Shown piece after piece: positions 1-41,938 of a stretch of DNA of 41,938 bases (position 1 is the stretch's first letter; each line of letters opens with the position of its first letter). The stretch covers positions 10,327 through 52,264 of the forward strand of contig MFJM01000006.1 in NCBI GenBank assembly GCA_001779205.1. Reading direction: 5' to 3'. The DNA comes from Candidatus Gottesmanbacteria bacterium RIFCSPHIGHO2_02_FULL_39_14. Its GTDB lineage: Bacteria > Patescibacteriota > Microgenomatia > 2-02-FULL-39-11. The position numbers and the translations under genes are program-made. The notes under the pieces were generated by a model. The model saw only the letters and a program-made list of their open reading frames with translations, was not told the origin of the DNA and did no database searches.

Positions 1-2
1 GG

Positions 3-326
3 AAAAGAATGGGATCGGCAGCCCAACTGGATGTCTGGAAAACAAGAAGAAATGTGGCAGGGTGGCTGGCTAACGGCCGGAGGGAGTTCTGGGATGAATT
101 GGAACATCTGGATGTATTGCCTCCCCATGCGGAATTTTACCATTATGCTCCGGGTAATATTCCGGAAAAATGTGATATCCATACTTTACGGGAACTGGTC
201 CATGCGACCAATGCCGATGTCTGGAAGGAAATAATTCTTTTGGGTATGGCACTGGCGATGGGGATAACTATTTGGCGCGGGTTGACGGCCAAAAGCGAGG
301 AGGAAGAAGGCGGGGGAGGTCATTGA
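3..326 (+). CDS. 3' part of a hypothetical protein with a C-terminal TM helix (probably truncated by the window edge)
   Basis: Frame is open from the window start. Hydrophobic IILLGMALAMGITIW is followed by an acidic/Gly tail. TGA overlaps the next TTG start. Confidence 0.5.
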   Translation, partial: KRMGSAAQLDVWKTRRNVAGWLANGRREFWDELEHLDVLPPHAEFYHYAPGNIPEKCDIHTLRELVHATNADVWKEIILLGMALAMGITIWRGLTAKSEEEEGGGGH

Positions 327-1531
327 GGAGACTGGCCAGCTGGTTTTCCGTTTTGTTTCTTTCCGCAGTAATTTTAACCTACATATCTTTCATTTTAACG
401 GACAATTTTTTTTACTACGAATCTGATTTCCTGCCTTTTTACGTTTCGGCAAAAATCTTCCGGGAAGACTTCCGGAAAATATATGATTTTGAGACGATTC
501 TCTCGTATGAGAAAAAGTTATTTCCGGCACCTTATAAAACAGAAGAAAATTATGCGATTAATCCTTTTATAAATACTCCTTACCTGATTCTTCTCTATCT
601 TCCGTTAAGTTATCTGCCACCACGCTTTGCATTCTTCACCGCGGCGGGATTAATGGCAGTGATACTGGGAATTGACTTATATCTTCTACATCGCCTTTTT
701 GCACCGAAAGAGAAGGCTGTTCTTCCCATTTTGACTGCACTTTCCTTTGCCCCATCTTTTGTGACTATTTTTCAGACACAGAATTCTCTCGTGACATTAC
801 TGATTATTATTGGCTGTTACAGCTTAATAAAAAGGGAAAAGTATTTTCAAACCGGTTTGTTGGCCAGTTTATTACTCTACAAACTGCAAATTGCCGTTGT
901 GGTCTTGGCATTTCTTATGTTATTGAGAAAGGGGAAAATAATTGCCGGTTTTTTATGCGGAGGATTGTTGGTCTTTTTTATTTCGGCTTTAATGCTTGGC
1001 GGGGATATCAATATTTTTATTAAGGCTAATTTATGGTATGTATTGCAATATGAGCAGCAACCGGTTAACAACCTATATATGATTTCCTGGCAGGGATTTA
1101 TTACCCAACTGTATTACCTTTTCAACGGGTTAAAATACGCTACCCTGATGAGGATTTCAGCACTATTTTTAAGCATAATCACAGTGATTTCGGCAGGAAT
1201 AAAAATATTAAAGATCCCAAAAATTGAGAACTTTCTTCCGGAAATATTTTCCCTAATGTGTATAACTATTCTTTTATCCGCCATGCATGTCCAGTCGCAT
1301 GAGGCTGTTTTATTGCTATTCCCGTTTTTTGTTTTTATTTCTAAAGCTGCCAATAAAATGGCGATAATTGTATTCTTGGGCTGGTTAATTTTTTTACTTT
1401 CATTCTTTACACCATTTTATCCGCGGCCGTTATACTTGGCGCCCACGCTATATTTATTTTTAATTTTTAAACTGATATCCGGTTCATTCGGACGAAATCA
1501 GACAGCAAAAGTGAAGAGCGGCAGGCAGTAA
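323..1531 (+). CDS. GT-C membrane glycosyltransferase, GT87/DUF2029-like
   Basis: Multi-TM protein with DFLPFYVSA, PF.NTPY...LYLPLSYLP, Q.Q.S and YKLQ motifs typical of GT87. Start moved to TTG 323, which overlaps the upstream TGA. Confidence 0.75.
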   Translation: MRRLASWFSVLFLSAVILTYISFILTDNFFYYESDFLPFYVSAKIFREDFRKIYDFETILSYEKKLFPAPYKTEENYAINPFINTPYLILLYLPLSYLPPRFAFFTAAGLMAVILGIDLYLLHRLFAPKEKAVLPILTALSFAPSFVTIFQTQNSLVTLLIIIGCYSLIKREKYFQTGLLASLLLYKLQIAVVVLAFLMLLRKGKIIAGFLCGGLLVFFISALMLGGDINIFIKANLWYVLQYEQQPVNNLYMISWQGFITQLYYLFNGLKYATLMRISALFLSIITVISAGIKILKIPKIENFLPEIFSLMCITILLSAMHVQSHEAVLLLFPFFVFISKAANKMAIIVFLGWLIFLLSFFTPFYPRPLYLAPTLYLFLIFKLISGSFGRNQTAKVKSGRQ

Positions 1532-1559
1532 TTGTCGGGGGCGTGAATTAATTTTTTTA

Positions 1560-2993
1560 TTACTTTTTCGCTTTAAACATTTCAAGGATTGGCTTCATAT
1601 AATAGAACTGGCTGGCAGCTCCCATGGCTGTCTGGGCACCGCCAGTTAAGGGAGCAAAGGCTGTACCGGCAGTCATAGGCAGAACAGGTTTGGGATGGAA
1701 CTGTTTTTTGACGGTAGCAATCAGAGTCGGAGCCAGGAAGAGAACTCCCAGACCAAGGAAAGCAGAAAAAGCTCCTTTTCCAGGCATCCAGGTTAAGGGA
1801 GGGGTTAAAAGCTGATCGGCATCCATATCCATCTGGGTAAGGAATTCGGCAAACATCAAAACAGCAACTGTTGTGGGATAGACAACCAGATTGGCTGCGA
1901 TATTTAAGAACCATTGGGAAAAGGCAGACCGACCCGGGATAGCTTCAAAAAGAAGATGAAGAGGTCCCAGGATTAAACCAATCAGAAGCTGGATATAAGA
2001 ATTGAGAAGAAGCAATAAGATTCTGATCATAGTGAAGAGGACTCCCAGGGTAATGATCAGTCCGAAAATCAAATCAGGTGAGAAAGGACCCAGTAAAGTT
2101 CCGATGCTTTTAAAGGCAAAAAATTTCAGCATACCACCGATTAACGTTCCAATTCCGGATATTCCGTGGACGGCCAGATTGGGAAACATGATATTATCCC
2201 AACTGCTGAAACCGGCGCTTACAACGGTCCGAACTAAATCCCAACCACTGGCATTCATATAATAGGTTTGGAATTCGGCAACCCGATCGCCCTGGCCGAT
2301 GCCTTGGGCAACCAGACCAATAATAACAGCCATTGCCAGGTACATCATGTCAACCATAAATCCAACTATGGGATAGGAAAGAGTGATCAGTAAAATGGTA
2401 ACAACGATTCTGGGGATAGCCGCCTGAACGGTAATAATAGTTTTAGGATCGATTTTCATGCGGAAAATGATCATGAAACCGATGACGATCATGACGATGA
2501 TTAAGGCAGAATAAGCGATATTTCTGGTAGCATTCCATAAAGGCAAAAGCGGTTTTAGTCCGGCAAAACCGATACCCTGGGCATAGGCAGGAGCGGCAAG
2601 ACCGGCATTGGCCAGGATATATTGGGTATATGCAAGACCTGAGGCCGGCGGATGCTCATAGATAGTAGCGATCAGATCAGTAACGGTTCCCATAGCTGTG
2701 GCCCGGCCTTTGTTAACGGCACCCATATCGGTGGTATAAGAGAGGATACCGCCTAAAATGGCCCCAACTCTGGTCCTTTCGGCCCGATCGCTAAAGACCG
2801 GAATTTCATCGGGATTATTTTTTTCAATTTCCTGGGCTTGTTCTTCATTTTCTATATAAGTTCCGACATCAAAGGGTTTAAAAAGATCACCTTCTTGTTG
2901 GGCGGAAATTTTATGAGGAGATAAGAGGAATGGGAAGATTAGTAAGGATAAAAAGAAAATTATAGAAATTATTTTTTTGGGCAGACGTGTCAT
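1560..2993 (-). CDS. Multi-pass membrane protein with signal peptide, CPR VirB6/TrbL-like
   Basis: N-terminal signal-like segment. W...RNIAY, GFMIIFRMKIDPKTIITVQAAIPRIVV and ILGPL.LLFEAIPG patterns recur in CPR T4SS-like membrane proteins. Start placed at ATG 2993 to avoid a long overlap. Confidence 0.65.
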   Translation of the reverse strand: MTRLPKKIISIIFFLSLLIFPFLLSPHKISAQQEGDLFKPFDVGTYIENEEQAQEIEKNNPDEIPVFSDRAERTRVGAILGGILSYTTDMGAVNKGRATAMGTVTDLIATIYEHPPASGLAYTQYILANAGLAAPAYAQGIGFAGLKPLLPLWNATRNIAYSALIIVMIVIGFMIIFRMKIDPKTIITVQAAIPRIVVTILLITLSYPIVGFMVDMMYLAMAVIIGLVAQGIGQGDRVAEFQTYYMNASGWDLVRTVVSAGFSSWDNIMFPNLAVHGISGIGTLIGGMLKFFAFKSIGTLLGPFSPDLIFGLIITLGVLFTMIRILLLLLNSYIQLLIGLILGPLHLLFEAIPGRSAFSQWFLNIAANLVVYPTTVAVLMFAEFLTQMDMDADQLLTPPLTWMPGKGAFSAFLGLGVLFLAPTLIATVKKQFHPKPVLPMTAGTAFAPLTGGAQTAMGAASQFYYMKPILEMFKAKK

Positions 2994-3012
2994 TACTTTA
3001 ATTACACTGCTT

Positions 3013-4512
3013 TTAAGGAAGGGTGTCAAGAATCGTAAAGACATGAGTTTGATAGTTCTGATCGATTTGTTCCAATAAGCCTTCATATTTTTTATCGGGA
3101 TTGGATGTTGTGTATTCTTCCAAACAGCGGACGGAAAAAGACGGACGGGACCTGAAATCACAGATTAAATAAATAACTTCTTTGCCTCCTAAAGGGATAA
3201 AGTCTCTATCTGTATTGGCAACTTTGGCATGTTTTTGGTGGTATTTTTTTTCCAGGAAATACCAGACGAGAAAGCTGTTTTTATAATTATCTTCCGGGGT
3301 GACAACGAACACCTGATAGAAATTATCTTTTTTCAATCCCATTTCTTTTTTTCTTTTACTCACGTCGGACATAATTAAATCGGTCAGTTTAGCGTAGGTA
3401 CGGTAGTCGCCGGATACCCAGGGAACTGATTCCCATAAGCCTTTAATAAATAAAAATAACGTTACTACTGCCACCGATACTGTTACCACTTTGAGAAGCA
3501 GAGTTTTGGATTTTAAATTTTCGATTAAAAGGTAGGATACTCCAAGAAAAACAAAGGGAGTAATAATTATAAGATAGTGCAAGTATATATCTTTCTGGGC
3601 AACGGCTGCCAATAAGAGAAAGTAGCCGATACAGCCAATAGGAATAAATAAGCCTTTTATTTTTTTTAAATCGGCCCGTAAAAGCAGTGAAAGCAAAAGC
3701 AGCACGTAAGAGATAAAAAAAATAACAGAATTTAAACGAGAAAAGAACAAAAGCAGGAGAAGTTTTCCCCAATTTAATAAAAAAACTAAAAATACATTAT
3801 TGGAAGAAGTTTCCCGAAGCTTATAAAACAACAGTCTTAAAAACTCGGAAAGCCCATAGAAACGAACCACAGGAAGATAAAAAATTACAGCCAGACAGAA
3901 GGTAAAAATGATGAGGAGAAAAATCTTGCCGATATTTTCTTTACCGAGTCTATAGACGGCTACTACGGTGTATAAAAACAGAAAGGGGATAGATGAGGCA
4001 TGAATGCTAGCGGACACGAGAATGATGAGTATGGTAAGAAAGGCGTAACTGGTGCGTTGGGATTTGTAAAATACAACGAAACTCCAAAAAGAGAACAGAA
4101 AAATCGGAATATTGAGAAATACTGTTTCAATCATACTCCCGGAGATAACCATAATTGCCGATACTGCATAAAATAGCCCGGCCAGAAGTCCTGCTTTGCG
4201 GTTATATAAGAGAGCGCCTATTTGGTAAAGGGCAATAATCCCGAGAAGCTGGATAAAGACGAAGACAGAAAAGATAAAGAATAAATCAGTAGAAATGGAA
4301 GACAAAATTCCGAGAAAATAATAGTAATAGGGCGGATAGGGAAAGCTTACTCCCAGAGCCCAATGTCCAACTAGCGGCAATTCAAGATCGCGGGCAATGT
4401 GTAAACCCATGAGAAGATCCCGGGCACTATCGACAACAAAGACGGGAGGATAGCGGGTTAAACGCAAAACAGCTCCAAGAAGGAGGATGAAGAAAAGTAA
4501 GATATTAGTCAA
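3013..4512 (-). CDS. GT-C (ArnT/PMT-like, GT39/GT83) membrane glycosyltransferase
   Basis: LRL...F..DSARD, PLVG and YPPYYYY motifs with many TM helices. Likely TTG start lies just after the pilin stop. Confidence 0.75.
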   Translation of the reverse strand: MTNILLFFILLLGAVLRLTRYPPVFVVDSARDLLMGLHIARDLELPLVGHWALGVSFPYPPYYYYFLGILSSISTDLFFIFSVFVFIQLLGIIALYQIGALLYNRKAGLLAGLFYAVSAIMVISGSMIETVFLNIPIFLFSFWSFVVFYKSQRTSYAFLTILIILVSASIHASSIPFLFLYTVVAVYRLGKENIGKIFLLIIFTFCLAVIFYLPVVRFYGLSEFLRLLFYKLRETSSNNVFLVFLLNWGKLLLLLFFSRLNSVIFFISYVLLLLSLLLRADLKKIKGLFIPIGCIGYFLLLAAVAQKDIYLHYLIIITPFVFLGVSYLLIENLKSKTLLLKVVTVSVAVVTLFLFIKGLWESVPWVSGDYRTYAKLTDLIMSDVSKRKKEMGLKKDNFYQVFVVTPEDNYKNSFLVWYFLEKKYHQKHAKVANTDRDFIPLGGKEVIYLICDFRSRPSFSVRCLEEYTTSNPDKKYEGLLEQIDQNYQTHVFTILDTLP

Positions 4513-4513
4513 T

Positions 4514-4840
4514 TTAGGGTCCCGGGATGGTGAAGATGGTAAGGGGCACACCAGTATAGAATTCAATTAACCTAAAAATGAGTACGGCCACAGCCATGAG
4601 AGCAATACCCATAACAGCATAGGTCATGGTTTGTTTGGCACTGGTTGCCGCCTTGGGATCACCTCCGGCTGTCAGGTAACGAAAACCGCCAACAACAAGC
4701 ATGACAAAAAGAGCAAGGAGACCGAGACTGATGATAACTGTCAAAATTTGTCTATAAATTCCTTCCAGACATTTGAAGGTAGGAACATCTACATCGCCGA
4801 TGGTTCTGATGCATTCAACTCCAGCCCATTCTTTATACAT
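4514..4840 (-). CDS. VirB2/TrbC-like pilin
   Basis: GGFRYLTAGGDPK...AKQTMTYAVMG between two hydrophobic helices. Confidence 0.8.
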   Translation of the reverse strand: MYKEWAGVECIRTIGDVDVPTFKCLEGIYRQILTVIISLGLLALFVMLVVGGFRYLTAGGDPKAATSAKQTMTYAVMGIALMAVAVLIFRLIEFYTGVPLTIFTIPGP

Positions 4841-4856
4841 GAGGGATACAGGCGCT

Positions 4857-5243
4857 TTATACTCCTGACGGGATTACTAAGTCAAAGATATTGTCGATAC
4901 CGAAGAATTTACCGACGATGATCATTAAAGCCCAGGCAGCAAAAACAATAATCAGACCGATGATAGCAGCCTGAATTCTTTTTTGGGCCGACTCAACAGC
5001 ACTTTTGTCACCACCTGAAGTTATCCATTGAAAACCACCGATAAGGAGATAAATAAAGGCGGCTAAAGTAGCTATGACTAAGATGGCACCGATAAGACCG
5101 CTAATTAACTTTCCAAGATTGGTTACTCTAAGATTGGGTGGGGTAGGGATGGTAAAAGTAATGCCGTTGGCAAGGACCGGTGAGTTAAAACTTAAAAATA
5201 CAAAGGGAGTAAATAAAGCAGTTAATTTTTTAAATATAGCCAT
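4857..5243 (-). CDS. VirB2/TrbC-like pilin with signal peptide
   Basis: GGFQWITSGGDKSAVESAQKRIQAAIIGLIIV. Confidence 0.8.
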   Translation of the reverse strand: MAIFKKLTALFTPFVFLSFNSPVLANGITFTIPTPPNLRVTNLGKLISGLIGAILVIATLAAFIYLLIGGFQWITSGGDKSAVESAQKRIQAAIIGLIIVFAAWALMIIVGKFFGIDNIFDLVIPSGV

Positions 5244-5251
5244 TTTATAGT

Positions 5252-5281
5252 ATTATGGACATAGTTTAGAATGGTTGTCAA
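5252..5281 (-). promoter_or_regulatory. sigma70-type promoter for the pilin operon
   Basis: TTGACA-N18-CATAAT, 8 nt before ATG 5243. Confidence 0.55.
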
Positions 5282-5283
5282 GT

Positions 5284-5631
5284 ATGGGAAATAAAGTAAT
5301 TAATGCGAGGAGAATAAATCTTAAAGAAATTTTACTAATAATTATAGTTTTGTCTTTATTTATAAACCTGATTAAGTCATGGATAAAATTGGGAGAGCGG
5401 TTAGAAATAATTAAAGAATCAAAAATAAAAGTAATTGAGGAACAAAAAAAACAGGAGGATTTAGAAAGGAAGCTGGCTCAAGCGGCGAGCCGCGAGTTTA
5501 TTGAGAAACAGGCCAGGGAAAAACTTAATATGGCTAAAGAGGGAGAGCTAATAATACTTTTACCATCGCCGGTTCTTTCTGCCAGTCCGACACCGGAACC
5601 CTCCGATACATCAGCCAATTGGCAAAAGTGA
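5284..5631 (+). CDS. ftsB: Septum formation initiator FtsB/DivIC family (possibly truncated by TGA 5629-5631)
   Basis: TM helix, coiled coil, then FIEKQAREKLNMAKEGE. Confidence 0.75.
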   Translation: MGNKVINARRINLKEILLIIIVLSLFINLIKSWIKLGERLEIIKESKIKVIEEQKKQEDLERKLAQAASREFIEKQAREKLNMAKEGELIILLPSPVLSASPTPEPSDTSANWQK

Positions 5632-5650
5632 ATGAGACTGTTTTGGTAAT

Positions 5651-5744
5651 TGTGCCAGGGGAGAGGATCCCGAAGATCACTTCCCGTTCGCGAGGTCTAC
5701 GTCCTCGCCTCACGGTGTCGTGTCTACGGGGCAGGTCGAACTCT
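5651..5744 (-). repeat. Duplicated tRNA 3' part (T-arm plus acceptor strand) interrupted by a 66-nt hairpin insert
   Basis: tgtgccaggggagaggatc at 5651-5669 equals 5744-5762. tcgaactct occurs at 5736-5744. The insert at 5670-5735 folds back on itself. Confidence 0.85.
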
Positions 5745-5745
5745 G

Positions 5746-5817
5746 TGCCAGGGGAGAGGATCGAACTCTCGGCCGCCACGTTATGAATGTGGTGCTCTAC
5801 CACTGAGCTACCCTGGC
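5746..5817 (-). tRNA. tRNA with CAT anticodon (elongator Met more likely than Ile2); CCA not encoded
   Basis: GCCAGGG/CCCTGGC acceptor stem, TAGCTCAGTGGTAGAGC D-arm, TTCATAA loop, GAGAG-TTCGATC-CTCTC T-arm. Confidence 0.92.
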
Positions 5818-5884
5818 AAGCTTTTTGATTTTAACATAACTCAAGAACAGCCACAACGGAAGCTATATTTGATATAATTTATAG

Positions 5885-6217
5885 ATGATGATTGATCTAT
5901 TTAAAAAAAGATGCGTTCCCTGCGAAGGCGGAATGCCACCTGTAACTCCCGAGAAAGTTAAGGAATTACTTTCTCAAGTACCCCAGTGGAGAATGGAAGA
6001 GGGGAAAGTGGTAAGGCGGTTTAAATTCAAGAATTTCAAAGAAGCAATAAATTTTGTTAACAAGGTAGCTGATTTAGCTGAAGAGGAAGATCATCATCCC
6101 AATATTTCAATTTACGGCTGGAACAAGGTGAAATTGACTTTTTTCACTCATGCCATTAAAGGACTATCAGAAAACGACTTCATCATGGCCGCTAAGGTTA
6201 ATCAGATAACCTTGTAA
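5885..6217 (+). CDS. phhB: Pterin-4a-carbinolamine dehydratase
   Basis: CVPCEGG, F.FKNF.EAI.FVNKVA.LAEEEDHHP and THAI.GLSENDFIMAAK motifs. Confidence 0.92.
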   Translation: MMIDLFKKRCVPCEGGMPPVTPEKVKELLSQVPQWRMEEGKVVRRFKFKNFKEAINFVNKVADLAEEEDHHPNISIYGWNKVKLTFFTHAIKGLSENDFIMAAKVNQITL

Positions 6218-6253
6218 GCGAAGCTAATTTCAGTTATAATTACTTCTTGTCAC

Positions 6254-6326
6254 CGCGGAGTAGTGTACAGTTGCACAGGAGGCTCATAATCTCCTAGGCT
6301 AGGTGCGACTCCTAGCTCCGCAACCA
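6254..6326 (+). tRNA. Initiator-type tRNA-fMet (CAT), atypical
   Basis: CGCGGAG/CTCCGCA acceptor with C1:A72 mismatch, CTCATAA loop and encoded ACCA end. Confidence 0.88.
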
Positions 6327-6334
6327 GGGTATTA

Positions 6335-6372
6335 AAGAAAAAAAGCTCCTCACTCGAGGAGCTTTTTTTCTT
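6335..6372. terminator. Bidirectional intrinsic terminator after tRNA-fMet
   Basis: aagaaaaaaagctcctc-actc-gaggagctttttttctt is a perfect inverted repeat. Confidence 0.85.
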
Positions 6373-6452
6373 CCACCCTGGCCAGGCTGATATGAAGCAC
6401 GCAAGTGCTGAATATAATAGCCTGGCATCACCTTTTGGGATATCATGGTAGT

Positions 6453-6728
6453 ATGTTCCACTATCTTTATATTCTCCAAAGTATTAAAGACAAGAAATTT
6501 TATACCGGAATTACCATTGATTTAAAACAAAGGTTAAAGGAGCATAATTCCGGTGAGAATACCTCGACATCTTATCGTCGACCATTCAAACTAATTTATT
6601 ATGAAGCCTATCTTCTCAAAAAAGACGCAGAAGCACGAGAATGGTATTTGAAGACGAGTATGGGAAAAAGAGTAATGAAGAAACAATTAAGGTATTACTT
6701 AGAATCAATTACGACAATTAAGATATGA
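6453..6728 (+). CDS. Small GIY-YIG nuclease
   Basis: YLYILQS..DKKFYTGIT.DLKQRLKEHNSG...T..RRPFKLIYYEAY....A.ARE..LK. ATG 6453 preferred as start. Confidence 0.9.
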   Translation: MFHYLYILQSIKDKKFYTGITIDLKQRLKEHNSGENTSTSYRRPFKLIYYEAYLLKKDAEAREWYLKTSMGKRVMKKQLRYYLESITTIKI

Positions 6729-7228
6729 GAATTAGAAAAGGTTAACTAAATGATATACAAAAGCTTGTATTTTTAGACCGTGCTGCTTACGGTGAGTATG
6801 GTGCAAACGAAGAATACTTTAAACAAAAGTTAACGTCTCCCAATACTCACGTATTAATTATTGAAAAAAGGAGTAAAGTTTCCGGTTTTACTGTTTTTTA
6901 ATTTATGGAACCACATCAAACACCAGAAAATTTCTCTGATTTACAATTAATGAAACCGATGAAAGGAAAATGGATGCATATCATTGCTTTTACAACAGAG
7001 ACTAATTATAAAGACATCCACGCAGATACCCGGCTTCTAAAAGCTGCTGAGAATTTAGCAAGAGAATTGAGATCTACTGTTTTTTGTGTTCCCTTAAGTA
7101 AAAATCATCCATATCCGGCTGCTTTTAATTTTTTTGAAGGAAATGGATATCAAAAAGTAGGTACAATTCAATGGTTGGCAAACTCTAACGAAAAAATTGA
7201 TTGCTACTTTTATAGCAAATCAGTATAG
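6725..7228 (+). pseudogene. GNAT-like acetyltransferase with two in-frame TAA stops
   Basis: ATG 6725 overlaps the GIY-YIG TGA and reads MRIRKG*LNDIQKLVFLD...VSGFTVF*FMEPH...AFNFFEGNGYQKVG in one frame. Stops are at 6743-6745 and 6899-6901. Confidence 0.7.
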
Positions 7229-7235
7229 AAAACAG

Positions 7236-7263
7236 GTTCTTATTTCTTCTAAGCCCCGCAACA
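7236..7263 (+). repeat. tRNA-3'-end-like repeat R1
   Basis: gttcttatttcttctaagccccgcaaca is 27/28 identical to 9962-9989. Its end resembles the tRNA-fMet end tagctccgcaac. Confidence 0.85.
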
Positions 7264-7269
7264 AAAATA

Positions 7270-7297
7270 AAAATAGCGTCTTACAAGGCGCTATTTT
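7270..7297. terminator. Hairpin terminator, near-identical to the one at 9054
   Basis: aaaatagcgtcttacaaggcgctatttt. Confidence 0.75.
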
Positions 7298-7336
7298 GGT
7301 AATTATAATCAAAAATTGATATACTTATATCATTAA

Positions 7337-8989
7337 ATGGAAGAAGGTTTTAAGCCGAACGATCAGAGTTATTTACTTCTTCAGGTAAATGACCTCGTAC
7401 CACTTCTGTCCGGATATGAGCAAAATACGATAGAAGTATTGCTCCAAAAAGCCAATTCGTGGCTTGCTTTGGATTCGCATAACTGGCGTAGTCCTGGTGA
7501 AAGGCGTCTGACTTCCCAATTTATGACACAACATTTTGCACAACGTTACCCACCGTAGGATGGGGTAGCCAAACAGAAATTGATAGATAAGTTATCATCG
7601 CCTTCGAGTCTGGATGAATTATTCTGGGAAGGGATTGACATTGATGCTGCGAATAATGCCGTTGATGAATTTAATGCACAGTTACCAAAAACCAAAAAGA
7701 AGTCAGGTCCGATAGAATTTGAGGAATTGGAAATACCTGCTTTTGTTCCAGAGAAAGCAGATACAGTAACATTTTATATCCATGCCTTACCCATTCACCC
7801 CGATCTGATTGAAGCTGAATATTATGCGCCTGAATTCCCCAAAAATCTAATTAACAAAAACGTCTTATTCTACTTACTGTTCCATTCAAAAGATATTTTG
7901 GATCAGCTACCCAATTTGAAGATGGTTACAGACTATTTTTGGTCTCGTTTTCCCGGATATATTGCTTATCAAGGCGAGATTGACAGAAATATTCCGGCAA
8001 GCATCAAGGGAGAGCAAATAAGATCAGAATACCGACGTATCCGCACCGATACATCTGAAATTTATAACCGTTTGGGCAAAATAGATGGCTTAATTTTGCA
8101 AGACAGAACTGATGATGGAGTTCGCGAGATGGTTATGCGTCTATCAGCTTCGGCAGAAGAAGGTGAAGAGTGGTTAAGGATTGCGGGAACCACTTTATTT
8201 AGTCTTGTGCTCAATTCTTCTGAAATCGATAGGTTTTTTAAAGATCCCGAAGTTAAGAATCGGGAATATCTAGCTTGGAAGAAGATTTCTTCCGATCAAC
8301 TGAAAGTGATCGTTGCAACCAATCGGTTATTGCGGACGATTGATGCTAAAAATCCTAGTGATATGCTCACACCGGAGGAATTGAAGTCTCTGACTGATTT
8401 CATCCCCTATATCGGCTATTTGTTCGATGAAAGTGATGAACGGGAAATAATGGAGGCAACGGGTTTGCTGACGAACCTTTTTACCGGCCAGAATATTGAC
8501 AAGCGGTCGGAAATTGCAGCAATACTCTTCCAAAAATTGACGGCAGCAAGAAATAAATACTGTCAACAAGGGAGGCTTCGCAGCCAAATTCCTGGTGCTG
8601 AAAACGAAGTTGTTCCCTTATCTCCCGAAGATGTTCTTTATCAGAAAATACTTAATTTGATAAAACAATATCCTCAGAAAATCGGCTTACTCAAAAGTGC
8701 TGATTATGACTTATGGAGAATTGGCAATACCGTTGAGTTTATAAATGAAATATTGGTAATCGAGCTGCCCGGATCCTCTCCAGGGCTAAAACCGGTCATT
8801 GATCGTATGGCAGCCTTATCTAAGGAAGAACTGTCGAAATTCAAGCCTAAGGAATATGTTGAAGACCCGGAGATCGTCCAATTGGAAATCGCCTTTTCAA
8901 ATCCTCCAGGTTCCATTTCGAATTTTATTGGATCAATCCCGACATCTCAAGCTTGGGCGGTTTTTGCCGAAGCAAATAAGGAAAAGTAA
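7337..8989 (+). pseudogene. ~550-aa hypothetical protein split by one in-frame TAG
   Basis: ORFs 7337-7558 and 7580-8989 share a frame. Only TAG 7556-7558 interrupts it (RYPP*DGVAKQKLIDKL). Confidence 0.65.
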
Positions 8990-9021
8990 TCCACAGATAA
9001 CGCCCATTCTGGATAAAATAC

Positions 9022-9049
9022 GTTCTAATTTATTCCAATCCCCTGAACA
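9022..9049 (+). repeat. tRNA-3'-end-like repeat R2 (degenerate)
   Basis: gttctaatttattccaatcccctgaaca matches R1 at 22/28 and is followed by the same hairpin. Confidence 0.75.
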
Positions 9050-9053
9050 AGAT

Positions 9054-9082
9054 AAATAGCGTCTTCCAAGGCGCTATTTTTT
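9054..9082. terminator. Bidirectional hairpin terminator between convergent genes
   Basis: aaatagcgtcttccaaggcgctatttttt. Confidence 0.75.
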
Positions 9083-9101
9083 ATCATTTTGGGGGAGATA
9101 T

Positions 9102-9824
9102 TTATGGGGTGCCAGTTAAAGAACCTGGTGGTAACTCCATATTATTTCGTCTTTTAGTAATTACTGGAATTTCTAGAATACTTTTTACTACTTTTTCTGC
9201 AATTTCTCTTTGATTATTGAAAGAGGGAGTAAAAGCTATTTCCACCTTGTGGTCTGTACCATCTTCCATCACTATACCTTCGGGAAGTTGCCCTTCCTGT
9301 TGTGCAAAACCACCTTTAAGATTTATATGTTGCATATTGATTTGCATCATAACGCTTCCTGCTCTCTCGACATCTCGTTGTAGCCCAGCTAAATCATTTT
9401 TTTGTTTTTCCGACATTCCCTTTGGGTTAAATGATATGTGTGGGATTTCAACAATTGGACACATCAGAAGCGGACTTATTATTCTTAATTGCTCGAGCGG
9501 CAATCTTAAACCTGATGAGTCATCAAATGCTCCCAACCGAGATGTGAGAATATTAACAATATCTTGGTAAATAACTCCCGATTCCTCTCCGGTTAATTTT
9601 CCTCCGATTCGTAATCCTGCTATATAGTGAGGACCATCTATTTCTCTTCCAGCTTCATCACGCAATAATTGAGCTGAGAACTTTTATTGAGTTATGTCAA
9701 AAGCCTTTCGAAATTCAGATGAAACTCTTCTATATTCACGAAACGCTCGAATTCTATCCACAAACTTTATTTTTTCATTACCGAGTACGTGAGATTCATC
9801 TTCCTGTAAATCAGTATGAGCCAT
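9102..9824 (-). pseudogene. ~240-aa hypothetical protein with one in-frame TAA
   Basis: ATG 9824 (MAHTDLQEDE...) is in frame with ORF 9102-9665, with TAA at 9686-9684. TTGACA-N17-TAACAT lies upstream of 9824. Confidence 0.65.
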
Positions 9825-9961
9825 TCTTTATTCATGTTAGATTAGATAGATTAGAGTGTCAATTATAGTTTGTCAACAAAATTATATACAAAAATATTAT
9901 CTTGATTTCTCTGCAGGCACGGTAAATAAAAATTCAAGTATAAGTCAGATTTGTAAACCAC

Positions 9962-9989
9962 GTTCTGATTTCTTCTAAGCCCCGCAACA
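9962..9989 (+). repeat. tRNA-3'-end-like repeat R3
   Basis: gttctgatttcttctaagccccgcaaca. Confidence 0.85.
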
Positions 9990-10020
9990 CTTCGACTCAC
10001 TCCGCTCGCTCAGTGCAAGC
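9988..10020. repeat. REP-like palindromic element upstream of a GIY-YIG gene
   Basis: cacttcgactcactccgctcgctcagtgcaagc, with partial complements gcggagtg (~10035) and gtcgaag (~10073) downstream. Confidence 0.5.
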
Positions 10021-10126
10021 ACATTAATTGAGAAGCGGAGTGTGTTTGGTTTATAAGGATAAAAAAATAAGGGTCGAAGCGTACTGAACAAATGTAGCGG
10101 GTTGAAGCACTATATAATTAGAGATT

Positions 10127-10372
10127 ATGTGGTTTGTCTATATACTGCTGTGCAAGGATAGGAGCTTATATACGGGTGTTTCCAACAATCCACAAAAACG
10201 ATTTTCAGATCATCAAACCGGTAAAGGCAGTAAGTATACAAGATCATTTAAAGCAAAAAGTATTGTCCATCTTGAAAAGTACATGACCAAATCAGAAGCG
10301 CTAAAAAGAGAAAGACTGATAAAAAGTTGGAGCCGAGAAAAGAAAATCAGAATATTAAATCTAAAAATCTGA
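10127..10372 (+). CDS. Small GIY-YIG nuclease (UPF0213/YhbQ-like)
   Basis: WFVYILLCKDRSLYTGVSNNPQKRF.DH..GKGSKYTR...ALKRE..IK.WSREKK. Confidence 0.9.
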   Translation: MWFVYILLCKDRSLYTGVSNNPQKRFSDHQTGKGSKYTRSFKAKSIVHLEKYMTKSEALKRERLIKSWSREKKIRILNLKI

Positions 10373-10386
10373 TTATTTCCAAAATT

Positions 10387-11409
10387 ATGATTAAGGCAAA
10401 AAAACTGTATTTCTATTTATTGTTGACGATACTTCTTCATGGTTGTCTCTTTTTTTATAAATACTACCAGACTGCGAATATTCAGCAGGATAACTATGTC
10501 GGGTATGCGAAGGCATTTAAAACAGAATCATTTATAAGCAATATCTCTGAGGACGATAGCAGACTATTTCCCGGTTTACCGCTGTTAATCTATATATTTA
10601 ACTTCTTAACCGGAAGTGAAAATACAGCCGGCTTGTTTTTATCATTTCTAAGCCTGTTAACAATTTTTTTGTTTTCAGTACACTTTACAAAAAACACTTT
10701 TTATGCATTTTGGATTACTGTTTTCCCGCCCATCATATTTGAACAAACAAGTAAAATCAGTACCGAAGCAATAACAATTGCTCTTTTTATCATCAGTTAT
10801 TACCTCATTATAAATAAAAAATACCGATTCAGTGCGCTTCTGCTTGGATTTGCCTCAATTGTCCGATTGATCAGCATAAGTATGTTTATAGGGCTTTTAA
10901 TTTTATTATTCAGGCGGAAAAAATATATTTTATTGGTACAAAGCAGTGTATTTTATATGCTATTTCCTCTTTTCATGCTGGTATTTAATTTCTTTCACTG
11001 GGGATGGGGGGGCATTTTCAGACAAATAACGATGAATCAGATTGTCGGTAGGGGAACATTAACGCCGGTACAACTCATTAATGATATATTGCGGACAATT
11101 TCTTGGAAGCAACCTCAAATACTTATTTCCGGAATGGTTAACATTATTCTTTTTTTCTCGGTATTTTATAGTTGTATCAGATATAAAAATGATTTCTTAA
11201 ATTCAGGTGATCAATTATTGGTCAAGGTCTGGGCCATACTTTCTTTAATATTAGTTTTTTCTATCGGACCAACTCCTTTCTTGGAAGAAGCAAGCAGATA
11301 TCTGATAGTTATTACAACACCATTACTCCTTTTTATGTTTCAAAGACTGCTTAAGCATAAAAGGCTTCTTATTGGCTCTTTGATTCTAAGCATTTTTGCA
11401 TTTATCTAA
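10387..11409 (+). CDS. Multi-TM protein, probable GT-C glycosyltransferase
   Basis: QDNY...A, RLFPGLPLLI, STEA and late RY motifs with about 9 TM segments. Confidence 0.6.
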   Translation: MIKAKKLYFYLLLTILLHGCLFFYKYYQTANIQQDNYVGYAKAFKTESFISNISEDDSRLFPGLPLLIYIFNFLTGSENTAGLFLSFLSLLTIFLFSVHFTKNTFYAFWITVFPPIIFEQTSKISTEAITIALFIISYYLIINKKYRFSALLLGFASIVRLISISMFIGLLILLFRRKKYILLVQSSVFYMLFPLFMLVFNFFHWGWGGIFRQITMNQIVGRGTLTPVQLINDILRTISWKQPQILISGMVNIILFFSVFYSCIRYKNDFLNSGDQLLVKVWAILSLILVFSIGPTPFLEEASRYLIVITTPLLLFMFQRLLKHKRLLIGSLILSIFAFI

Positions 11410-11539
11410 GTAAGGGGGGAGCCGGAAGACCTTGGTACTGTCGGATATGAAATCACTACAGAAACCCCCTTTTAGTCCATTTATTGAAAAATCCTTTTAA
11501 AGCTGGTAAGGTATTAGGTATAGATAGATATTTATTGAT

Positions 11540-12349
11540 ATGTTGCCGGCTTTTTTAATCACTTTCAGGGAAGTAATTGAGGCTTCGTTAATAGTGGCTA
11601 CAATTTTGGGTATTCTGGTGAAATTAAAGCAAAAGAAAGGGGTAAAATCAGTCTGGCTGGCAACGCTAGCGGGAGGGGGAGTGAGCATTATTCTTCTGGC
11701 GATTGGCAGTCTGGTAGGAGTTAAAGTCCAAGAGATTTACAGTGGGAAAACGGAGGAATTGATTGAGGGTATCATGATGGTGACGTCGGCCTTTTTTATT
11801 ACCTGGGCAGTATTTTTCCTTCATAATTACTTCTGCAGATATAAAACCAGATTGTTGCAGAAGATTAATTCTTCGGTTGAAAGTGAAGAGCAGAAGGGTT
11901 TGTTTTGGCTGACTTTTACAGCGGTTTTTCGGGAGGGGATTGAGGTTGTCCTATTCTTGTCGACAATTTATTTATCCTCCAATCCACAGCGTATTTTCAG
12001 CGGTTTTGTGTTAGGTGCAGCGGGTGCTTTGATGGTATCTTTTGGTCTATTTACGGCAACTTTGAGGTTGCCGATTTTTTATGCTTTTAGAATAACAAGC
12101 CTGCTTCTTATCCTTTTTGCCGCAGGATTATTAGCACGGGGTGTTGCCGAGTTTGCCGAGTTTGGATTATTACCGGTAATTGCTGAAACGACACTATCGT
12201 TTATACCGGCAAAAGCAACATTTTCCGGAGACATGATAAAGTCTGTATTCGGGTTAACACAGAAAATGGATACAATTCAATTGTCTATCTATGGGGTTTA
12301 TGTCACTTTAATGAGCTGGCGTGTTTTTGTGAGAAAGGCGGGGAGGTAG
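11540..12349 (+). CDS. FTR1/EfeU-family iron permease
   Basis: Two RExxE motifs (FREVIEA, FREGIEV) in a 7-TM protein. Confidence 0.9.
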   Translation: MLPAFLITFREVIEASLIVATILGILVKLKQKKGVKSVWLATLAGGGVSIILLAIGSLVGVKVQEIYSGKTEELIEGIMMVTSAFFITWAVFFLHNYFCRYKTRLLQKINSSVESEEQKGLFWLTFTAVFREGIEVVLFLSTIYLSSNPQRIFSGFVLGAAGALMVSFGLFTATLRLPIFYAFRITSLLLILFAAGLLARGVAEFAEFGLLPVIAETTLSFIPAKATFSGDMIKSVFGLTQKMDTIQLSIYGVYVTLMSWRVFVRKAGR

Positions 12350-12378
12350 TGGTAAACTTCTTATAAAGGAGATAAAAA

Positions 12379-13164
12379 TTGAAAATAATTCCATTAGGCA
12401 GCAACGGCTTTTTTCCCAGTTATAACAGGCAGACAGCATGCTACGCAATTCATTACAAGAGTATTTTAATTGTTCTAGATGCAGGAAGCGGACTTTTCCG
12501 ATTTGCCGAAAAAGAAGGAAAAGTTTTGTTACGAGGAGTTGATGAAATTCATATTTTTTTATCGCATTATCATTTGGATCATACCTTCGGATTTTATGCA
12601 GCCTTTGAACTCTTTGAGAAAAAAAGGGTAACAGTATTTGCCAAAGCAGGCAGACAAGTTTTTTCGGAATTTGTCGCGATGGAACATTTTCCGATTGATT
12701 ATGAGAAGAAGCATAAAAATTTCAGTTGGAAAACTGTAACTGAAGAAACATACCGTTTAGAAGGTTATAAAGCAAAAGTCCGTAAGCAGAATCATCGGGG
12801 TGAAGTAAGCTTAGGATTCAGAATGGAATTCTCAAATGGTAAAAGTATGACTTATATTACAGACGGAGAACCGACTTGGGAGAGCGTAGAATTTGTCAGG
12901 GGAGTTGATTTATTACTGCATGAGCATGAACCATCTGATGAAAAGGAGGCAAAACATCTCAAATTGGAAGATCAGATTTCCGACGGACATGTGACGACCG
13001 AAGGGGCTGGTTTGATTGCCAGAGAAGCCGGAGTGAAGAAACTGGCGTTGGTTCATCACAATCCATTTCTTAATGAGGCGAGCTTAATAAAAGAATTAAA
13101 AAAAGCAAAAGCGATTTTTAAAGAAAGTTATTTAGCGATGGATATGGAAGAGGTTGAGTTTTAG
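12379..13164 (+). CDS. Metallo-beta-lactamase-fold hydrolase, RNase Z/BN-like
   Basis: LGSNG, DAGSG, SHYHLDH, TD, HE, GH and LVHH motifs. Confidence 0.85.
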   Translation: MKIIPLGSNGFFPSYNRQTACYAIHYKSILIVLDAGSGLFRFAEKEGKVLLRGVDEIHIFLSHYHLDHTFGFYAAFELFEKKRVTVFAKAGRQVFSEFVAMEHFPIDYEKKHKNFSWKTVTEETYRLEGYKAKVRKQNHRGEVSLGFRMEFSNGKSMTYITDGEPTWESVEFVRGVDLLLHEHEPSDEKEAKHLKLEDQISDGHVTTEGAGLIAREAGVKKLALVHHNPFLNEASLIKELKKAKAIFKESYLAMDMEEVEF

Positions 13165-13174
13165 ATTTTAGAAT

Positions 13175-13206
13175 TTGACAATACAATTGTATTATTGTAT
13201 TATGAT
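13175..13206 (+). promoter_or_regulatory. TA promoter with palindromic operator
   Basis: TTGACA-N17-TATTAT with the palindrome aatacaattgtatt (13180-13193) in the spacer. Confidence 0.6.
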
Positions 13207-13212
13207 ACTCAA

Positions 13213-13464
13213 ATGAATTGGATTACTACGAATATCAGATTTCCTGAAGATATTTATATGGAATTAAAGATGGAAGCCGCACGTAAGCGCCGAAGTATTG
13301 CTGATATTGTGAGAGAAAGCGTAGCTAAAAGAAAAAATATTATGGGAATAACTAATGTAGAAAAATTTTTAAAAAAAGCCGATAAAATAGCAAGAGAAAT
13401 CAGCAGACAAAATAAAGGTAAAAGCTTATCTAAGGCTCTAATTGAGATGAGATACGAACAATGA
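13213..13464 (+). CDS. Ribbon-helix-helix antitoxin (VapB-like)
   Basis: TTNIRFPEDIY.ELK.EA....RSIADIVRESV; ATGA overlap with the PIN gene. Confidence 0.8.
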   Translation: MNWITTNIRFPEDIYMELKMEAARKRRSIADIVRESVAKRKNIMGITNVEKFLKKADKIAREISRQNKGKSLSKALIEMRYEQ

Positions 13465-13886
13465 TTGTTGTAGATGCTTCAGTAGCAATTAAGTGGATCG
13501 AGAAAGAAGAGGATAGTGAAAAAGCTGTTTTATTACAAAAATCTCATTTGTTAAAGCAAAACGAGATTATTGTTCCCCAGTTAATTTATTTTGAAATTGC
13601 GAATACATTATCCACGAAATCTAAAGTTGAAGAAAAGTATATAGAGTTGGGAATAAACATAGTTTATAACACTGATTTGAAAATTGAACAGTTAGAGAAA
13701 GTTGATCTTTTAAAAGCGTCAAATCTAGCAAAAAAGTATAAAACTTCAGTTTACGATATGATTTATGCTGTTGTGGCAAAAAAATACGATACTATACTTA
13801 TCACTACAGATGAGAAATTTATTCAGAAAACAAAATTTTCTTATGTTAAATTATTAAGTGAATATACTGCCGGCACAAAAACTTGA
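13461..13886 (+). CDS. vapC: PIN-domain toxin (VapC family)
   Basis: VVDASVAIKW...E...YD..Y...A......LITTD. Confidence 0.9.
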   Translation: MIVVDASVAIKWIEKEEDSEKAVLLQKSHLLKQNEIIVPQLIYFEIANTLSTKSKVEEKYIELGINIVYNTDLKIEQLEKVDLLKASNLAKKYKTSVYDMIYAVVAKKYDTILITTDEKFIQKTKFSYVKLLSEYTAGTKT

Positions 13887-13917
13887 CAGATATGGTAAGA
13901 TAAGAGGAAATTGATAA

Positions 13918-14162
13918 AGGCGATGATGGCGTAAGGATGGGACGCCGGAGCTGACCCTAATAAGGTACGGAGGCGAAACCGTAAAAGACAGTAACATGTG
14001 TCGCGAAAGCGGAGCATGTCATGAATGAGGTTAACTCATTTCGGATATGTGTCCCCGCGAGGGGACTTTTTAATGGGTTAACGAAATAAGGTGGCACAGC
14101 GAAAGTAATTTCGCCCTTGAATTCCCAGAATATTATTTTCGGGAAAAGGAGGGCGTTTTTTT
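13918..14162 (+). promoter_or_regulatory. Trp-specific T-box riboswitch leader
   Basis: Antiterminator AAGG-TGGCACA-GCGAAA...TTTCGC-CCTT at 14088-14118. Competing terminator at 14112-14162. GA-motif Stem I with TGG at 13938-13940. TTGACA at 13883. Confidence 0.9.
14112..14162 (+). terminator. T-box terminator that also sequesters the trpE SD
   Basis: cgccctt..ttccc...gggaa..gagggcg followed by T7 immediately before ATG 14163. Confidence 0.85.
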
Positions 14163-15533
14163 ATGGAAAATATTTTTCAAAATATAAAGCTAGGCTCCTA
14201 TCAAGAGAAGGAAGTGGATTTATCCATTTCCGCTTTCGAAGTATTTAAGCGGCTTTATCCTTATTCGAAAAATATATTTTTGTTGGAATCATTAGGAGAA
14301 GAGGGCAAATACAACCGCTTCTCTTATGTAGGTTATGAACCGGAATGCGTAATTTCAGGTTTAAATGGAGAACTGATTGTTAATAACAGACTATTTAAGA
14401 GCGCAAATCCTTTTGAAAATTTAAAGATTTTTTCCAGATTTAGTAGCGCAGGCCGCGATTTCTGTGGAGGCTTGGTCGGCTATTTTTCTTATGAAGCGGC
14501 TGCCTTTTTTGAGCCTGGTTTTCCGCCAGCTAACAGAGCGGAAAAGCATGAATTTCCGGATTTTCAGTTCGGATTATATTTTGATGGATTGAAGTTCGAT
14601 AAGAGGGGGAAGAGATGTACTTACTTTCATTACGGGAATTCCAGATTAGACCAAATAATGAAAATAATAAATAAAACAAACGGAAATTTGGGACGATTTT
14701 CATATAAAACGATAAAAAATCCGGATGAGAAGGAACACCGATTTAAAGTAGAACATGCCTTGGAAGAAATTAAGAAAGGGAATATTTTTCAAGTGGTTCT
14801 ATCAGAGAGAACTGATTATCAAATCGATGGTGATAACAGGAGAATTTATGCAGTATTACGGCAGGTGAACCCTTCGCCATATATGATCTATCAGAAATTT
14901 GATATGAGGGAGATTATTTCGGCAAGTCCGGAACTACTTATTAGAGTCAAAGGAAGAAAGATTGAACATTTCGGAACACTAGCCGGGACCATAAAAAGGG
15001 GGAAAGACCAGGAAGAAGATGAAAGGTTAAGAGAAAGACTCATTGGCGATGAAAAGGAATTGGCCGAACATTTCATGCTAGTTGATTTAGCCAGAAATGA
15101 TGTCGGTAAGGTGGCCCGCTTCGGGACAATCACGGTAGACAAACTTTCGACAGTCAAGAAATTTTCCAAGGTGCAACATTTATACAGCGAGATAAGAGGA
15201 GAGCTACAAGGGCGGCGGAATTGTTTTGATGCTATTGCTGCCTGTTTTCCGGCGGGGACTTTGACTGGAGCGCCAAAAGTTGAGGCAATGAAGATAATCA
15301 GCAAGCTTGAAGAGATGCGCCGCGGGCCTTACGGAGGAGTAGCTGGATATTTTTCTTTTAACGGAGAGGTGATGCTGGCAATAATTATAAGATCGCTGAT
15401 GATTTGCCGAAATTATGCCTATACGCAAACTGGTAGCGGAATTGTGGTTGATTCTGTTCCAGATCGCGAATTTCAGGAGATAGTCAATAAACAAAATGGA
15501 ATGGATGAGACATTAAGGAGGGCTTCCTTATGA
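14163..15533 (+). CDS. trpE: Anthranilate synthase component I
   Basis: LLES, NPSPYM, SASPE, AGT..RG, EH.MLVDLARND and FPAGTLTGAPK motifs. Confidence 0.95.
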   Translation: MENIFQNIKLGSYQEKEVDLSISAFEVFKRLYPYSKNIFLLESLGEEGKYNRFSYVGYEPECVISGLNGELIVNNRLFKSANPFENLKIFSRFSSAGRDFCGGLVGYFSYEAAAFFEPGFPPANRAEKHEFPDFQFGLYFDGLKFDKRGKRCTYFHYGNSRLDQIMKIINKTNGNLGRFSYKTIKNPDEKEHRFKVEHALEEIKKGNIFQVVLSERTDYQIDGDNRRIYAVLRQVNPSPYMIYQKFDMREIISASPELLIRVKGRKIEHFGTLAGTIKRGKDQEEDERLRERLIGDEKELAEHFMLVDLARNDVGKVARFGTITVDKLSTVKKFSKVQHLYSEIRGELQGRRNCFDAIAACFPAGTLTGAPKVEAMKIISKLEEMRRGPYGGVAGYFSFNGEVMLAIIIRSLMICRNYAYTQTGSGIVVDSVPDREFQEIVNKQNGMDETLRRASL

Positions 15534-16105
15534 AAACATTGATAATCAATAATTACGATTCTTTCACTTATAACCTCTATCAGTATTTAGGGGAACTCGG
15601 CGGCAATCCGCAAGTGTTCCGCAATGATGAGATAACTTACACAGAGATAGAAAAGAAAAAATACAGCCATATCGTAATTTCTCCGGGGCCGGGAGATCCA
15701 TCCGATAAGCATTATTTCGGCGTCTGCCGGGAAGTGATATTACGCCCTGATAAAAATATTCCAATATTGGGAGTGTGTCTGGGACATCAGGGAATTATCC
15801 ATTATTACGGGGGCAGGATTGTTAGGGCCGGAAAGATATTACACGGAAAGAAAAGCAAAATTACTCATAACGGGGACGGAATTTTTAAGGAAGTTAAAAG
15901 CCCCCTATTGGGCATGCGCTACCATTCGCTTGTTGGTGAGAAAGAAACGATACCTGATGTTTTGGAAATTACCGCAGAAACGGATGATGGTGTTGTGATG
16001 GGAGTGGCACATAAACAAATACCAATTTTTGGAATTCAGTTTCATCCGGAGTCGGTGGGGACGGAAGACGGGAAAAAAATATTAAAGAATTTTTTAGAGT
16101 TTTGA
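15530..16105 (+). CDS. trpG: Anthranilate synthase component II (glutamine amidotransferase)
   Basis: NYDSFTYNL, SPGPG, GVCLGHQ, RYHSL and QFHPES motifs. Confidence 0.95.
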   Translation: MKTLIINNYDSFTYNLYQYLGELGGNPQVFRNDEITYTEIEKKKYSHIVISPGPGDPSDKHYFGVCREVILRPDKNIPILGVCLGHQGIIHYYGGRIVRAGKILHGKKSKITHNGDGIFKEVKSPLLGMRYHSLVGEKETIPDVLEITAETDDGVVMGVAHKQIPIFGIQFHPESVGTEDGKKILKNFLEF

Positions 16106-16138
16106 ACGTATAGTCCCGAATTAATCGGGATCACGTTC
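16104..16138. repeat. Intergenic hairpin (REP-like) between trpG and trpD
   Basis: gaacgt..tcccga-attaa-tcggga..acgttc. Confidence 0.6.
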
Positions 16139-16146
16139 TAAAAAAC

Positions 16147-17184
16147 ATGGAAGCACAAGAAATTTTAGAAAAATTAATAAACAGAACAGATTTAACAAAA
16201 CTTCAAAGCACGATACTTGCCGAAATAATTTTCTCCGAGGACGTACAGGCGAGTATAAAAGCGGCACTGTTGACTGCTTTAAGGATGAAAGGGGAGTCTG
16301 TGTCTGAAATTCTGGGATTTATTGAAATCATCAGAAAAGCAATGGTGAAAGTGAAGATAGATGATTTAGCGATTGATACCTGCGGCAACGGTGGAGATAA
16401 CCAGAATACTTTTAATATTTCAACGGCAGCGGCGATTGTGGCAGCAGCCTGCGGGGTGAAAGTGGCCAAACACGGCAACCGCAACATTTCGTCAAAAAGC
16501 GGAAGTGCTGATGTTTTGGAAGCAATGGGAGCAAGAGTTGATTTGACGGCAAAAGAGGTGGAAGACAGCCTTAATTTCTCCAATTTCACTTTTATGTTTG
16601 TGCCTAATTTCCATCCGATTTTCAAAAATATCGGACTTTTGAGGCGTGAGCTTAGAATAAAAACAATTTTCAATTTGCTCGGGCCGCTGGTTAATCCGGC
16701 AGGAGTGAAGCGGCAGATTATCGGCAGCGGAAGCAGGGAGGCGGCGGAAATATTAAGTAAGGTCGTGCAAAGACTTGATAATGAGCATATTCTAGTAGTT
16801 CATTCTTTTGAGGGAATGGATGAGATTAGCATATATGAGCCGACACAAGTATTTGAGATTAGAGGAAATAGAATTAAAAAATTTGTCATAAAACCAGAGG
16901 AATTCGGTTTGAGAGGAAAGGATGCAAACAATATAAGAGTCAATTCCATTGAGGAGAGTAAAGTTAAATTAACAGAGATACTTGAGGGGAGTTTTGGCGA
17001 TGCGAGAAAAATTGTTCTATTTAATTCCGCGGCTGCACTTTATGTTGGAGGACGATGTCGAAGTATTGCCGAAGGAATTAAATTTGCCGAGAAAGCAATA
17101 GACGAAGGACTAGCATATGCAGAACTTAATAAATTCATAGAGTTTAGTAAAAAAGTGAGGATGCAAAATGATCAACATATTTAA
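16147..17184 (+). CDS. trpD: Anthranilate phosphoribosyltransferase
   Basis: DTCGNGGD..TFNIST, KHGNR..SSKSGSADVLE, FNLLGPL.NP and G.DE motifs. Confidence 0.95.
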   Translation: MEAQEILEKLINRTDLTKLQSTILAEIIFSEDVQASIKAALLTALRMKGESVSEILGFIEIIRKAMVKVKIDDLAIDTCGNGGDNQNTFNISTAAAIVAAACGVKVAKHGNRNISSKSGSADVLEAMGARVDLTAKEVEDSLNFSNFTFMFVPNFHPIFKNIGLLRRELRIKTIFNLLGPLVNPAGVKRQIIGSGSREAAEILSKVVQRLDNEHILVVHSFEGMDEISIYEPTQVFEIRGNRIKKFVIKPEEFGLRGKDANNIRVNSIEESKVKLTEILEGSFGDARKIVLFNSAAALYVGGRCRSIAEGIKFAEKAIDEGLAYAELNKFIEFSKKVRMQNDQHI

Positions 17185-17839
17185 AAAAATATTAGAGGTG
17201 AGGAAATTCATTCTTATGGCTGAGATAAAAATAAAATCACCATCGGAAGGAGCATTGGGCGGGATGGAAGAGATGGAGGAAATTGCTAAAGAATATACGG
17301 ATGGGGGAGCGGATATGATTTCGGCAGTGACAGAACAAACGCATTTCGGAGGAGATTTGGGGATGATAGATAGAATAAAAAGAGTGAGCAGTTTGCCGAT
17401 TCTTTGCAAAGATTTTATTTCGGATGAAAGAGAGCTAGTTGATGTTAAAGAGCATGGTGCTGATGCTGTTTTATTATTGGTAATGTATGTATCTAAGGAG
17501 AAGTTAGTAGTGCTTTTTGACAGTGCGTTGAAAATGGGACTTGTTCCAATAGTAGAAGTTGATAACGAAGTTGACCTTAACATGGCAGTAAGAGAAAAAT
17601 TTCCGGTGGTGGCGGTTAATGCCAGGAATTTAAGGGATTTGTCGGTTGACAGAAAAAAGGCAATTTCATTGATTAGAAAAATTCCTCAAAAAGTAATTGC
17701 CCTGGCGTTTTCCGGAGTAAGAGATAAGGAAGATGTGAAAAATTATTTAAAAGCCGGAGCAAAGGGAGTGCTTATCGGGACAGTGCTAATGCGGGCAAAG
17801 GATAAGGTTTCGATGTTAAAGGAGTTGAGGGGTGTATGA
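17168..17839 (+). CDS. trpC: Indole-3-glycerol-phosphate synthase
   Basis: AEIK.KSPS.G, TE..HFGG, PIL.KDFI, GADAVLL, VEV and N.RNL motifs. Confidence 0.93.
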   Translation: MINIFKKILEVRKFILMAEIKIKSPSEGALGGMEEMEEIAKEYTDGGADMISAVTEQTHFGGDLGMIDRIKRVSSLPILCKDFISDERELVDVKEHGADAVLLLVMYVSKEKLVVLFDSALKMGLVPIVEVDNEVDLNMAVREKFPVVAVNARNLRDLSVDRKKAISLIRKIPQKVIALAFSGVRDKEDVKNYLKAGAKGVLIGTVLMRAKDKVSMLKELRGV

Positions 17840-18453
17840 AGACATTGATTAAGATTTGCGGAATAAAGGATTTGGCGGAGGCCGGAATGGCAATTAAGAA
17901 TGGGGCTGATATTCTGGGATTTAATCTTGTTAAGACTTCAAAGCGATACATTGAGCCAAAAGTGGCTAAAAATATAATCAAAAAAATAGACAGGAGGAAA
18001 GTAGAGATTGCGGGTGTGTTTCAGAATGAAGAGAAGGAGAAAGACATTGAAATAACTGATTTTTTAAAATTGGATTTAGTTCAGTTACATGGAGAAGAAG
18101 AGCCAGAAATATACAGGAGGTTAAAGACAAAAATAATTAAAGTTTTTCCGGTGGAAAGAGACTTTGATGTGGATAAACTTTTATTAGAAATGAAACAAAG
18201 TAAAGCAGATTTTTATCTTTTAGACAGGAGAAATCAGGGGAGCGGGGAAAGAATTGATGTGGAAAAGGCGAGAAGAGTTGCAGAGAAATTTTCATTATTT
18301 TTGGCCGGAGGATTAAATCCCGAAAATGTCAAAAAGGTTGTCGAGAAAGTTAAGCCGTATGCAGTTGATGTGGCTTCGGGGGTGGAAAGCGGCGGGCGAA
18401 AAGACATGCTAAAAATTCAAAAATTTATCAGAATGGTCAGATCAATATCATGA
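17836..18453 (+). CDS. trpF: Phosphoribosylanthranilate isomerase
   Basis: KICGI, VQLHG.E, LAGGLNPENV and DVASGVE motifs. Confidence 0.95.
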   Translation: MKTLIKICGIKDLAEAGMAIKNGADILGFNLVKTSKRYIEPKVAKNIIKKIDRRKVEIAGVFQNEEKEKDIEITDFLKLDLVQLHGEEEPEIYRRLKTKIIKVFPVERDFDVDKLLLEMKQSKADFYLLDRRNQGSGERIDVEKARRVAEKFSLFLAGGLNPENVKKVVEKVKPYAVDVASGVESGGRKDMLKIQKFIRMVRSIS

Positions 18454-19631
18454 GAAAGATCGATACAAAAGTAAAAAACGGTTATTTCGGTAAATTCGGA
18501 GGGCAGTTTGTGACAGAATTGCTTTATTCGGCATTGGAAGAGCTGGGAGAAGTATTTACGAAAATTAAGGAAGACCGTGAATTTCTTAAAACTTATATAA
18601 GCTTAGTGGAGGATTACGCGGGCAGGCCGACGCCTTTGTATTCAGCGGAAAATATTTCCAGGATAGTCGGCTCGCGAGTTTATTTTAAACGGGAAGATTT
18701 GCTAAATGGAGGGTCCCACAAACTTAATAATTCATTAGGCCAGGCATTAATGGTGAAATTTTTAGGAAAGAAGGAAATTGTTACTGAAACGGCGGCAGGG
18801 ATGAACGGAGTGGCGACAGCAATGGCGGCAACTGTGGCGGGATTAAAATGTAAAGTTTTTATGGGAGTCAAGGATATTGAGAGACAGAGATTGAATGCTG
18901 ATAAAATAAAACTTTTAGGTGCGGAAGTAGTTCCGGTCGAAAGAGGTTTTGGAGTCTTGAAAGATGCTGTGTCGGAAGCGCTTGTTTATTGGATTAGGAA
19001 TCTGACAACATGCCATTACCTGATCGGATCGACGGTCGGTCCACATCCATTTCCTTCAATTGTTGCTTTTTTCCAAAAGATAATCGGTGATGAGGCAAGG
19101 CGGCAGATTTTTGAGAAAGAAGGAAAGTTGCCTAGCCATATTATAGCCTGCGGTTCAGGCGGGAGTAATGCTATGGGAATTTTTCAAGCATTTATCGATG
19201 ATCCGGTAGAATTGATTTTTGTTGAAGGGGCGGAGTCGGCGGCATTAACAAAGGGTACGGTCGGAATATTTCAGGGAACAAAAACTTATGTTTTACAGGA
19301 TGAGTTTGGGATGGACAGAAAGACGGAGAGCAGGGCAGCGGGACTTAATTATCCGGGAAGAAGTCCGCAGATTGCCTATCTTTATTCTATCAGAAGAATA
19401 AAAGCGGAAACTGCAACTGACCAGGAGGTAATTGAGGCATTTTATAAAACGACAAAACTAGAAGGACTAATGCCGGCTTTTGAAACCTGTCATGCAATGG
19501 CATATTTATTCAGAAGTAAGGGAAAATTCCGAAAAAAAGATATTGTGCTTTTGAATTTTTCAGGAAGAGGAGATAAGGATATGGCAGCTGCGCTGCAAGG
19601 CAGAAAGTTCATAAAGTTTATAAAGTTATGA
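18450..19631 (+). CDS. trpB: Tryptophan synthase beta chain (divergent)
   Basis: GYFG.FGG, GRPTPL, KREDL...SHK.NN, GPHPFP, GGSNA and SGRGDKD motifs. Confidence 0.92.
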   Translation: MRKIDTKVKNGYFGKFGGQFVTELLYSALEELGEVFTKIKEDREFLKTYISLVEDYAGRPTPLYSAENISRIVGSRVYFKREDLLNGGSHKLNNSLGQALMVKFLGKKEIVTETAAGMNGVATAMAATVAGLKCKVFMGVKDIERQRLNADKIKLLGAEVVPVERGFGVLKDAVSEALVYWIRNLTTCHYLIGSTVGPHPFPSIVAFFQKIIGDEARRQIFEKEGKLPSHIIACGSGGSNAMGIFQAFIDDPVELIFVEGAESAALTKGTVGIFQGTKTYVLQDEFGMDRKTESRAAGLNYPGRSPQIAYLYSIRRIKAETATDQEVIEAFYKTTKLEGLMPAFETCHAMAYLFRSKGKFRKKDIVLLNFSGRGDKDMAAALQGRKFIKFIKL

Positions 19632-20398
19632 ATATTAAGAAAATATTAATGACGCATTTTTATTACGGGGATGTAAGTCCGGAATTTTCGGAAGATTTGG
19701 CTATGAGACTTATTAGTTCCGGGTCGGATATTCTGGAAATAGGAATTCCATATAGCGACCCGGTTTGCGACGGACCTGTTTTTCAAAAGTCATGCAGGCA
19801 GGCACTTGAGAATGGTATTACTCCTATGACAGTTTTAGCAGGAATAAAAAAAATCAGAGAAAAAACAATTAAACCAATATACTTAACAAGCTACTTTGGT
19901 CCTGTTTTCAAGTTGGGGGTGGAGAGATTTTTGAAAATGGCAGATGATACGGGAGTAAATGGACTAATAATTCCTGATTTGCCATTGGAGGAGCAAGAGA
20001 ATTTTTCAGATATTTTTAACAAATACAATTTGTCTATAATCCAATTTGCAACTGTTTATTCAGACCAAGGGCGGCTGGAGAAAATAATTAATAAATCCAA
20101 TGATTTTATTTACGGCATTTCTCATTCAGGGGTAACAGGGGATAGAGGCAATGAAAGGGAGATTCAAGATTTGATAGTTAAAATTAAAAACTTAACCGAT
20201 AAAAAAATATATTGCGGATTCGGGATCAAAACGGCAATGGATGCTAAGAAGATTATTGATTTAGGCGCAGACGGAGTAATTGTAGGAAGTGCGATTGCCG
20301 AGATTTATCAAAATAGTAAAGACCCGCAGAAAAGTTTAGAAGAAATTGAAGATTTAGTTAGAAATATTCAAAAAAAAGTTAAACTGATTATAATGTAA
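19628..20398 (+). CDS. trpA: Tryptophan synthase alpha chain
   Basis: EIGIPYSDPVCDGP, PDLP.EE, GVTG, GFGI and ADGVIVGSA motifs. Confidence 0.95.
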   Translation: MNIKKILMTHFYYGDVSPEFSEDLAMRLISSGSDILEIGIPYSDPVCDGPVFQKSCRQALENGITPMTVLAGIKKIREKTIKPIYLTSYFGPVFKLGVERFLKMADDTGVNGLIIPDLPLEEQENFSDIFNKYNLSIIQFATVYSDQGRLEKIINKSNDFIYGISHSGVTGDRGNEREIQDLIVKIKNLTDKKIYCGFGIKTAMDAKKIIDLGADGVIVGSAIAEIYQNSKDPQKSLEEIEDLVRNIQKKVKLIIM

Positions 20399-20412
20399 GA
20401 AAGGAATAAATT

Positions 20413-21927
20413 ATGGATGAAGCAGTTAAAAAATATCTTAATGAGTTAAAAGAGCTGGGGATAGAATACCAGATTTTGGAGCATCCCCAGCTTATTTCCG
20501 TGGAGAAAGTCCAGGAATATCTGGGGTACAGAATGGATGATGCCGGAGCGACACTACTGATGAAAACGGATGATAAGTTTGTAGCCATTATAAAGAGGGG
20601 CGATACTAAACTGGATAATGAAAAAATAAAGAAATATTTGGGAGTAAAAAACTTGAGGATGGCAACGGAGGAGGAATTCGAGAAGATTACACATGTACCG
20701 AGCGGAGCAGCAACGGTTTTTATTAAGGGAGTACCAATATATCTTGATAAAAAGATATTGGAGAAAGAGTATATCAATGCAGGAAGCGGGAGTTTACTGA
20801 TTACACTGCGGTATAAAACAGACGATTTTAAAAAAATCCCAGGGATTAAAATCGTTGATTTTACAAAAATTGAAACTGATAAAGAAGATTTAGGGAAAGT
20901 TATTAAAGGAGGAAAAAGAATTCTTTCCGGTATTACACCGTCGGGTGATGGAAGTCTTCACATAGGTAATTATTTGGGGGCGGTGAGGCAGTTTAAAGAA
21001 CTGGCGAAGAATAATGAGTGTTTCTTGTTTGTGGCTGATATTCATGCGTTAACGACAGTTCAGAGTAGAGAAGAATTACAGAAGAATATTGAGATTTTGA
21101 TTATAAATGAATTGGCTCTGTTGGGTGAATTGTCAAATATCACTTTTTTCAGACAATCGGATGTTCCTATGCATACGGAATTACAGTCAATACTCAATAA
21201 TGTGACACCATTGGGATTGATAAAAAGGGCTCATGCTTATAAGGATAAACTGCAGAAGGGGTTAACCGAGGAAGAGATGAACATGGGACTTTTTTGTTAT
21301 CCGATTCTGATGGCGGCGGATATATTAATTTATAAACCGGATATTGTTCCTGTGGGACAGGATCAGAAGCAGCATTTGGAGATAACCAGGGATATTGCCG
21401 AAAATTTTAATAAAACCTACAGAAAGAAAGTTTTTCCATTACCAGAATCACATATTCCCAAAGAAGTAGCAGTTATTATGGGAACAGATGGGAAGAGGAA
21501 GATGAGCAAATCGTTGGGGAATATTATCAGTATATTTGATGACGAAGCGATTATTAAAAAACAGGTAATGTCGACTTATACCGATCCGACCAGAAAACAC
21601 GCAATAGATCCTGGGCATATTGAGGGGAACATGGTATTTACATATTTGGACTTCTTCGGAAAAAAGAAAAGAGTTGAAGAGTTGAAAAGTTTATATCGAG
21701 TGGGGAAAGTGGGGGATGTAGAGGTAAAAAATTTTCTGTTAAAGACATTGATTAAATATTTTGCTCCGGCACGAGAGAGATACCAAGAGTTAAAATCCAA
21801 TCCGCAAAAGGTGAGAAAAATCCTCATGGAGGGGTCGGAGAGAGCCAGGGAAGTGGCAAGCACAACAATGGTGGAAGTCAGGGAAGCTGTGGGGTTGACT
21901 AATAAATACTCTTTCTTCGAATATTAA
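20413..21927 (+). CDS. trpS: Tryptophanyl-tRNA synthetase with N-terminal YbaK/ProX-like domain
   Basis: SGITPSG..HIGNY.GA, YPILMAADIL, VPVG.DQ.QH.E and KMSKS motifs. The first ~150 aa look YbaK-like. Confidence 0.93.
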   Translation: MDEAVKKYLNELKELGIEYQILEHPQLISVEKVQEYLGYRMDDAGATLLMKTDDKFVAIIKRGDTKLDNEKIKKYLGVKNLRMATEEEFEKITHVPSGAATVFIKGVPIYLDKKILEKEYINAGSGSLLITLRYKTDDFKKIPGIKIVDFTKIETDKEDLGKVIKGGKRILSGITPSGDGSLHIGNYLGAVRQFKELAKNNECFLFVADIHALTTVQSREELQKNIEILIINELALLGELSNITFFRQSDVPMHTELQSILNNVTPLGLIKRAHAYKDKLQKGLTEEEMNMGLFCYPILMAADILIYKPDIVPVGQDQKQHLEITRDIAENFNKTYRKKVFPLPESHIPKEVAVIMGTDGKRKMSKSLGNIISIFDDEAIIKKQVMSTYTDPTRKHAIDPGHIEGNMVFTYLDFFGKKKRVEELKSLYRVGKVGDVEVKNFLLKTLIKYFAPARERYQELKSNPQKVRKILMEGSERAREVASTTMVEVREAVGLTNKYSFFEY

Positions 21928-21972
21928 TTTAGCCAGTCGTCGTATTTGAGTTTTTACGATTGGAGGTAAATA

Positions 21973-22004
21973 TTGACAGATTACAGTATGTATGGTAGTA
22001 TGAT
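21973..22004 (+). promoter_or_regulatory. TA promoter
   Basis: TTGACA-N17-TAGTAT with an extended TG. Confidence 0.55.
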
Positions 22005-22010
22005 TAGAGT

Positions 22011-22301
22011 ATGGATACAAATATTGTCAGTACAACTGAATTGCAGAGAAATATTAAATCTGTTTTGGACAAACTCAACGATAATAATGAACCTCTGATT
22101 GTAGTGCGGGATAGTAAACCTAAGGCTGTTATGATGCCATATAGTGAATATAAAAGGTTGTCTAGCTTGGAAAAAGAAGTAATTAGGCTGCAGATGGAAA
22201 AAGTATGGGAAAAAATGAGGATTATAAATAAAAATGTATCAGATAAAGAACTTAATAAAGATATTGAAGAAGCGATAAAGTATGCCAAGAATGGTCGTTG
22301 A
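22011..22301 (+). CDS. Phd/YefM-family antitoxin
   Basis: VSTTELQRN...VLD.L.....PLIV.RDSKPKAVMM...EY. Confidence 0.88.
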   Translation: MDTNIVSTTELQRNIKSVLDKLNDNNEPLIVVRDSKPKAVMMPYSEYKRLSSLEKEVIRLQMEKVWEKMRIINKNVSDKELNKDIEEAIKYAKNGR

Positions 22302-22707
22302 CACGAATGTTTTGATACGAGCACTTCTTAAACCCGATAGCAGTGACGGATTAGTAATAAGGAGAGCAGTTGAGGGTAAACTAGATTTATTTTTCAGTCT
22401 AAAACTAATTACAGAATTAAAAAGGACGCTTACTTATAAAAGGATAAGAAAGCGGGCGGTTACTAATGATGATGTTAAGATATTTCTGAAAACTCTTCTA
22501 ACATTTGGTAATATTACTTCCATAACAGAAAAAATTAATTTATGCCGGGATCCTGATGATAACGAACTGTTATCAATCGCAGTTTCAATTTATAAAGATA
22601 GTCCTGTATATTTAGTTACTGCTGATAAAGATTTACTGGTATTAAAGGGGAAAATAGAAAAAGTAATGATTGTTACACCCCAGGAATTTTTGAGGCTGAG
22701 GAAGTAA
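22282..22707 (+). CDS. PIN-domain toxin (PIN_3/TIGR00305-like)
   Basis: VVDTNVLIRAL, CRDPDDN..L..A, LVTADKDLL and TPQEFL motifs. Confidence 0.9.
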   Translation: MPRMVVDTNVLIRALLKPDSSDGLVIRRAVEGKLDLFFSLKLITELKRTLTYKRIRKRAVTNDDVKIFLKTLLTFGNITSITEKINLCRDPDDNELLSIAVSIYKDSPVYLVTADKDLLVLKGKIEKVMIVTPQEFLRLRK

Positions 22708-22754
22708 TAATGTTTGGTTGTTCGGGAGGTGTAGATGAAGTATAATTTAAGCTC

Positions 22755-23093
22755 ATGAAAAAGGATGAAATCAGTTTGTCTGACTTCCAGAAGATGGATT
22801 TAAGAGTAGGGAAAGTGATTAGTGCTTCCGCGATCGAAGGATCAATTAACCTTCTTCGACTTAAAGTGGACTTGGGCTACGATTACGGAGTTAGGCAAAT
22901 TATTTCGGGTATTGCCCGATGGTACAAACCTGAAAAATTACGGGGCAAAAAATTCATATTTTTGGCAAATTTGGAGGGGAAGAAACTGATGGGAAATAAG
23001 AGTGCGGGAATGATTTTATGCGCTGATGAGAACCACTCTGCATTTATAATTCCCGTTGATAATAAAATTCCCGAAGGAACGTTAATCAGGTAA
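22755..23093 (+). CDS. Stand-alone OB-fold tRNA-binding protein (Trbp111/CsaA/MetRS C-terminal-like)
   Basis: DF.KMDLRVGKV, LL.L.VDLG, RQIISGI, NL..KKLMG..S.GMIL and P.GT.IR motifs. Confidence 0.9.
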   Translation: MKKDEISLSDFQKMDLRVGKVISASAIEGSINLLRLKVDLGYDYGVRQIISGIARWYKPEKLRGKKFIFLANLEGKKLMGNKSAGMILCADENHSAFIIPVDNKIPEGTLIR

Positions 23094-23095
23094 TT

Positions 23096-24988
23096 ATGAT
23101 AAATTCCAATAGCAGCAAAAATCATAAGAGCAAGAAAGCAAAGAAGATTTTTGAATTCCGGCTAAACCTGACTCCGAAAAATATTTTTCTGTGGTCAATA
23201 ATCTTTTTGATACTTCTTTTTATCATGATGTCGGCCAGAGATATTTCAAATCTGTTTCCCGAGAAACCTTTGTCCATTTTGATTAACGATGTTAAACAGG
23301 GGGAAGTAAAGAAAATTGAGGTAATTGAAGATAAACTTTTGGCAACATATAAAGACGATAAGGTTTATTCATCAATCAAAGAAAGCCAGGATTCCTTTTA
23401 TAAGATTCTAAGTGACGCGGGAATTGATCCTAAAAGCGTAGAAATTGATATTAAAGATACCACAGGAGGAGCAGTTTGGTTTAATATCTTGTCCAATGTC
23501 TTACCGCTCTTATTGATGGTCGGATTTTTCCTTTTTTTAATCAGACAAGCAAGGGGAGCGCAAGATTCGATATTTTCCTTCGGACAATCAAGGGCTAAAC
23601 TTTTTTCCAAAGATACTCCCAAGGTGACTTTTAAGGATGTGGCCGGAGTTGATGAGGCTAAACAGGAGTTAGAAGAAGTGGTTGATTTTTTGAAAAATCC
23701 GCAAAAATACAGAGCACTGGGGGCGAGAACTCCTAAAGGAGTGATTTTGGTCGGACCATCCGGAACGGGCAAAACTCTGTTAGCCCGGGCTTTGGCCGGG
23801 GAGGCGGGAGTACCGTTTTTTTCCATGGCAGGCAGCGAGTTTATGGAAATGCTGGTAGGAGTTGGTGCTAGCAGGGTTAGGGACTTATTTAATACTGCCA
23901 AGAAGAATTCACCATCGATTATTTTTATTGATGAGGTTGATGCCATCGGCCGCATGAGGTCAATTGGAGTGATGGGGGGACATGATGAAAGAGAACAAAC
24001 TCTCAATCAAATTTTGGTGGAAATGGATGGATTTACTCCTAATGAACATGTGGTGATAGTGGCGGCAACCAACCGCGGAGATTTACTTGACCCGGCACTT
24101 CTTAGACCGGGAAGGTTTGACCGGCGGGTTGTTCTTGATTTGCCTGATATGGAAGGAAGGAAGGCTATTTTGAAGATACATTCCCAAGGAAAACCGATGG
24201 TTAATGAGATAGATTGGGATAAGGTTTCCAAGCGGACGGTTGGTTTTTCCGGAGCAGATATCGAAAACATGCTTAATGAGGCGGCTATTCTGGCTGCCAG
24301 GAAAAACAAAACAATTATCGAATTTGAGGATATTGAAGAGTCAGCTACCAAAGTAAAGCTGGGGCCGGAGAAAAAGAGACTGCAGAGCGATTTGGATCGG
24401 AAGATGACAGCTTATCATGAGGCCGGGCATGCGGTTGTAACATTCGCTCTACCTAATATGGATCCGGTTCACCGCATTTCCATTGTATCCCGGGGTATGG
24501 CTTTAGGATTTACTATGATACCGCCACAGAGGGACAGAATTCACGAAACCAAGACTCATTTACTGGAGGAAATTGCTTCTATGATGGGAGGCAGAGCGGC
24601 TGAATCACTAATTTTTTCAGAGATGACGACGGGGGCGGCCAATGATATAGACAAGGCGACCATACTTGCCAGAGATATGGTTGTTGAATTCGGGATGAGC
24701 GATTTGGGACCGATAAGCTTTGGTCCTTCTATTGATGTAACGGAGTGGGGCGGAAGGTATATGACGGAAACCAAAGTGTCACCCGACATGCAGGGTAAAA
24801 TTGACTGTGAGGTTAAGAAAATTCTGGACAAAGGGTATAAACAAGCTTTAACTATATTGAAAAAAATGAGAGAGAAACTGGATTTAATTGCCAATGAACT
24901 CATTAAGAAAGAAACTTTGGAGGGTGAGGAATTTGAAAAACTGATGGGTTCGAAACCTGCTAAAGCTATAGTAACGTCAGCGTTTTAA
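23096..24988 (+). CDS. ftsH: ATP-dependent zinc metalloprotease FtsH
   Basis: Two TM helices, Walker A GPSGTGKT, DEVDA, second region of homology and HEAGH. Confidence 0.97.
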   Translation: MINSNSSKNHKSKKAKKIFEFRLNLTPKNIFLWSIIFLILLFIMMSARDISNLFPEKPLSILINDVKQGEVKKIEVIEDKLLATYKDDKVYSSIKESQDSFYKILSDAGIDPKSVEIDIKDTTGGAVWFNILSNVLPLLLMVGFFLFLIRQARGAQDSIFSFGQSRAKLFSKDTPKVTFKDVAGVDEAKQELEEVVDFLKNPQKYRALGARTPKGVILVGPSGTGKTLLARALAGEAGVPFFSMAGSEFMEMLVGVGASRVRDLFNTAKKNSPSIIFIDEVDAIGRMRSIGVMGGHDEREQTLNQILVEMDGFTPNEHVVIVAATNRGDLLDPALLRPGRFDRRVVLDLPDMEGRKAILKIHSQGKPMVNEIDWDKVSKRTVGFSGADIENMLNEAAILAARKNKTIIEFEDIEESATKVKLGPEKKRLQSDLDRKMTAYHEAGHAVVTFALPNMDPVHRISIVSRGMALGFTMIPPQRDRIHETKTHLLEEIASMMGGRAAESLIFSEMTTGAANDIDKATILARDMVVEFGMSDLGPISFGPSIDVTEWGGRYMTETKVSPDMQGKIDCEVKKILDKGYKQALTILKKMREKLDLIANELIKKETLEGEEFEKLMGSKPAKAIVTSAF

Positions 24989-24998
24989 AATTATCCCC

Positions 24999-25964
24999 AT
25001 GCTGAGATTGGTTTTGATCGACGGCCATGCAATTTTATACCGGGCATATCATGCTCTTCCTCCTTTAACAACCAGTAAAGGCGTACCAAGCGGAGCAGTC
25101 TATGGTTTTATTTCAATTTTGCTAAAAACAATTAATGATTTGAAACCGACGAATTTGGCGGTTGCTTTTGACAGAAGGGAACCGACTTTCAGAAAAAAAC
25201 TTTTTGCCGACTATCAGGTACAAAGACCGAAGATGGAAGAGAACTTAGTCAGCCAGGTAGATTTAATGCACAGTTTAATAAAAACAATGGGAATTGCGGT
25301 TTATGAATTGGCGGGATTTGAGGCAGATGATGTGATTGGAACACTAGCAGAACAGGTAGTCAAAGGAGAAAAAAGCGAAGTAATTGTGGTTACCGGAGAC
25401 CGGGATTTGCTGCAATTAGTTACTGAGAGGATAAGAATTTATATGCCGGTTAAAGGAATTAGTGAGGCAAAATTATTCGGTAAGAATGAAGTAGTTGAGA
25501 AGTACGGTGTTTTACCTTCACAGGTTGTTGATTATAAAGCTCTTATTGGAGACCAGTCAGATAATTATCCGGGTGTTGCCGGGATCGGACCAAAAACAGC
25601 CGAGAATTTAATAAAAAAATACGGATCTTTGGAGGGTATTTATAAAAATATTGATTTTATTGAGCCCAAACTAAAAGAAAAGCTTACCCGGGATAAAGAG
25701 AAAGCATACCTGTCTTATAAGTTAGCAGAAATTGTTAAAAATGCACCGGTTAATCTTGATTTAGCATCAACAAAACTTATTAGTCTTGACAGGCCGGATG
25801 TCAGAGCGGTTTTTGAAGAATTGGGATTTCGAAGTTTGATTACGCGATTAAGCGGAAAAAGCAATAAACCCGCCTCCGTCCAGAATAAATCGGGACTACG
25901 GCGAGGCGAGGAAAAAAAAGCAGCTGAAAAACAAAAGAAGGCAGAACAAACTTCTTTGTTTTAA
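24999..25964 (+). CDS. Stand-alone 5'-3' exonuclease (PolA N-terminal domain)
   Basis: LIDG...YRAYHA, FEADDVIGT, TGDRD and GD.SDNYPGV.GIGPKTA motifs; no polymerase domain. Confidence 0.92.
   Translation: MLRLVLIDGHAILYRAYHALPPLTTSKGVPSGAVYGFISILLKTINDLKPTNLAVAFDRREPTFRKKLFADYQVQRPKMEENLVSQVDLMHSLIKTMGIAVYELAGFEADDVIGTLAEQVVKGEKSEVIVVTGDRDLLQLVTERIRIYMPVKGISEAKLFGKNEVVEKYGVLPSQVVDYKALIGDQSDNYPGVAGIGPKTAENLIKKYGSLEGIYKNIDFIEPKLKEKLTRDKEKAYLSYKLAEIVKNAPVNLDLASTKLISLDRPDVRAVFEELGFRSLITRLSGKSNKPASVQNKSGLRRGEEKKAAEKQKKAEQTSLF
25869..25910. repeat. 42-bp REP-like element in frame inside the exonuclease tail
   Basis: cccgcctccgtccagaataaatcgggactacggcgaggcgag shares its ends with the nnrD inserts. 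Confidence 0.65.
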
Positions 25965-25966
25965 TT

Positions 25967-27082
25967 ATGAAAGTGGCTTTAGTACATGACTATATAAAGG
26001 AATACGGCGGCGCGGAGAGAGTATTGGAGGCTTTACATGAAATTTGGCCAACAACTCCTGTTTATACAAGTGTTTATTTACCGGAATTCCTCGGGCCTCA
26101 CCAACGGCGATTTAAGGATTGGAAAATAATTACCTCTATTTTCCAGAATTTGCCATTTAAGGAAAAAATGATAAGCCCGATGCGGATTTTCCCACTCATT
26201 TTTCAGAATTGGGACTTTTCAAAATATGAAGTAATAATCGTTTCGGCTACCGGAGCATACATTCCCAATTTAATTAACAAACAAAGAGCATTACACATCT
26301 GTTACTGTCATACTCCACCCAGATATTTATACGGATACCCGACAGCGCGAAATTGGAGGAAAACATTTTTTGGCAGAGTGGCAGGAGAGTTAATTAATCA
26401 TAAATTGAGACTAACTGATTTCGAGGGGGCGCAGAGGGTTGATTATTTTATTGCTAATTCTAATGAAATCAGAAAACGGATTAAAAAGTTTTACAGGCGG
26501 GAGGCAAGCGTTATTTATCCGCCGGTGGAGATGGTAGATAAAATCAAAAATAACAAAAAACAAATAACAAATAACAAAAATAAAAATTATTATTTGGCAG
26601 GGGGGAGGCTAGCGAGGGCGAAACATATTGATCTGGCGATTGCGGCAGCAAATGAAATGAAATTTAATTTAAAGATTTTCGGTAAGGGGTTTGCCGGATA
26701 TGACAGAGAGTTAAAGTCAATGGCTGGTCCGACAGTTCAGTTTGTTGGAGAAGTAGGTGATGACGAACTGAAAGATTTATATGAAAATTGCAGAGTACTA
26801 ATCTACCCATCAGAATTTGAAGATTTCGGGATTATGCCGATTGAAGCTCAAATATTTGGAAAGCCGGTTATTGCCTTCAGGCAAGGCGGAGTTTTGGAAA
26901 GTGTGATTGAAGGAAAGACAGGAATATTTTTTGATGAATTATCAGTTGATAGTTTAGTCACTGCGATAAAAAAGCTGGAGAAGACAAAAATTTTAGAGGA
27001 AGATTGCATTAAAAATGCCCAAAAATTTTCAAAAGAACGGTTTAAAAAAGAAATGCTTCAATTTGTAGAAAGACATGCCTGA
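25967..27082 (+). CDS. GT4 glycosyltransferase
   Basis: KVALVHDY...GGAERV, YCHTPPRYLY and EDFGI.P.EA...GKPVIA motifs. Confidence 0.92.
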   Translation: MKVALVHDYIKEYGGAERVLEALHEIWPTTPVYTSVYLPEFLGPHQRRFKDWKIITSIFQNLPFKEKMISPMRIFPLIFQNWDFSKYEVIIVSATGAYIPNLINKQRALHICYCHTPPRYLYGYPTARNWRKTFFGRVAGELINHKLRLTDFEGAQRVDYFIANSNEIRKRIKKFYRREASVIYPPVEMVDKIKNNKKQITNNKNKNYYLAGGRLARAKHIDLAIAAANEMKFNLKIFGKGFAGYDRELKSMAGPTVQFVGEVGDDELKDLYENCRVLIYPSEFEDFGIMPIEAQIFGKPVIAFRQGGVLESVIEGKTGIFFDELSVDSLVTAIKKLEKTKILEEDCIKNAQKFSKERFKKEMLQFVERHA

Positions 27083-27902
27083 ATTACCAGAAGTTGAAAC
27101 AATCCGCTTACAACTTTCTCAATTAATTTCCGGTTTAAAGATTAAGGATATACAAATTTTCCAAAGAAAATCTTTTACGGGAGACGAGAAATTATTGATT
27201 GGAGCGAATATTTCCGGTTTAAGAAGATTTGCGAAAATGCTGGTGATGGATACTGATAAAGGATTATTATTGGCTGTTCATTTGAAGATGACGGGGCAGC
27301 TTATTTACAAAAAATTCAAATTACAAAATTCAAATAACAAAAAAGAAAATTTACCTAATAAATATACAAGAGTTATCATTAATTTTACTGACGGGAGTGG
27401 ATTATTTTTTAATGATGTGAGAAGGTTTGGGTGGATGAGAGTAGTAAAAAAGAGAGATTTTGAGGAAATTATAAATAAGTTAGGTCCCGATCCGACGAGA
27501 ATTAATAGTGGTGATTTTTATAAAATTCTTAAGTTATCAAAAAAACCAATAAAATTATTATTAATGGATCAGGAGAAATTGGGAGGGGTAGGCAATATTT
27601 ATGTCTGTGAGGCTCTTTTTGAAGCAGGTCTAAATCCGAAAATCCCGGCTAATCAATTAACTGAGGAAGCTAGCGAACGGCTGTTGGTGCGTTTGAAAAA
27701 ATCATTAAGAAAGGGGATAAAGTGGGGAGGAGCTTCAGACAATAATTACCTTGATGCCTATGGAGAACAGGGAGAGATGCAGGAACATTTTCTGGTATAC
27801 GGAAGAGAAGGGGAGAAATGTTTAAATAACTGCGGAAGTATGGTTAAAAAGATCCGGATGGGCGGACGGGGAACCTATTTCTGTTCCAAATGCCAAAAGT
27901 GA
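27075..27902 (+). CDS. mutM: Formamidopyrimidine-DNA glycosylase
   Basis: MPELPEVET, HLKMTG, D.RRFG, G.GNIY..E and a C-terminal zinc finger. Confidence 0.96.
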   Translation: MPELPEVETIRLQLSQLISGLKIKDIQIFQRKSFTGDEKLLIGANISGLRRFAKMLVMDTDKGLLLAVHLKMTGQLIYKKFKLQNSNNKKENLPNKYTRVIINFTDGSGLFFNDVRRFGWMRVVKKRDFEEIINKLGPDPTRINSGDFYKILKLSKKPIKLLLMDQEKLGGVGNIYVCEALFEAGLNPKIPANQLTEEASERLLVRLKKSLRKGIKWGGASDNNYLDAYGEQGEMQEHFLVYGREGEKCLNNCGSMVKKIRMGGRGTYFCSKCQK

Positions 27903-28040
27903 CTCAGTTTGATATCTTGATTTTTATCCCCTATAACATTTATAAATAGGTTATCCTCCTCAAGACTTCACCTTTCACGCGAAAAATCTGAAAAACTGCC
28001 AAATTAAATTAATAAAAAATTATTTGAAAGGATCGTAATA

Positions 28041-29312
28041 ATGGCTGTTGTTACTATTGAAAGTAATCTTGGAAGGTTAGCTGTAAATTTCAGAACTTCA
28101 GAATTTGTTTCAAAAGCTCATCCTGACAAGATGGCGGATGGAATTAGCGCGTTAGTATTACAAGAGCATCTTATTAATGATCCTCTAGCTCATGTTGCAG
28201 CAGAAACAATATTGTCTTCATCCGGTGAAGTTTCATTATACGGTGAGATAACTTCCGGACATGATATGACTCAAGCTGATTATGAGAGATTGGTAAGAGG
28301 ATATGTTGGCGGTTTAGGTTGGACGAAAGCTCATGGTTACGATCCAGACGAATTGATTATTCGGAAACAATACGCTTTACAGTCACCAGATATAGCACAA
28401 GGAGTTGTTGAAAGCGATCCAAGCAGGCTAGGAGCAGGAGATCAGAGTGAAACAATAGGTTTTGCAATAAGAAATCCAAGATTTTCTGAAGAAGAGGATC
28501 AGAGGTTACCACTTCCACATGCTCTTTCAAGAGATTTATTACTTGCCATTAATGCTTTACGAGAAAGTAGTTTATCTGAGGTCATTAAACCGGATATGAA
28601 ATCATTGGTTGAGGTTTCGTATAAAGACGGTAAACCGGTGGCTTTAGAGAAACTTGTTTTGGCTGTGTCTCATAGCGATAGTATTGAAAATGGACAGTTG
28701 AGAGAACTAATAAGAGATACGGTAATGAGTGTTCTTCATAAGTATAAATTAAATTTTAATTTTGATGAGGCAATAGTCAATGGTACTGGAAAATTTGTAA
28801 TCGGAGGACCAAGAGGAGATACAGGATTAACCGGTCGTAAGATTGTAGTTGATGCATACGGACCGGAAATTCCGGTAGGTGGTGGAGCATTTCATGGTAA
28901 GGATCCTTCAAAAGTTGATGTTACAGGGGCATATCTGGCTAGATGGATAGCCAATCAGATAGTAGGAAACGGACTAGCAGATAAATGTTTAGTGAGACTT
29001 AGTTGGGCCATTGGTCAACCTATGCCTGTTGCCATGCATGTTGATTTGTGTGGGACTGAAAAGAATAGTATAAAAAATATCACTGAAATGCTAGCCCAGA
29101 TAGATACGTCTTTGGGTGTTGCTATTGCGCGTTTTGGCATGAGAGAGATAAAACCCGGAGATACTAAAGGAATTGTATATCCGGCAATAGCGGGTTGGGG
29201 TCCTTTTGGACTTGTTAAAGATGATTCTGAAAGACCTTGGGATCTTGTTGTTCCGCCTGATAAATGGAAAGAATGGACGGCTCCAAAAATTGAAGTTGCC
29301 GGTCAGAGTTAA
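28041..29312 (+). CDS. metK: S-adenosylmethionine synthetase (divergent)
   Basis: HPDK, QSPDIAQGV, GAGDQ, GGP.GDTGLTGRKI.VD.YG and GGGAF.GKD..KVD motifs. Confidence 0.92.
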   Translation: MAVVTIESNLGRLAVNFRTSEFVSKAHPDKMADGISALVLQEHLINDPLAHVAAETILSSSGEVSLYGEITSGHDMTQADYERLVRGYVGGLGWTKAHGYDPDELIIRKQYALQSPDIAQGVVESDPSRLGAGDQSETIGFAIRNPRFSEEEDQRLPLPHALSRDLLLAINALRESSLSEVIKPDMKSLVEVSYKDGKPVALEKLVLAVSHSDSIENGQLRELIRDTVMSVLHKYKLNFNFDEAIVNGTGKFVIGGPRGDTGLTGRKIVVDAYGPEIPVGGGAFHGKDPSKVDVTGAYLARWIANQIVGNGLADKCLVRLSWAIGQPMPVAMHVDLCGTEKNSIKNITEMLAQIDTSLGVAIARFGMREIKPGDTKGIVYPAIAGWGPFGLVKDDSERPWDLVVPPDKWKEWTAPKIEVAGQS

Positions 29313-29346
29313 TTTTGAACTGTAATCTGCTATAATGGGCTTCTGA

Positions 29347-30042
29347 ATGGATAAATCCAGACCGATTGTGATTTCGTTGGGTGGATCGTTGGTTGTGCCA
29401 AATGGAGGAATTGATACCGCATACATTTCCCAATTAAATAATTTTATCCGTAAAAAAATCGACGAAGGATGGCGATTTTTTGTTGTCGTCGGAGGAGGAG
29501 CAACGGCACGACATTATATTAAGGCAGCCAAGAAGATAACCGGAGAAATCAGTGATTGGGATTTAGACTTTTTGGGAATCCATGCAACACATTTAAACGC
29601 CCATTTCATCAGAACAATTTTTAAAGACATAGCCCATCCGCGAGTAATCCTTAACTACGAGAAGAAAATTGAAAGTTTAAAAGAACCGCTGGTTATTGCT
29701 GCCGGCTGGAAACCAGGGTGCTCGACTGATTATGATGCGATGTTACTGGTGCGGGATTACAAGGCTTCGGCTCTTATAAATATGTCAAATATAGAGTGGG
29801 TTTATAATAAAGATCCAAAAAAACATAATAATGCCATATTTATAAAAAAAATAAATTGGCAAGGCTACGAAAAACTGATTGATAAGAAATGGAGTCCGGG
29901 AGTAAACGTTCCTTTTGACCCAGTGGCGACTAAAATGGCGAAAAAACTTAATTGTACTGTTTATATAATCGGAAAAAATCTGGAAAATTTGAACTCGTTA
30001 TTGGAAGGGCGGGATTTTAAAGGAACAGTAATTTCTTCTTAA
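29347..30042 (+). CDS. pyrH: UMP kinase, archaeal-type
   Basis: VISLGGS, VVGGG..AR.YI, D..GI.AT..NA, PG.STD and PFDP.A motifs. Confidence 0.9.
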   Translation: MDKSRPIVISLGGSLVVPNGGIDTAYISQLNNFIRKKIDEGWRFFVVVGGGATARHYIKAAKKITGEISDWDLDFLGIHATHLNAHFIRTIFKDIAHPRVILNYEKKIESLKEPLVIAAGWKPGCSTDYDAMLLVRDYKASALINMSNIEWVYNKDPKKHNNAIFIKKINWQGYEKLIDKKWSPGVNVPFDPVATKMAKKLNCTVYIIGKNLENLNSLLEGRDFKGTVISS

Positions 30043-31115
30043 TGACAATATCAAGTCTAAGTCTTTCAAATTTCCGCAATCACTTAAAAAGGAAATTTAC
30101 CTTTTCCCTTAATACAACAATAATTATAGGTAAAAATACCTCCGGCAAGACTAACTTAATTGAAGCGATTTATTTTTTATCCATCGGAAAAAGTAACCGG
30201 GCCGGGCAGGATGTACAGGTTATAACTTTCGGAGAAGAGTTGGCCAGGATCAAAGGAGAACTGAAAGCGGAGGGAGAAAATATCGTTCTGGAAATGGTTT
30301 TAACTACAGGTGAGGTGATGGGAATTAAAACTCCTCTTAAAAAATTCACGGTTAATGATGTAAGCAGACGAAGCCTTGATTTTATAGGAACCCTAAAAAG
30401 TGTGCTGTTTTGGCCTGAGCATATGGAATTGGTGACAGATTCACCGTCTTTGAGACGACATTATCTGGACAGCGTTTTAGTACAGGTTGACCGGGAATAC
30501 AGGCGGACAATTTTATCTTATGAACGGGCTTTAAGACAGAGAAACAGACTACTTGAATATATCAAAGAAAATAAAGCCCACAGACATCAGTTGCTATTTT
30601 GGGATCAGTTATTAATAAGACAGGGCAATTATATAACTAAAATTAGGGAGGAATATATTAATTTTATAAATGATTTCAAATTACCGCAAATGGAGGATTT
30701 AGGGGTCAAATACCAGGTATTTTATGATAAAAGCATTATTTCCATAACGCGACTCGATCAATACAGGGAAGCAGAGATAGGAGCTTCAGTGACTTTGATT
30801 GGACCGCAGAGGGACGACATGATTTTCAGAATCAAGAAGAATGAAGAATATTTTGATCTTTCAAATTACGGGAGCAGGGGGGAGCAGCGATTGGCTGTTT
30901 TGTGGCTAAAACTAGCAGAACTGGCATTTATTGAAAGCAAAACCAGTGAAGAACCGGTACTGCTTCTTGATGACATTTTTTCCGAACTGGATCATGAACA
31001 CCGGGAGATAATTTTCGGGATGATCGGAAATCAGCAAAGTATTGTGACGGTAACAGACAGACATCTTATTCCTGAAAGATATTACAAAGAGGCGAAAGTG
31101 ATAGAATTGGATTGA
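30042..31115 (+). CDS. recF: DNA replication/repair protein RecF
   Basis: NFRN, GKNTSGKTNLIEA, GP.RDD, GSRGEQR and LLLDDIFSELD motifs. Confidence 0.95.
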   Translation: MTISSLSLSNFRNHLKRKFTFSLNTTIIIGKNTSGKTNLIEAIYFLSIGKSNRAGQDVQVITFGEELARIKGELKAEGENIVLEMVLTTGEVMGIKTPLKKFTVNDVSRRSLDFIGTLKSVLFWPEHMELVTDSPSLRRHYLDSVLVQVDREYRRTILSYERALRQRNRLLEYIKENKAHRHQLLFWDQLLIRQGNYITKIREEYINFINDFKLPQMEDLGVKYQVFYDKSIISITRLDQYREAEIGASVTLIGPQRDDMIFRIKKNEEYFDLSNYGSRGEQRLAVLWLKLAELAFIESKTSEEPVLLLDDIFSELDHEHREIIFGMIGNQQSIVTVTDRHLIPERYYKEAKVIELD

Positions 31116-31151
31116 GAACAATTGACATTTAACGTTTGACAATTGACAAAA

Positions 31152-32105
31152 ATGAAAAATAAAAAAATAGAAGAAATTATTAAGAAATTATATATTCCTG
31201 CTAACGATTCGCATAAGGGAAAGAACGGGAGGTTACTGATTATCGGAGGATCGCATCTTTTTCATGCCGCCTCTTTATGGGCGTTGAAAGTGGCGAGCAG
31301 GATAGTTGATTTGGTGCATTATTCATCAATTGAAGAGAATAACAAAATTGTTCAAGGGTTAAAGGAGGAATTTAGGGATGGAATAGTGGTTTCGAGGTCA
31401 GAAATTGAAAGTTATATTGAGGAAGATGACTGTATATTAATCGGCCCTGGTATGTTAAGGGCCGAAAACTCAAAACTCAAAACTCCCGCCTCCGCCGAGG
31501 CTTCGGCGGGCAGGCAAAACTTAAAACTACAACTTAAAATTCAAAAATTAGAAGATATTTTAAAATTAAAAGATGAGGGGATGCAGACTTATTATTTAAC
31601 AAAATATCTGTTGCAAAAATATCCGAAGAAAAAGTGGACGATTGACGCGGGAGCATTGCAGATGATTGATCCGGAAGATATTCCTGAGAATTCAATTCTG
31701 ACGCCGCATAAGAAGGAGCTTGATTTATTAAAAGCCAAAATTCCCTCCTTCGCCAAGGCTTCGACGGGCAAGCAAAATTCAAAAGAAGATATTAAATATT
31801 TCGCTGATAAATATAATTGCATAATTTTATTGAAAGGGAAAGAGGATATTGTAGCATCAAAAGATAAGATAGAAGAAATTGCCGGAGGGAACGCGGGAAT
31901 GACGAAGGGAGGAACAGGAGATGTTTTGGCAGGGTTGGTCGCGGCATTATATTGCAAAAATGATGCTTTTGTATCGGCAATAACGGCATCATATATAAAT
32001 AAACAAGCAGGTGAGGAGTTATATAAAAAAATGGGTTTATGGTTTAATGCTTCGGACCTGGCTGACCAAATCCCTATGACGATGAAGAGATTACTTTTAG
32101 ACTAG
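31152..32105 (+). CDS. nnrD: NAD(P)H-hydrate dehydratase (YjeF C-terminal family) with two in-frame inserts
   Basis: SHKG.NG.LLIIGGS, IGPG, IDAGAL, LTPH..E, LLKG and GN.GM.KGGTGDVLAG motifs. Confidence 0.9.
   Translation: MKNKKIEEIIKKLYIPANDSHKGKNGRLLIIGGSHLFHAASLWALKVASRIVDLVHYSSIEENNKIVQGLKEEFRDGIVVSRSEIESYIEEDDCILIGPGMLRAENSKLKTPASAEASAGRQNLKLQLKIQKLEDILKLKDEGMQTYYLTKYLLQKYPKKKWTIDAGALQMIDPEDIPENSILTPHKKELDLLKAKIPSFAKASTGKQNSKEDIKYFADKYNCIILLKGKEDIVASKDKIEEIAGGNAGMTKGGTGDVLAGLVAALYCKNDAFVSAITASYINKQAGEELYKKMGLWFNASDLADQIPMTMKRLLLD
31485..31514. repeat. 30-bp REP-like insert 1 in nnrD
   Basis: cccgcctccgccgaggcttcggcgggcagg within AAAACTC heptamers. Confidence 0.85.
31743..31772. repeat. 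30-bp REP-like insert 2 in nnrD
   Basis: ccctccttcgccaaggcttcgacgggcaag within CAAAATT heptamers. Confidence 0.85.
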
Positions 32106-32343
32106 AAATGACAGTTGGATTATTTGACTTATGGAATTCAATTTTCACCTGCGGATATTCCTTTTTCAGAAGAGTAATAAATTCATCTATCCAAGAAGGA
32201 GTAAGAACTTTTACCTGTTCAAAATCAAATTCGATAATTTGAGGAGTTTTAGTAAATAAATAAGCTTTGGCCGAAAGATAGGCTTCACGGCCGGCCGGTC
32301 TGGAGATAAGCAAATCGCCAAATTTATACAGTTTGATAATCAT
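32074..32343 (-). CDS. STAS-like domain protein (DUF4325-like)
   Basis: FG..L.SRP.GREA...DF..V.VLTPSW.DEF. Confidence 0.75.
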   Translation of the reverse strand: MIIKLYKFGDLLISRPAGREAYLSAKAYLFTKTPQIIEFDFEQVKVLTPSWIDEFITLLKKEYPQVKIEFHKSNNPTVISSLKVISSSS

Positions 32344-32344
32344 A

Positions 32345-33175
32345 TCAGTATTCTAGCACAGCAATACAGCCTTTAATTACACTTTTTTTCTCAATAATTT
32401 TCATCTTCTGGTTAGGAAAAATCTCTAAAGATGCTTTACCTGAATCAAAGCGCAGTCGCCATTTCTTATCTTTTAATACTTGAGTGACAAATTTCAGTCC
32501 GTTGCCTCTTTTTTCAGCAAATCTACCTGAAATAACCTGAGTAAAGGCGATTTTCAATGCATGACGATCAGCGGATACTTGAGGAATGACATTTCTGATA
32601 GTTTTTAATATTCCCTGTCCGCGATCAGCAAGAACAATAATTTTTTGATTATCATCATGAGCAAAAAATATTCCAGGAATATCCGGCCATTGACCCAAGT
32701 TATGATCGAAGGAATTATTACCGATTTCTCCGGCCAAAGCAGTTACCAGATATGCTACGATTCCCAACTTTTGTTCAAGATGTTGCGAAAAAGTCTGCAG
32801 ACGAACTTGAAAAACATCACGTGTTTGGCAATATAAATCAGGGGATGTTTGGAAAGGAGAGGATTTTGTTACCCATGAAAATCCTTTTTGGACAATGTTT
32901 TCAGACATATCAATAGTTGTTTTTTTCATAAAGGTTTTTAGCGTATTAAACAAAACTGATTGCTGATTTATTTTATAATAGACCAGTCTTCCTTTTCGAT
33001 AACTTTGGAATAAACCAATCTTTGTTAGAGCAATAAGCTCCCTTCTGATATTTCCAACGCTCACGGACAATTTTCTTTTTAACTGGTGCAAGTAATAATC
33101 TTGATCCGGACGGGAAAGAAACTGCTCAAGAATTTTGCGTCTGGTTTTTGATTTAGTGAGGCTAAATATATCCAT
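32345..33175 (-). CDS. ArsR-type wHTH fused to a HATPase (GHKL)-like domain
   Basis: SKTRRKIL..F...P..DYYL...REL..L..IGL; EIGNNSFDHN (N box), DRGQG (G1) and RGNGLKFV (G2). Start at ATG 33175. Confidence 0.75.
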   Translation of the reverse strand: MDIFSLTKSKTRRKILEQFLSRPDQDYYLHQLKRKLSVSVGNIRRELIALTKIGLFQSYRKGRLVYYKINQQSVLFNTLKTFMKKTTIDMSENIVQKGFSWVTKSSPFQTSPDLYCQTRDVFQVRLQTFSQHLEQKLGIVAYLVTALAGEIGNNSFDHNLGQWPDIPGIFFAHDDNQKIIVLADRGQGILKTIRNVIPQVSADRHALKIAFTQVISGRFAEKRGNGLKFVTQVLKDKKWRLRFDSGKASLEIFPNQKMKIIEKKSVIKGCIAVLEY

Positions 33176-33181
33176 GGTTAT

Positions 33182-33210
33182 ATTGTAGTCAATACTGACT
33201 ACAAAGTCAA
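33182..33210 (-). promoter_or_regulatory. Leaderless promoter with a perfect inverted-repeat operator
   Basis: TTGACT-N17-TACAAT-N6-ATG; ttgtagtca-atac-tgactacaa at 33183-33204. Confidence 0.7.
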
Positions 33211-33258
33211 ACGGCCGATCAGATCCCCCGGACAATGAAGAAGCTGATTCTGGGGTGA

Positions 33259-34104
33259 TTATAAGAAATTCAGAAGGATTATTCCAAATATACAAAGAAG
33301 TGAGCCGATGAGCTTCTTAGCGATATGTTTCCTTTCACCCATAAACGTAATTCCCATAAAAGATGTTGAAAGAAGAAATGCCGTTTCGTAATTGGTGTTG
33401 GCAATGGAGATATTTCCTTTCGCGAAAGCCCAATTAATAAGATAAAAACCCGTTACAGCAGTAAAGCGGGAAAGAATTATCTTCTTTTTATATTTGGTAA
33501 ATATTGGTTTTAGATCCTGGTAAGACTGAGGTATTAACAGGAGAATAATGACAAGAGATAGCTGGCTTAGAAAGACAACGGTTATCGGATTGAAGTAAAA
33601 AAGCGCAAGCTTTCGAAAATAAGCAAGAGCTCCCATGAGAATTCCACTTGCCAGAGCTAAGTAGAAACCTGTGGATGGATTAAGCTTTTTTCCTTCATAG
33701 AAAATAACTAAAATGCCTGAAATTATACTCAAAATGCCAATAGTATTTAAATAAGTTATTTTTTCATGAAGAAATAATATTCCACTTAGAAAAACAATTA
33801 TCAGACTAGACCGGGAAAGAATATTAATATTCGAGATATCTTCAGTTTTGTAAGCCTTTATGAGAAACAGATTTCCTAAAAATATAAAGAGAGTCGGGGT
33901 AAACAAATAAAAATAAGCAATTGGTTCTTTGACAAACGATCCGTATAATATAAAAGGACCAGTATAAAGGATTAAATTAAGACCAATTTGGAGCAAAAAA
34001 TAAGAAAAAGCAGAATACTTTTTCTCGGTGATGTTTTTATTAATTGACTCGGTGATGCCCCAAAGAGTGCCGGCGAGAAGTGCTACCAGATAAATAAAAA
34101 TCAT
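33259..34104 (-). CDS. EamA/DMT-family transporter
   Basis: About 10 TM helices; two repeats ending FLHEKI and FMGERK. Confidence 0.85.
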   Translation of the reverse strand: MIFIYLVALLAGTLWGITESINKNITEKKYSAFSYFLLQIGLNLILYTGPFILYGSFVKEPIAYFYLFTPTLFIFLGNLFLIKAYKTEDISNINILSRSSLIIVFLSGILFLHEKITYLNTIGILSIISGILVIFYEGKKLNPSTGFYLALASGILMGALAYFRKLALFYFNPITVVFLSQLSLVIILLLIPQSYQDLKPIFTKYKKKIILSRFTAVTGFYLINWAFAKGNISIANTNYETAFLLSTSFMGITFMGERKHIAKKLIGSLLCIFGIILLNFL

Positions 34105-34211
34105 AGGGAAATAATAGCATATCCGTTAAAAGCAGTTTAGAAGGATAAAGCCGAGGGTACAAAGAAGAGAATCGATCAAATTCCACAGATGATGAAAAAT
34201 TGATATTTTGA

Positions 34212-34243
34212 TTGACATATTTATGGTTTTATGGTAGTATGGT
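34212..34243 (+). promoter_or_regulatory. TA promoter
   Basis: TTGACA-N17-TAGTAT with three tatggt direct repeats as a possible operator. Confidence 0.55.
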
Positions 34244-34249
34244 TATATT

Positions 34250-34519
34250 ATGGCAGATATGGTGAAAACTACTATTATGCTTCCTGAAGATATTCTGCGT
34301 GAAGCAAAAATTACAGCGGTGAATGAAAAAACAACTTTAAGCAAGGTTATAAGAGAAAGTCTTGAGACTCGTCTTGGTAAAACTATAAGAACCAGAAATA
34401 TTAAACAAAATAAAGACCCATTAAGATTTTTGGGTGCATTTAGCATTGGTATAAAAGTACCTTATAAACATAGAGCAGATCTTTATGAAGAACACCTTAA
34501 ACGGAAAATGGGTTTTTGA
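34250..34519 (+). CDS. RHH antitoxin
   Basis: VKTTIMLPEDILREAK..A....TTLSKVIRESL; precedes a PIN gene. Confidence 0.8.
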   Translation: MADMVKTTIMLPEDILREAKITAVNEKTTLSKVIRESLETRLGKTIRTRNIKQNKDPLRFLGAFSIGIKVPYKHRADLYEEHLKRKMGF

Positions 34520-34925
34520 CAGTAATCTTCTGATTTATGGTTTGGATAAGTCTTCAAGCCGCTATCATGATGTTTATCATCTGTTTGAATTAGGAAAAGA
34601 AGGCAAAATTCAGATTATTGTGGCTCAACAGAATATTATAGAAACTGTGCATGCTTTTGTTAAAGGATATAAAAGTCCTATTGAAGAGGTGATATATAAC
34701 ATCAAAGGATTATTAGATGAATTAGATATCTATATTATTACTCCAATAAATAAAACACACTCAATATTTTTTGAAATACTTTCGAATTCCTCAGACCCTT
34801 CAGATATTTTTGATTATTATCTGGCGGCAACAATGCTTGATAACGGTATTAATCGAATATTGACTATAAATACCAAAGATTTCTCCAAAATCCCCGGAAT
34901 TGAGGCTGTGAATCCGTTCAAATAA
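34485..34925 (+). CDS. PIN-domain toxin
   Basis: VFDSNLLIY...QNI.E...FD..LAATM......ILT.N.KDF....NPF. Confidence 0.88.
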   Translation: MKNTLNGKWVFDSNLLIYGLDKSSSRYHDVYHLFELGKEGKIQIIVAQQNIIETVHAFVKGYKSPIEEVIYNIKGLLDELDIYIITPINKTHSIFFEILSNSSDPSDIFDYYLAATMLDNGINRILTINTKDFSKIPGIEAVNPFK

Positions 34926-34928
34926 ACC

Positions 34929-35777
34929 TTAAAAGAAATTCAGAAGAATAATGCCGAGCGTGCAGAACAGAGAGCCTGCTAATTTTTGCTGAAAATTACT
35001 TTTTTCCTTCAAAAAAAATATACCTAAAATAACAACAGAGAGCAGAGACAACGTTTCATAATTAGTATTAACTACCGATATTTTTTCTCTGGCAATGGCA
35101 TAGATAAAAAGAAGATAAGCAATAAAAGAAGTGAACCTGGATAATAATATTTTCCAGGAGTATTTCCGCAAAATCGGAAGCATATCAGGCAGCGCTTTGG
35201 GCATAAAAAGAGACAATGTTGTACCGGCAATATTGGCTGCAACTAGGAAGGCAACAGGAGAGAAATTAGAGAGAGTAATTTTATTTAAATAAGCTACCAT
35301 TCCAAAACATATTCCTCCTGATAAGGCAAAAATAAATCCCGATGACAGATGAAGGGATTTTCCATTATAAAAAATAACAATAATACCCAGGAGAATAAGG
35401 AAAATCCCCAATAAATTTAGATAGGAAATCCTTTCCGAAAGCAATAAATACCCATTCAGAAAGTTGACTACCAGGCTTATCCGCCAAATTATATTGATAT
35501 TTGAGACATCTTCGGTTTTATAAGCTTTAATAATGAAAATATTGCCAATAAAAGCAAATAATACCACTATCAATAAGGAAAAATAAGATGAGAGTGATGA
35601 TGGAAATACTTCTTTATTTATGAAAAACAAAAGCAAATAGAATAATAAATTACCTCCCCATTGGAGCAGGGAATAGGAAAAGACTGAATACTTTTTTTCG
35701 GTAATATTTTTGTTAATCGTTTCCGTTAGACCGCTTAAAACACCGCCCAAAAGAGCAAACAAGAGATATATGTTCAT
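34929..35777 (-). CDS. EamA/DMT-family transporter (paralogue of 33259-34104)
   Basis: Shares NKNITEKKYS, KAYKTED.SNINI and NTNYET with its paralogue; alternative start at 35792. Confidence 0.85.
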   Translation of the reverse strand: MNIYLLFALLGGVLSGLTETINKNITEKKYSVFSYSLLQWGGNLLFYLLLFFINKEVFPSSLSSYFSLLIVVLFAFIGNIFIIKAYKTEDVSNINIIWRISLVVNFLNGYLLLSERISYLNLLGIFLILLGIIVIFYNGKSLHLSSGFIFALSGGICFGMVAYLNKITLSNFSPVAFLVAANIAGTTLSLFMPKALPDMLPILRKYSWKILLSRFTSFIAYLLFIYAIAREKISVVNTNYETLSLLSVVILGIFFLKEKSNFQQKLAGSLFCTLGIILLNFF

Positions 35778-35778
35778 A

Positions 35779-36153
35779 TTATTTATTTTCATTATTAACC
35801 CACCATTGCTTGAAGAGGGTGCATAATCCTTTTTGGTTTAAAGCGACTAGGAAAATTCCATCGAGATACGTTTTTTTCCCAGTAGATTTCCGAATAAATG
35901 ATGCATACCAGTGAGCAATATACTGATTATTTTTCTCTGAAATAATTTCAAAATCAAACAAGACATCCTTTTGGGATTCAGGCACATCCTGCCAAAGATT
36001 TATCAGTTCTTTTTTAGAAGTCAGAGGCTTTTCGAACGGAGTTTCGTAGTATTGGAATTTTTCGGCGAAAAGCGGAGGGATAGATTTTGGATTTTTATCA
36101 ATCCAAGCCTGACCCATTTTATTTATCCATAACCAGCCGGCATTTTTCTTCAT
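35779..36153 (-). CDS. NTF2/SnoaL-like protein
   Basis: AW....LF.E...Y.ETPF..P...W...LDG.F...L...GLC..F.QWW. Confidence 0.75.
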   Translation of the reverse strand: MKKNAGWLWINKMGQAWIDKNPKSIPPLFAEKFQYYETPFEKPLTSKKELINLWQDVPESQKDVLFDFEIISEKNNQYIAHWYASFIRKSTGKKTYLDGIFLVALNQKGLCTLFKQWWVNNENK

Positions 36154-36157
36154 GTTA

Positions 36158-37018
36158 TTAGGAGAGTTTTAGAGCGGAAATAATCATGACAGCGGCAGCA
36201 GTGAAGCGAATGGCGTAAACTTTAAGGGTATGTTTCTCAAGGAGTTGGGGAGCAAATATTGAGAAGAGAAAAGCCATAATCATTGATACGGGTAAAGCTG
36301 TAATTGTTGTAGAGATACTAACATTTTCCGCATAAGCTTTATTTGCAGCGATAGTCCCTAAAGCTAAAGCGAGAGACATAGCAAATGTTGAACTGACACT
36401 ATTAAAAGTCAACTTTTTTAGATCTTTGATGAACAGCGGTGCGGTTGTCAGAAGGAATAATTGGGTAAATAAAGCGACGAACAGATTTACTTCCCAATAG
36501 CCATTATTAATTAGTGATTTATTTATAAAAATATTACTTATTGAGTAGAAGAAAGTGGAGGCAATGGCGATTCCGATTCCAAATGTAAAAAAGGATTTTA
36601 GTGTAAATTTTTCTTCTATACTTACAAACATACCTGCGATGAGTATTATTCCTACTAATCCCAACTGAAAAAAACTAAGTTTTTCGCCAAGAATTGCAAT
36701 ACCAAGAATAACGCCGAATGCAGTACGGAAATTAAATAGAGGAGAAAATACAGATATATCAAGTTTTGATAGTCCGATTATATACAATAATCCAAATAAA
36801 CTATAAAAAAACGAGGCAAAAAGTATATTTTCCCAGGTATTGGGTAATCCTACATGGTTTAATAAGGCCAGAAGAGCAGTAATACACAGGGAAAATAAAT
36901 TCCAGAAGAAATTAAATAACCAGATATTTTGAATAGCGTATTTTGAAGTAAGTTTTCCGATGATAGCAACAAGACCGAATAATATCGAAGCGATCCAGGC
37001 AAATGCTACAAACGACAT
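36158..37018 (-). CDS. EamA/DMT-family transporter
   Basis: About 10 TM helices; LDISVFSPL and ILGEKLS. Confidence 0.85.
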   Translation of the reverse strand: MSFVAFAWIASILFGLVAIIGKLTSKYAIQNIWLFNFFWNLFSLCITALLALLNHVGLPNTWENILFASFFYSLFGLLYIIGLSKLDISVFSPLFNFRTAFGVILGIAILGEKLSFFQLGLVGIILIAGMFVSIEEKFTLKSFFTFGIGIAIASTFFYSISNIFINKSLINNGYWEVNLFVALFTQLFLLTTAPLFIKDLKKLTFNSVSSTFAMSLALALGTIAANKAYAENVSISTTITALPVSMIMAFLFSIFAPQLLEKHTLKVYAIRFTAAAVMIISALKLS

Positions 37019-37088
37019 AATATGCCAATATTATCACAGGGATTGTTGTATTGAATAGCGCGGGAATTGTGCGATAATTAAAACTGTT

Positions 37089-38135
37089 ATGTATACGCCG
37101 AAGTATTCGATAACCAATAAAATTTTGAAAAATATCGGGATTGTGGAGGCATGTCGGGAGGTAATTGATAATGCGCCGCTTGTGCCCGCCTATGAAAAGA
37201 AGTTCCGGGAAGAAGCGATTATCAGAACGGTTCATCACGGAACCCATATTGAAGGAAATGAGTTGAATCTGACAGAGGCGGAGCAGGTGATTAAAGGGAA
37301 TCCGGTAGTGGCCAAAGACCGGGATATACAGGAAGTAATCAATTACCGCAATGTATTAAATTATCTTGATTATGTGGGTAAAGATGAGGCGGGCGGAAAA
37401 ATAACCGAGGAGGTAATAAAGAAAATTCATGCTTTAACGGTGGAAAAGATAATTCCATCCGAACAATGCGGTGTTTACCGCAAAACCCAGGTGGTGGTTA
37501 AAAATACGGTAACAGGGGAGATTACCTTCCGGCCGCCACCGGCAATTGAGGTATTATACCTGATGGGTGATTTTGTTGAATGGTGTGATAAGACAGATAA
37601 AGAAGAATTACATCCGGTTATGAAAGCAGGTATTACCCACTATGAGCTGGTTAGAATTCATCCTTTTATTGACGGTAACGGCAGAATGGCCAGAGCGGTG
37701 GCGACCTTAGTTCTTTTTCTGGAAAATTATAATATCAAGAAGTTTTTCTCTCTGGAAGAATATTTTGATAAAGATGCGGCACACTATTATGAATCATTAA
37801 GAACAGCGTCTGAGGGAGAATTAACCAGGTGGCTGGAGTATTTTACCTTAGGATTATCAATAGAACTGACCCGGATTAAGGAAAAAGTGCAAAGACTTTC
37901 TACTGATCTTCACCTGAAAGAGAAACTGGGCGGACAGCAGGTGTTTTTATCAGAAAGACAGATTGCCATAATGGAATATATTCAAAGAGTAGGATATTTA
38001 AGTAATGCCGGATTTGCAGACTTATTTCCCAAAATTTCGGAAGATACAATACTGCGGGATCTTCATGATCTTATTAAGAAGGGAATTATTCATAAAGAAG
38101 GCAAGACGAAAGCGGCTAAATACCTTTTAAAATAA
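37089..38135 (+). CDS. Fic-domain protein with C-terminal HTH
   Basis: HPFIDGNGRMAR, an inhibitory-helix-like GTHIEGN, and TILRDL..L at the C-terminus. Confidence 0.93.
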   Translation: MYTPKYSITNKILKNIGIVEACREVIDNAPLVPAYEKKFREEAIIRTVHHGTHIEGNELNLTEAEQVIKGNPVVAKDRDIQEVINYRNVLNYLDYVGKDEAGGKITEEVIKKIHALTVEKIIPSEQCGVYRKTQVVVKNTVTGEITFRPPPAIEVLYLMGDFVEWCDKTDKEELHPVMKAGITHYELVRIHPFIDGNGRMARAVATLVLFLENYNIKKFFSLEEYFDKDAAHYYESLRTASEGELTRWLEYFTLGLSIELTRIKEKVQRLSTDLHLKEKLGGQQVFLSERQIAIMEYIQRVGYLSNAGFADLFPKISEDTILRDLHDLIKKGIIHKEGKTKAAKYLLK

Positions 38136-38144
38136 TAAGATAAT

Positions 38145-39920
38145 ATGACGTTCAGGAAATTTGCGGAATTTTTCCGGAAACTGGCGGAAACTACTTTAAG
38201 AAATAAGATAACAATTATTCTGGCAGATTTATTTAAAGAAGCAAAACTTACGGAAATAGGCAAAATCTGTTACCTTTTGCAGGGTAGAGTTGCGCCTCTT
38301 TATGAAGCAGTCGAATTCGGGTTAGCCGATAAAATGATAATTAGAGCTATTGCCGAAGGATTGAACGTCAAAAGAGAAGAAGTCACAACACATTTTAAGA
38401 AAACAGGCGACTTGGGAATCACTATTGAGAAGTTAAAAGAGATAATTAATAAGAGAAAAGTTAATAAAAAAAAATTGAGCGTAGTGGAAGTTTATGAGGT
38501 TTTACATAAGATAGCCACAGCATCAGGGTCCGGGTCACAGGAAGTTAAGATAAAACTTTTAAGTGATTTAATAAAGGATTTGGATTCTTTATCCTGCCGT
38601 TATGTGGTACGTATTCCGATAGGGAAATTGAGATTGGGTTTTTCGGATATGACAATGTTGGATGCTTTGTCATGGATGTTAGACGAATCCAAGCGATATA
38701 GACCTGAAATAGAAAAAGCTTATAACGTAAGGCCGGATTTGGGGTTTATTGCGGAAACGGTTAAAGTAAAAGGTATTGCAGGGTTGACAGATATAAAGCC
38801 GAAAGTGGGTTCACCAATTCTGATGGCGAGGGCGGAAAGAATGACTTCGGGGGAGGATATTATAGAGAAAATAGGAAAGTGTGCTGTAGAGCCCAAGTAC
38901 GATGGGCTGAGATTACAGGGGCATCTTCAAACAACAAAAATATCTTTGTTCTCAAGAAATCTGGAGAATGTGACGCAAATGTATCCGGATATTGTTGAAG
39001 GAATGAAACAACAGCTAAAAGCGAATGAAGCCATAATTGAGGGTGAGGCTGTTGCCTACAATCCAAATACGGGTGAATATCTTCCGTTTCAGGAGACTGT
39101 ACAGAGAAAAAGAAAGTATGATATTGAGGCTTACGCCCGCGAGATACCATTAAAACTTTTCGCCTTTGAACTTTTATACAAAGACGGAAAAAATTACATA
39201 GGCAAGCCTTATATTGAAAGAAGAAGGCAACTAGAGAAAACAGTTGAGCGTGGGGAGACAATATTAGTTTCCCAGGAAGAAGTGGTGGATGATGTACGGA
39301 GGCTTGAGGAGATTTTTCAAGATGCGATCAGCCGCGGTTTGGAAGGGGTGATGGCTAAAAAGTTAAACGGAATTTACCGGGCAGGGTCGCGGGACTTCAC
39401 TTGGATTAAATATAAGAGAAGCTATGCGGGATCACTTTCGGATACGATTGATGCTGTGGTGATGGGTTATGATTTTGGACAGGGGAAGAGGACAGGTTTC
39501 GGGATAGGAGATTTTTTAATAGGAATTTATGATGAAAAGGATGAAAGATTTCTGACTGTTGCTAAAATCGGCACCGGACTTACAGATAGTGAATGGAAAA
39601 CGATAAAAGTGAGAAGTGATGAGTTAAAAGTTAAAGTTAAACCAAAAAATTATGAAGTGGATAAGATTATGGATTGTGATATTTGGATTGAGCCAAGAAT
39701 CGTTACAGAGATCAGGGCTGATGAAATAACCAGATCTCCGGTTCATACAGCTGGGAGAATTATGGGGCCGTCTAAATCCGGCAAGGCATTTGAGGTGAAA
39801 GAAGCGGGACTGGCCTTGAGGTTTCCAAGGTTGGAGAGATTCCGGGATGATAAAAAACCTGCGGATGCGACGACGTTAACGGAATTAAGAAAGATGTATG
39901 GGCAGCAAGGGAAGAAATAA
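38145..39920 (+). CDS. lig: ATP-dependent DNA ligase
   Basis: EPKYDGLR, EGE, EGVMAK, WIKYK, GTG.TD and LRFPR..R.RDDK motifs. Confidence 0.95.
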   Translation: MTFRKFAEFFRKLAETTLRNKITIILADLFKEAKLTEIGKICYLLQGRVAPLYEAVEFGLADKMIIRAIAEGLNVKREEVTTHFKKTGDLGITIEKLKEIINKRKVNKKKLSVVEVYEVLHKIATASGSGSQEVKIKLLSDLIKDLDSLSCRYVVRIPIGKLRLGFSDMTMLDALSWMLDESKRYRPEIEKAYNVRPDLGFIAETVKVKGIAGLTDIKPKVGSPILMARAERMTSGEDIIEKIGKCAVEPKYDGLRLQGHLQTTKISLFSRNLENVTQMYPDIVEGMKQQLKANEAIIEGEAVAYNPNTGEYLPFQETVQRKRKYDIEAYAREIPLKLFAFELLYKDGKNYIGKPYIERRRQLEKTVERGETILVSQEEVVDDVRRLEEIFQDAISRGLEGVMAKKLNGIYRAGSRDFTWIKYKRSYAGSLSDTIDAVVMGYDFGQGKRTGFGIGDFLIGIYDEKDERFLTVAKIGTGLTDSEWKTIKVRSDELKVKVKPKNYEVDKIMDCDIWIEPRIVTEIRADEITRSPVHTAGRIMGPSKSGKAFEVKEAGLALRFPRLERFRDDKKPADATTLTELRKMYGQQGKK

Positions 39921-39927
39921 TTAAAAA

Positions 39928-40629
39928 ATGAAGATAACTATCACAATACCGGCATATAATGAGGAAAAATACATAGGAAAGACGCTTGATTCGGTTAAAA
40001 AATTAAAGAAGGGTGATTGGACAGAGGAGGTATTAGTGATTGACGGGGGGTCGTCGGATAAAACAAGGGAAATAGCTAAACAAAACGGTGTCAGAGTTAT
40101 TCATGAACCTCATAAAAGTATAGGTTTTGCAAGACAGCACGGTTTAAAACATGCCAAGGGAGACATAATTGCCTTTACGGATGCAGATACGATTTTGCCT
40201 CCTGATTGGTTATTAAAACATGTGGCAATATTAGAAAAATCCGGAGTAGTACTGTCTTTAGGAACTTTTAAGGTTTTTGACGGAAATTTTCCCTATTTAC
40301 AATATATTAATTATTTACAGGCTCCTCTTCAGTGGATTTCATTTGAACTTTTGGGTATTCCTGTTGCATCAGGACAAAATATGGCTTTCTGGAGGGAAAA
40401 GGCAATGGAGATCGGCGGCTTTGATATTAATCTCCGTTTGATTGAAGATGTTGATTTTGCCATCAGAATGAAAAAAGTCGGCAAGGTTGTTTTTTCATAT
40501 AACATGCCTGTTTTTTCATCGGGCCGCAGATCAAATGAGGGGTGGAGATTCTTCGCAAGAGGGGGAGGAGCCTTTGTAAAATACTTCTTGGGTGAAAGGA
40601 CTTTACCTAAATTTCCCGATTACAGATAG
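39928..40629 (+). CDS. GT2 glycosyltransferase
   Basis: IPAYNEE, DGGSSD, FTDAD, GGFD...ED and SSGRR motifs. Confidence 0.92.
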   Translation: MKITITIPAYNEEKYIGKTLDSVKKLKKGDWTEEVLVIDGGSSDKTREIAKQNGVRVIHEPHKSIGFARQHGLKHAKGDIIAFTDADTILPPDWLLKHVAILEKSGVVLSLGTFKVFDGNFPYLQYINYLQAPLQWISFELLGIPVASGQNMAFWREKAMEIGGFDINLRLIEDVDFAIRMKKVGKVVFSYNMPVFSSGRRSNEGWRFFARGGGAFVKYFLGERTLPKFPDYR

Positions 40630-40635
40630 ATCTTA

Positions 40636-41232
40636 ATGGAAATCCCTACAAATTATATTTTATCGATAAAACCAAAAGGATACCTTACTCAAGGATTAAG
40701 CCATTGTGGTGCCTTTTCGGTTAAGGCAATACTAAGTGCTTATGGACTGGATAATAAGACTCATCCAAAGAATTACCATCCCGTATGGATTGGTAAATTG
40801 ACAGGTTTAACTTTAGGAAAAAACTATTATGTAAATATTTTAAAATCCTATGGTGTTGATTCAGAAATAAAGACGGCAGAGAACTTGTCAAATAATGAGA
40901 GGTTAGACCTTCTTAAATCTCTGTTGGCTCAAGATACTCCTGTAATGGTCAGGATAGGAAACGGTTATATCCATAGCACTAAATATAACCCAATATTAGG
41001 CAGAATATTTATACATTGGATTACTTTATGGGGTTATGACGATAGGAAACAAATATTTTATGTATATGATTCTGCGATGTTAAAAAAACATTGGAGTAAG
41101 AATAATCCTATCGGGAATACGACGAGAACTTATAAGGAGATACTTAGAGATTGGAATTTCGGAAAGTGGCATCCTTTAAATTGGATAGTCATACCAAAAA
41201 ACTTTGTCTATATTAAAATCAAACAGAATTAG
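40636..41232 (+). CDS. C39-like cysteine peptidase
   Basis: Q...CG..S...IL..YG; HW..L.GYD.....YVYDS gives a Cys-His-Asp triad. Confidence 0.75.
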   Translation: MEIPTNYILSIKPKGYLTQGLSHCGAFSVKAILSAYGLDNKTHPKNYHPVWIGKLTGLTLGKNYYVNILKSYGVDSEIKTAENLSNNERLDLLKSLLAQDTPVMVRIGNGYIHSTKYNPILGRIFIHWITLWGYDDRKQIFYVYDSAMLKKHWSKNNPIGNTTRTYKEILRDWNFGKWHPLNWIVIPKNFVYIKIKQN

Positions 41233-41448
41233 AAAGTAAACTAATATTTGCTTATTACCGATTTCGTTTAAGTGGTGAATAGAATAATGAACTAACTAAT
41301 CCAGCTAGGCTAACTATAAACAGTAGGAAGCTAACACGTATTATTAATTGTAACAATTGAAATAATATCACTTTTTTTCATAATATCAGGAATGAGTTTT
41401 GTAAATTAATTGAAAAAGATATAATCATTGCGGATTTGTCTTAGCCTA

Positions 41449-41540
41449 TGTCATCCTGAACGAAGTGAAGGATCTCTCAATTTATTTGAGAAATATACTG
41501 GCATACGCCAGAGATTCTTCGGCTTCGCCTCAGAATGACA
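41449..41540. repeat. Empty palindromic element (left arm, two mini-hairpins, right arm)
   Basis: tgtcatcctgaacgaagtgaaggatctc ... gagattcttcggcttcgcctcagaatgaca. Confidence 0.85.
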
Positions 41541-41543
41541 AAT

Positions 41544-41938
41544 TGTCATCCTGAACGAAGTCAAGCTTAGCTTGATGAAGTGAAGGATCTCTGAACTTGT
41601 TTCAGATTTCATTTGATAGATTATTAAAATCAGGATTAATGGTTTTAATTAAAGCTATCTTTTTCTTTCTGGTCCAACCTTTGATTTTCTTTTCAAAAAC
41701 TATCGCTTCTTCTATATTTCTAAATTCAGTTAAATAGATTAATTTATTAAGATTATATTTTGAAGTAAAACCGGGAATTGATTTTAAACTATGCTCATTT
41801 ATTCTTCTTACTATATTATTGGTTACTCCTATATAAAGTTTATTGGATTTATTAGTCAGAATATAAACATAATAAGTCATTAATTAAAGTATCTCACATT
41901 CGTGAGAGATTCTTCCCCCGCTAAGCGGGGTCAGAATG
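41544..41938. mobile_element. Same palindromic element carrying a GIY-YIG gene between its arms
   Basis: Left arm at 41544-41591; right arm at 41906-41938, cut by the window end. Confidence 0.65.
41602..41880 (-). CDS. Small GIY-YIG nuclease
   Basis: YYVYILTN....LYIGVTNNI.RR..EH....GFT.KYN..KL.Y...AI..EK.IKGW.R.KK..LI...NP. Confidence 0.93.
   Translation of the reverse strand: MTYYVYILTNKSNKLYIGVTNNIVRRINEHSLKSIPGFTSKYNLNKLIYLTEFRNIEEAIVFEKKIKGWTRKKKIALIKTINPDFNNLSNEI

What the first reader, a model, noticed from the sequence alone, without database searches (positions are those of the whole stretch)
6254..10372. Integrase-free gene-cassette array anchored on tRNA-fMet and punctuated by tRNA-3'-like repeats
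Seen: tRNA-fMet, [terminator, GIY-YIG, GNAT], R1 (7236-7263), [hairpin, ~550-aa ORF], R2 (9022-9049), [same hairpin, reverse ~240-aa ORF], R3 (9962-9989), [REP-like element, GIY-YIG]. R1 and R3 are 27/28 identical and R2 matches at 22/28. R1 and R3 end in agccccgcaac, like the tRNA end agctccgcaac. R1 and R2 are each followed by an almost identical aaatagcgtctt.caaggcgctatttt hairpin. Units are about 0.9, 1.8 and 0.9 kb and carry only one or two genes, and no recombinase is present in the window. Inference: serial capture of minimal cassettes at the tRNA 3' end, integron-like in layout but using att-like tRNA remnants. It may be mobilised in trans or be linked to the two flanking GIY-YIG nucleases.
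Basis: partly seen in the sequence, partly recalled or inferred. Interest (0 to 1): 0.7.

Follow-up and report, generated by a model that had tools for sequence, protein, structure and literature searches.

The report
Swappable gene cassettes behind initiator tRNA
Behind the initiator-tRNA gene of this tiny-genome bacterium lies a stack of small exchangeable gene cassettes, each ending in the same 36-letter tag copied from the tRNA's tail, a layout that recalls integrons but uses different parts and seems undescribed.

Summary
R1 (7236-7262), R2 (9022-9048) and R3 (9962-9988) are real. They are confined to this locus in the 1.44-Mb assembly and are not chance (0 expected).

Comparison with relatives supports the cassette-array reading:
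- Some relatives have tRNA-fMet followed directly by the GIY-YIG gene that here follows R3, an "empty site".
- Two species of one genus share only the flanks and the repeat units.
- One two-gene cassette is 95% identical between two genera whose neighbouring DivIC proteins are 40% identical.

R is a 36-nt motif ending in CCCCGCAAC, the tRNA-fMet 3' end. It occurs in 15 of 21 genomes of the family, 17 of 151 of the class and 59 metagenome loci, almost always at the tRNA-fMet locus.

Cassettes have a median length of about 0.9 kb and lie in either orientation. They are rich in toxin-antitoxin and orphan genes, and none of 85 encodes a recombinase.

Corrections: three of the window's cassette genes carry in-frame stops. 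The "REP-like element" and the first "terminator" are structured leaders of GIY-YIG cassettes.

The mobilising enzyme is not identified. A Xer-like tyrosine recombinase sits beside the locus in most relatives, but it is a class-wide core gene. I read this as a new variant of tRNA-anchored, integron-like gene capture.

The parts
5745..5817 (-). Elongator-type tRNA-Met(CAT), the divergent partner of tRNA-fMet. It belongs to the conserved backbone (xer)-DivIC-tRNA-Met-tRNA-fMet.
   Evidence: ARAGORN. Rfam tRNA 67.5 bits. Synteny in relatives.
6254..6326 (+). Initiator tRNA-fMet, the only one in the assembly. It anchors the array and its 3' end ...GCTCCGCAACCA carries the shared CCGCAAC.
   Evidence: ARAGORN. 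Rfam 41.5 bits. The same unusual T loop GGTGCGAYTCC is present in all 18 relatives' loci.
6327..6452 (+). Structured leader of GIY-YIG cassette 1. An outer stem encloses a terminator-like hairpin (6335-6372) and is followed by a second hairpin. The leader begins directly after the tRNA end.
   Evidence: RNAalifold on 6 copies: 34 pairs, 14 with compensatory changes. The same leader follows an R copy in G020 and in G017.
6453..6728 (+). GIY-YIG nuclease gene 1 (91 aa, catalytic domain only), intact.
   Evidence: Pfam PF01541, E=3.5e-17.
6725..7228 (+). GNAT-like acetyltransferase pseudogene with in-frame TAA at 6743-6745 and 6899-6901.
   Evidence: Translation. It is 60% identical over 166 aa to an intact paralogue on contig C15. 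Position 6899 reads G (GAA) in a contig of run X5.
7227..7262 (+). R1, a 36-nt cassette-end site ending in CCCCGCAAC.
7272..7297 (+). Hairpin 1, a bidirectional terminator-like stem-loop. The same hairpin follows tRNA-fMet itself in G011, G009, G003 and G016.
   Evidence: Stems covary between genomes (alignment).
7337..8989 (+). Cassette gene ORF2 (550 codons), an orphan interrupted by TAG at 7556-7558.
   Evidence: Translation. No Pfam, NCBIfam, PADLOC or PHROGs match. It is the only cluster found in 5.8 billion proteins.
9013..9048 (+). R2, a degenerate copy of the site (ends CCCCTGAAC).
   Evidence: nhmmer 25.9 bits.
9054..9079 (+). Hairpin 2, terminator-like. It serves ORF2 (+) and ORF3 (-).
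9102..9824 (-). Cassette gene ORF3 (240 codons, no known family), interrupted by TAA at 9684-9686.
   Evidence: Translation. An intact 99%-identical protein, P0002, has Gln at that codon; a 56%-identical relative is P0003.
9953..9988 (+). R3, the last site. It is followed by what follows the tRNA itself in 'empty' relatives.
9989..10126 (+).
   Evidence: The homologous leader directly follows tRNA-fMet in G005. This bin is 97-895x deep in four metagenome runs, so the motif is common in those communities.
10127..10372 (+). GIY-YIG nuclease gene 2 (81 aa), intact. It is the ancestral neighbour of tRNA-fMet.
   Evidence: Pfam, E=6.6e-20. It lies directly behind tRNA-fMet in G005, G006 and G032.

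Best explanation
The region 6327-9988 is a hypervariable array of small gene cassettes inserted between the initiator tRNA gene and its ancestral neighbour, GIY-YIG gene 2.

Each cassette ends in a conserved 36-nt site, R. Its right end, CCCCGCAAC, is the acceptor 3' strand plus discriminator of tRNA-fMet. Its left part begins with a T-loop-like GGTTCTGA or GGTGCGGA.

Shown:
- Cassette content is replaced between relatives while R is kept.
- R is specific to this locus across a whole class of small-genome (CPR-type) bacteria.
- A cassette moved between genera.
- Cassettes carry no recombinase.
- The tRNA end and R are interchangeable left partners for the same downstream sequences.

Inferred:
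- Cassettes are inserted, excised and exchanged by recombination at or close to the ...CCGC/AAC end, shared by R and the tRNA. Each cassette brings its own R, so newer cassettes push older ones away from the tRNA.
- The enzyme acts in trans. The best candidate is the host's Xer-like tyrosine recombinase. It is encoded one or two genes from the tRNA pair in most relatives and lies on contig C26 in this genome.

In this genome the array is decaying: three of the five cassette genes carry recent nonsense mutations.
For: Empty site and replacement.
- tRNA-fMet is followed directly by the GIY2 leader and gene in G005, G006 and G032.
- G020 and G013 have flanks 72-75% identical, yet between tRNA and GIY2 only the R-hairpin units align, at 80-94%.
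- G007 and G018 have flanks 87-93% identical, with a 1.3-kb array of three R copies in G007 only.
- Most cassette proteins are singletons among 21 loci.

Locus specificity and spread.
- 15 of 21 family genomes have R at E<=0.01, in 1-5 copies.
- 17 of 151 class genomes have it, including families f18, f28, f46 and f5.
- In 59 non-redundant metagenome loci there are 103 R hits. Of the 35 informative loci, 22 have tRNA-fMet 417-1710 bp upstream on the same strand.

Site anatomy.
- The conserved block is 36 nt, and conservation collapses right after CAAC.
- Variant copies diverge after CCCCG, CCGC or CCAC.
- Identical downstream sequences follow either the tRNA end or R: the hairpin (34 identical nt between G011's tRNA and a G007 R), the GIY1 leader and the GIY2 leader.

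Mobility.
- A HATPase+DUF4325 cassette is 95.2% identical over 1437 bp between G020 and G014, in the same orientation relative to R. Their DivIC proteins are 40% identical.
- R copies within an array are no more alike than copies between arrays: 7.79 against 8.51 mismatches of 36, permutation p=0.13. This fits each cassette carrying its own R.

In trans.
- 0 of 85 cassette ORFs match a recombinase, integrase or transposase, and none does in the relatives' cassettes.
- A 300-aa Xer-like gene lies within 2.5 kb of R in 9 of the 17 R-bearing class genomes, and next to DivIC in 10 of the 18 family loci fetched.
- The G000 orthologue is at C26:39005-39904.

Decay.
Against: - No excised circle or deletion joint of this strain was seen, though only assembled contigs could be laid.
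- The Xer-like gene is a single-copy core gene of the class (141 of 151 genomes). It is present in genomes without R, so its adjacency may be plain synteny.
- In G000, G008 and G013 the Xer-like gene is far from the array or on another contig.
- R is not a dif-like palindrome: the arms match at only 4-6 of 11 positions (by inspection).
- In the one cassette shared between genera, the 95% block starts about 42 nt after the upstream CAAC and ends 20-45 nt before the downstream R. The exchanged DNA therefore does not run exactly from site to site.
- In G007, G008, G017 and G002 the R copies lie on the strand opposite to tRNA-fMet, on its 5' side. A simple 'insertion at the tRNA 3' end' does not explain this without an added inversion.
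- Some arrays (this window's R1 and R3, L067, L103) do share private variants.
Confidence: 0.55

Rival explanations
1. Nuclease-driven exchange. A small GIY-YIG nuclease cuts at the tRNA-like ...CCGCAAC end of the tRNA or of R. The break is repaired from related DNA, using the conserved R (and hairpin) units as portable homology, so whatever lies between two units is copied in or lost. No site-specific recombinase is needed.
For: - GIY-YIG genes with a covarying two-hairpin leader start exactly after CAAC of the tRNA or of R in this window and in G020, G017, G010, G005 and G128.
- GIY2 is the ancestral neighbour of the tRNA.
- Small hairpin inserts sit inside or next to CCGC/AAC in G003 and inside R in G014.
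- A long asymmetric conserved site resembles homing-endonuclease targets (recalled knowledge).
- The inter-genus block does not end exactly at the sites.
- Earlier scan notes describe such cassettes at many tRNA genes (leads only).
Against: - The proteins are 81-91 aa with only the catalytic domain, so they have no evident means of reading a 36-nt site.
- GIY-YIG genes are in 149 of 151 class genomes, while R is in 17 of 151.
- Several R arrays have no GIY-YIG gene nearby: G007, G008, G004, G002.
- Repair by homology should homogenise R within arrays, which is not seen overall (p=0.13).
- The sequences next to the shared block are non-homologous, so they could not have guided crossovers.
Confidence: 0.2
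2. Debris of ordinary tRNA-integrating elements. Phage-like or tycheposon-like elements with their own integrases integrated repeatedly into tRNA-fMet and were then eroded to one or two genes each. The R copies are the left-over att repeats.
For: - R starts with a T-loop-like motif and ends with the tRNA 3' end, the usual extent of tRNA att identity blocks. The R variant GGTGCGGATTTCTTTCAGTCCCCGCAAC aligns by eye to 22 of the 24 last nt of the G128 tRNA-fMet, with 5 inserted nt.
- Serial integration that pushes older elements outward, with scattered partial tRNAs, is described for Prochlorococcus islands (passages of 10.1101/2020.12.28.424599).
- This window's cassette genes are decaying.
Against: - No integrase or fragment appears in 85 metagenome cassette ORFs, nor in the cassettes of 18 family loci.
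- Intervals between sites are only 312-4005 bp, median about 880.
- The non-tRNA-like middle of R is conserved across families of a class. Neutral debris would not keep it.
- R was not found on viral contigs or phage records, apart from two weak in-gene matches.
- An intact two-gene cassette moved recently between genera without any integrase.
Confidence: 0.15
3. R plus the hairpin is a transcript-level module, a tRNA-like 3' end with a terminator. It is kept for RNA processing or termination and has no role in DNA recombination. On this view the region is simply a general hot spot for gene turnover.
For: - In the family the site is often followed by a terminator-like hairpin whose stem covaries.
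- The conserved distal neighbour is an RNase Z-like protein.
- R-left carries stop codons in two frames (by inspection).
Against: - R keeps one orientation in an array while cassette genes lie on either strand (40 same, 45 opposite), so it is not a gene's 3' UTR.
- Only 21 of 103 units pass a strict terminator test, and what follows R is heterogeneous.
- R lacks the 5' acceptor strand needed for tRNA-like processing.
- No Rfam family matched and no consensus structure was found.
- This reading does not explain breakpoints at the site.
Confidence: 0.07

Closest known systems
Integrons, sedentary chromosomal integrons and CALIN (clusters of attC sites lacking an integrase)
   Same: - Ordered array of small 1-2-gene cassettes at one fixed chromosomal site.
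- One conserved recombination-type site per cassette boundary.
- Content dominated by orphans and toxin-antitoxin genes.
- Cassettes without their own recombinase.
- A tyrosine recombinase gene close to the array in most relatives.
The CALIN definition and toxin-antitoxin content were read in passages of PMC4889954.
   Different: - No IntI: the integron-integrase model scores 63-71 bits against a cut-off of 265.
- R is not an attC-like imperfect palindrome and does not fold back.
- Cassette genes lie in either orientation (40 same, 45 opposite). Promoter-like hexamers precede ORF2 and ORF3, but their count is no higher than in shuffles.
- The anchor is the 3' end of a tRNA gene, not attI.
tRNA-anchored genomic islands built by serial integration (Prochlorococcus tycheposons and their remnants)
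   Same: - Anchored at a tRNA gene.
- Partial-tRNA repeats between units.
- Newer units push older ones outward.
- Defence and adaptive cargo.
Read in passages of 10.1101/2020.12.28.424599.
   Different: - Tycheposons are defined by an element-borne integrase plus replication genes. Here 0 of 85 cassette ORFs is a recombinase and units are about 0.9 kb.
- The repeat is not a plain copy of the resident tRNA end. It is a distinct 36-nt consensus conserved across families.
Xer-dependent modules (IMEX elements at dif; pdif modules of Acinetobacter plasmids) - recalled, not read here
   Same: - Small integrase-less modules, often toxin-antitoxin genes, bounded by short sites and moved by a host Xer recombinase.
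- A Xer-like gene is adjacent to the locus here.
   Different: - R is not dif-like: the arms match at only 4-6 of 11 positions.
- The locus is not at the terminus. There is no GC-skew flip in the window or in 7 of 8 relatives, and dnaA lies 67-107 kb away in 4 genomes.
- Sites are in direct, not alternating inverted, orientation.
Free-standing GIY-YIG homing-endonuclease genes in tRNA clusters (phage T4 SegB) and the tRNA-end GIY-YIG hairpin cassettes noted earlier in this scan
   Same: The two GIY-YIG genes of the window, with their structured leaders, sit exactly at tRNA-type 3' ends.
   Different: - They explain only two of the five genes.
- The R-bounded cassettes mostly lack GIY-YIG genes (3 of 85).
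- The proteins lack a DNA-binding domain.
- SegB is recalled from memory and from the earlier notes, not tested.

Membership tests
Integron | Integron integrase (IntI) with its specific extra domain | tested here: not met
   The locus-associated recombinases of G000, G012, G128, G037, G143 and G014 score 63-71 bits on TIGR02249 (cut-off 265). Their best matches are XerC, XerD or XerA models, also below cut-off.
Integron | attC sites: imperfect inverted repeats (R''-L''...L'-R') that fold as hairpins | tested here: not met
   RNAalifold gave no consensus pairing over 15 units. In DNA folds of 103 units the CAAC end does not pair with a downstream GTT partner. IntegronFinder's own attC model could not be run.
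Integron | Array of small cassettes, one site per cassette, at a fixed locus | tested here: met
   54 site-to-site intervals of 312-4005 bp, median about 880. Arrays hold 1-5 sites at the tRNA-fMet locus.
Integron | Cassette genes co-oriented and mostly promoterless | tested here: not met
   40 ORFs lie on the R strand and 45 on the opposite strand.
tRNA-integrating mobile elements / tycheposons | Element-borne site-specific integrase | tested here: not met
   0 of 85 cassette ORFs, and none within the cassettes of 18 family loci.
tRNA-integrating mobile elements / tycheposons | Units flanked by the tRNA gene and partial-tRNA direct repeats | tested here: met
   R ends with the tRNA-fMet 3' strand CCCCGCAAC and starts with a T-loop-like motif. 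It is in direct orientation with the tRNA in this window, G020, G013, G012, G003, G016 and G128.
Xer/dif-dependent modules (IMEX, pdif) | dif-like 11-6-11 site with near-palindromic arms | tested here: not met
   R can be written 11-6-11, but the arms match at 4 of 11 positions (6 of 11 in the GGTGCGG variant), by inspection.
Xer/dif-dependent modules (IMEX, pdif) | Integration at the chromosomal dif at the replication terminus | tested here: not met
   GC skew keeps its sign across the window and in 7 of 8 relatives, with G008 near zero. dnaA lies 67-107 kb from the tRNA in G011, G022, G031 and G032.
Xer/dif-dependent modules (IMEX, pdif) | Recombination carried out by the host Xer recombinase | not testable with these tools
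   A Xer-like core gene is adjacent in most relatives. Binding or catalysis cannot be computed here.
Free-standing GIY-YIG homing endonuclease cassette | GIY-YIG catalytic domain | tested here: met
   PF01541, E=3.5e-17 and 6.6e-20.
Free-standing GIY-YIG homing endonuclease cassette | Separate DNA-binding domain that reads a long target | tested here: not met
   The proteins are 91 and 81 aa, and the Pfam domain covers residues 3-72 and 1-73.
Free-standing GIY-YIG homing endonuclease cassette | Cleavage of the cassette-free allele | not testable with these tools
   Needs an enzyme assay.

The most novel reading that the evidence does not exclude
This may be an independent, integron-like gene-capture system of CPR-type bacteria. 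The chromosome's own Xer-like tyrosine recombinase would use a 36-nt site, evolved from the 3' end of the initiator tRNA, to stockpile and swap promoter-bearing cassettes of defence, toxin-antitoxin and orphan genes at the tRNA-fMet locus. The tRNA end would play the role of attI and R the role of attC.
Probability: 0.3. Interest if true: 0.85.

Novelty: new variant of a known kind. Interest (0 to 1): 0.72.

Why it matters
Bacteria with very small genomes are usually thought to have few ways of acquiring genes, and integrons are reported as lacking in very small genomes (passage of PMC4889954).

A class-wide locus that stores and exchanges ready-made cassettes would be a main route of flexible-gene turnover in these organisms. 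Many of the cassettes carry toxin-antitoxin or anti-phage-type genes, and at least one moved between genera.

It would also be a second, mechanistically different solution to the integron problem. The 36-nt site gives a simple handle to mine such cassettes from metagenomes and to test the recombination in vitro.

Tried and rejected
1. R as the chromosomal dif site: rejected. There is no GC-skew flip and the locus is 67-107 kb from dnaA. A crude search for canonical dif-like palindromes in G000 gave only AT-rich noise.

2. A dedicated cassette integrase: not found. The Xer-like neighbour is a core gene (141 of 151 genomes). Two further Xer-type genes on G000 contig C72 are accessory, but equivalents are not seen in most R-bearing genomes.

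3. Co-occurrence of GIY-YIG with R: uninformative, because GIY-YIG is in 149 of 151 genomes.

4. Excision or circular junctions: Logan contigs of 4 runs were laid at 90% likeness.
- Contigs of this strain cover the array without joints.
- The joints 6324>10003 (all 4 runs) and 6326>7271 (run X3) carry other letters between the two sides and match relatives' 'empty' or hairpin-only forms, not excision in this strain.
- Contigs cannot show rare variants.

5. Breakpoint mapping in near-identical contig pairs led nowhere.
- L078/L082 and L076/L098 diverge inside genes or at the tRNA 5' side, not at R.
- L093/L119/L089 are overlapping pieces broken at the repeat by assembly.

6. Consensus structure of the R-hairpin unit: none predicted.

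7. Rfam: no family for R or the leaders.

8. Phage origin: no R in viral contigs with the strict pattern. Two matches to a looser pattern lie inside long ORFs and score 9.5 and 14 bits. There was no blastn match in 50,697 phage records.

9. Stop-codon reassignment as the cause of the in-frame stops: rejected. Both TAA and TAG occur, the other genes of the window are open under table 11, and intact alleles exist.

10. The order-level search repeated the family set, because the order holds the same 21 genomes.

11. Literature searches found no description of this array. The library lacks most subscription journals.

Full report
**Setting.** The window is G000:C6:10327-52264, from a 1.44-Mb, 72-contig, 38% GC assembly that is 85.5% complete. 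Its relatives have genomes of 0.7-1.8 Mb, and T4SS-pilin-type genes are present. This fits a CPR/Patescibacteria-type lineage, although no tool named the organism.

**Observation.**
- tRNA-fMet lies at 6254-6326 (ARAGORN). Rfam missed it with default filters but scored it 41.5 bits against a cut-off of 29 with permissive ones.
- Its odd T loop, GGTGCGAYTCC, is shared by all 18 relatives' loci, so it is the lineage's real initiator tRNA. It is the only one in the assembly.
The R pattern is not expected by chance (2 found, 0 in 100 shuffles) and occurs nowhere else in the assembly.
- Three corrections apply. The GNAT gene has two in-frame TAA codons, ORF2 one TAG and ORF3 one TAA. The hairpin after the tRNA and the 'REP-like element' are structured leaders of the GIY-YIG genes. 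The conserved site is 36 nt long.

**What relatives show.** A DNA search of 40 relatives and 18 fetched loci give a conserved backbone: (Xer-like recombinase)-DivIC-tRNA-Met-tRNA-fMet-[variable]-GIY-YIG and/or an RNase Z-like MBL protein. The variable part ranges from nothing to more than 4 kb.
- In G005, G006 and G032 the tRNA is followed at once by the homologue of GIY2. In G005 it comes with the same leader that follows R3 here. This is the 'empty site'.
- In G018 the tRNA is followed by the MBL gene. In G011 and G009 it is followed only by the hairpin.
- G020 and G013 belong to one genus and have flanks 72-75% identical. Between tRNA and GIY2 they share only R-hairpin units, at 80-94%.
- G007 has a 1.3-kb array of three R copies with HicAB and GNAT cassettes. 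G018, with flanks 87-93% identical, lacks it.
- Most cassette proteins are singletons across the loci.

**The site.** An alignment of 22 copies (A1) and a sequence model find R in 15 of 21 genomes of the family, which equals the order in this collection.
- There are 1-5 copies per genome. In 12 of the 13 genomes with matches of 25 bits or more, the matches lie on the contig that holds the tRNA pair. G004's copies lie on a 6-kb contig without a tRNA.
- No R was found in G001, G005, G006, G009, G011 or G018.
- In a sample of 151 genomes of the class, 17 have R (E<=1e-4), including other families.
- G128 shows the same layout: tRNA-fMet, a GIY-leader remnant, gene, R, hairpin, gene, R, GIY leader plus gene, R.
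- A metagenome scan gave 91 stretches, which reduce to 59 non-redundant loci with 103 R hits. Several of these are the same organisms as the genome loci.
- Of the 59 loci, 22 have tRNA-fMet 417-1710 bp upstream on the same strand and 2 have another arrangement. Another 23 have too little upstream DNA, 11 show no recognisable tRNA-fMet (ARAGORN misses some intron-bearing copies) and 1 has no model hit.
- Over 95 anchored units the conserved block is A.AAA.TAGGTTCTGATTTCTTCCAATCCCCGCAAC. Conservation collapses after CAAC. The model spans just these positions, so only the lack of conservation outside it is informative.
- The last nine bases are the acceptor 3' strand, discriminator and first C of tRNA-fMet. 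The variant GGTGCGGATTTCTTTCAGTCCCCGCAAC aligns by eye to 22 of the last 24 nt of the G128 tRNA, with five inserted bases. R therefore derives from the tRNA's T loop through its 3' end, but it is now a consensus of its own.

**Where exchange happens.**
- The same sequences follow either the tRNA end or R. These are the hairpin (34 identical nt in G011 and G007), the GIY1 leader (after the tRNA in this window, G020, G017 and G010; after R in G020 and G017) and the GIY2 leader (after the tRNA in G005; after R3 here).
- Variant R copies diverge after CCCCG, CCGC or CCAC. G003 has a 34-nt hairpin inserted between CCGC and AAC.
- This points to the right end of R as the junction.
- Against a strict site-to-site unit stands the HATPase+DUF4325 cassette shared by G020 and G014. 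It is 95.2% identical over 1437 bp, while DivIC is 40% identical in protein. The shared block begins about 42 nt after the upstream CAAC and stops 20-45 nt before the downstream R, which is itself 31 of 35 identical.
- R copies within an array are not more alike than copies between arrays (7.79 against 8.51 mismatches of 36; p=0.13, 2000 permutations). This favours cassette-borne sites over in-place duplication or gene conversion. A few arrays, including this one (R1 and R3), share private variants.

**Cassettes.**
- The 54 site-to-site intervals span 312-4005 bp, with a median of about 880.
- The 85 ORFs lie 40 on the R strand and 45 opposite.
- 31 of the 85 have a Pfam match and none is a recombinase. 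There are five Fic proteins, HepT/MNT, RelB/ParE, BrnT/CopG, DUF5615/DUF433, a reverse transcriptase (PADLOC RT_VI in G004), two NUDIX proteins and three GIY-YIG.
- In this window, ORF2 is an orphan in 5.8 billion proteins. ORF3 has an intact 99% twin with Gln at the stop.
- The GNAT gene is 60% identical to an intact paralogue on C15. One of its stops reads GAA in a contig of run X5. The local array is therefore decaying through recent nonsense mutations.

**Enzyme.**
- A 300-aa Xer-like tyrosine recombinase lies next to DivIC in 10 of the 18 family loci: G012, G003, G007, G006, G011, G016, G009, G002 and G018 and the class relative G032. It also lies next to DivIC in G014, and it lies close to R in G128, G037 and G143.
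- It is within 2.5 kb of R in 9 of the 17 R-bearing class genomes.
- It is, however, a single-copy core gene: 141 of 151 genomes, a tally that includes the unpublished G086. It scores below the cut-offs of the XerC, XerD, XerA and IntI models.
- In G000 it lies on C26.
- R is not the chromosomal dif.
- GIY-YIG genes are in 149 of 151 genomes.
- Neither candidate can be tied to R by presence or absence. I rank the trans-acting tyrosine recombinase first because the sites are directional and asymmetric, travel with cassettes, and are conserved with a vertically inherited neighbour.
- I rank nuclease-stimulated exchange second.

**Comparison and novelty.**
- The layout works like a sedentary integron or CALIN, but it fails three of four defining tests: IntI, attC fold and gene orientation.
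- It resembles tycheposon-type tRNA islands but lacks element-borne integrases.
- Four full-text searches found no description.
- Earlier notes of this scan describe the GIY-YIG leader cassettes, and a cassette stack at tRNA-Gly, in other CPR genomes. These were used as leads only.

**Verdict.** The feature is real. The mechanism remains open. I classify it as a new variant of a known kind.

Noticed in passing
L010:4617-4880, L013:3605-3886, L014:3866-4123, L017:4361-4631, L018:3388-3660; also L055:4294-4644 and several metagenome loci: In G013, G007, G008, G017, G011 and others, tRNA-fMet is split in the anticodon loop by a 182-279-nt insert. This is probably a group I intron. The window's copy is uninterrupted.
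   Followed up: partly
window 5651-5669 and 5744-5762: An exact 19-nt copy of the 3' end of the minus-strand tRNA-Met lies 93 bp downstream of that tRNA. It looks like a tiny att-type duplication.
   Followed up: no
window 6743-6745, 6899-6901, 7556-7558, 9684-9686: All four disruptions of the three broken cassette genes are nonsense codons (3 TAA, 1 TAG). There is no frameshift in about 2.9 kb. For two of the four stops an intact codon was seen elsewhere: GAA in a contig of run X5, and Gln in the 99%-identical protein P0002.
   Followed up: partly
window 12379-13164; L010:7907-8695, L025:3342-3974 and 8 more family loci: The conserved gene on the far side of the variable region is an RNase Z-like MBL-fold protein. 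It scores about 100 bits on RNase Z models, below their cut-offs.
   Followed up: partly
L053:7240-8071 (= L043:1600-2430); L052:8082-8824 (the ORF start also held as L044:2708-3035): In family f18 a 5' fragment of tRNA-Met is followed by a 225-aa ORF that runs into an intact tRNA-Met. I did not annotate the ORF. It may be another tRNA-invading element.
   Followed up: no
L060:6170-6330 (G014), L012:3383-3450 and 4578-4645 (G003): Small GC-rich or hairpin inserts sit inside R itself. In G014 the insert carries the CTCAGTGCAAGC motif of the GIY leaders. In G003 a 34-nt hairpin lies between CCGC and AAC.
   Followed up: partly
G000:C72:28100-30430 (L050:3107-5426): Two further Xer-type tyrosine recombinase genes (315 and 295 aa) are separated by a 146-aa ORF. 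They are accessory in the class. A similar palindrome, GCTGATAAT...ATTATCAGC, lies at C72:27024 and C23:52997.
   Followed up: no
window 41602-41880 (-): A third small GIY-YIG gene lies at the end of the window. G000 has 6 GIY-YIG matches in all.
   Followed up: no
units in L104, L119, L086, L083, L058, L088: In five or six units a recurring motif, ..TTTTAGCYTCA.., directly follows the CAAC end of R. Its meaning is unknown.
   Followed up: no

Follow-up and report, generated by a model that had tools for sequence, protein, structure and literature searches.

What kind of RNA is the 276-nt leader that separates a PIN-domain ORF (13461-13886) from the trpE ATG at 14163, and which signal does it read? 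The window, i.e. the whole stretch of 41,938 nucleotides analysed here, comes from Candidatus Gottesmanbacteria bacterium RIFCSPHIGHO2_02_FULL_39_14, whose genome comprises 1.44 Mb in 72 contigs with 38% G+C and is 85.5% complete. The preliminary description, made from the sequence with its origin withheld, had proposed a Trp-specific T-box riboswitch with an ultrashort Stem I in a CPR-like genome. The genome was placed correctly: the closest TrpE relatives (60-61% identity) belong to MAGs labelled Candidatus Gottesmanbacteria, the closest named relatives, which are placed in the Patescibacteria/Microgenomates group (CPR). Our analysis confirms that the leader is a real Trp T-box. Very probably, it senses tRNA-Trp and controls the trpEGDCFBA(-trpS-like) operon by transcription attenuation, using an unusually compact decoding module. 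The elements of the locus are as follows.

13883..13901, plus strand: promoter-like region, TTGACA (13883-88) followed by TGGTAAGAT (13893-13901), extended -10-like; read by eye.
13914-14162, plus strand: Trp T-box leader.
13920..13951, plus strand: ultrashort Stem I; Rfam alignment, fold and covariation.
13920-26 and 13947-51, plus strand: K-turn strands GCGAUGA and GGAGC; Rfam alignment.
13938..13941, plus strand: specifier UGG (13938-40) with the 3' purine G (13941) in the terminal loop.
13954..13966, plus strand: mini Stem II, ACC/GGU with the A-rich loop CUAAUAA; covariation.
13967..13992, plus strand: Stem IIA, ACGG/CCGU with loop AGGCGAAA (13967-82), and its pseudoknot partner; Rfam alignment and covariation.
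13994..14019, plus strand: extra helix P, ACAUG/CAUGU with a non-canonical UGU/GAG stretch and a GAAA-capped tip; covariation.
14030..14082, plus strand: Stem III, 11 bp (14030-40 with 14072-82), with T1 at its tip; fold and Rfam alignment.
14051..14071, plus strand: T1, GUCCCC-GCGA-GGGGAC followed by U5, inside Stem III and upstream of the antiterminator; terminator scan.
14087..14119, plus strand: antiterminator, A1 (14087-91/14115-19), bulge UGGCACA (14092-98) and A2 (14099-14104/14109-14); Rfam alignment and fold.
14112..14162, plus strand: intrinsic terminator, CGCCCUU (14112-18) with GAGGGCG (14149-55), upper part UUCCC/GGGAA, and U7 (14156-62); fold.
14146..14165, plus strand: Shine-Dalgarno (SD) sequence AAGGAGG (14146-52) and trpE ATG (14163-65).
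14163..21927, plus strand: regulated genes trpE, trpG, trpD, trpC, trpF, trpB and trpA and a W/Y tRNA synthetase; ORFs and Pfam.

The last of the regulated genes encodes a class-I W/Y tRNA synthetase with a fused N-terminal YbaK-type editing domain (Pfam). At the other end, the promoter-like region overlaps the stop codon of the upstream PIN gene, and the arrangement TTGACA-N4-TGGTAWGAT also lies upstream of two related leaders (L007 and L008); judging by this motif, the region may serve as the promoter. The consensus scan reported no plus-strand promoter here because the spacing of TTGACA and -10 is atypical.

The identity of the leader as a T-box is established by its alignment to RF00230 (T-box), which joins 13914-14121 to model positions 1-219 with 49.5 bits and an E-value of 4.4e-10. 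It had been expected that this model would match the antiterminator only; instead the alignment runs end to end with the distal Stem I alone deleted; K-turn strands, Stem IIA, Stem III and T-box sequence are all accommodated in it. The score does not reach the curated gathering threshold of 93 bits because 71 Stem I positions of the model are deleted, leaving 7 nt in this leader. At Rfam gathering thresholds the window yields a tRNA only, and the T-box surfaces with E-value reporting. The same holds for the host genome, where four clear T-box matches (E 2.4e-4 or better) and two weaker ones all lie under the Rfam cut-off. The fold of the whole leader has a z-score of -3.28, and none of 200 shuffles is equally stable. 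The core features of a T-box (K-turn, specifier with purine, IIA/B, Stem III, UGGN bulge, antiterminator and terminator) are all found in the leader. Every element listed in the preliminary description was recovered where it had been placed, including the short hairpins, seen here at 13967-82, 13994-14019, 14024-40 and 14051-66.

Stem I is the most reduced of these elements. Its helix consists of 6 bp (13927-32 with 13942-47), formed by the strands U, GGCGU / ACGCC as a basal U.G pair and five Watson-Crick pairs, and it is capped by the 9-nt terminal loop AAGGAUGGG (13933-41). The predicted K-turn strands below it match the RF00230 model; in the alignment of relatives G12 and A13 are invariant and the C-stem pair 7-38 covaries. 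As had been supposed, the leader has no Stem I of ~100 nt: the K-turn strands are separated by 20 nt only (13927-13946), so that a long Stem I cannot fit, and the distal elbow-binding platform (AG bulge and distal loop) is absent. The hairpin alone is not exceptionally stable (z -1.29, 22 of 200 shuffles as stable) and was therefore judged by comparison, so that its reality rests on covariation. The preliminary description had proposed a covariation test across related leaders, and we ran it on the first 45 nt of 33 distinct leaders aligned with MAFFT; these rows were picked by their loop motif, and the stem was not a selection criterion. The stem is paired in 99.4% of cells, all 6 of its 6 pairs show compensatory double changes, and the observed covariation score is reached by none of 500 shuffles. 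For the hairpin, 95.9% of cells are paired in the 33 leaders versus 69.6 +/- 1.8 in shuffles, and sliding the partners by 1-3 columns leaves at most 57.4% pairing. The stem that carries UGG thus covaries, and UGG lies in the terminal loop that caps it, as originally read.

For the elements after Stem I we used R1, a covariance model of the first 116 nt (13914-14029) that combines the leader of the window with three from Gottesmanbacteria. In this leader 3 bp make up Stem II (3-6 bp among its relatives), and the A-rich loop measures 6-8 nt; its pairs 40-52, 41-51 and 42-50 are 100% paired with 10-16 double changes each in a 34-row alignment which, being fitted to R1, favours pairs already in that model. 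The stem is too short for an S-turn, and no internal loop of AGUA/GAA type is present. Stem IIB is a pseudoknot in which G13991 and U13992 pair with C13974 and G13973 of the IIA loop. Its pair 59-79, loop G59 with C79, lies outside the R1 model and covaries (GC in 27 rows, GU in 3, AU in 1 and CG in 2). An alternative pairing of the IIA loop with UGUC was replaced by that with AGC/AGU, where a G-to-C change in the loop covaries with C-to-G in the partner. Helix P is absent from the Rfam T-box consensus and is handled as an insertion in the alignment; it covaries at pairs 83-104, 84-103 and 85-102, its internal UGU/GAG stretch is conserved, and it is also found in the Arg and His leaders of the host genome. 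We also considered an S-turn around helix P, where the window reads AGUA...GAA, and ruled it out, relatives having AGCA at this place. Helix P or the A-rich loop of Stem II may have taken over the lateral support of the codon-anticodon helix.

The antiterminator is formed by AAGG/CCUU and GCGAAA/UUUCGC and folds alone with -8.1 kcal/mol. Of 38 related leaders, 23 show its shape under a strict test (9 of 9 contiguous pairs in A1, 7-nt bulge and A2), and their A2 helices comprise 13 distinct 5-mers; the other 15 failed. The ending ACA of the bulge, noted earlier as a departure from the consensus ACC, lies within the variation of the lineage (ACC, AAC, ACG and ACA). The terminator (14112-14155) folds with -21.1 kcal/mol (z -3.79, one of 200 shuffles as stable), and the two structures are mutually exclusive, with 14112-19 as the common segment. 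Both energies are near the database averages given in the TBDB preprint (-7.4 kcal/mol for antiterminators and -19.5 kcal/mol for terminators). The terminator scan missed this main terminator and listed T1 only, because the loop and internal loop of the former exceed the rules of the scan. Among the 38 related leaders, 31 received a terminator call with a U5-U8 run at its end.

On these grounds we propose the following course of events. The nascent leader would fold into the K-turn and the 6-bp Stem I, whose 9-nt loop presents UGG and the following purine, and would then add the 3-bp Stem II, the IIA/B pseudoknot and helix P. The anticodon CCA of tRNA-Trp would pair with UGG, and the 3' GCCA end of an uncharged tRNA would in addition pair with the bulge UGGC (14092-95). 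This pairing is expected to stabilise the weak antiterminator against the much stronger terminator with its U7 tail, and RNA polymerase would then read into trpE. T-box identity, the covarying structure, the fit to the host tRNA-Trp, the genes downstream and the conservation are computed results, whereas binding of the tRNA, as well as termination and antitermination by the host polymerase, is inferred here. On read-through transcripts that refold, the terminator helix would hide the ribosome-binding site too, with the U-tract as the spacer to the ATG.

One element of the leader counts against this main explanation. T1 lies upstream of the antiterminator and, if it were an efficient terminator, it would pre-empt the decision of the T-box. 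Stem III as a whole folds with -23.5 kcal/mol (z -4.46, none of 200 shuffles as stable), and the Rfam alignment places it with a large insertion. T1 was flagged as terminator-like by the scan, and 22 of the 29 UGG-type leaders have a comparable hairpin with a U4-U7 run in this position, compared with a background of 9 among 290 coding windows and 4 among 290 shuffles. RNAalifold gave no consensus structure for 21 Stem III/T1 segments because the MAFFT alignment is not structure-aware, and T1 was therefore assessed by folding each sequence with controls. The base of T1 is conserved in sequence (UCCC...GGGA followed by U5-7). T1 is missing or its U-run is broken in leaders L105, L108, L120, L122, L123, L131 and L134. 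The Arg and His leaders of the host genome have a short Stem I and no T1, so T1 is not a general remedy for a short Stem I. Several partners were tried for T1. The Stem I loop as a partner of its 5' strand (in the window GGGAC/GUCCC), pairing of the A-run after IIA with the U-run and pairing of UGAC with GUCA were each dropped, none of them being conserved in relatives; a K-turn in the UGAUGA-like 5' flank was rejected, the opposite strand being all U. Most likely, T1 acts as a hairpin-stabilised pause or a partial stop that would buy time for tRNA capture. A pause in Stem III is found in glyQS of B. subtilis.

Of the 21 genomes of the family, which also make up the whole order in our sample, 20 contain the 5' module according to R1; among the 151 genomes sampled from the class it is found in 46. 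In a phylum sample of 151 genomes R1 gives two weak matches besides the genome of the window. With RF00230, 74 of the 151 class genomes have a match at E <= 1e-3, and 8 of the 151 have one above the cut-off; the unpublished genome G086 is counted in this tally. T-boxes in CPR are thus not new, as canonical ones occur in the class; it is the architecture that is new. In metagenomes, a 17-mer taken from IIA picked out 80 loci, and these yielded 55 R1 matches at E <= 1e-6 and 53 distinct modules. Downstream of 13 of these 53, tRNA-Trp lies within 900 nt, and 11 of the 13 tRNA-Trp genes directly follow a T-box motif and terminator.

Some loci appear to hold the module alone. Leaders L130, L132, L133 and L137 consist of the module, a hairpin with a U-run and tRNA-Trp, with no T-box match at E <= 1; L129 likewise lacks such a match, and in L122 a weak T-box precedes tRNA-Trp. 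The tRNA gene is followed by trpS in L137 (Pfam) and, as read by eye, in L129 and L132. L168 has two modules: the first leads through a hairpin with U8 to tRNA-Trp without a T-box, and a separate promoter-like site and a full Trp T-box come next. In L130, L132, L133, L137 and the first module of L168 the tRNA-Trp gene begins 3-60 nt past the hairpin and U-run, which leaves no room for a promoter. In L203 the module and T1 occur together with a YbaK-like ORF, and no T-box motif is present. The loop of the last terminator in leaders L129 and L159 may contain a minimal UGGY element, and for this reason the statement that a discriminator-reading element is lacking is provisional.

These loci invite another interpretation of T1, according to which the leader is an attenuator with two checkpoints. 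T1 would be the regulated terminator, set by occupancy of the module (hence by anticodon and abundance of tRNA-Trp), and the T-box terminator would then read charging; where there is no discriminator, T1 alone would give feedback on the expression of tRNA-Trp and trpS. The recurrence of T1 at one place, against ~1-3% in controls, and the conservation of its base fit this proposal, as do the five tRNA-Trp loci without promoter room, four of which have no T-box match, and L203. We nevertheless regard it as unlikely. Among the leaders compared, no conserved alternative pairing was found that would join occupancy of the module to formation of T1; termination promoted by tRNA would oppose the downstream T-box in the same leader; the seven leaders with a missing or broken T1 do not fit; and the possible UGGY element of L129 and L159 weakens the case for an absent discriminator. 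A broader statement can be made tentatively. It is possible that Microgenomates hold distinct co-transcriptional T-box modules without platform and S-turn (apical specifier hairpin, mini Stem II, IIA/B and helix P), the Trp version of which embeds the T1 terminator or pause before the discriminator and stands alone before tRNA-Trp(-trpS) without a charging sensor. If this is true, the stand-alone module would be an anticodon-only riboswitch that reports the abundance of the tRNA rather than its aminoacylation and autoregulates the gene of its own ligand.

The expression platform raises a different doubt, namely whether the switch is purely translational, as in the actinobacterial ileS T-boxes. 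The helix 14112-55 would then be an SD sequestrator only and U7 an incidental spacer. The SD sequence indeed lies within the 3' arm of the terminator, its bases G14149-G14152 are paired in the terminator base, and the U7 run adjoins the trpE ATG. This layout, a start codon adjoining the U-run with an SD-like motif in the 3' arm, recurs in at least 11 leaders of the family; for the leader of the window, the preliminary description already had a U7-tailed terminator that pairs with AAGGAGG. Besides, an ultrashort Stem I is known to date from translational T-boxes (review PMC7583486). A purely translational switch is nonetheless improbable, as the U5-U8 runs after the helix in 31 relatives include those of other families, whose terminator 3' arm UGCAAGGGC has no nearby start codon and whose ORF begins 5 to >100 nt further on; the U-runs are thus present even where the ORF is not adjacent. 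The helix also has the stability and the shape of an intrinsic terminator. We conclude that transcription attenuation, as far as sequences can tell, is probably the mechanism of the whole leader class. Since the SD sequence is in the terminator 3' arm and the U-tract adjoins the ATG, extra translational control, which the preliminary description had suggested as a possibility, is plausible, and this layout may be a family-level compaction that adds translational masking to attenuation.

The assignment of the terminal-loop UGG as the specifier can be examined in the same way. The hairpin might have another role, with the codon located elsewhere or another tRNA with G73 being sensed. Such a reading would appeal to the conserved GG at loop positions 3-4, since GGA and GGU are Gly codons, and to the size of the loop, 9-10 nt as opposed to 7 nt in the GU-NNN-GA format seen in the His and Arg leaders. 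The comparison of loops leaves it very little probability. Their layout is two bases, GG, A or U, UGG and one or two purines; the motif GG[AU]UGG[AG] is present in 30 of 32 R1 matches of at least 60 bits (leaders L107 and L109 are the two without the standard UGG hairpin) and in 37 of the 53 metagenome modules. Nine more of the latter have GAUUGG[AG], i.e. the first GG is replaced by GA, so that UGG alone is conserved as a codon. In the tRNA-Gly genes of the host the discriminator is U, a mismatch to the bulge UGGC, and GGA of the loop is therefore excluded as the specifier. Most relatives read UUGGA in the loop, which is complementary to positions 33-37 of tRNA-Trp (UCCAA), and an extended loop-loop pairing between leader and tRNA-Trp is therefore possible. 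In known structures the purine 3' of the specifier stacks and does not pair (review PMC7583486).

The other end of the tRNA agrees with UGG as the specifier. ARAGORN called 27 tRNA genes in the host genome, with a single detected tRNA-Trp(CCA) whose discriminator is G, and the bulge UGGC fits this G73; the pairing of the variable bulge base C with G73, initially assumed from bacterial tRNA-Trp in general, is thereby borne out. The gene contexts are specific for Trp as well. The 17 UGG-type leaders of the family precede TrpE (12), a TrpB-like PALP enzyme (2), an Asp/Glu-type racemase (1) and unknown proteins (2); those of other families precede TrpRS, YbaK-TrpRS, TrpB-like, weak TrpD-like or unknown genes or tRNA-Trp. 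Both the tRNA match and these contexts support the Trp specificity proposed at the outset. Sister leaders carry codons matched to their operons in the same loop position: the 7-nt loop GUCACGA (CAC), combined with the bulge UGGG, has HisG downstream in 6 of 7 tested leaders, and the loop GUCGCGA (CGC), combined with the bulge UGGC, has ornithine carbamoyltransferase (argF) downstream in one leader. The bulges of the His and Arg leaders fit tRNA-His (C73) and tRNA-Arg(GCG) (G73) of the host, respectively. As their loops carry operon-matched codons, these leaders provide independent support for terminal-loop specifiers in this lineage.

Finally, that the leader is a decaying, non-functional remnant of a T-box is suggested by the Rfam score under threshold and is hardly credible in view of the compensatory changes in every helix tested, the presence of the module in 20 of 21 family genomes and the intact antiterminator and terminator.

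Comparison with known systems shows where the tRNA-Trp-sensing attenuator departs from them. Ultrashort Stem I was described for the ileS T-boxes of actinobacteria (Mycobacterium, Nocardia farcinica) by Sherwood et al. 2015, as relayed in PMC7583486 and PMC10651847. The likeness to these T-boxes claimed in the preliminary description holds for Stem I: both have the K-turn, a short Stem I, an apical-loop specifier and a purine 3' of the codon, and both lack the elbow-binding platform. It does not hold for Stem II and the expression platform. In actinobacterial ileS Stem II is long and its S-turn is critical for tRNA binding (PMC7583486, PMC10651847), whereas here it is a 3-6 bp hairpin with an A-rich loop, followed after IIB by the extra helix P, and the platform is an intrinsic terminator with a U-tract rather than an SD sequestrator alone. 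The specificity and the host differ too, Ile in an actinobacterium being replaced by Trp (and by His, Arg and others in sister leaders) in a CPR bacterium. Insertions in Stem III are shared with short-Stem-I T-boxes, as noted in a review (PMC7583486). Like the minimal T-boxes of glyQS type, our leader dispenses with one whole domain, but glyQS has kept a long Stem I and has no Stem II domain (review PMC7583486), whereas here the distal Stem I is lost and a reduced Stem II is kept together with IIA/B.

With canonical RF00230 T-boxes the leader shares the order of K-turn, IIA/B, Stem III and UGGN bulge, the exclusive antiterminator and terminator with a U-tract, the match of the bulge base to the discriminator and the type of operon regulated. 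The trp operons of Firmicutes have canonical transcriptional Trp T-boxes. Unlike these, our leader is devoid of the distal Stem I with its specifier internal loop, AG bulge and distal loop platform, and it scores at about half the gathering threshold; moreover, it contains a terminator-like hairpin with a U-run within Stem III, and its SD sequence and start codon are fused to the terminator. A search of full-text literature that would tie the T-box to CPR, Patescibacteria, Microgenomates or a missing Stem I returned no paper, and a prior description is possible. What is new here is the class-wide 5' module, the mini Stem II without S-turn, the extra helix, T1 in Stem III and, provisionally, the module-only loci before tRNA-Trp without a detectable discriminator. 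The position of a T-box or module directly before tRNA-Trp genes makes them an unusual regulatory target.

According to the review PMC7583486, transcriptional T-boxes generally need the elbow-binding platform of a long Stem I for fast capture of the tRNA, and it is the slower translational switches that have a truncated Stem I, for which the S-turn of Stem II compensates. The combination of an ultrashort Stem I, a mini Stem II and a canonical terminator with a U-tract is therefore not expected from current accounts. If these leaders work as they are read here, the kinetic argument for the platform may be incomplete. Alternatively, the lineage may have found a solution of its own (helix P, extended loop-loop pairing or a pause at T1), or transcription in CPR may be slow enough to do without the platform. 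The decoding module of ~116 nt is compact and attractive for structural work and engineering. For the biology of the group, the sub-threshold scores of all T-boxes of the host mean that the amino-acid regulons of CPR are largely invisible to standard annotation.

At the tip of Stem III of the window's Trp leader, 5' of the antiterminator, lies T1 (window 14051-14071), a terminator-like hairpin followed by a U-run. Such a hairpin is present in 22 of the 29 Trp leaders versus 1-3% in controls, and its base sequence is conserved (UCCC...GGGA-U5-7). Hairpins of the T1 type with a U-run are also found in loci L092-L104 and at other loci.

The trp leaders of two Gottesmanbacteria relatives (L008 and L009) were not reported by the Rfam T-box model even at E <= 1. 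Both are complete T-boxes according to R1, the covariance model of the decoding module, and to direct reading; the class is therefore missed by standard annotation. The window's own genome harbors further sub-threshold T-box leaders with a short Stem I (L002 on contig C44, L003 on C43, L004 on C14 and L088 on C13). The leaders of this genome include the following:

Arg leader: specifier CGC in the loop GUCGCGA, 5' of argF
His leader: specifier CAC in the loop GUCACGA
Probable Ser leader: 5' of two genes, one HAD-like and one serA-like
Leader at a contig end: loop UUUCCCG

Next to the specifier hairpin, an additional hairpin is present in both the Arg and the His leader.

The surroundings of the trp leader in the window comprise the following genes:

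5745-5817 (-) and 6254-6326 (+): a divergent pair of tRNA-Met(CAT) genes
13195-13886: a PIN-domain ORF overlapped by an 89-aa ORF, the pair being immediately 5' of the leader
20413-21927: a class-I W/Y tRNA synthetase (TrpRS-like) that closes the trp operon and is fused at its N terminus to an editing domain of the YbaK/ProX type

The 89-aa ORF has no Pfam match; together with the PIN ORF it looks like a VapBC-type toxin-antitoxin pair. A YbaK/ProX-TrpRS-like fusion is likewise located 3' of a Trp leader at L128, which belongs to another family of the class. The stop codon of the PIN ORF falls inside a promoter-like TTGACA. The arrangement TTGACA-N4-TGGTAWGAT is conserved in the window (13883-13901) and 5' of the L007 and L008 leaders; no more than 4-5 nt separate its -35-like box from its extended -10-like box, an atypical spacing for sigma-70 promoters.

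In some Gottesmanbacteria the T-box terminator and trpE are separated by about 90-150 nt (L009 1365-1500; also L099 and L105), and this stretch starts with the specifier-loop-like GAUGGUUGGUUAAC.

At L130, L132, L133, L137 and L168:12890-13125 nothing but a hairpin with a U-run separates the Trp decoding module from a tRNA-Trp gene 3' of it. Further loci of the module-then-hairpin type are L129, L159 and L203, the last with a YbaK-like ORF in place of tRNA-Trp. At some module-only loci trpS lies 3' of the tRNA-Trp gene. A T-box discriminator was detected at none of these loci; a terminator loop of L129 and L159 may contain a minimal UGGY element.

Full T-box leaders are also situated directly 5' of tRNA-Trp genes (L122, L153, L155, L157, L165, L179, L180, L181, L187, L188, L189 and L212), and in the window's genome a full T-box leader (L004, contig C14) directly precedes tRNA-His, followed by hisG. 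The gene of a T-box's own ligand tRNA is an unusual target of T-box regulation.

Follow-up and report, generated by a model that had tools for sequence, protein, structure and literature searches.

Introduction

The classical trp operons are that of Escherichia coli, with its trpL leader-peptide attenuator, and that of Bacillus subtilis, with TRAP. The CPR/Patescibacteria lineage is usually regarded as incapable of amino-acid synthesis; Candidatus Gottesmanbacteria fall within its Microgenomates group. TBDB lists a Trp T-box that forms the 5′-UTR of a tryptophan biosynthesis operon (PMC7778990). Translational ileS T-boxes with an intermediate or ultrashort stem I are reported from Actinobacteria (Sherwood et al. 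2015, via PMC7583486), and transcriptional T-boxes are said in the latter source to need a distal stem I platform.

We analysed a 41,938-nt stretch of DNA (the window) from a Gottesmanbacteria assembly, in which eight intact ORFs, trpE-G-D-C-F-B-A-trpS, lie at 14163-21927 on the + strand, as do all features below. Our main reading, to which we give a probability of roughly 80%, is that this is a genuine chromosomal chorismate-to-tryptophan operon plus trpS, governed by a T-box, in a Gottesmanbacteria-family CPR cell that has its own chorismate. It rests directly on which genes are present and intact, on family membership and synteny, and on a leader whose RNA pairs covary and which matches the tRNA.

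The locus resembles the Gram-positive T-box trp operons in its tRNA-Trp-sensing leader with a UGG specifier before trpE...A, in its UGGN bulge that pairs with the tRNA's discriminator and CCA end, and in its mutually exclusive antiterminator and terminator. It differs from them in that its ultrashort stem I has no distal platform, the terminator is also a Shine-Dalgarno sequestrator at the start codon, the cell's only TrpRS gene closes the operon, and the host is a member of the Patescibacteria whose leader scores under the Rfam gathering score. The actinobacterial ileS T-boxes, as far as the cited description goes, likewise have the specifier in a short stem I without an elbow-binding platform, followed by a conserved stem II/IIA-B region, and a Shine-Dalgarno sequence in the off-state helix. 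By the same description they carry an Ile rather than a Trp specifier and precede a single synthetase gene rather than an eight-gene biosynthetic operon, while here a U7 run comes after the off-state helix, as in an intrinsic terminator, and an extra U-run hairpin is nested in stem III (10 of 11 relatives). With the E. coli and B. subtilis operons the locus shares the same seven enzyme activities in a single operon, Trp-poor enzymes, and control by Trp or tRNA-Trp status. It differs in that neither a leader peptide with Trp codons nor a TRAP site precedes trpE; leader-peptide attenuation is predicted instead on a separate shikimate operon.

The T-box leader

The leader occupies 13914-14162, from stem I through a terminator and U-run up to the trpE ATG, and is absent from the first-pass annotation, which was made from the sequence only. 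The full-length match to Rfam RF00230 (13914-14121) scores 49.5 bits against a gathering score of 93, with an E-value of 5e-8 when computed for the window and of 4e-10 when computed for 351 nt.

The ultrashort stem I (13919-13952, fold -9.5 kcal/mol) has a lower helix (13919-13921/13950-13952) and an upper helix (13927-13932/13942-13947) in which 5 of 5 pairs covary. Its 9-nt loop, AAGGAUGGG, presents UGG at 13938-13940 as the specifier, with a purine next to it on the 3′ side, an arrangement found in all 11 aligned leaders. The antiterminator (14088-14118, fold -8.1 kcal/mol) is built from helices A1 (14088-14091/14115-14118) and A2 (14099-14103/14110-14114; 4 of 5 pairs covary), and its 7-nt T-box bulge has UGGC at 14092-14095, again in 11 of 11 leaders. 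In this genome tRNA-Trp(CCA) carries G73 as its discriminator, which matches that bulge.

The terminator/sequestrator hairpin plus U7 run spans 14112-14162. The hairpin itself (14112-14155) folds at -21.1 kcal/mol (z -4.1), and none of 200 shuffles was equally stable. Its 3′ arm contains the Shine-Dalgarno sequence AAGGAGGG (14146-14153), and the U7 run (14156-14162) adjoins the trpE ATG. Antiterminator and terminator are mutually exclusive, because positions 14112-14118 are common to both folds.

Covariation was assessed over 31 pairs in the leaders of 11 relatives: 96.4% of cells were paired and 17 of the 31 pairs were compensatory, with slid controls at 28-38%. This covariation supports identification of 13914-14162 as a Trp-specific T-box. 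Since the Rfam score is below gathering and the distal stem I platform is missing, the leader may act on transcription, translation or both.

A conserved promoter-like motif lies upstream at 13883-13901 (TTGACA, 7 nt, TAAGAT, with TG two bases upstream, of the extended -10 type). Inspection by eye shows it in most leaders of the 11 relatives; its spacing is unlike that of a standard -35/-10 pair and it was not among the matches listed by a sigma-70 scan, and we treat it as a putative promoter.

Distribution and origin

Of 20 other genomes in the family, 12 have TrpE, as against none of 40 from other families of the same class. Among 400 sampled genomes of the phylum, 25 have TrpB and 18 have TrpB and TrpE together; the trp operon is thus a real but minority CPR trait, not a unique one. 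Since TrpE was not detected in 8 of the 20 family genomes, among them two with a completeness rating of 100%, nor in the genome of the same genus (85% complete), the operon is dispensable in close kin.

Such patchiness might reflect recent acquisition of the whole operon from a non-CPR donor, in place of a long-standing CPR trait, and TrpB, with its archaeal-type affinity, could be taken the same way: it groups with Bathyarchaeia, Hadarchaeales and Methanofastidiosia (55-57% identity) and not with 21 other CPR TrpBs (40-48%), shares the motifs GGSHKLNN and GSGGSNA with a Bathyarchaeia homologue (56% identity), and a single CPR clade fails in AU tests (p 3.6e-7 and 4e-5). The family's TrpE, however, belongs to a CPR-only clade (25 rows, support 100, stem 0.87) common to six further families of other classes, with a best non-CPR identity of 40%, and the sequences next closest to TrpA come from bacteria and not from archaea. 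In addition, leader and synteny are kept over at least 11 genera of the family, and a T-box directly 5′ of trpE is also present in all three TrpE-bearing genomes of another CPR family (f60). Wholesale recent transfer is hence quite improbable. Because TrpE sits in a CPR-only clade and TrpB with archaeal sequences, the operon is a mosaic; these results suggest that it is old in CPR and that only its trpB was exchanged, prior to diversification of the family.

Precursor supply

The first-pass annotation had noted an absence of shikimate and chorismate genes, and our search of the window likewise found none. It offered two explanations, an unusually prototrophic CPR lineage or uptake of chorismate or anthranilate from a host, and the rest of the genome favours the former. 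Another contig (C10) encodes DAHP synthase, prephenate dehydratase, aroB, aroQ, aroA, aroK, aroE, aroC, an aminotransferase and pheS/pheT, a shikimate/Phe operon complete from DAHP synthase to chorismate synthase, then pheST. A leader peptide rich in Trp, Tyr and Phe, MTVQINSWLYFYFAPYFGVGLVLSK, and a terminator precede DAHP synthase; aromatic-codon attenuation of this operon is a probable second regulatory layer. The genome also has his and arg operons, a serA-serB fusion, glyA and glnA. The search proposed earlier for aro genes, serine supply and prs thus succeeded for the first two, while no PRPP synthetase scored above cut-off in this 85.5%-complete assembly. PRPP is required by TrpD and HisG; prs is present in 20 of 20 other family genomes, and presumably lies in the unassembled part of this one.

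Import of chorismate, anthranilate or indole made by a host or by neighbours, with the operon merely completing the pathway, has some footing in the phylum, where most members lack the pathway and 7 of the 25 trpB genomes lack TrpE, so that partial, salvage-type pathways exist. It is quite improbable here, where every shikimate step is encoded in one operon of the same genome, probably under aromatic-codon attenuation, chorismate synthase accompanies TrpE in 12 of 12 TrpE-bearing family genomes, and trpE and trpG are intact and the first genes after the T-box. Host-derived precursors are unnecessary, and we infer that the cell is a tryptophan prototroph making its own chorismate, because the complete shikimate operon would supply it.

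Operon genes

Each of the eight proteins exceeds the Pfam gathering score of its own family; their enzyme activities are predicted. trpE (14163-15533), anthranilate synthase component I, encodes 456 aa with PF00425 and PF04715 and the motifs LLES (residue 40) and GAPK (369); it scores 405.9 bits with TIGR01820 and 385 with TIGR00564, each below its own cut-off. trpG (15530-16105, 191 aa, PF00117) encodes the glutamine amidotransferase component II, with GVCLG at 81 and HPE at 172 (TIGR00566, 200 bits, cut-off 121). Next come trpD (16147-17184, 345 aa; PF00591 and PF02885; TIGR01245, 370.9 bits, cut-off 199), for anthranilate phosphoribosyltransferase, and trpC (17168-17839, 223 aa, PF00218), for an indole-3-glycerol-phosphate synthase with a short N-terminus. 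TrpC covers profile positions 46-254, about 35-45 N-terminal profile residues being missing, and has EIKIKSPS at residue 19; it is 248 aa in relative G016 and 298 aa in G011. trpF (17836-18453, 205 aa, PF00697; NF002298, 166 bits, cut-off 215), phosphoribosylanthranilate isomerase, is followed by the tryptophan synthase genes trpB (beta, 18450-19631, 393 aa; TIGR00263, 469.5 bits, cut-off 392) and trpA (alpha, 19628-20398, 256 aa, PF00290; TIGR00262, 210.5 bits, cut-off 102).

NCBIfam equivalog cut-offs are reached for trpD, trpB, trpA, trpG_papA and trpS. TrpE, TrpC and TrpF fall under theirs (405.9 versus 512, 190 versus 260 and 166 versus 215 bits), and on that account are read as divergent family members. 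Five of the seven junctions overlap (E/G -4, G/D +41, D/C -17, C/F -4, F/B -4, B/A -4, A/S +14 nt). The first-pass description of seven intact, mostly overlapping biosynthetic genes followed by trpS is borne out by ORFs, profiles and junctions. The 41-nt trpG-trpD spacer contains a hairpin with no U-run (16104-16138, -17.5 kcal/mol, z -4.9), one copy of a TCCCGA-N-TCGGGA motif that occurs 11 times in the genome against 0.8 expected.

Tryptophan codon avoidance

A recount agreed with the earlier one: the 2573 aa of the eight proteins hold a single Trp, TrpB W181 (LVYWIRN). The genome background, 1058 ORFs of at least 150 aa, has 4157 Trp in 372,861 residues (1.11%), which gives an expectation of 28.7 and a binomial P(<=1) of 8.9e-12; the operon has the lowest Trp content among 586 windows of eight consecutive ORFs. 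TrpE lacks Trp altogether in all 12 family members and in 11 of 18 further CPR sequences; in a mostly non-CPR set of 60, 11 have none and the mean is 2.35. Among 120 TrpRS relatives 92 have none and 28 have one. The depletion is thus in part general to Trp enzymes, with this operon an extreme case.

A decaying relic, or an operon with a role other than tryptophan supply, might account for the sub-cut-off TrpE, TrpC and TrpF, the truncated TrpC and the loss of the operon in relatives. This is very unlikely, given that there are no in-frame stops or frameshifts across the roughly 7.7 kb from trpE to trpS, that start/stop overlaps and catalytic-type motifs are retained, that G013 has an equally short TrpC, and that such extreme Trp-codon avoidance and a covarying T-box require continuing selection.

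trpS and its neighbours

trpS (20413-21927) encodes a 504-aa TrpRS (TIGR00233, 286 bits) in which an N-terminal YbaK/ProX-type editing-like domain (residues 24-141; PF04073, 79.3 bits) precedes the class I catalytic domain (169-450; PF00579, 202 bits), with HIGN at 183 and KMSKS at 363. It is the sole TrpRS of the assembly, no second having been found there, and is presumably co-transcribed with trpEGDCFBA. The N-terminal 140 residues match PF04073 as do the INS editing domain of bacterial ProRS and the YbaK/ProX deacylases that stand alone, with best PDB sequence matches to the ProRS 5znj (E 1e-9) and to 3op6 (E 2e-6); here, in contrast to those proteins, it forms part of a TrpRS. In the alignment with ProRS, K51 falls on the Lys of the INS stretch TMIFKVDGE, a residue that we take to be the catalytic Lys. 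TrpRS is not known to have editing activity.

A stand-alone tRNA-binding protein (Trbp111/CsaA-like, PF01588) is encoded at 22755-23093, separated from trpS by a Phd/PIN pair (22011-22707). Its gene directly follows trpS in G013 and G016, and in many Microgenomates relatives PF01588 forms the TrpRS C-terminus in a PF04073+PF00579+PF01588 fusion.

Contig integrity

The assembly is a 72-contig bin with an estimated contamination of 3.6% and no 16S rRNA gene, and a scaffold gap lies just upstream of the window start; the window itself has no N. The order MBL-(TA)-trpEGDCFBA-trpS-tRNA_bind-ftsH-exonuclease-GT1 recurs in G011, G013 and G016, from three related genera of the family, the G011 copy with flanks lying on a 1,118,283-nt contig. 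Logan contigs from other runs bridge 12338-14470 and 20201-22762 (X3), and 13064-14349 and 21273-22615 (X5), with no differences and at even depth. Across both suspect junctions GC remains within 0.35-0.42 and GC skew is positive throughout. Those close relatives of TrpRS and TrpB that have names (72-85% and 60-77% identity, respectively) are Gottesmanbacteria, as are those of TrpA, and CPR membership of the contig is supported by these matches and by the synteny of the flanking genes with genomes of the same family. The two doubts raised at first pass, a non-Patescibacteria contig and a misjoin at 13.9 or 22 kb, thus fall away. That the trp genes are a misassembled or mis-binned fragment from another organism is extremely unlikely, for all the bin's fragmentation and the nearby gap, in the face of syntenic flanks, mismatch-free bridging, continuous composition and Gottesmanbacteria affinities.

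Proposed regulation

The T-box is predicted to respond to uncharged tRNA-Trp. The UGG specifier in the stem I loop would pair with the CCA anticodon, and the UGGC bulge with the free GCCA end. This would stabilize the weak antiterminator, at -8 kcal/mol, so that it can compete with the stronger hairpin, at -21 kcal/mol. Without uncharged tRNA-Trp, the hairpin would halt transcription at the U7 run and hide the ribosome-binding site. Since the switch would govern the whole operon including trpS, starvation for Trp would raise tryptophan synthesis and the charging enzyme together, and with one Trp in 2573 residues the enzymes could be produced when Trp-tRNA is scarce. This ultra-small member of the Gottesmanbacteria, a groundwater bacterium, has a complete tryptophan gene set, which would be regulated in this way, despite the auxotrophy expected of its lineage.

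Gene content and integrity of the operon

Eight co-oriented reading frames, trpE-G-D-C-F-B-A-trpS, occupy positions 14163-21927 of the + strand, exactly where the first-pass annotation had placed them, and none contains an internal stop. The overlapping junctions it described are found at five of the seven gene boundaries (-4, -17, -4, -4 and -4 nt); the other two are gaps of 41 nt (trpG/trpD) and 14 nt (trpA/trpS). The seven biosynthetic enzyme families are thus encoded by adjacent, intact genes, and all seven score above the Pfam gathering thresholds: anthranilate synthase I (trpE), class-I glutamine amidotransferase (trpG), anthranilate phosphoribosyltransferase (trpD), IGP synthase (trpC), PRA isomerase (trpF), PALP enzyme (trpB) and tryptophan synthase alpha (trpA). 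The Pfam family of trpS is class-I W/Y tRNA synthetase. With NCBIfam models the expected families (trpE, G, D, C, F, B, A and trpS) were the best matches throughout. Curated cut-offs were reached by TrpD, TrpB, TrpA, TrpS and, with a subfamily model, TrpG; TrpE (405.9 vs 512), TrpC (190 vs 260) and TrpF (166 vs 215) fall below their equivalog cut-offs and are therefore divergent.

Active-site-type motifs are present in TrpE, G, D, C, B and S. Those kept include LLES and GAPK in TrpE, GVCLG...HPE in TrpG, KHGN in TrpD, EIKIKSPS in TrpC, and GGSHK and GSGGSNA in TrpB; we take these to have their usual catalytic or ligand-binding meaning, GGSHK presumably being the region of the PLP lysine. TrpC (17168-17839), whose gene overlaps trpD by 17 nt, is 223 aa long and begins at Pfam profile position 46, retaining the EIKxKSPS stretch. 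Its length is also 223 aa in family genome G013, and is 248 aa in G016 and 298 aa in G011.

The trpG-trpD spacer holds a very stable hairpin (16104-16138; -17.5 kcal/mol). Its motif, TCCCGA-N3-9-TCGGGA, occurs in 11 copies genome-wide against about 0.8 expected, and is found again within relatives' T-box leaders; a REP-like element is one possibility, a signal for processing or stability another.

Tryptophan depletion

Biosynthetic enzymes are known to avoid the amino acid that they make. The first-pass count of a single Trp (TrpB W181) among the 2573 residues of the eight proteins proved correct. At the genome background of 1.11% (4157 Trp in the 372,861 residues of 1058 non-overlapping ORFs, each 150 aa or longer), 28.7 would be expected, giving P(<=1) = 8.9e-12, and the operon is the Trp-poorest of 586 windows of eight consecutive ORFs in the genome. 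None of the 12 family TrpE sequences contains Trp; Trp-free TrpEs also make up 11 of 18 from other CPR and 11 of 60 among the matches listed (59 non-CPR and one Patescibacteria record; mean 2.35). TrpRS is Trp-free in 92 of 120 relatives. The depletion is not private to this genome, and is here at its extreme.

Lineage and contig integrity

The window corresponds to contig C6:10327-52264 of a 1.44-Mb, 72-contig assembly, from an uncultured organism, that is 85.5% complete and 3.6% contaminated, and in which no 16S (SSU) rRNA gene was found. A contig from outside the Patescibacteria, or one misjoined near 13.9 or 22 kb, would have undone the first-pass claim of a complete operon in a CPR-like genome.

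On the first point, the closest named homologues and the family kin agree on Gottesmanbacteria/Patescibacteria. Named close relatives of TrpRS are Ca. Gottesmanbacteria, Microgenomates, Roizmanbacteria or 'Patescibacteria group'; those of TrpB, at 60-77% identity, are Ca. Gottesmanbacteria and one partial Roizmanbacteria; those of TrpA are Ca. Gottesmanbacteria. The NCBI lineage of all these is Microgenomates/Patescibacteria group. One TrpB cluster named Ca. Gottesmanbacteria bacterium is carried on a 1.12-Mb contig of G011. CPR-typical genes in the window are T4SS pilins, and also small GIY-YIG ORFs and an ATP-dependent DNA ligase.

On the second point, tblastn recovers the same gene order in G011 (on a contig of 1,118,283 nt), G013 and G016, which represent three other genera of the family: metallo-beta-lactamase, trpEGDCFBA-trpS, tRNA-binding protein, ftsH, 5'-3' exonuclease, GT1 glycosyltransferase. 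G016 has in addition a small-ORF/PIN pair between the metallo-beta-lactamase gene and trpE. Both suspected junctions are also bridged, with no differences and at even depth, by Logan contigs from sequencing runs other than the likely source (run X3, 12338-14470 and 20201-22762; run X5, 13064-14349 and 21273-22615), all of them groundwater metagenomes of similar date that may not be fully independent; the tables for X3 and a further run, X4, are identical, and the two may be a single data set. Neither GC content nor GC skew breaks at the junctions. Among the 20 runs found, none is listed as an RNA data set.

Further small features occur elsewhere in the window (4514-5243, 5745-6326, 6405-6728, 10127-10372 and 41602-41880): a pair of neighbouring T4SS-pilin genes, three short GIY-YIG ORFs, and two tRNA-Met genes in divergent placement that flank a pterin-4a-carbinolamine dehydratase gene (5885-6217).

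A minimal Trp T-box leader

Upstream of trpE (13914-14162) lies a T-box leader. It matches Rfam RF00230 over the full length of the model (13914-14121) with 49.5 bits, below the gathering score of 93, and with E-values of 5e-8 (window) and 4e-10 (a 351-nt query); it was detected only in E-value mode and would have been missed at the gathering threshold. Regions upstream of trpE were taken from 12 family genomes. Rfam at E <= 0.01 recovered the leader in four of the 12 relatives' trpE loci and the others were located by alignment. Eleven were aligned; that of G012 (locus L018) was kept out because a transposase-like ORF has replaced the 5' part of its leader. In that locus stem I is gone and stem II, the T-box sequence and the terminator persist, a natural 5' truncation of the switch.

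Across the 11 leaders, eight helices comprising 31 pairs are 96.4% paired, with 17 pairs changed on both sides; sliding the 3' partner by 1-3 columns lowered pairing to 28-38%, a control that is somewhat flattering since the structure was written from the same sequences, which does not apply to the compensatory changes. The observed covariation was reached by 0 of 500 shuffles. The specifier, UGG plus a purine in the stem I loop, is present in all 11 and matches the Trp genes downstream. The T-box bulge is UGGC in all 11. The genome's tRNA-Trp(CCA) (contig C66:22098-22169) has discriminator G73, so the bulge pairs with its GCCA end; the TBDB paper sets out the same rule of pairing between UGGN and the discriminator/CCA end (PMC7778990).

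The antiterminator (-8.1 kcal/mol; four of five pairs of its helix A2 covary) shares 14112-14118 with a competing hairpin of -21.1 kcal/mol (z -4.1). The 3' arm of that hairpin holds AAGGAGGG, and a U7 run follows, directly before the trpE ATG; for this reason the off state could both stop transcription and block access to the ribosome-binding site. Stem I is ultrashort: its helix has 5-6 bp and its loop 9 nt, and Rfam aligns 7 nt there against 71 in the model; the long stem I with an elbow-binding distal platform that marks the class I transcriptional type is absent from the leader. A review describes the ultrashort stem I as typical of translational T-boxes and the distal platform as indispensable to transcriptional ones (PMC7583486). 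Because the review ties the ultrashort stem to translational T-boxes, we lean toward translational or dual control for this leader.

In loci L015, L020 and L023 (genomes G014, G008 and G017), about 130 nt of additional conserved sequence separate the T-box U-run from trpE, seemingly as a long hairpin and without counterpart in the window; this insert may be a second regulatory RNA. At 13883-13901, and at the same place in the relatives' leaders, a conserved TTGACA stands 7 nt upstream of a TG-N-TA(T/A)GAT box, a spacing unfit for a standard -35/-10 promoter. One possibility is a promoter of the extended -10 type, preceded by an operator-like site.

Probable joint control of synthesis and charging

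No terminator-like site lies in the 14-nt gap between trpA and trpS, and trpS encodes the only TrpRS in the assembly. It also directly follows trpA in G011 and G016, and in G013 is separated from it by one membrane-protein gene. Since this sole synthetase gene follows trpA so closely, the T-box probably governs tryptophan synthesis and tRNA charging together. The same pattern of a pathway with its cognate synthetase is repeated in argFGH-argS and aro/phe-pheST.

By profile match, the N-terminal domain of the TrpRS (20413-20910) is YbaK/ProX-type and editing-like: PF04073 scores 79.3 bits against a gathering score of 25.5, and K51 lines up with the INS-domain Lys of ProRS in 5znj. We know of no editing function in TrpRS. 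The fusion is found in about 100 of the best 120 relatives listed, many of which add a C-terminal tRNA-binding domain; the trpS of G011 has no PF04073 domain (337-aa match). A literature search on the TrpRS-YbaK fusion, in which subscription journals were thinly covered, found only eukaryote papers and nothing on point.

Beyond trpS a Phd/YefM-PIN toxin-antitoxin pair (22011-22707) precedes a stand-alone tRNA-binding gene (22755-23093; PF01588). That gene immediately follows trpS in G013 and G016 and is fused to TrpRS in many Microgenomates; from this arrangement in relatives, the pair seems to have been inserted into a trpS/tRNA-binding unit.

Precursor supply and other amino-acid operons

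The first-pass annotation found no chorismate genes in the window and had allowed that chorismate might come from a host; this is unnecessary because contig C10 carries the shikimate genes through aroC. The search of the genome for aro genes returned the full set there, after thrS-infC-rplT: DAHP synthase, prephenate dehydratase, aroB, aroQ, aroA, aroK, aroE, aroC, an aminotransferase, pheS and pheT. Between prephenate dehydratase and aroB, an 85-codon ORF (locus L007, about 5781-6035) was judged by eye to be AroQ-type chorismate mutase-like. In L007 (3817-3945), directly upstream of DAHP synthase, a 25-codon leader ORF, MTVQINSWLYFYFAPYFGVGLVLSK, is followed by a GC-rich hairpin and a U7 run abutting the DAHP synthase start codon. 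This arrangement has the look of a leader-peptide attenuator, a candidate for reading Trp, Tyr and Phe codons for the shikimate/Phe/pheST operon. T-box scans found none ahead of this operon.

Serine supply, also on the first-pass list of checks, is covered by a serA-serB fusion and glyA; glnA is present for glutamine. The gene for PRPP synthetase, prs, was not found above cut-off in the 85.5%-complete assembly; all 20 of the other family genomes have it, and for this reason it is taken as unassembled here.

A his operon (L152, contig C14) encodes hisG, C, D, B, an HAD phosphatase, H, F, I and E; no recognisable hisA was seen in it. An unusual tRNA-His-like gene ends 4 nt before hisG. A T-box candidate for this operon (27 bits) appeared in one scan, was absent from a second and is unconfirmed. 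The arg operon (L153, contig C43), argF-argG-argH-(cyclase-like)-argS, has a 34-bit T-box candidate ahead of it, and its ArgRS is 917 aa long, with a long N-terminal extension. A 47-bit T-box candidate precedes an unassigned 322-aa ORF and the serA-serB fusion (L154, contig C44).

Distribution

TrpE (E <= 1e-30) was found in 12 of the 20 other family genomes and in none of 40 genomes that represent 37 other families of the class. It was not found in a same-genus genome (85% complete), nor in two family genomes rated 100% complete. Chorismate synthase was found in 16 of the 20, so that 12 have both, four have chorismate synthase only and four have neither, a nested pattern of loss within the family. 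In an even sample of 400 other genomes of the phylum trpB was found in 25; 18 of these, spread over 12 families, also have TrpE, or about 4.5% of all those sampled. A sample of 149 other phylum genomes gave T-box matches at E <= 1e-5 in 48, five of them above the Rfam threshold. In another CPR family, f60, all three TrpE-bearing genomes have a T-box immediately ahead of trpE.

Phylogeny and origin

The phylogenies that the first-pass annotation proposed for finding a donor gave different answers for different genes. In trees, TrpE falls in a CPR-only clade and TrpB with archaea; TrpA was placed through its homologues, and its next relatives are bacterial, not archaeal. Both trees come from 'quick' IQ-TREE searches.

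The TrpE tree has 90 rows, with an outgroup from a scan of genome contigs that is a thin and arbitrary sample (at least 80 loci without the family's own records, of which 60 were used). Seven loci were left out as partial matches (L077, L082, L089, L100, L140, L143 and L147) and 13 for tree size (L097, L099, L104, L112, L116, L122, L124, L125, L126, L128, L131, L132 and L134). The 12 family sequences form one clade (support 100). It is nested in a larger, 25-row clade made up of CPR sequences only (support 100, stem 0.87), to which six further families and a record titled 'Patescibacteria group bacterium' belong; another six CPR TrpEs are placed elsewhere. The best TrpE identity to a non-CPR sequence is 40%, among the matches listed.

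For TrpB, the matches after the Gottesmanbacteria tier are Bathyarchaeia, Hadarchaeales, Methanofastidiosia and Euryarchaeota, at 55-57% identity; identity is only 40-48% for 21 TrpBs from other CPR families. The tree separates 14 Gottesmanbacteria-like and seven archaeal rows, the latter chosen as top matches, from the other 50 rows with support 100, and 17 TrpBs of other CPR form their own clade among those 50. By AU tests a single group of all CPR TrpBs is rejected (p 3.6e-7), as is a grouping of the family TrpB with the main CPR clade (p 4e-5), the latter group having been named after seeing the tree. The best reading of these sequence relationships is that the CPR operon is old and that only trpB would have been exchanged with archaea, before the family diversified.

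Significance

CPR/Patescibacteria are usually described as obligate symbionts unable to make amino acids. A 2026 single-cell study puts Trp pathway completeness near zero in single cells of soil Patescibacteria/CPR. T-box control of trp operons is already described in the TBDB paper (PMC7778990), and the review gives actinobacterial ileS as a case of T-boxes with an ultrashort stem I (PMC7583486). Our literature searches, which were short on subscription journals, found no paper linking T-boxes to CPR/Patescibacteria (supplements unread) and none describing tryptophan synthesis in Gottesmanbacteria, nor a relevant one on amino-acid biosynthesis in that lineage; a search on CPR shikimate and tryptophan synthesis, from which such journals were mostly absent, found nothing relevant. 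The locus is real, predicted to be regulated and informative on CPR metabolic reduction, yet assembled from known parts.

A joint reading, to which we give only about three chances in ten, is that the family preserves an ancestral, regulated, prototrophic CPR state. The Trp, Arg and aromatic/Phe pathways may each form one transcription unit with the only cognate synthetase (trpS, argS, pheST), with minimal T-boxes or aromatic leader peptides as the switches of these units. Many other, auxotrophic CPR have short-stem Trp T-boxes before orphan genes; these may be remnants of this leader, and the operon itself may be a domain-crossing mosaic of CPR-type TrpE and archaeal-type TrpB. If this ancestral-state reading is true, the locus would be the reference case for decoding orphan 'Trp-starvation' genes.

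The locus offers a canonical target for a minimal Trp T-box class found across the phylum, joins the supply and charging of one amino acid in a single putative regulon, and documents a probable replacement of trpB within an operon by an archaeal-type gene. A family with genomes of 0.9-1.7 Mb retains a complete, tightly regulated predicted route from PEP and E4P to tryptophan, accompanied by His, Arg and Ser genes, and its nested losses are a natural series for studying the evolution of metabolic dependence.

Follow-up and report, generated by a model that had tools for sequence, protein, structure and literature searches.

A trp operon of a CPR bacterium that ends in a tryptophanyl-tRNA synthetase fused to a Lys-less INS/YbaK-fold domain

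A trpS fusion gene and its neighbors

The window, a 41,938-nucleotide stretch of DNA from an uncultured, ultrasmall environmental CPR bacterium, carries on its forward strand the genes trpE, trpG, trpD, trpC, trpF, trpB, and trpA, tightly packed or overlapping (14163..20398; assigned by Pfam matches and ORFs), with trpB scoring 469.5 bits against a TIGR00263 cut-off of 392. Upstream of trpE lies a T-box-like leader (13914..14121, +), which matches RF00230 over model positions 1-219 at 49.5 bits (E = 4e-10), i.e., under the Rfam gathering threshold of 93, and in which Stem I is reduced to a stub. This stub contains UGG, and the T-box bulge reads UGGC. Just before the trpE ATG, a hairpin followed by a U7 run (14113..14162, +) is predicted to fold with an MFE of -22.1 kcal/mol (z = -2.1; 7 of 200 shuffled sequences folded as well or better), and its 3' arm overlaps an AAGGAGG Shine-Dalgarno-like motif.

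The gene that we describe here (20413..21927, +) begins 14 nt after the trpA stop; the gap holds an AAAGGA Shine-Dalgarno-like motif and is free of terminator-like sites. It is an ORF with an ATG start that encodes 504 aa plus a stop, with 0 internal stops. Its first part matches PF04073 (tRNA_edit) at aa 24-141 over profile positions 1-122 of 123 (E = 3.3e-22, 79.3 bits against a cut-off of 25.5; Pfam), a family that the ESM Atlas match of this domain returned again, and its second part matches PF00579 at aa 169-450 (E = 1.7e-59; Pfam) as well as TIGR00233 (trpS), where aa 168-495 score 286.4 bits against the equivalog cut-off of 176.75 (NCBIfam). An earlier note on this DNA, made from the letters alone, had read the gene as co-transcribed with Trp biosynthesis and as one uninterrupted 504-aa ORF, in which an N-terminal YbaK/ProX (INS) domain precedes a TrpRS core from about aa 168; the ORF, both domains, and a place as the last gene of the trp operon were borne out. 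An internal start that would give a stand-alone TrpRS was considered and rejected: codons 150-172 hold no ATG, GTG, or TTG from which the TrpRS half could be started separately.

The same note had named two findings that would undo it. One, an N-domain that fails to match PF04073, is countered by the score above the cut-off; the other was two genes joined by an assembly error, and to such an artifact, whether of assembly or of gene calling, we now give virtually no chance. The window contains 0 N, no stop or internal start interrupts the ORF, and a protein identical to the fusion protein is present on 12 contigs (P0001). In the survey of the architecture that the note had proposed, the same N-domain was found in 100 of the 120 best homologues, which come from several sources and many independent assemblies. 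Fused ORFs could also be read directly from the DNA at two further loci (L001 and L003), and that at a third (L002) ends at the contig end, after the N-domain. The recurrence of the fusion is far beyond chance, and a joining artifact is excluded. A literature search returned no description of a YbaK-TrpRS fusion.

Genome context was surveyed thinly, at four loci (L001-L004) from a search with the single N-domain. At all three loci with upstream sequence, tryptophan supply is linked to the fusion: by trpEGDCFBA in the window, by TrpB2 at L002, and by a TrpR-like gene plus TrpB2 at L003. The fourth recovered locus (L004) lacks a neighboring trpS; its gene is an ordinary free-standing YbaK-like one that keeps the Lys. 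An Rfam search found no leader RNA at L001-L003, and no ProRS gene lies within the window.

Downstream of the fusion gene, a Phd/YefM-PIN toxin-antitoxin pair (22011..22707, +; PF02604 and PF13470) is preceded by a promoter-like site at 21973-22001 and is absent from the syntenic locus L001; it is not part of the TrpRS system. Beyond it follows a free-standing tRNA_bind (Trbp111/CsaA-like) gene of 112 aa (22755..23093, +), which matches PF01588 with 84.5 bits against a cut-off of 27 (E = 5.7e-24). Its product shares 60% identity with the L001 orthologue, which directly follows trpS, and 37-42% with the C-terminal domains of P0030 and P0100. Indeed, 39 of the 120 best homologues carry tRNA_bind fused at the TrpRS C-terminus. 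Both the 112-aa ORF and these C-terminal domains belong to the Trbp111/CsaA/MetRS C-terminal domain family, for which TIGR00399 (metG_C_term) gives 114.3 bits against a cut-off of 116.65, but the module is linked here to TrpRS rather than to MetRS or PheRS, and in the window it forms a separate gene on the far side of the toxin-antitoxin pair.

An INS fold without the family lysine

The AF2 model of the N-domain (aa 1-152; 20413..20868, +) has a pLDDT of 94.7 and a pTM of 0.87, and Foldseek returned 37 PDB matches at E <= 0.001, with TM scores of 0.82 to T. thermophilus ProX (2z0k/2cx5), 0.78 to YbaK (1dbu), and 0.77 to 2dxa. Profile and predicted YbaK/ProX fold thus agree in placing the domain in the PF04073/INS superfamily, with whose members it shares the fold (TM 0.78-0.82), the topology, the Gly of the GxxxP motif, and a Lys, K51, that is discussed below. 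What it lacks are the Lys that the literature calls strictly conserved and the Pro of GxxxP. We refer to it hereafter as "type A."

INS-type domains are regarded as partners of the class II ProRS, relying for their function on a single conserved lysine. Alignments to PDB chains place Ala46 (codon 20548..20550, +) in the column of this residue, where solved INS structures read AKT (5znj and 3op6), IKS (2j3l), VKT (1wdv), VKS (2cx5), and YKT (2dxa). Across 98 complete fused homologues, this column holds A in 70, S in 18, P in 7, and T in 3, and K in none (0/98). The GxxxP loop of solved structures (GAMPP, GGVPP, GGISP, and GSLGP) corresponds to G98-A-A-T-V102 (20704..20718, +), in which the Gly is retained and the Pro replaced; G98 is kept in 97 of the 98 fused homologues, and position 101 is S in 39, P in 35, and H in 10. 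The earlier note had seen both changes in the letters, with the family Lys reading Ala (AGATLL) and the loop lacking its Pro (SGAATV), and the alignments to solved INS structures agree on both. The hallmark Lys is K45 in ProXp-ala and K279 in E. coli ProRS (PMC10164551, PMC11286415).

Mean identity of the fused homologues to the query is 52% in the N-domain versus 71% in the core, and each of P25, R62, D64, G98, D112, G126, and D138 is retained by 96-98 of the 98 sequences; judged from these alignments, the N-domain is under purifying constraint. The pocket-forming segments (T47, G98, and G126) are among the best-conserved positions, and three segments of the pocket are rich in small residues (A44-G-A46, G98-A-A, and G124-S-G-S). 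Conserved basic positions are K51, K61/R62, K71, K73, and K141. Among them, K51 lies at +5 from position 46, as K50 does from K45 in C. crescentus ProXp-ala, where it contacts the acceptor stem (PMC10164551), and human ProX (8huz) has a Lys in the same column.

Pocket segments rich in small residues, together with the tryptophan-supply genes at all three loci with upstream sequence, would suit a small-molecule sensor that adjusts TrpRS activity on binding free tryptophan or a related metabolite. We regard such a role as improbable: any trpS would be expected to show the same operon linkage, RNA is a better match for the conserved basic residues and for the co-occurring tRNA_bind domain, and we know of no INS-fold protein that serves as a ligand sensor.

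Still less probable, in our estimate, is ordinary ProRS-related trans-editing of Ala- or Cys-tRNA-Pro by a domain fused to TrpRS for co-expression only. The best PDB sequence matches of the N-domain are indeed ProRS INS domains (5znj, E = 1e-9), and NCBIfam gives weak matches to proS and YbaK models, but TIGR00011 (YbaK proper, the Cys-tRNA(Pro) deacylase) scores only 31.4 bits with the whole protein and 34.5 bits with the N-domain against a cut-off of 153.25, and the Lys required by all characterized members is absent. Nor would a chance fusion explain why the tie of the clade to TrpRS recurs in either domain order and with tandem copies, as described below.

The N-domain is joined to the synthetase by an inter-domain linker (aa 153-167; 20869..20913, +). 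In the full-length AF2 model, pLDDT falls below 50 at aa 155-163 and exceeds 87 in both domains; the pTM of only 0.66 indicates no defined docking of the N-domain on the core, and a flexible 15-residue tether is predicted. The remainder (aa 168-504; 20914..21924, +) is a complete bacterial TrpRS, comprising catalytic core and anticodon-binding helices: it aligns over its full length with T. thermophilus TrpRS (2el7; E = 2.6e-75), and its class I motifs are intact (HIGN, GQDQ, and KMSKS). Stand-alone relatives begin 1-8 residues before the KRILSG boundary of the core.

A Lys-less branch and its basic position 61

On the domain tree, the N-domain falls into the type A clade (88 rows, support 100), which forms part of a Lys-less superclade (FastTree support 90, not starred). 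By its sequence, it is thus a member of a Lys-less branch of the PF04073/INS superfamily, one that was previously uncharacterized and may coincide with one of the uncharacterized clusters ProXp-7/8/9. When only the N-domain was used to seed the set, a TrpRS-like core accompanied 13 of 49 Lys-less instances versus 0 of 97 Lys-bearing ones; a search for TyrRS fusions gave 3 clusters. In the sampled data, the synthetases that this branch accompanies are of class Ic, in most cases TrpRS and in a few TyrRS. This tie to TrpRS, a basic residue at position 61 that is confined to the clade, and the lability of the appendage all go beyond what the earlier note had observed.

The domain is combined with TrpRS in several ways. 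Writing Y for YbaK, W for TrpRS, and B for tRNA_bind, the 120 best homologues include 50 Y-W, 31 Y-W-B, 12 YY-W, and 7 YY-W-B proteins, and one protein shows the reverse order, TrpRS-YbaK (P0129). Tandem proteins pair two different Lys-less paralogues: 17 of 20 join a type A to a type B copy, and the other 3 have a type-C-like first copy before type B. Type B copies retain GxxxP, as GYVSP. Free-standing members account for 14 of the 88 type A rows, a count in which some proteins of <200 aa may be fragments, and a word-indexed search for free-standing relatives yielded 6 proteins of 90-289 aa, mostly fragments.

The N-domain is absent from 20 of the 120 best homologues, including the sister of the window protein (P0064), and the core tree requires at least 12 changes between fused and unfused states, 7 of them forced by starred branches. 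The appendage is evolutionarily labile and dispensable in close kin.

Where the branch lacks the Lys, it has a basic residue elsewhere. Codons 20593..20598 (+) encode Lys61-Arg62, which comparison between clades marks as a candidate for a relocated positive charge. Position 61 is R or K in 147 of 163 Lys-less domain instances versus 0 of 94 Lys-bearing ones, and a basic residue occupies position 62 in 156 of 163 versus 22 of 94, counts that include near-duplicates and sets seeded from the window protein. The DSSP strings of the model (strands E44-51 and E56-62) suggest that positions 46 and 61 would pair across the strands of one hairpin. Loop position 101 is Arg in each of six "GAAR"-type rows without a basic 61, five of which are proteins of <200 aa and one the C-terminal domain of P0129. 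Outside the clade, the Lys was lost independently and with no basic 61 in P0166, P0219, P0220, P0221, P0243, P0254, P0260, P0190, P0195, and P0229. On the sequences compared, the swap from the Lys to position 61 is a single clade-level event.

Possible roles at the acceptor end of tRNA-Trp

We tentatively favor, at somewhat less than an even chance, a reading in which the N-domain acts in cis, takes hold of (aminoacyl-)tRNA-Trp by its acceptor end, and is probably still a deacylase. TrpRS of this organism would be made only as a fusion, with an INS/YbaK-fold domain of ~150 aa on a flexible linker, whose canonical Lys is replaced by Ala and which would instead present the basic pair K61-R62 on the neighboring strand of the hairpin. 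The pocket would still take the CCA-3' end, and with tRNA-Trp held by the TrpRS body, the domain may act on its acceptor end in cis. Its likeliest activity would then be hydrolysis of wrongly made aminoacyl-tRNA-Trp, i.e., proofreading by a rewired active site.

What is described of the INS mechanism leaves room for this. In the members studied, the Lys guides the phosphate of C75-A76 to its place in the pocket, and PMC10164551 supports a mechanism driven by the 2'-OH of A76, with a part for the Lys in accommodating the substrate. A relocated charge could therefore suffice. The occurrence of free-standing type A members also speaks for an enzyme more than for a passive tether, and the tandem of two different Lys-less paralogues argues against decay. 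Against a deacylase counts the statement in the same source that, in every INS member tested, changing the Lys to Ala "dramatically impairs deacylation" (PMC10164551). TrpRS is not known to have a misacylation problem. The loss of the Pro of GxxxP in the window type counts against a deacylase too, as do the dispensability of the appendage in 20 of 120 homologues, the low pTM of the full-length model, and the fact that the swap is a single clade-level event in a superclade whose support of 90 is unstarred.

Nearly as likely is a non-catalytic role, for which we see a real but lesser chance: as a pseudo-editing domain that has lost hydrolysis, the appendage would only help TrpRS, the smallest synthetase, to bind or position the acceptor arm of tRNA-Trp, alongside a fused or adjacent Trbp111-like tRNA_bind domain. 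Both hallmark motifs are altered, and the Lys-to-Ala change abolishes editing in the members tested (PMC10164551). Further points in the same direction are the PF01588 module at the C-terminus of 39 of 120 relatives or encoded just downstream (in the window and at L001), the tether that is predicted to be flexible, the repeated gain or loss of the appendage, and the conserved basic residues from K51 to K141. However, free-standing clade members that merely bound CCA ends would be competitive inhibitors, the pocket segments are among the best-conserved parts of the domain, heterotypic tandem copies are retained, and the basic 61 looks like a compensation for pocket function. The earlier note had posed the same choice, between a new editing specificity and a non-catalytic tRNA-binding or regulatory appendage, and these remain the right alternatives to weigh, although the regulatory one gained no support of its own.

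One known fusion, like the frequent C-terminal tRNA_bind domain, points to plain tRNA binding. The cytosolic TrpRS of Plasmodium falciparum likewise carries an N-terminal editing-type domain on a linker, an AlaX-like domain proposed for tRNA binding and not for editing (PMC3680381, PMC3240968). That domain has an AlaX/ThrRS-type rather than an INS fold, its partner is a eukaryotic-type TrpRS, and it was presented as unique to alveolates (PMC3680381, PMC3240968); the two fusions arose independently. In trypanosomatids and Plasmodium, ProXp-ala is fused N-terminally to ProRS through a linker, as the INS domain is to TrpRS here, and deacylates better than the free domain (PMC11286415). There, however, the partner is the cognate class II enzyme and Lys and GxxxP are kept (PMC11286415), whereas the window pairs a domain altered in both motifs with a class Ic TrpRS. 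Fusion to a class I synthetase also sets the domain apart from the INS members that a 2024 review describes as single-domain except for the INS domain of ProRS (PMC11295145).

To our knowledge, TrpRS and TyrRS are textbook synthetases without editing domains. Here, a large natural family carries an INS-fold domain on TrpRS in three ways (N-terminal, tandem, and C-terminal), with the Lys gone and a basic residue on the neighboring strand. If active, these domains would represent a new editing specificity with a variant catalytic layout and would lead one to ask which substrates the TrpRS of these organisms mischarges. If inactive, they would be a clear-cut bacterial example in which an editing fold was recruited for tRNA binding, parallel to the AlaX-TrpRS of Plasmodium. 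Either way, they add a new branch to the INS superfamily catalog and provide aminoacyl-tRNA synthetase biochemistry with a directly testable protein.

Returning to the deacylase reading, a bolder form of it, which we consider possible but rather unlikely, is that the Lys-less clade is a true hydrolase with a Lys-independent mechanism that gives class Ic synthetases their first dedicated proofreading module, clearing D-aminoacyl- or analogue-charged tRNA-Trp (tRNA-Tyr in the TyrRS fusions). TrpRS products would then need editing in some lineages, and the analogues cleared could include those from TrpB or TrpB2 accepting substituted indoles. Ultrasmall bacteria would gain a replacement for, or a supplement to, quality control of the type provided by D-aminoacyl-tRNA deacylase (DTD), which acts on products of TyrRS, TrpRS, and AspRS. 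The literature search found no paper that treats D-Trp, DTD, and TrpRS together. The comparison with DTD is a functional one only, as the folds are unrelated, and any chiral selectivity of the window domain is purely hypothetical. INS-like domains are fused in our data to TyrRS, TrpRS, and AspRS, i.e., to exactly these three synthetases, and the AspRS-fused domain and one TyrRS-fused domain keep the Lys.

The fused gene and its relatives

The gene at 20413..21927 (+) is a single ORF with an ATG start that encodes 504 aa, which the earlier note had read as a YbaK-type domain fused to a tryptophanyl-tRNA synthetase (TrpRS), suggesting profile searches, an architecture survey and a structure model as checks. 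The profile searches found both parts at these coordinates: PF04073 (tRNA_edit) matched aa 24-141 (Pfam; E 3.3e-22, 79.3 bits against a cut-off of 25.5), PF00579 matched aa 169-450 (Pfam; E 1.7e-59), and the TrpRS equivalog TIGR00233 reached 286.4 bits over aa 168-495 against a cut-off of 176.75, with the YbaK equivalog TIGR00011 at only 31-34 bits for a cut-off of 153 (both NCBIfam). The synthetase half aligned over its whole length with TrpRS of T. thermophilus (2el7; E 2.6e-75), and HIGN, GQDQ and KMSKS are all retained in that alignment. We rejected the reading of the fusion as an artefact, which we regard as next to impossible: an identical protein (P0001) occurs on 12 contigs, and the N-domain is present in 100 of the 120 best homologues listed. 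No N bases occur in the window, and codons 150-172 of the ORF are free of ATG, GTG and TTG. Fused ORFs were also read straight from the DNA of two related loci, L001 and L003, and in a third, L002, the contig stops beyond the N-domain and cuts the ORF short.

The survey of these 120 homologues revealed a recurrent fusion, with the N-domain complete in 98, N-terminally truncated in 2 and absent from the other 20. The architectures were YbaK-TrpRS (50), YbaK-TrpRS-tRNA_bind (31), YbaK-YbaK-TrpRS (12), YbaK-YbaK-TrpRS-tRNA_bind (7), TrpRS alone (19) and TrpRS-tRNA_bind (1), as borne out by Pfam scans of example proteins; such a scan also gave the reverse order, TrpRS-YbaK, in P0129 (YbaK domain at aa 371-488). 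Sources, where named, were Candidatus Gottesmanbacteria, Roizmanbacteria, Microgenomates and the Patescibacteria group, and the databases call these fusion proteins plain tryptophan--tRNA ligase. Synthetases to which an editing-type domain has been added are a known kind, and the proteins themselves are already in public databases. The partner differs, being ProRS in the known synthetase fusions of the INS fold (PMC11286415) and TrpRS here. We found no description of a YbaK/INS-TrpRS fusion in the literature searched, and an earlier mention is possible in the chapter defining nine INS clusters. Other PF04073 fusions included Lys-less domains with bacterial TyrRS (P0242, P0275), a Lys-bearing domain with archaeal-type TyrRS (P0191), a Lys-bearing domain at the C-terminus of a non-discriminating AspRS (P0180), and domains joined to D-Ala-D-Ala carboxypeptidase (P0215) and RuvX (P0171).

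On a TrpRS-core tree (IQ-TREE quick mode, LG+G4), unfused proteins were interspersed with fused ones. The tree requires at least 12 switches between the two states (starred branches for the unfused group force 7 of them), and the sister of the window protein, P0064, is unfused (core identity 85%, support 96). The YbaK-type appendage is therefore an accessory that was repeatedly gained, lost or split. Unfused homologues begin 1-8 residues ahead of the KRILSG boundary. A full-length model from a 51-sequence alignment (pLDDT 90.5) had a pTM of 0.66 and a pLDDT below 50 at aa 155-163, which means that two folded domains are flexibly tethered and that no interface between them is confidently predicted.

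An INS fold with altered motifs

The AlphaFold2 model of the N-domain (aa 1-165, built on an alignment of 28 free-standing relatives) averaged a pLDDT of 94.7, with pTM 0.87, and its ProX/YbaK fold agrees with the domain assignment of the earlier note. Foldseek returned 37 PDB matches at E <= 0.001, among them T. thermophilus ProX (2z0k/2cx5; TM 0.82), APE2540 (1wdv; 0.81), YbaK of H. influenzae (1dbu; 0.78), E. coli 2dxa (0.77) and the ProRS INS domains (0.68-0.72). Sequence and profile alignments to these solved structures also upheld the two motif changes reported earlier: Ala46 sits in the column of the conserved INS Lys, and G98-A-A-T-V102 stands where the structures have GxxxP.

Loss of the Lys extends across the fusions: in the 98 that are complete, this column reads A in 70, S in 18, P in 7, T in 3 and K in none. 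When the N-domain by itself was used as a phmmer query against 1.84 billion representatives, 806 hits reached E <= 1e-3 (58 reached E <= 1e-10), and the best 150 proteins held 152 domain instances. The Lys was kept in 97 (86 in proteins <200 aa, 11 in longer ones, 0 on a TrpRS-like core), lacking in 49 (13 on a TrpRS-like core, 32 in proteins <200 aa, some of them fragments, and 4 other) and gapped in 6. On a FastTree of 257 domain instances, 152 Lys-less ones grouped together (support 90, not starred), and three types were distinguished within the group. Type A (88 rows, support 100, stem length 0.57), to which the window domain belongs, is made up of 73 fusions at the N-terminus, one at the C-terminus (P0129) and 14 free-standing proteins; type B (24 rows, support 97), in which GYVSP is retained, is mainly the second copy of tandem proteins; type C (38 rows) takes in the domains on bacterial TyrRS, in P0242 (TIGR00234 at 291 bits) and in P0275 (a tyrosyl-tRNA synthetase according to its source name). 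Tandem proteins pair type A with type B in 17 of 20 cases and a type-C-like first copy with type B in the other 3, so that the copies are of two different types and not recent duplicates.

Mean identity to the query was 52% for the N-domain (98 complete fused homologues) versus 71% for the TrpRS core. P25, R62, D64, G98, D112, G126 and D138 are each unchanged in 96-98 of these 98 and T47 in 89; the N-domain is clearly under constraint, though it varies more than the core.

Candidate roles of the N-domain

Among possible functions we favor, at somewhat less than even confidence, a rewired deacylase, because the clade has free-standing members, the pocket segments are its most conserved parts, two distinct paralogues are maintained in tandem, and INS-family chemistry depends on the substrate 2'-OH and on backbone groups. 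The N-domain would act in cis on tRNA-Trp gripped by the synthetase, its pocket would still accept the CCA end with K61/R62 standing in for the lost Lys, and it would hydrolyze some mis-made aminoacyl-tRNA-Trp. TrpRS, TyrRS and AspRS form D-aminoacyl-tRNAs, which DTD clears; the window carries neither a dtd nor a ProRS gene. According to PMC10164551, the A76 2'-OH drives INS catalysis and the Lys is proposed to steer A76 via the C75-A76 phosphate.

Position 61 is R/K in 147 of 163 Lys-less instances versus 0 of 94 with the Lys, where L, V or I predominate, and a basic residue occupies position 62 in 156 of 163 versus 22 of 94. DSSP strings of both models give residues 44-51 and 56-62 as consecutive strands with a short turn between them, so a regular hairpin would set 61 opposite 46 on the same face. 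Three points count against such a relocation of the basic residue: the charge swap at 61 is essentially a single clade-level event, none of ten independent Lys losses outside the Lys-less clade has a basic 61, and near-duplicates and sets seeded with the window protein enter the counts. Within type A, residue 61 is not basic in six 'GAAR'-type rows, namely five proteins <200 aa and the C-terminal domain of P0129, and all six have Arg at loop position 101.

A non-catalytic tRNA-binding appendage is a serious competitor, if a somewhat less probable one, and it draws on the Lys-to-Ala literature, the missing Pro of GxxxP, the co-occurring tRNA_bind module, the lability of the appendage and the precedent of Plasmodium AlaX-TrpRS (PMC3680381, PMC3240968). 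We consider a ligand-sensor role improbable, and ordinary tRNA-Pro editing more so still.

Genomic context

The fusion gene is the final gene of trpE-G-D-C-F-B-A-trpS, separated from trpA by a 14-nt gap that holds an AAAGGA motif and no terminator-like site. The trpEGDCFBA operon is complete (14163-20398) in a genome that looks Microgenomates/CPR; amino-acid biosynthesis is usually said to be missing from CPR genomes. Upstream of trpE, a T-box match at 13914-14121 is full-length but scores below threshold (49.5 bits, E 4e-10; gathering score 93), with a Stem I reduced to a stub containing UGG, and a UGGC bulge. Such a bulge fits a G73 discriminator, as in bacterial tRNA-Trp. The 3' arm of a hairpin 3' of this match (14113-14154) overlaps the Shine-Dalgarno-like AAGGAGG of trpE, followed by a U7 run and the ATG. 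A second terminator-like hairpin (14051-14066) lies within an insertion in stem III of the T-box model, and a PIN gene (13461-13886) lies directly upstream of the leader. Rfam found no leader RNA in L001-L003.

In L002 (270-2223), a TrpB2-type gene (NF009057, 667 bits) precedes the fusion gene, and in L003 (3008-6702) it comes after a TrpR-like repressor gene, a TrpB2 gene (692 bits) and a SerK/SbnI-like fragment of 132 aa. TrpB2 uses O-phosphoserine. These gene sets resemble a unit in which indole salvage is coupled to the charging of Trp. With Trp-supply genes upstream in the window, L002 and L003, the fusion is therefore linked to Trp supply in all three loci with upstream sequence, a sample of only three.

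Downstream, a free-standing tRNA_bind gene (Trbp111/CsaA-like, 112 aa) lies between trpS and ftsH in the window (22755-23093) and in L001 (2014-2352). The window's tRNA_bind protein shares 60% identity with its L001 orthologue and 37-42% with the domains on TrpRS of relatives. Of the 120 best homologues, 39 carry this module as a C-terminal part of TrpRS itself, which links trpS and the tRNA_bind gene in the Rosetta-stone sense. A Phd/YefM-PIN toxin-antitoxin pair (21973-22707, including its own promoter-like site: TTGACA, 17-nt spacer, TAGTAT) separates them in the window; in L001 the pair is absent, and the order is trpS, a 44-nt gap, tRNA_bind and ftsH.

Elsewhere in the window, five ORFs of 316-533 aa, at 1560-4566 (-), 7580-8989 (+), 10327-11409 (+) and 32345-33295 (-), had no Pfam match at E <= 1e-5. 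ARAGORN placed two divergent tRNA-Met (CAT) genes ~440 nt apart, at 5745-5817 (-) and 6254-6326 (+), and Rfam at the gathering threshold reported only the first. At 37089-39920, a DNA ligase gene of the ATP-dependent (archaeal/eukaryotic) type comes after a Fic/DOC gene, and in L003 a Fic gene (7014-7997) lies directly downstream of the fusion gene.
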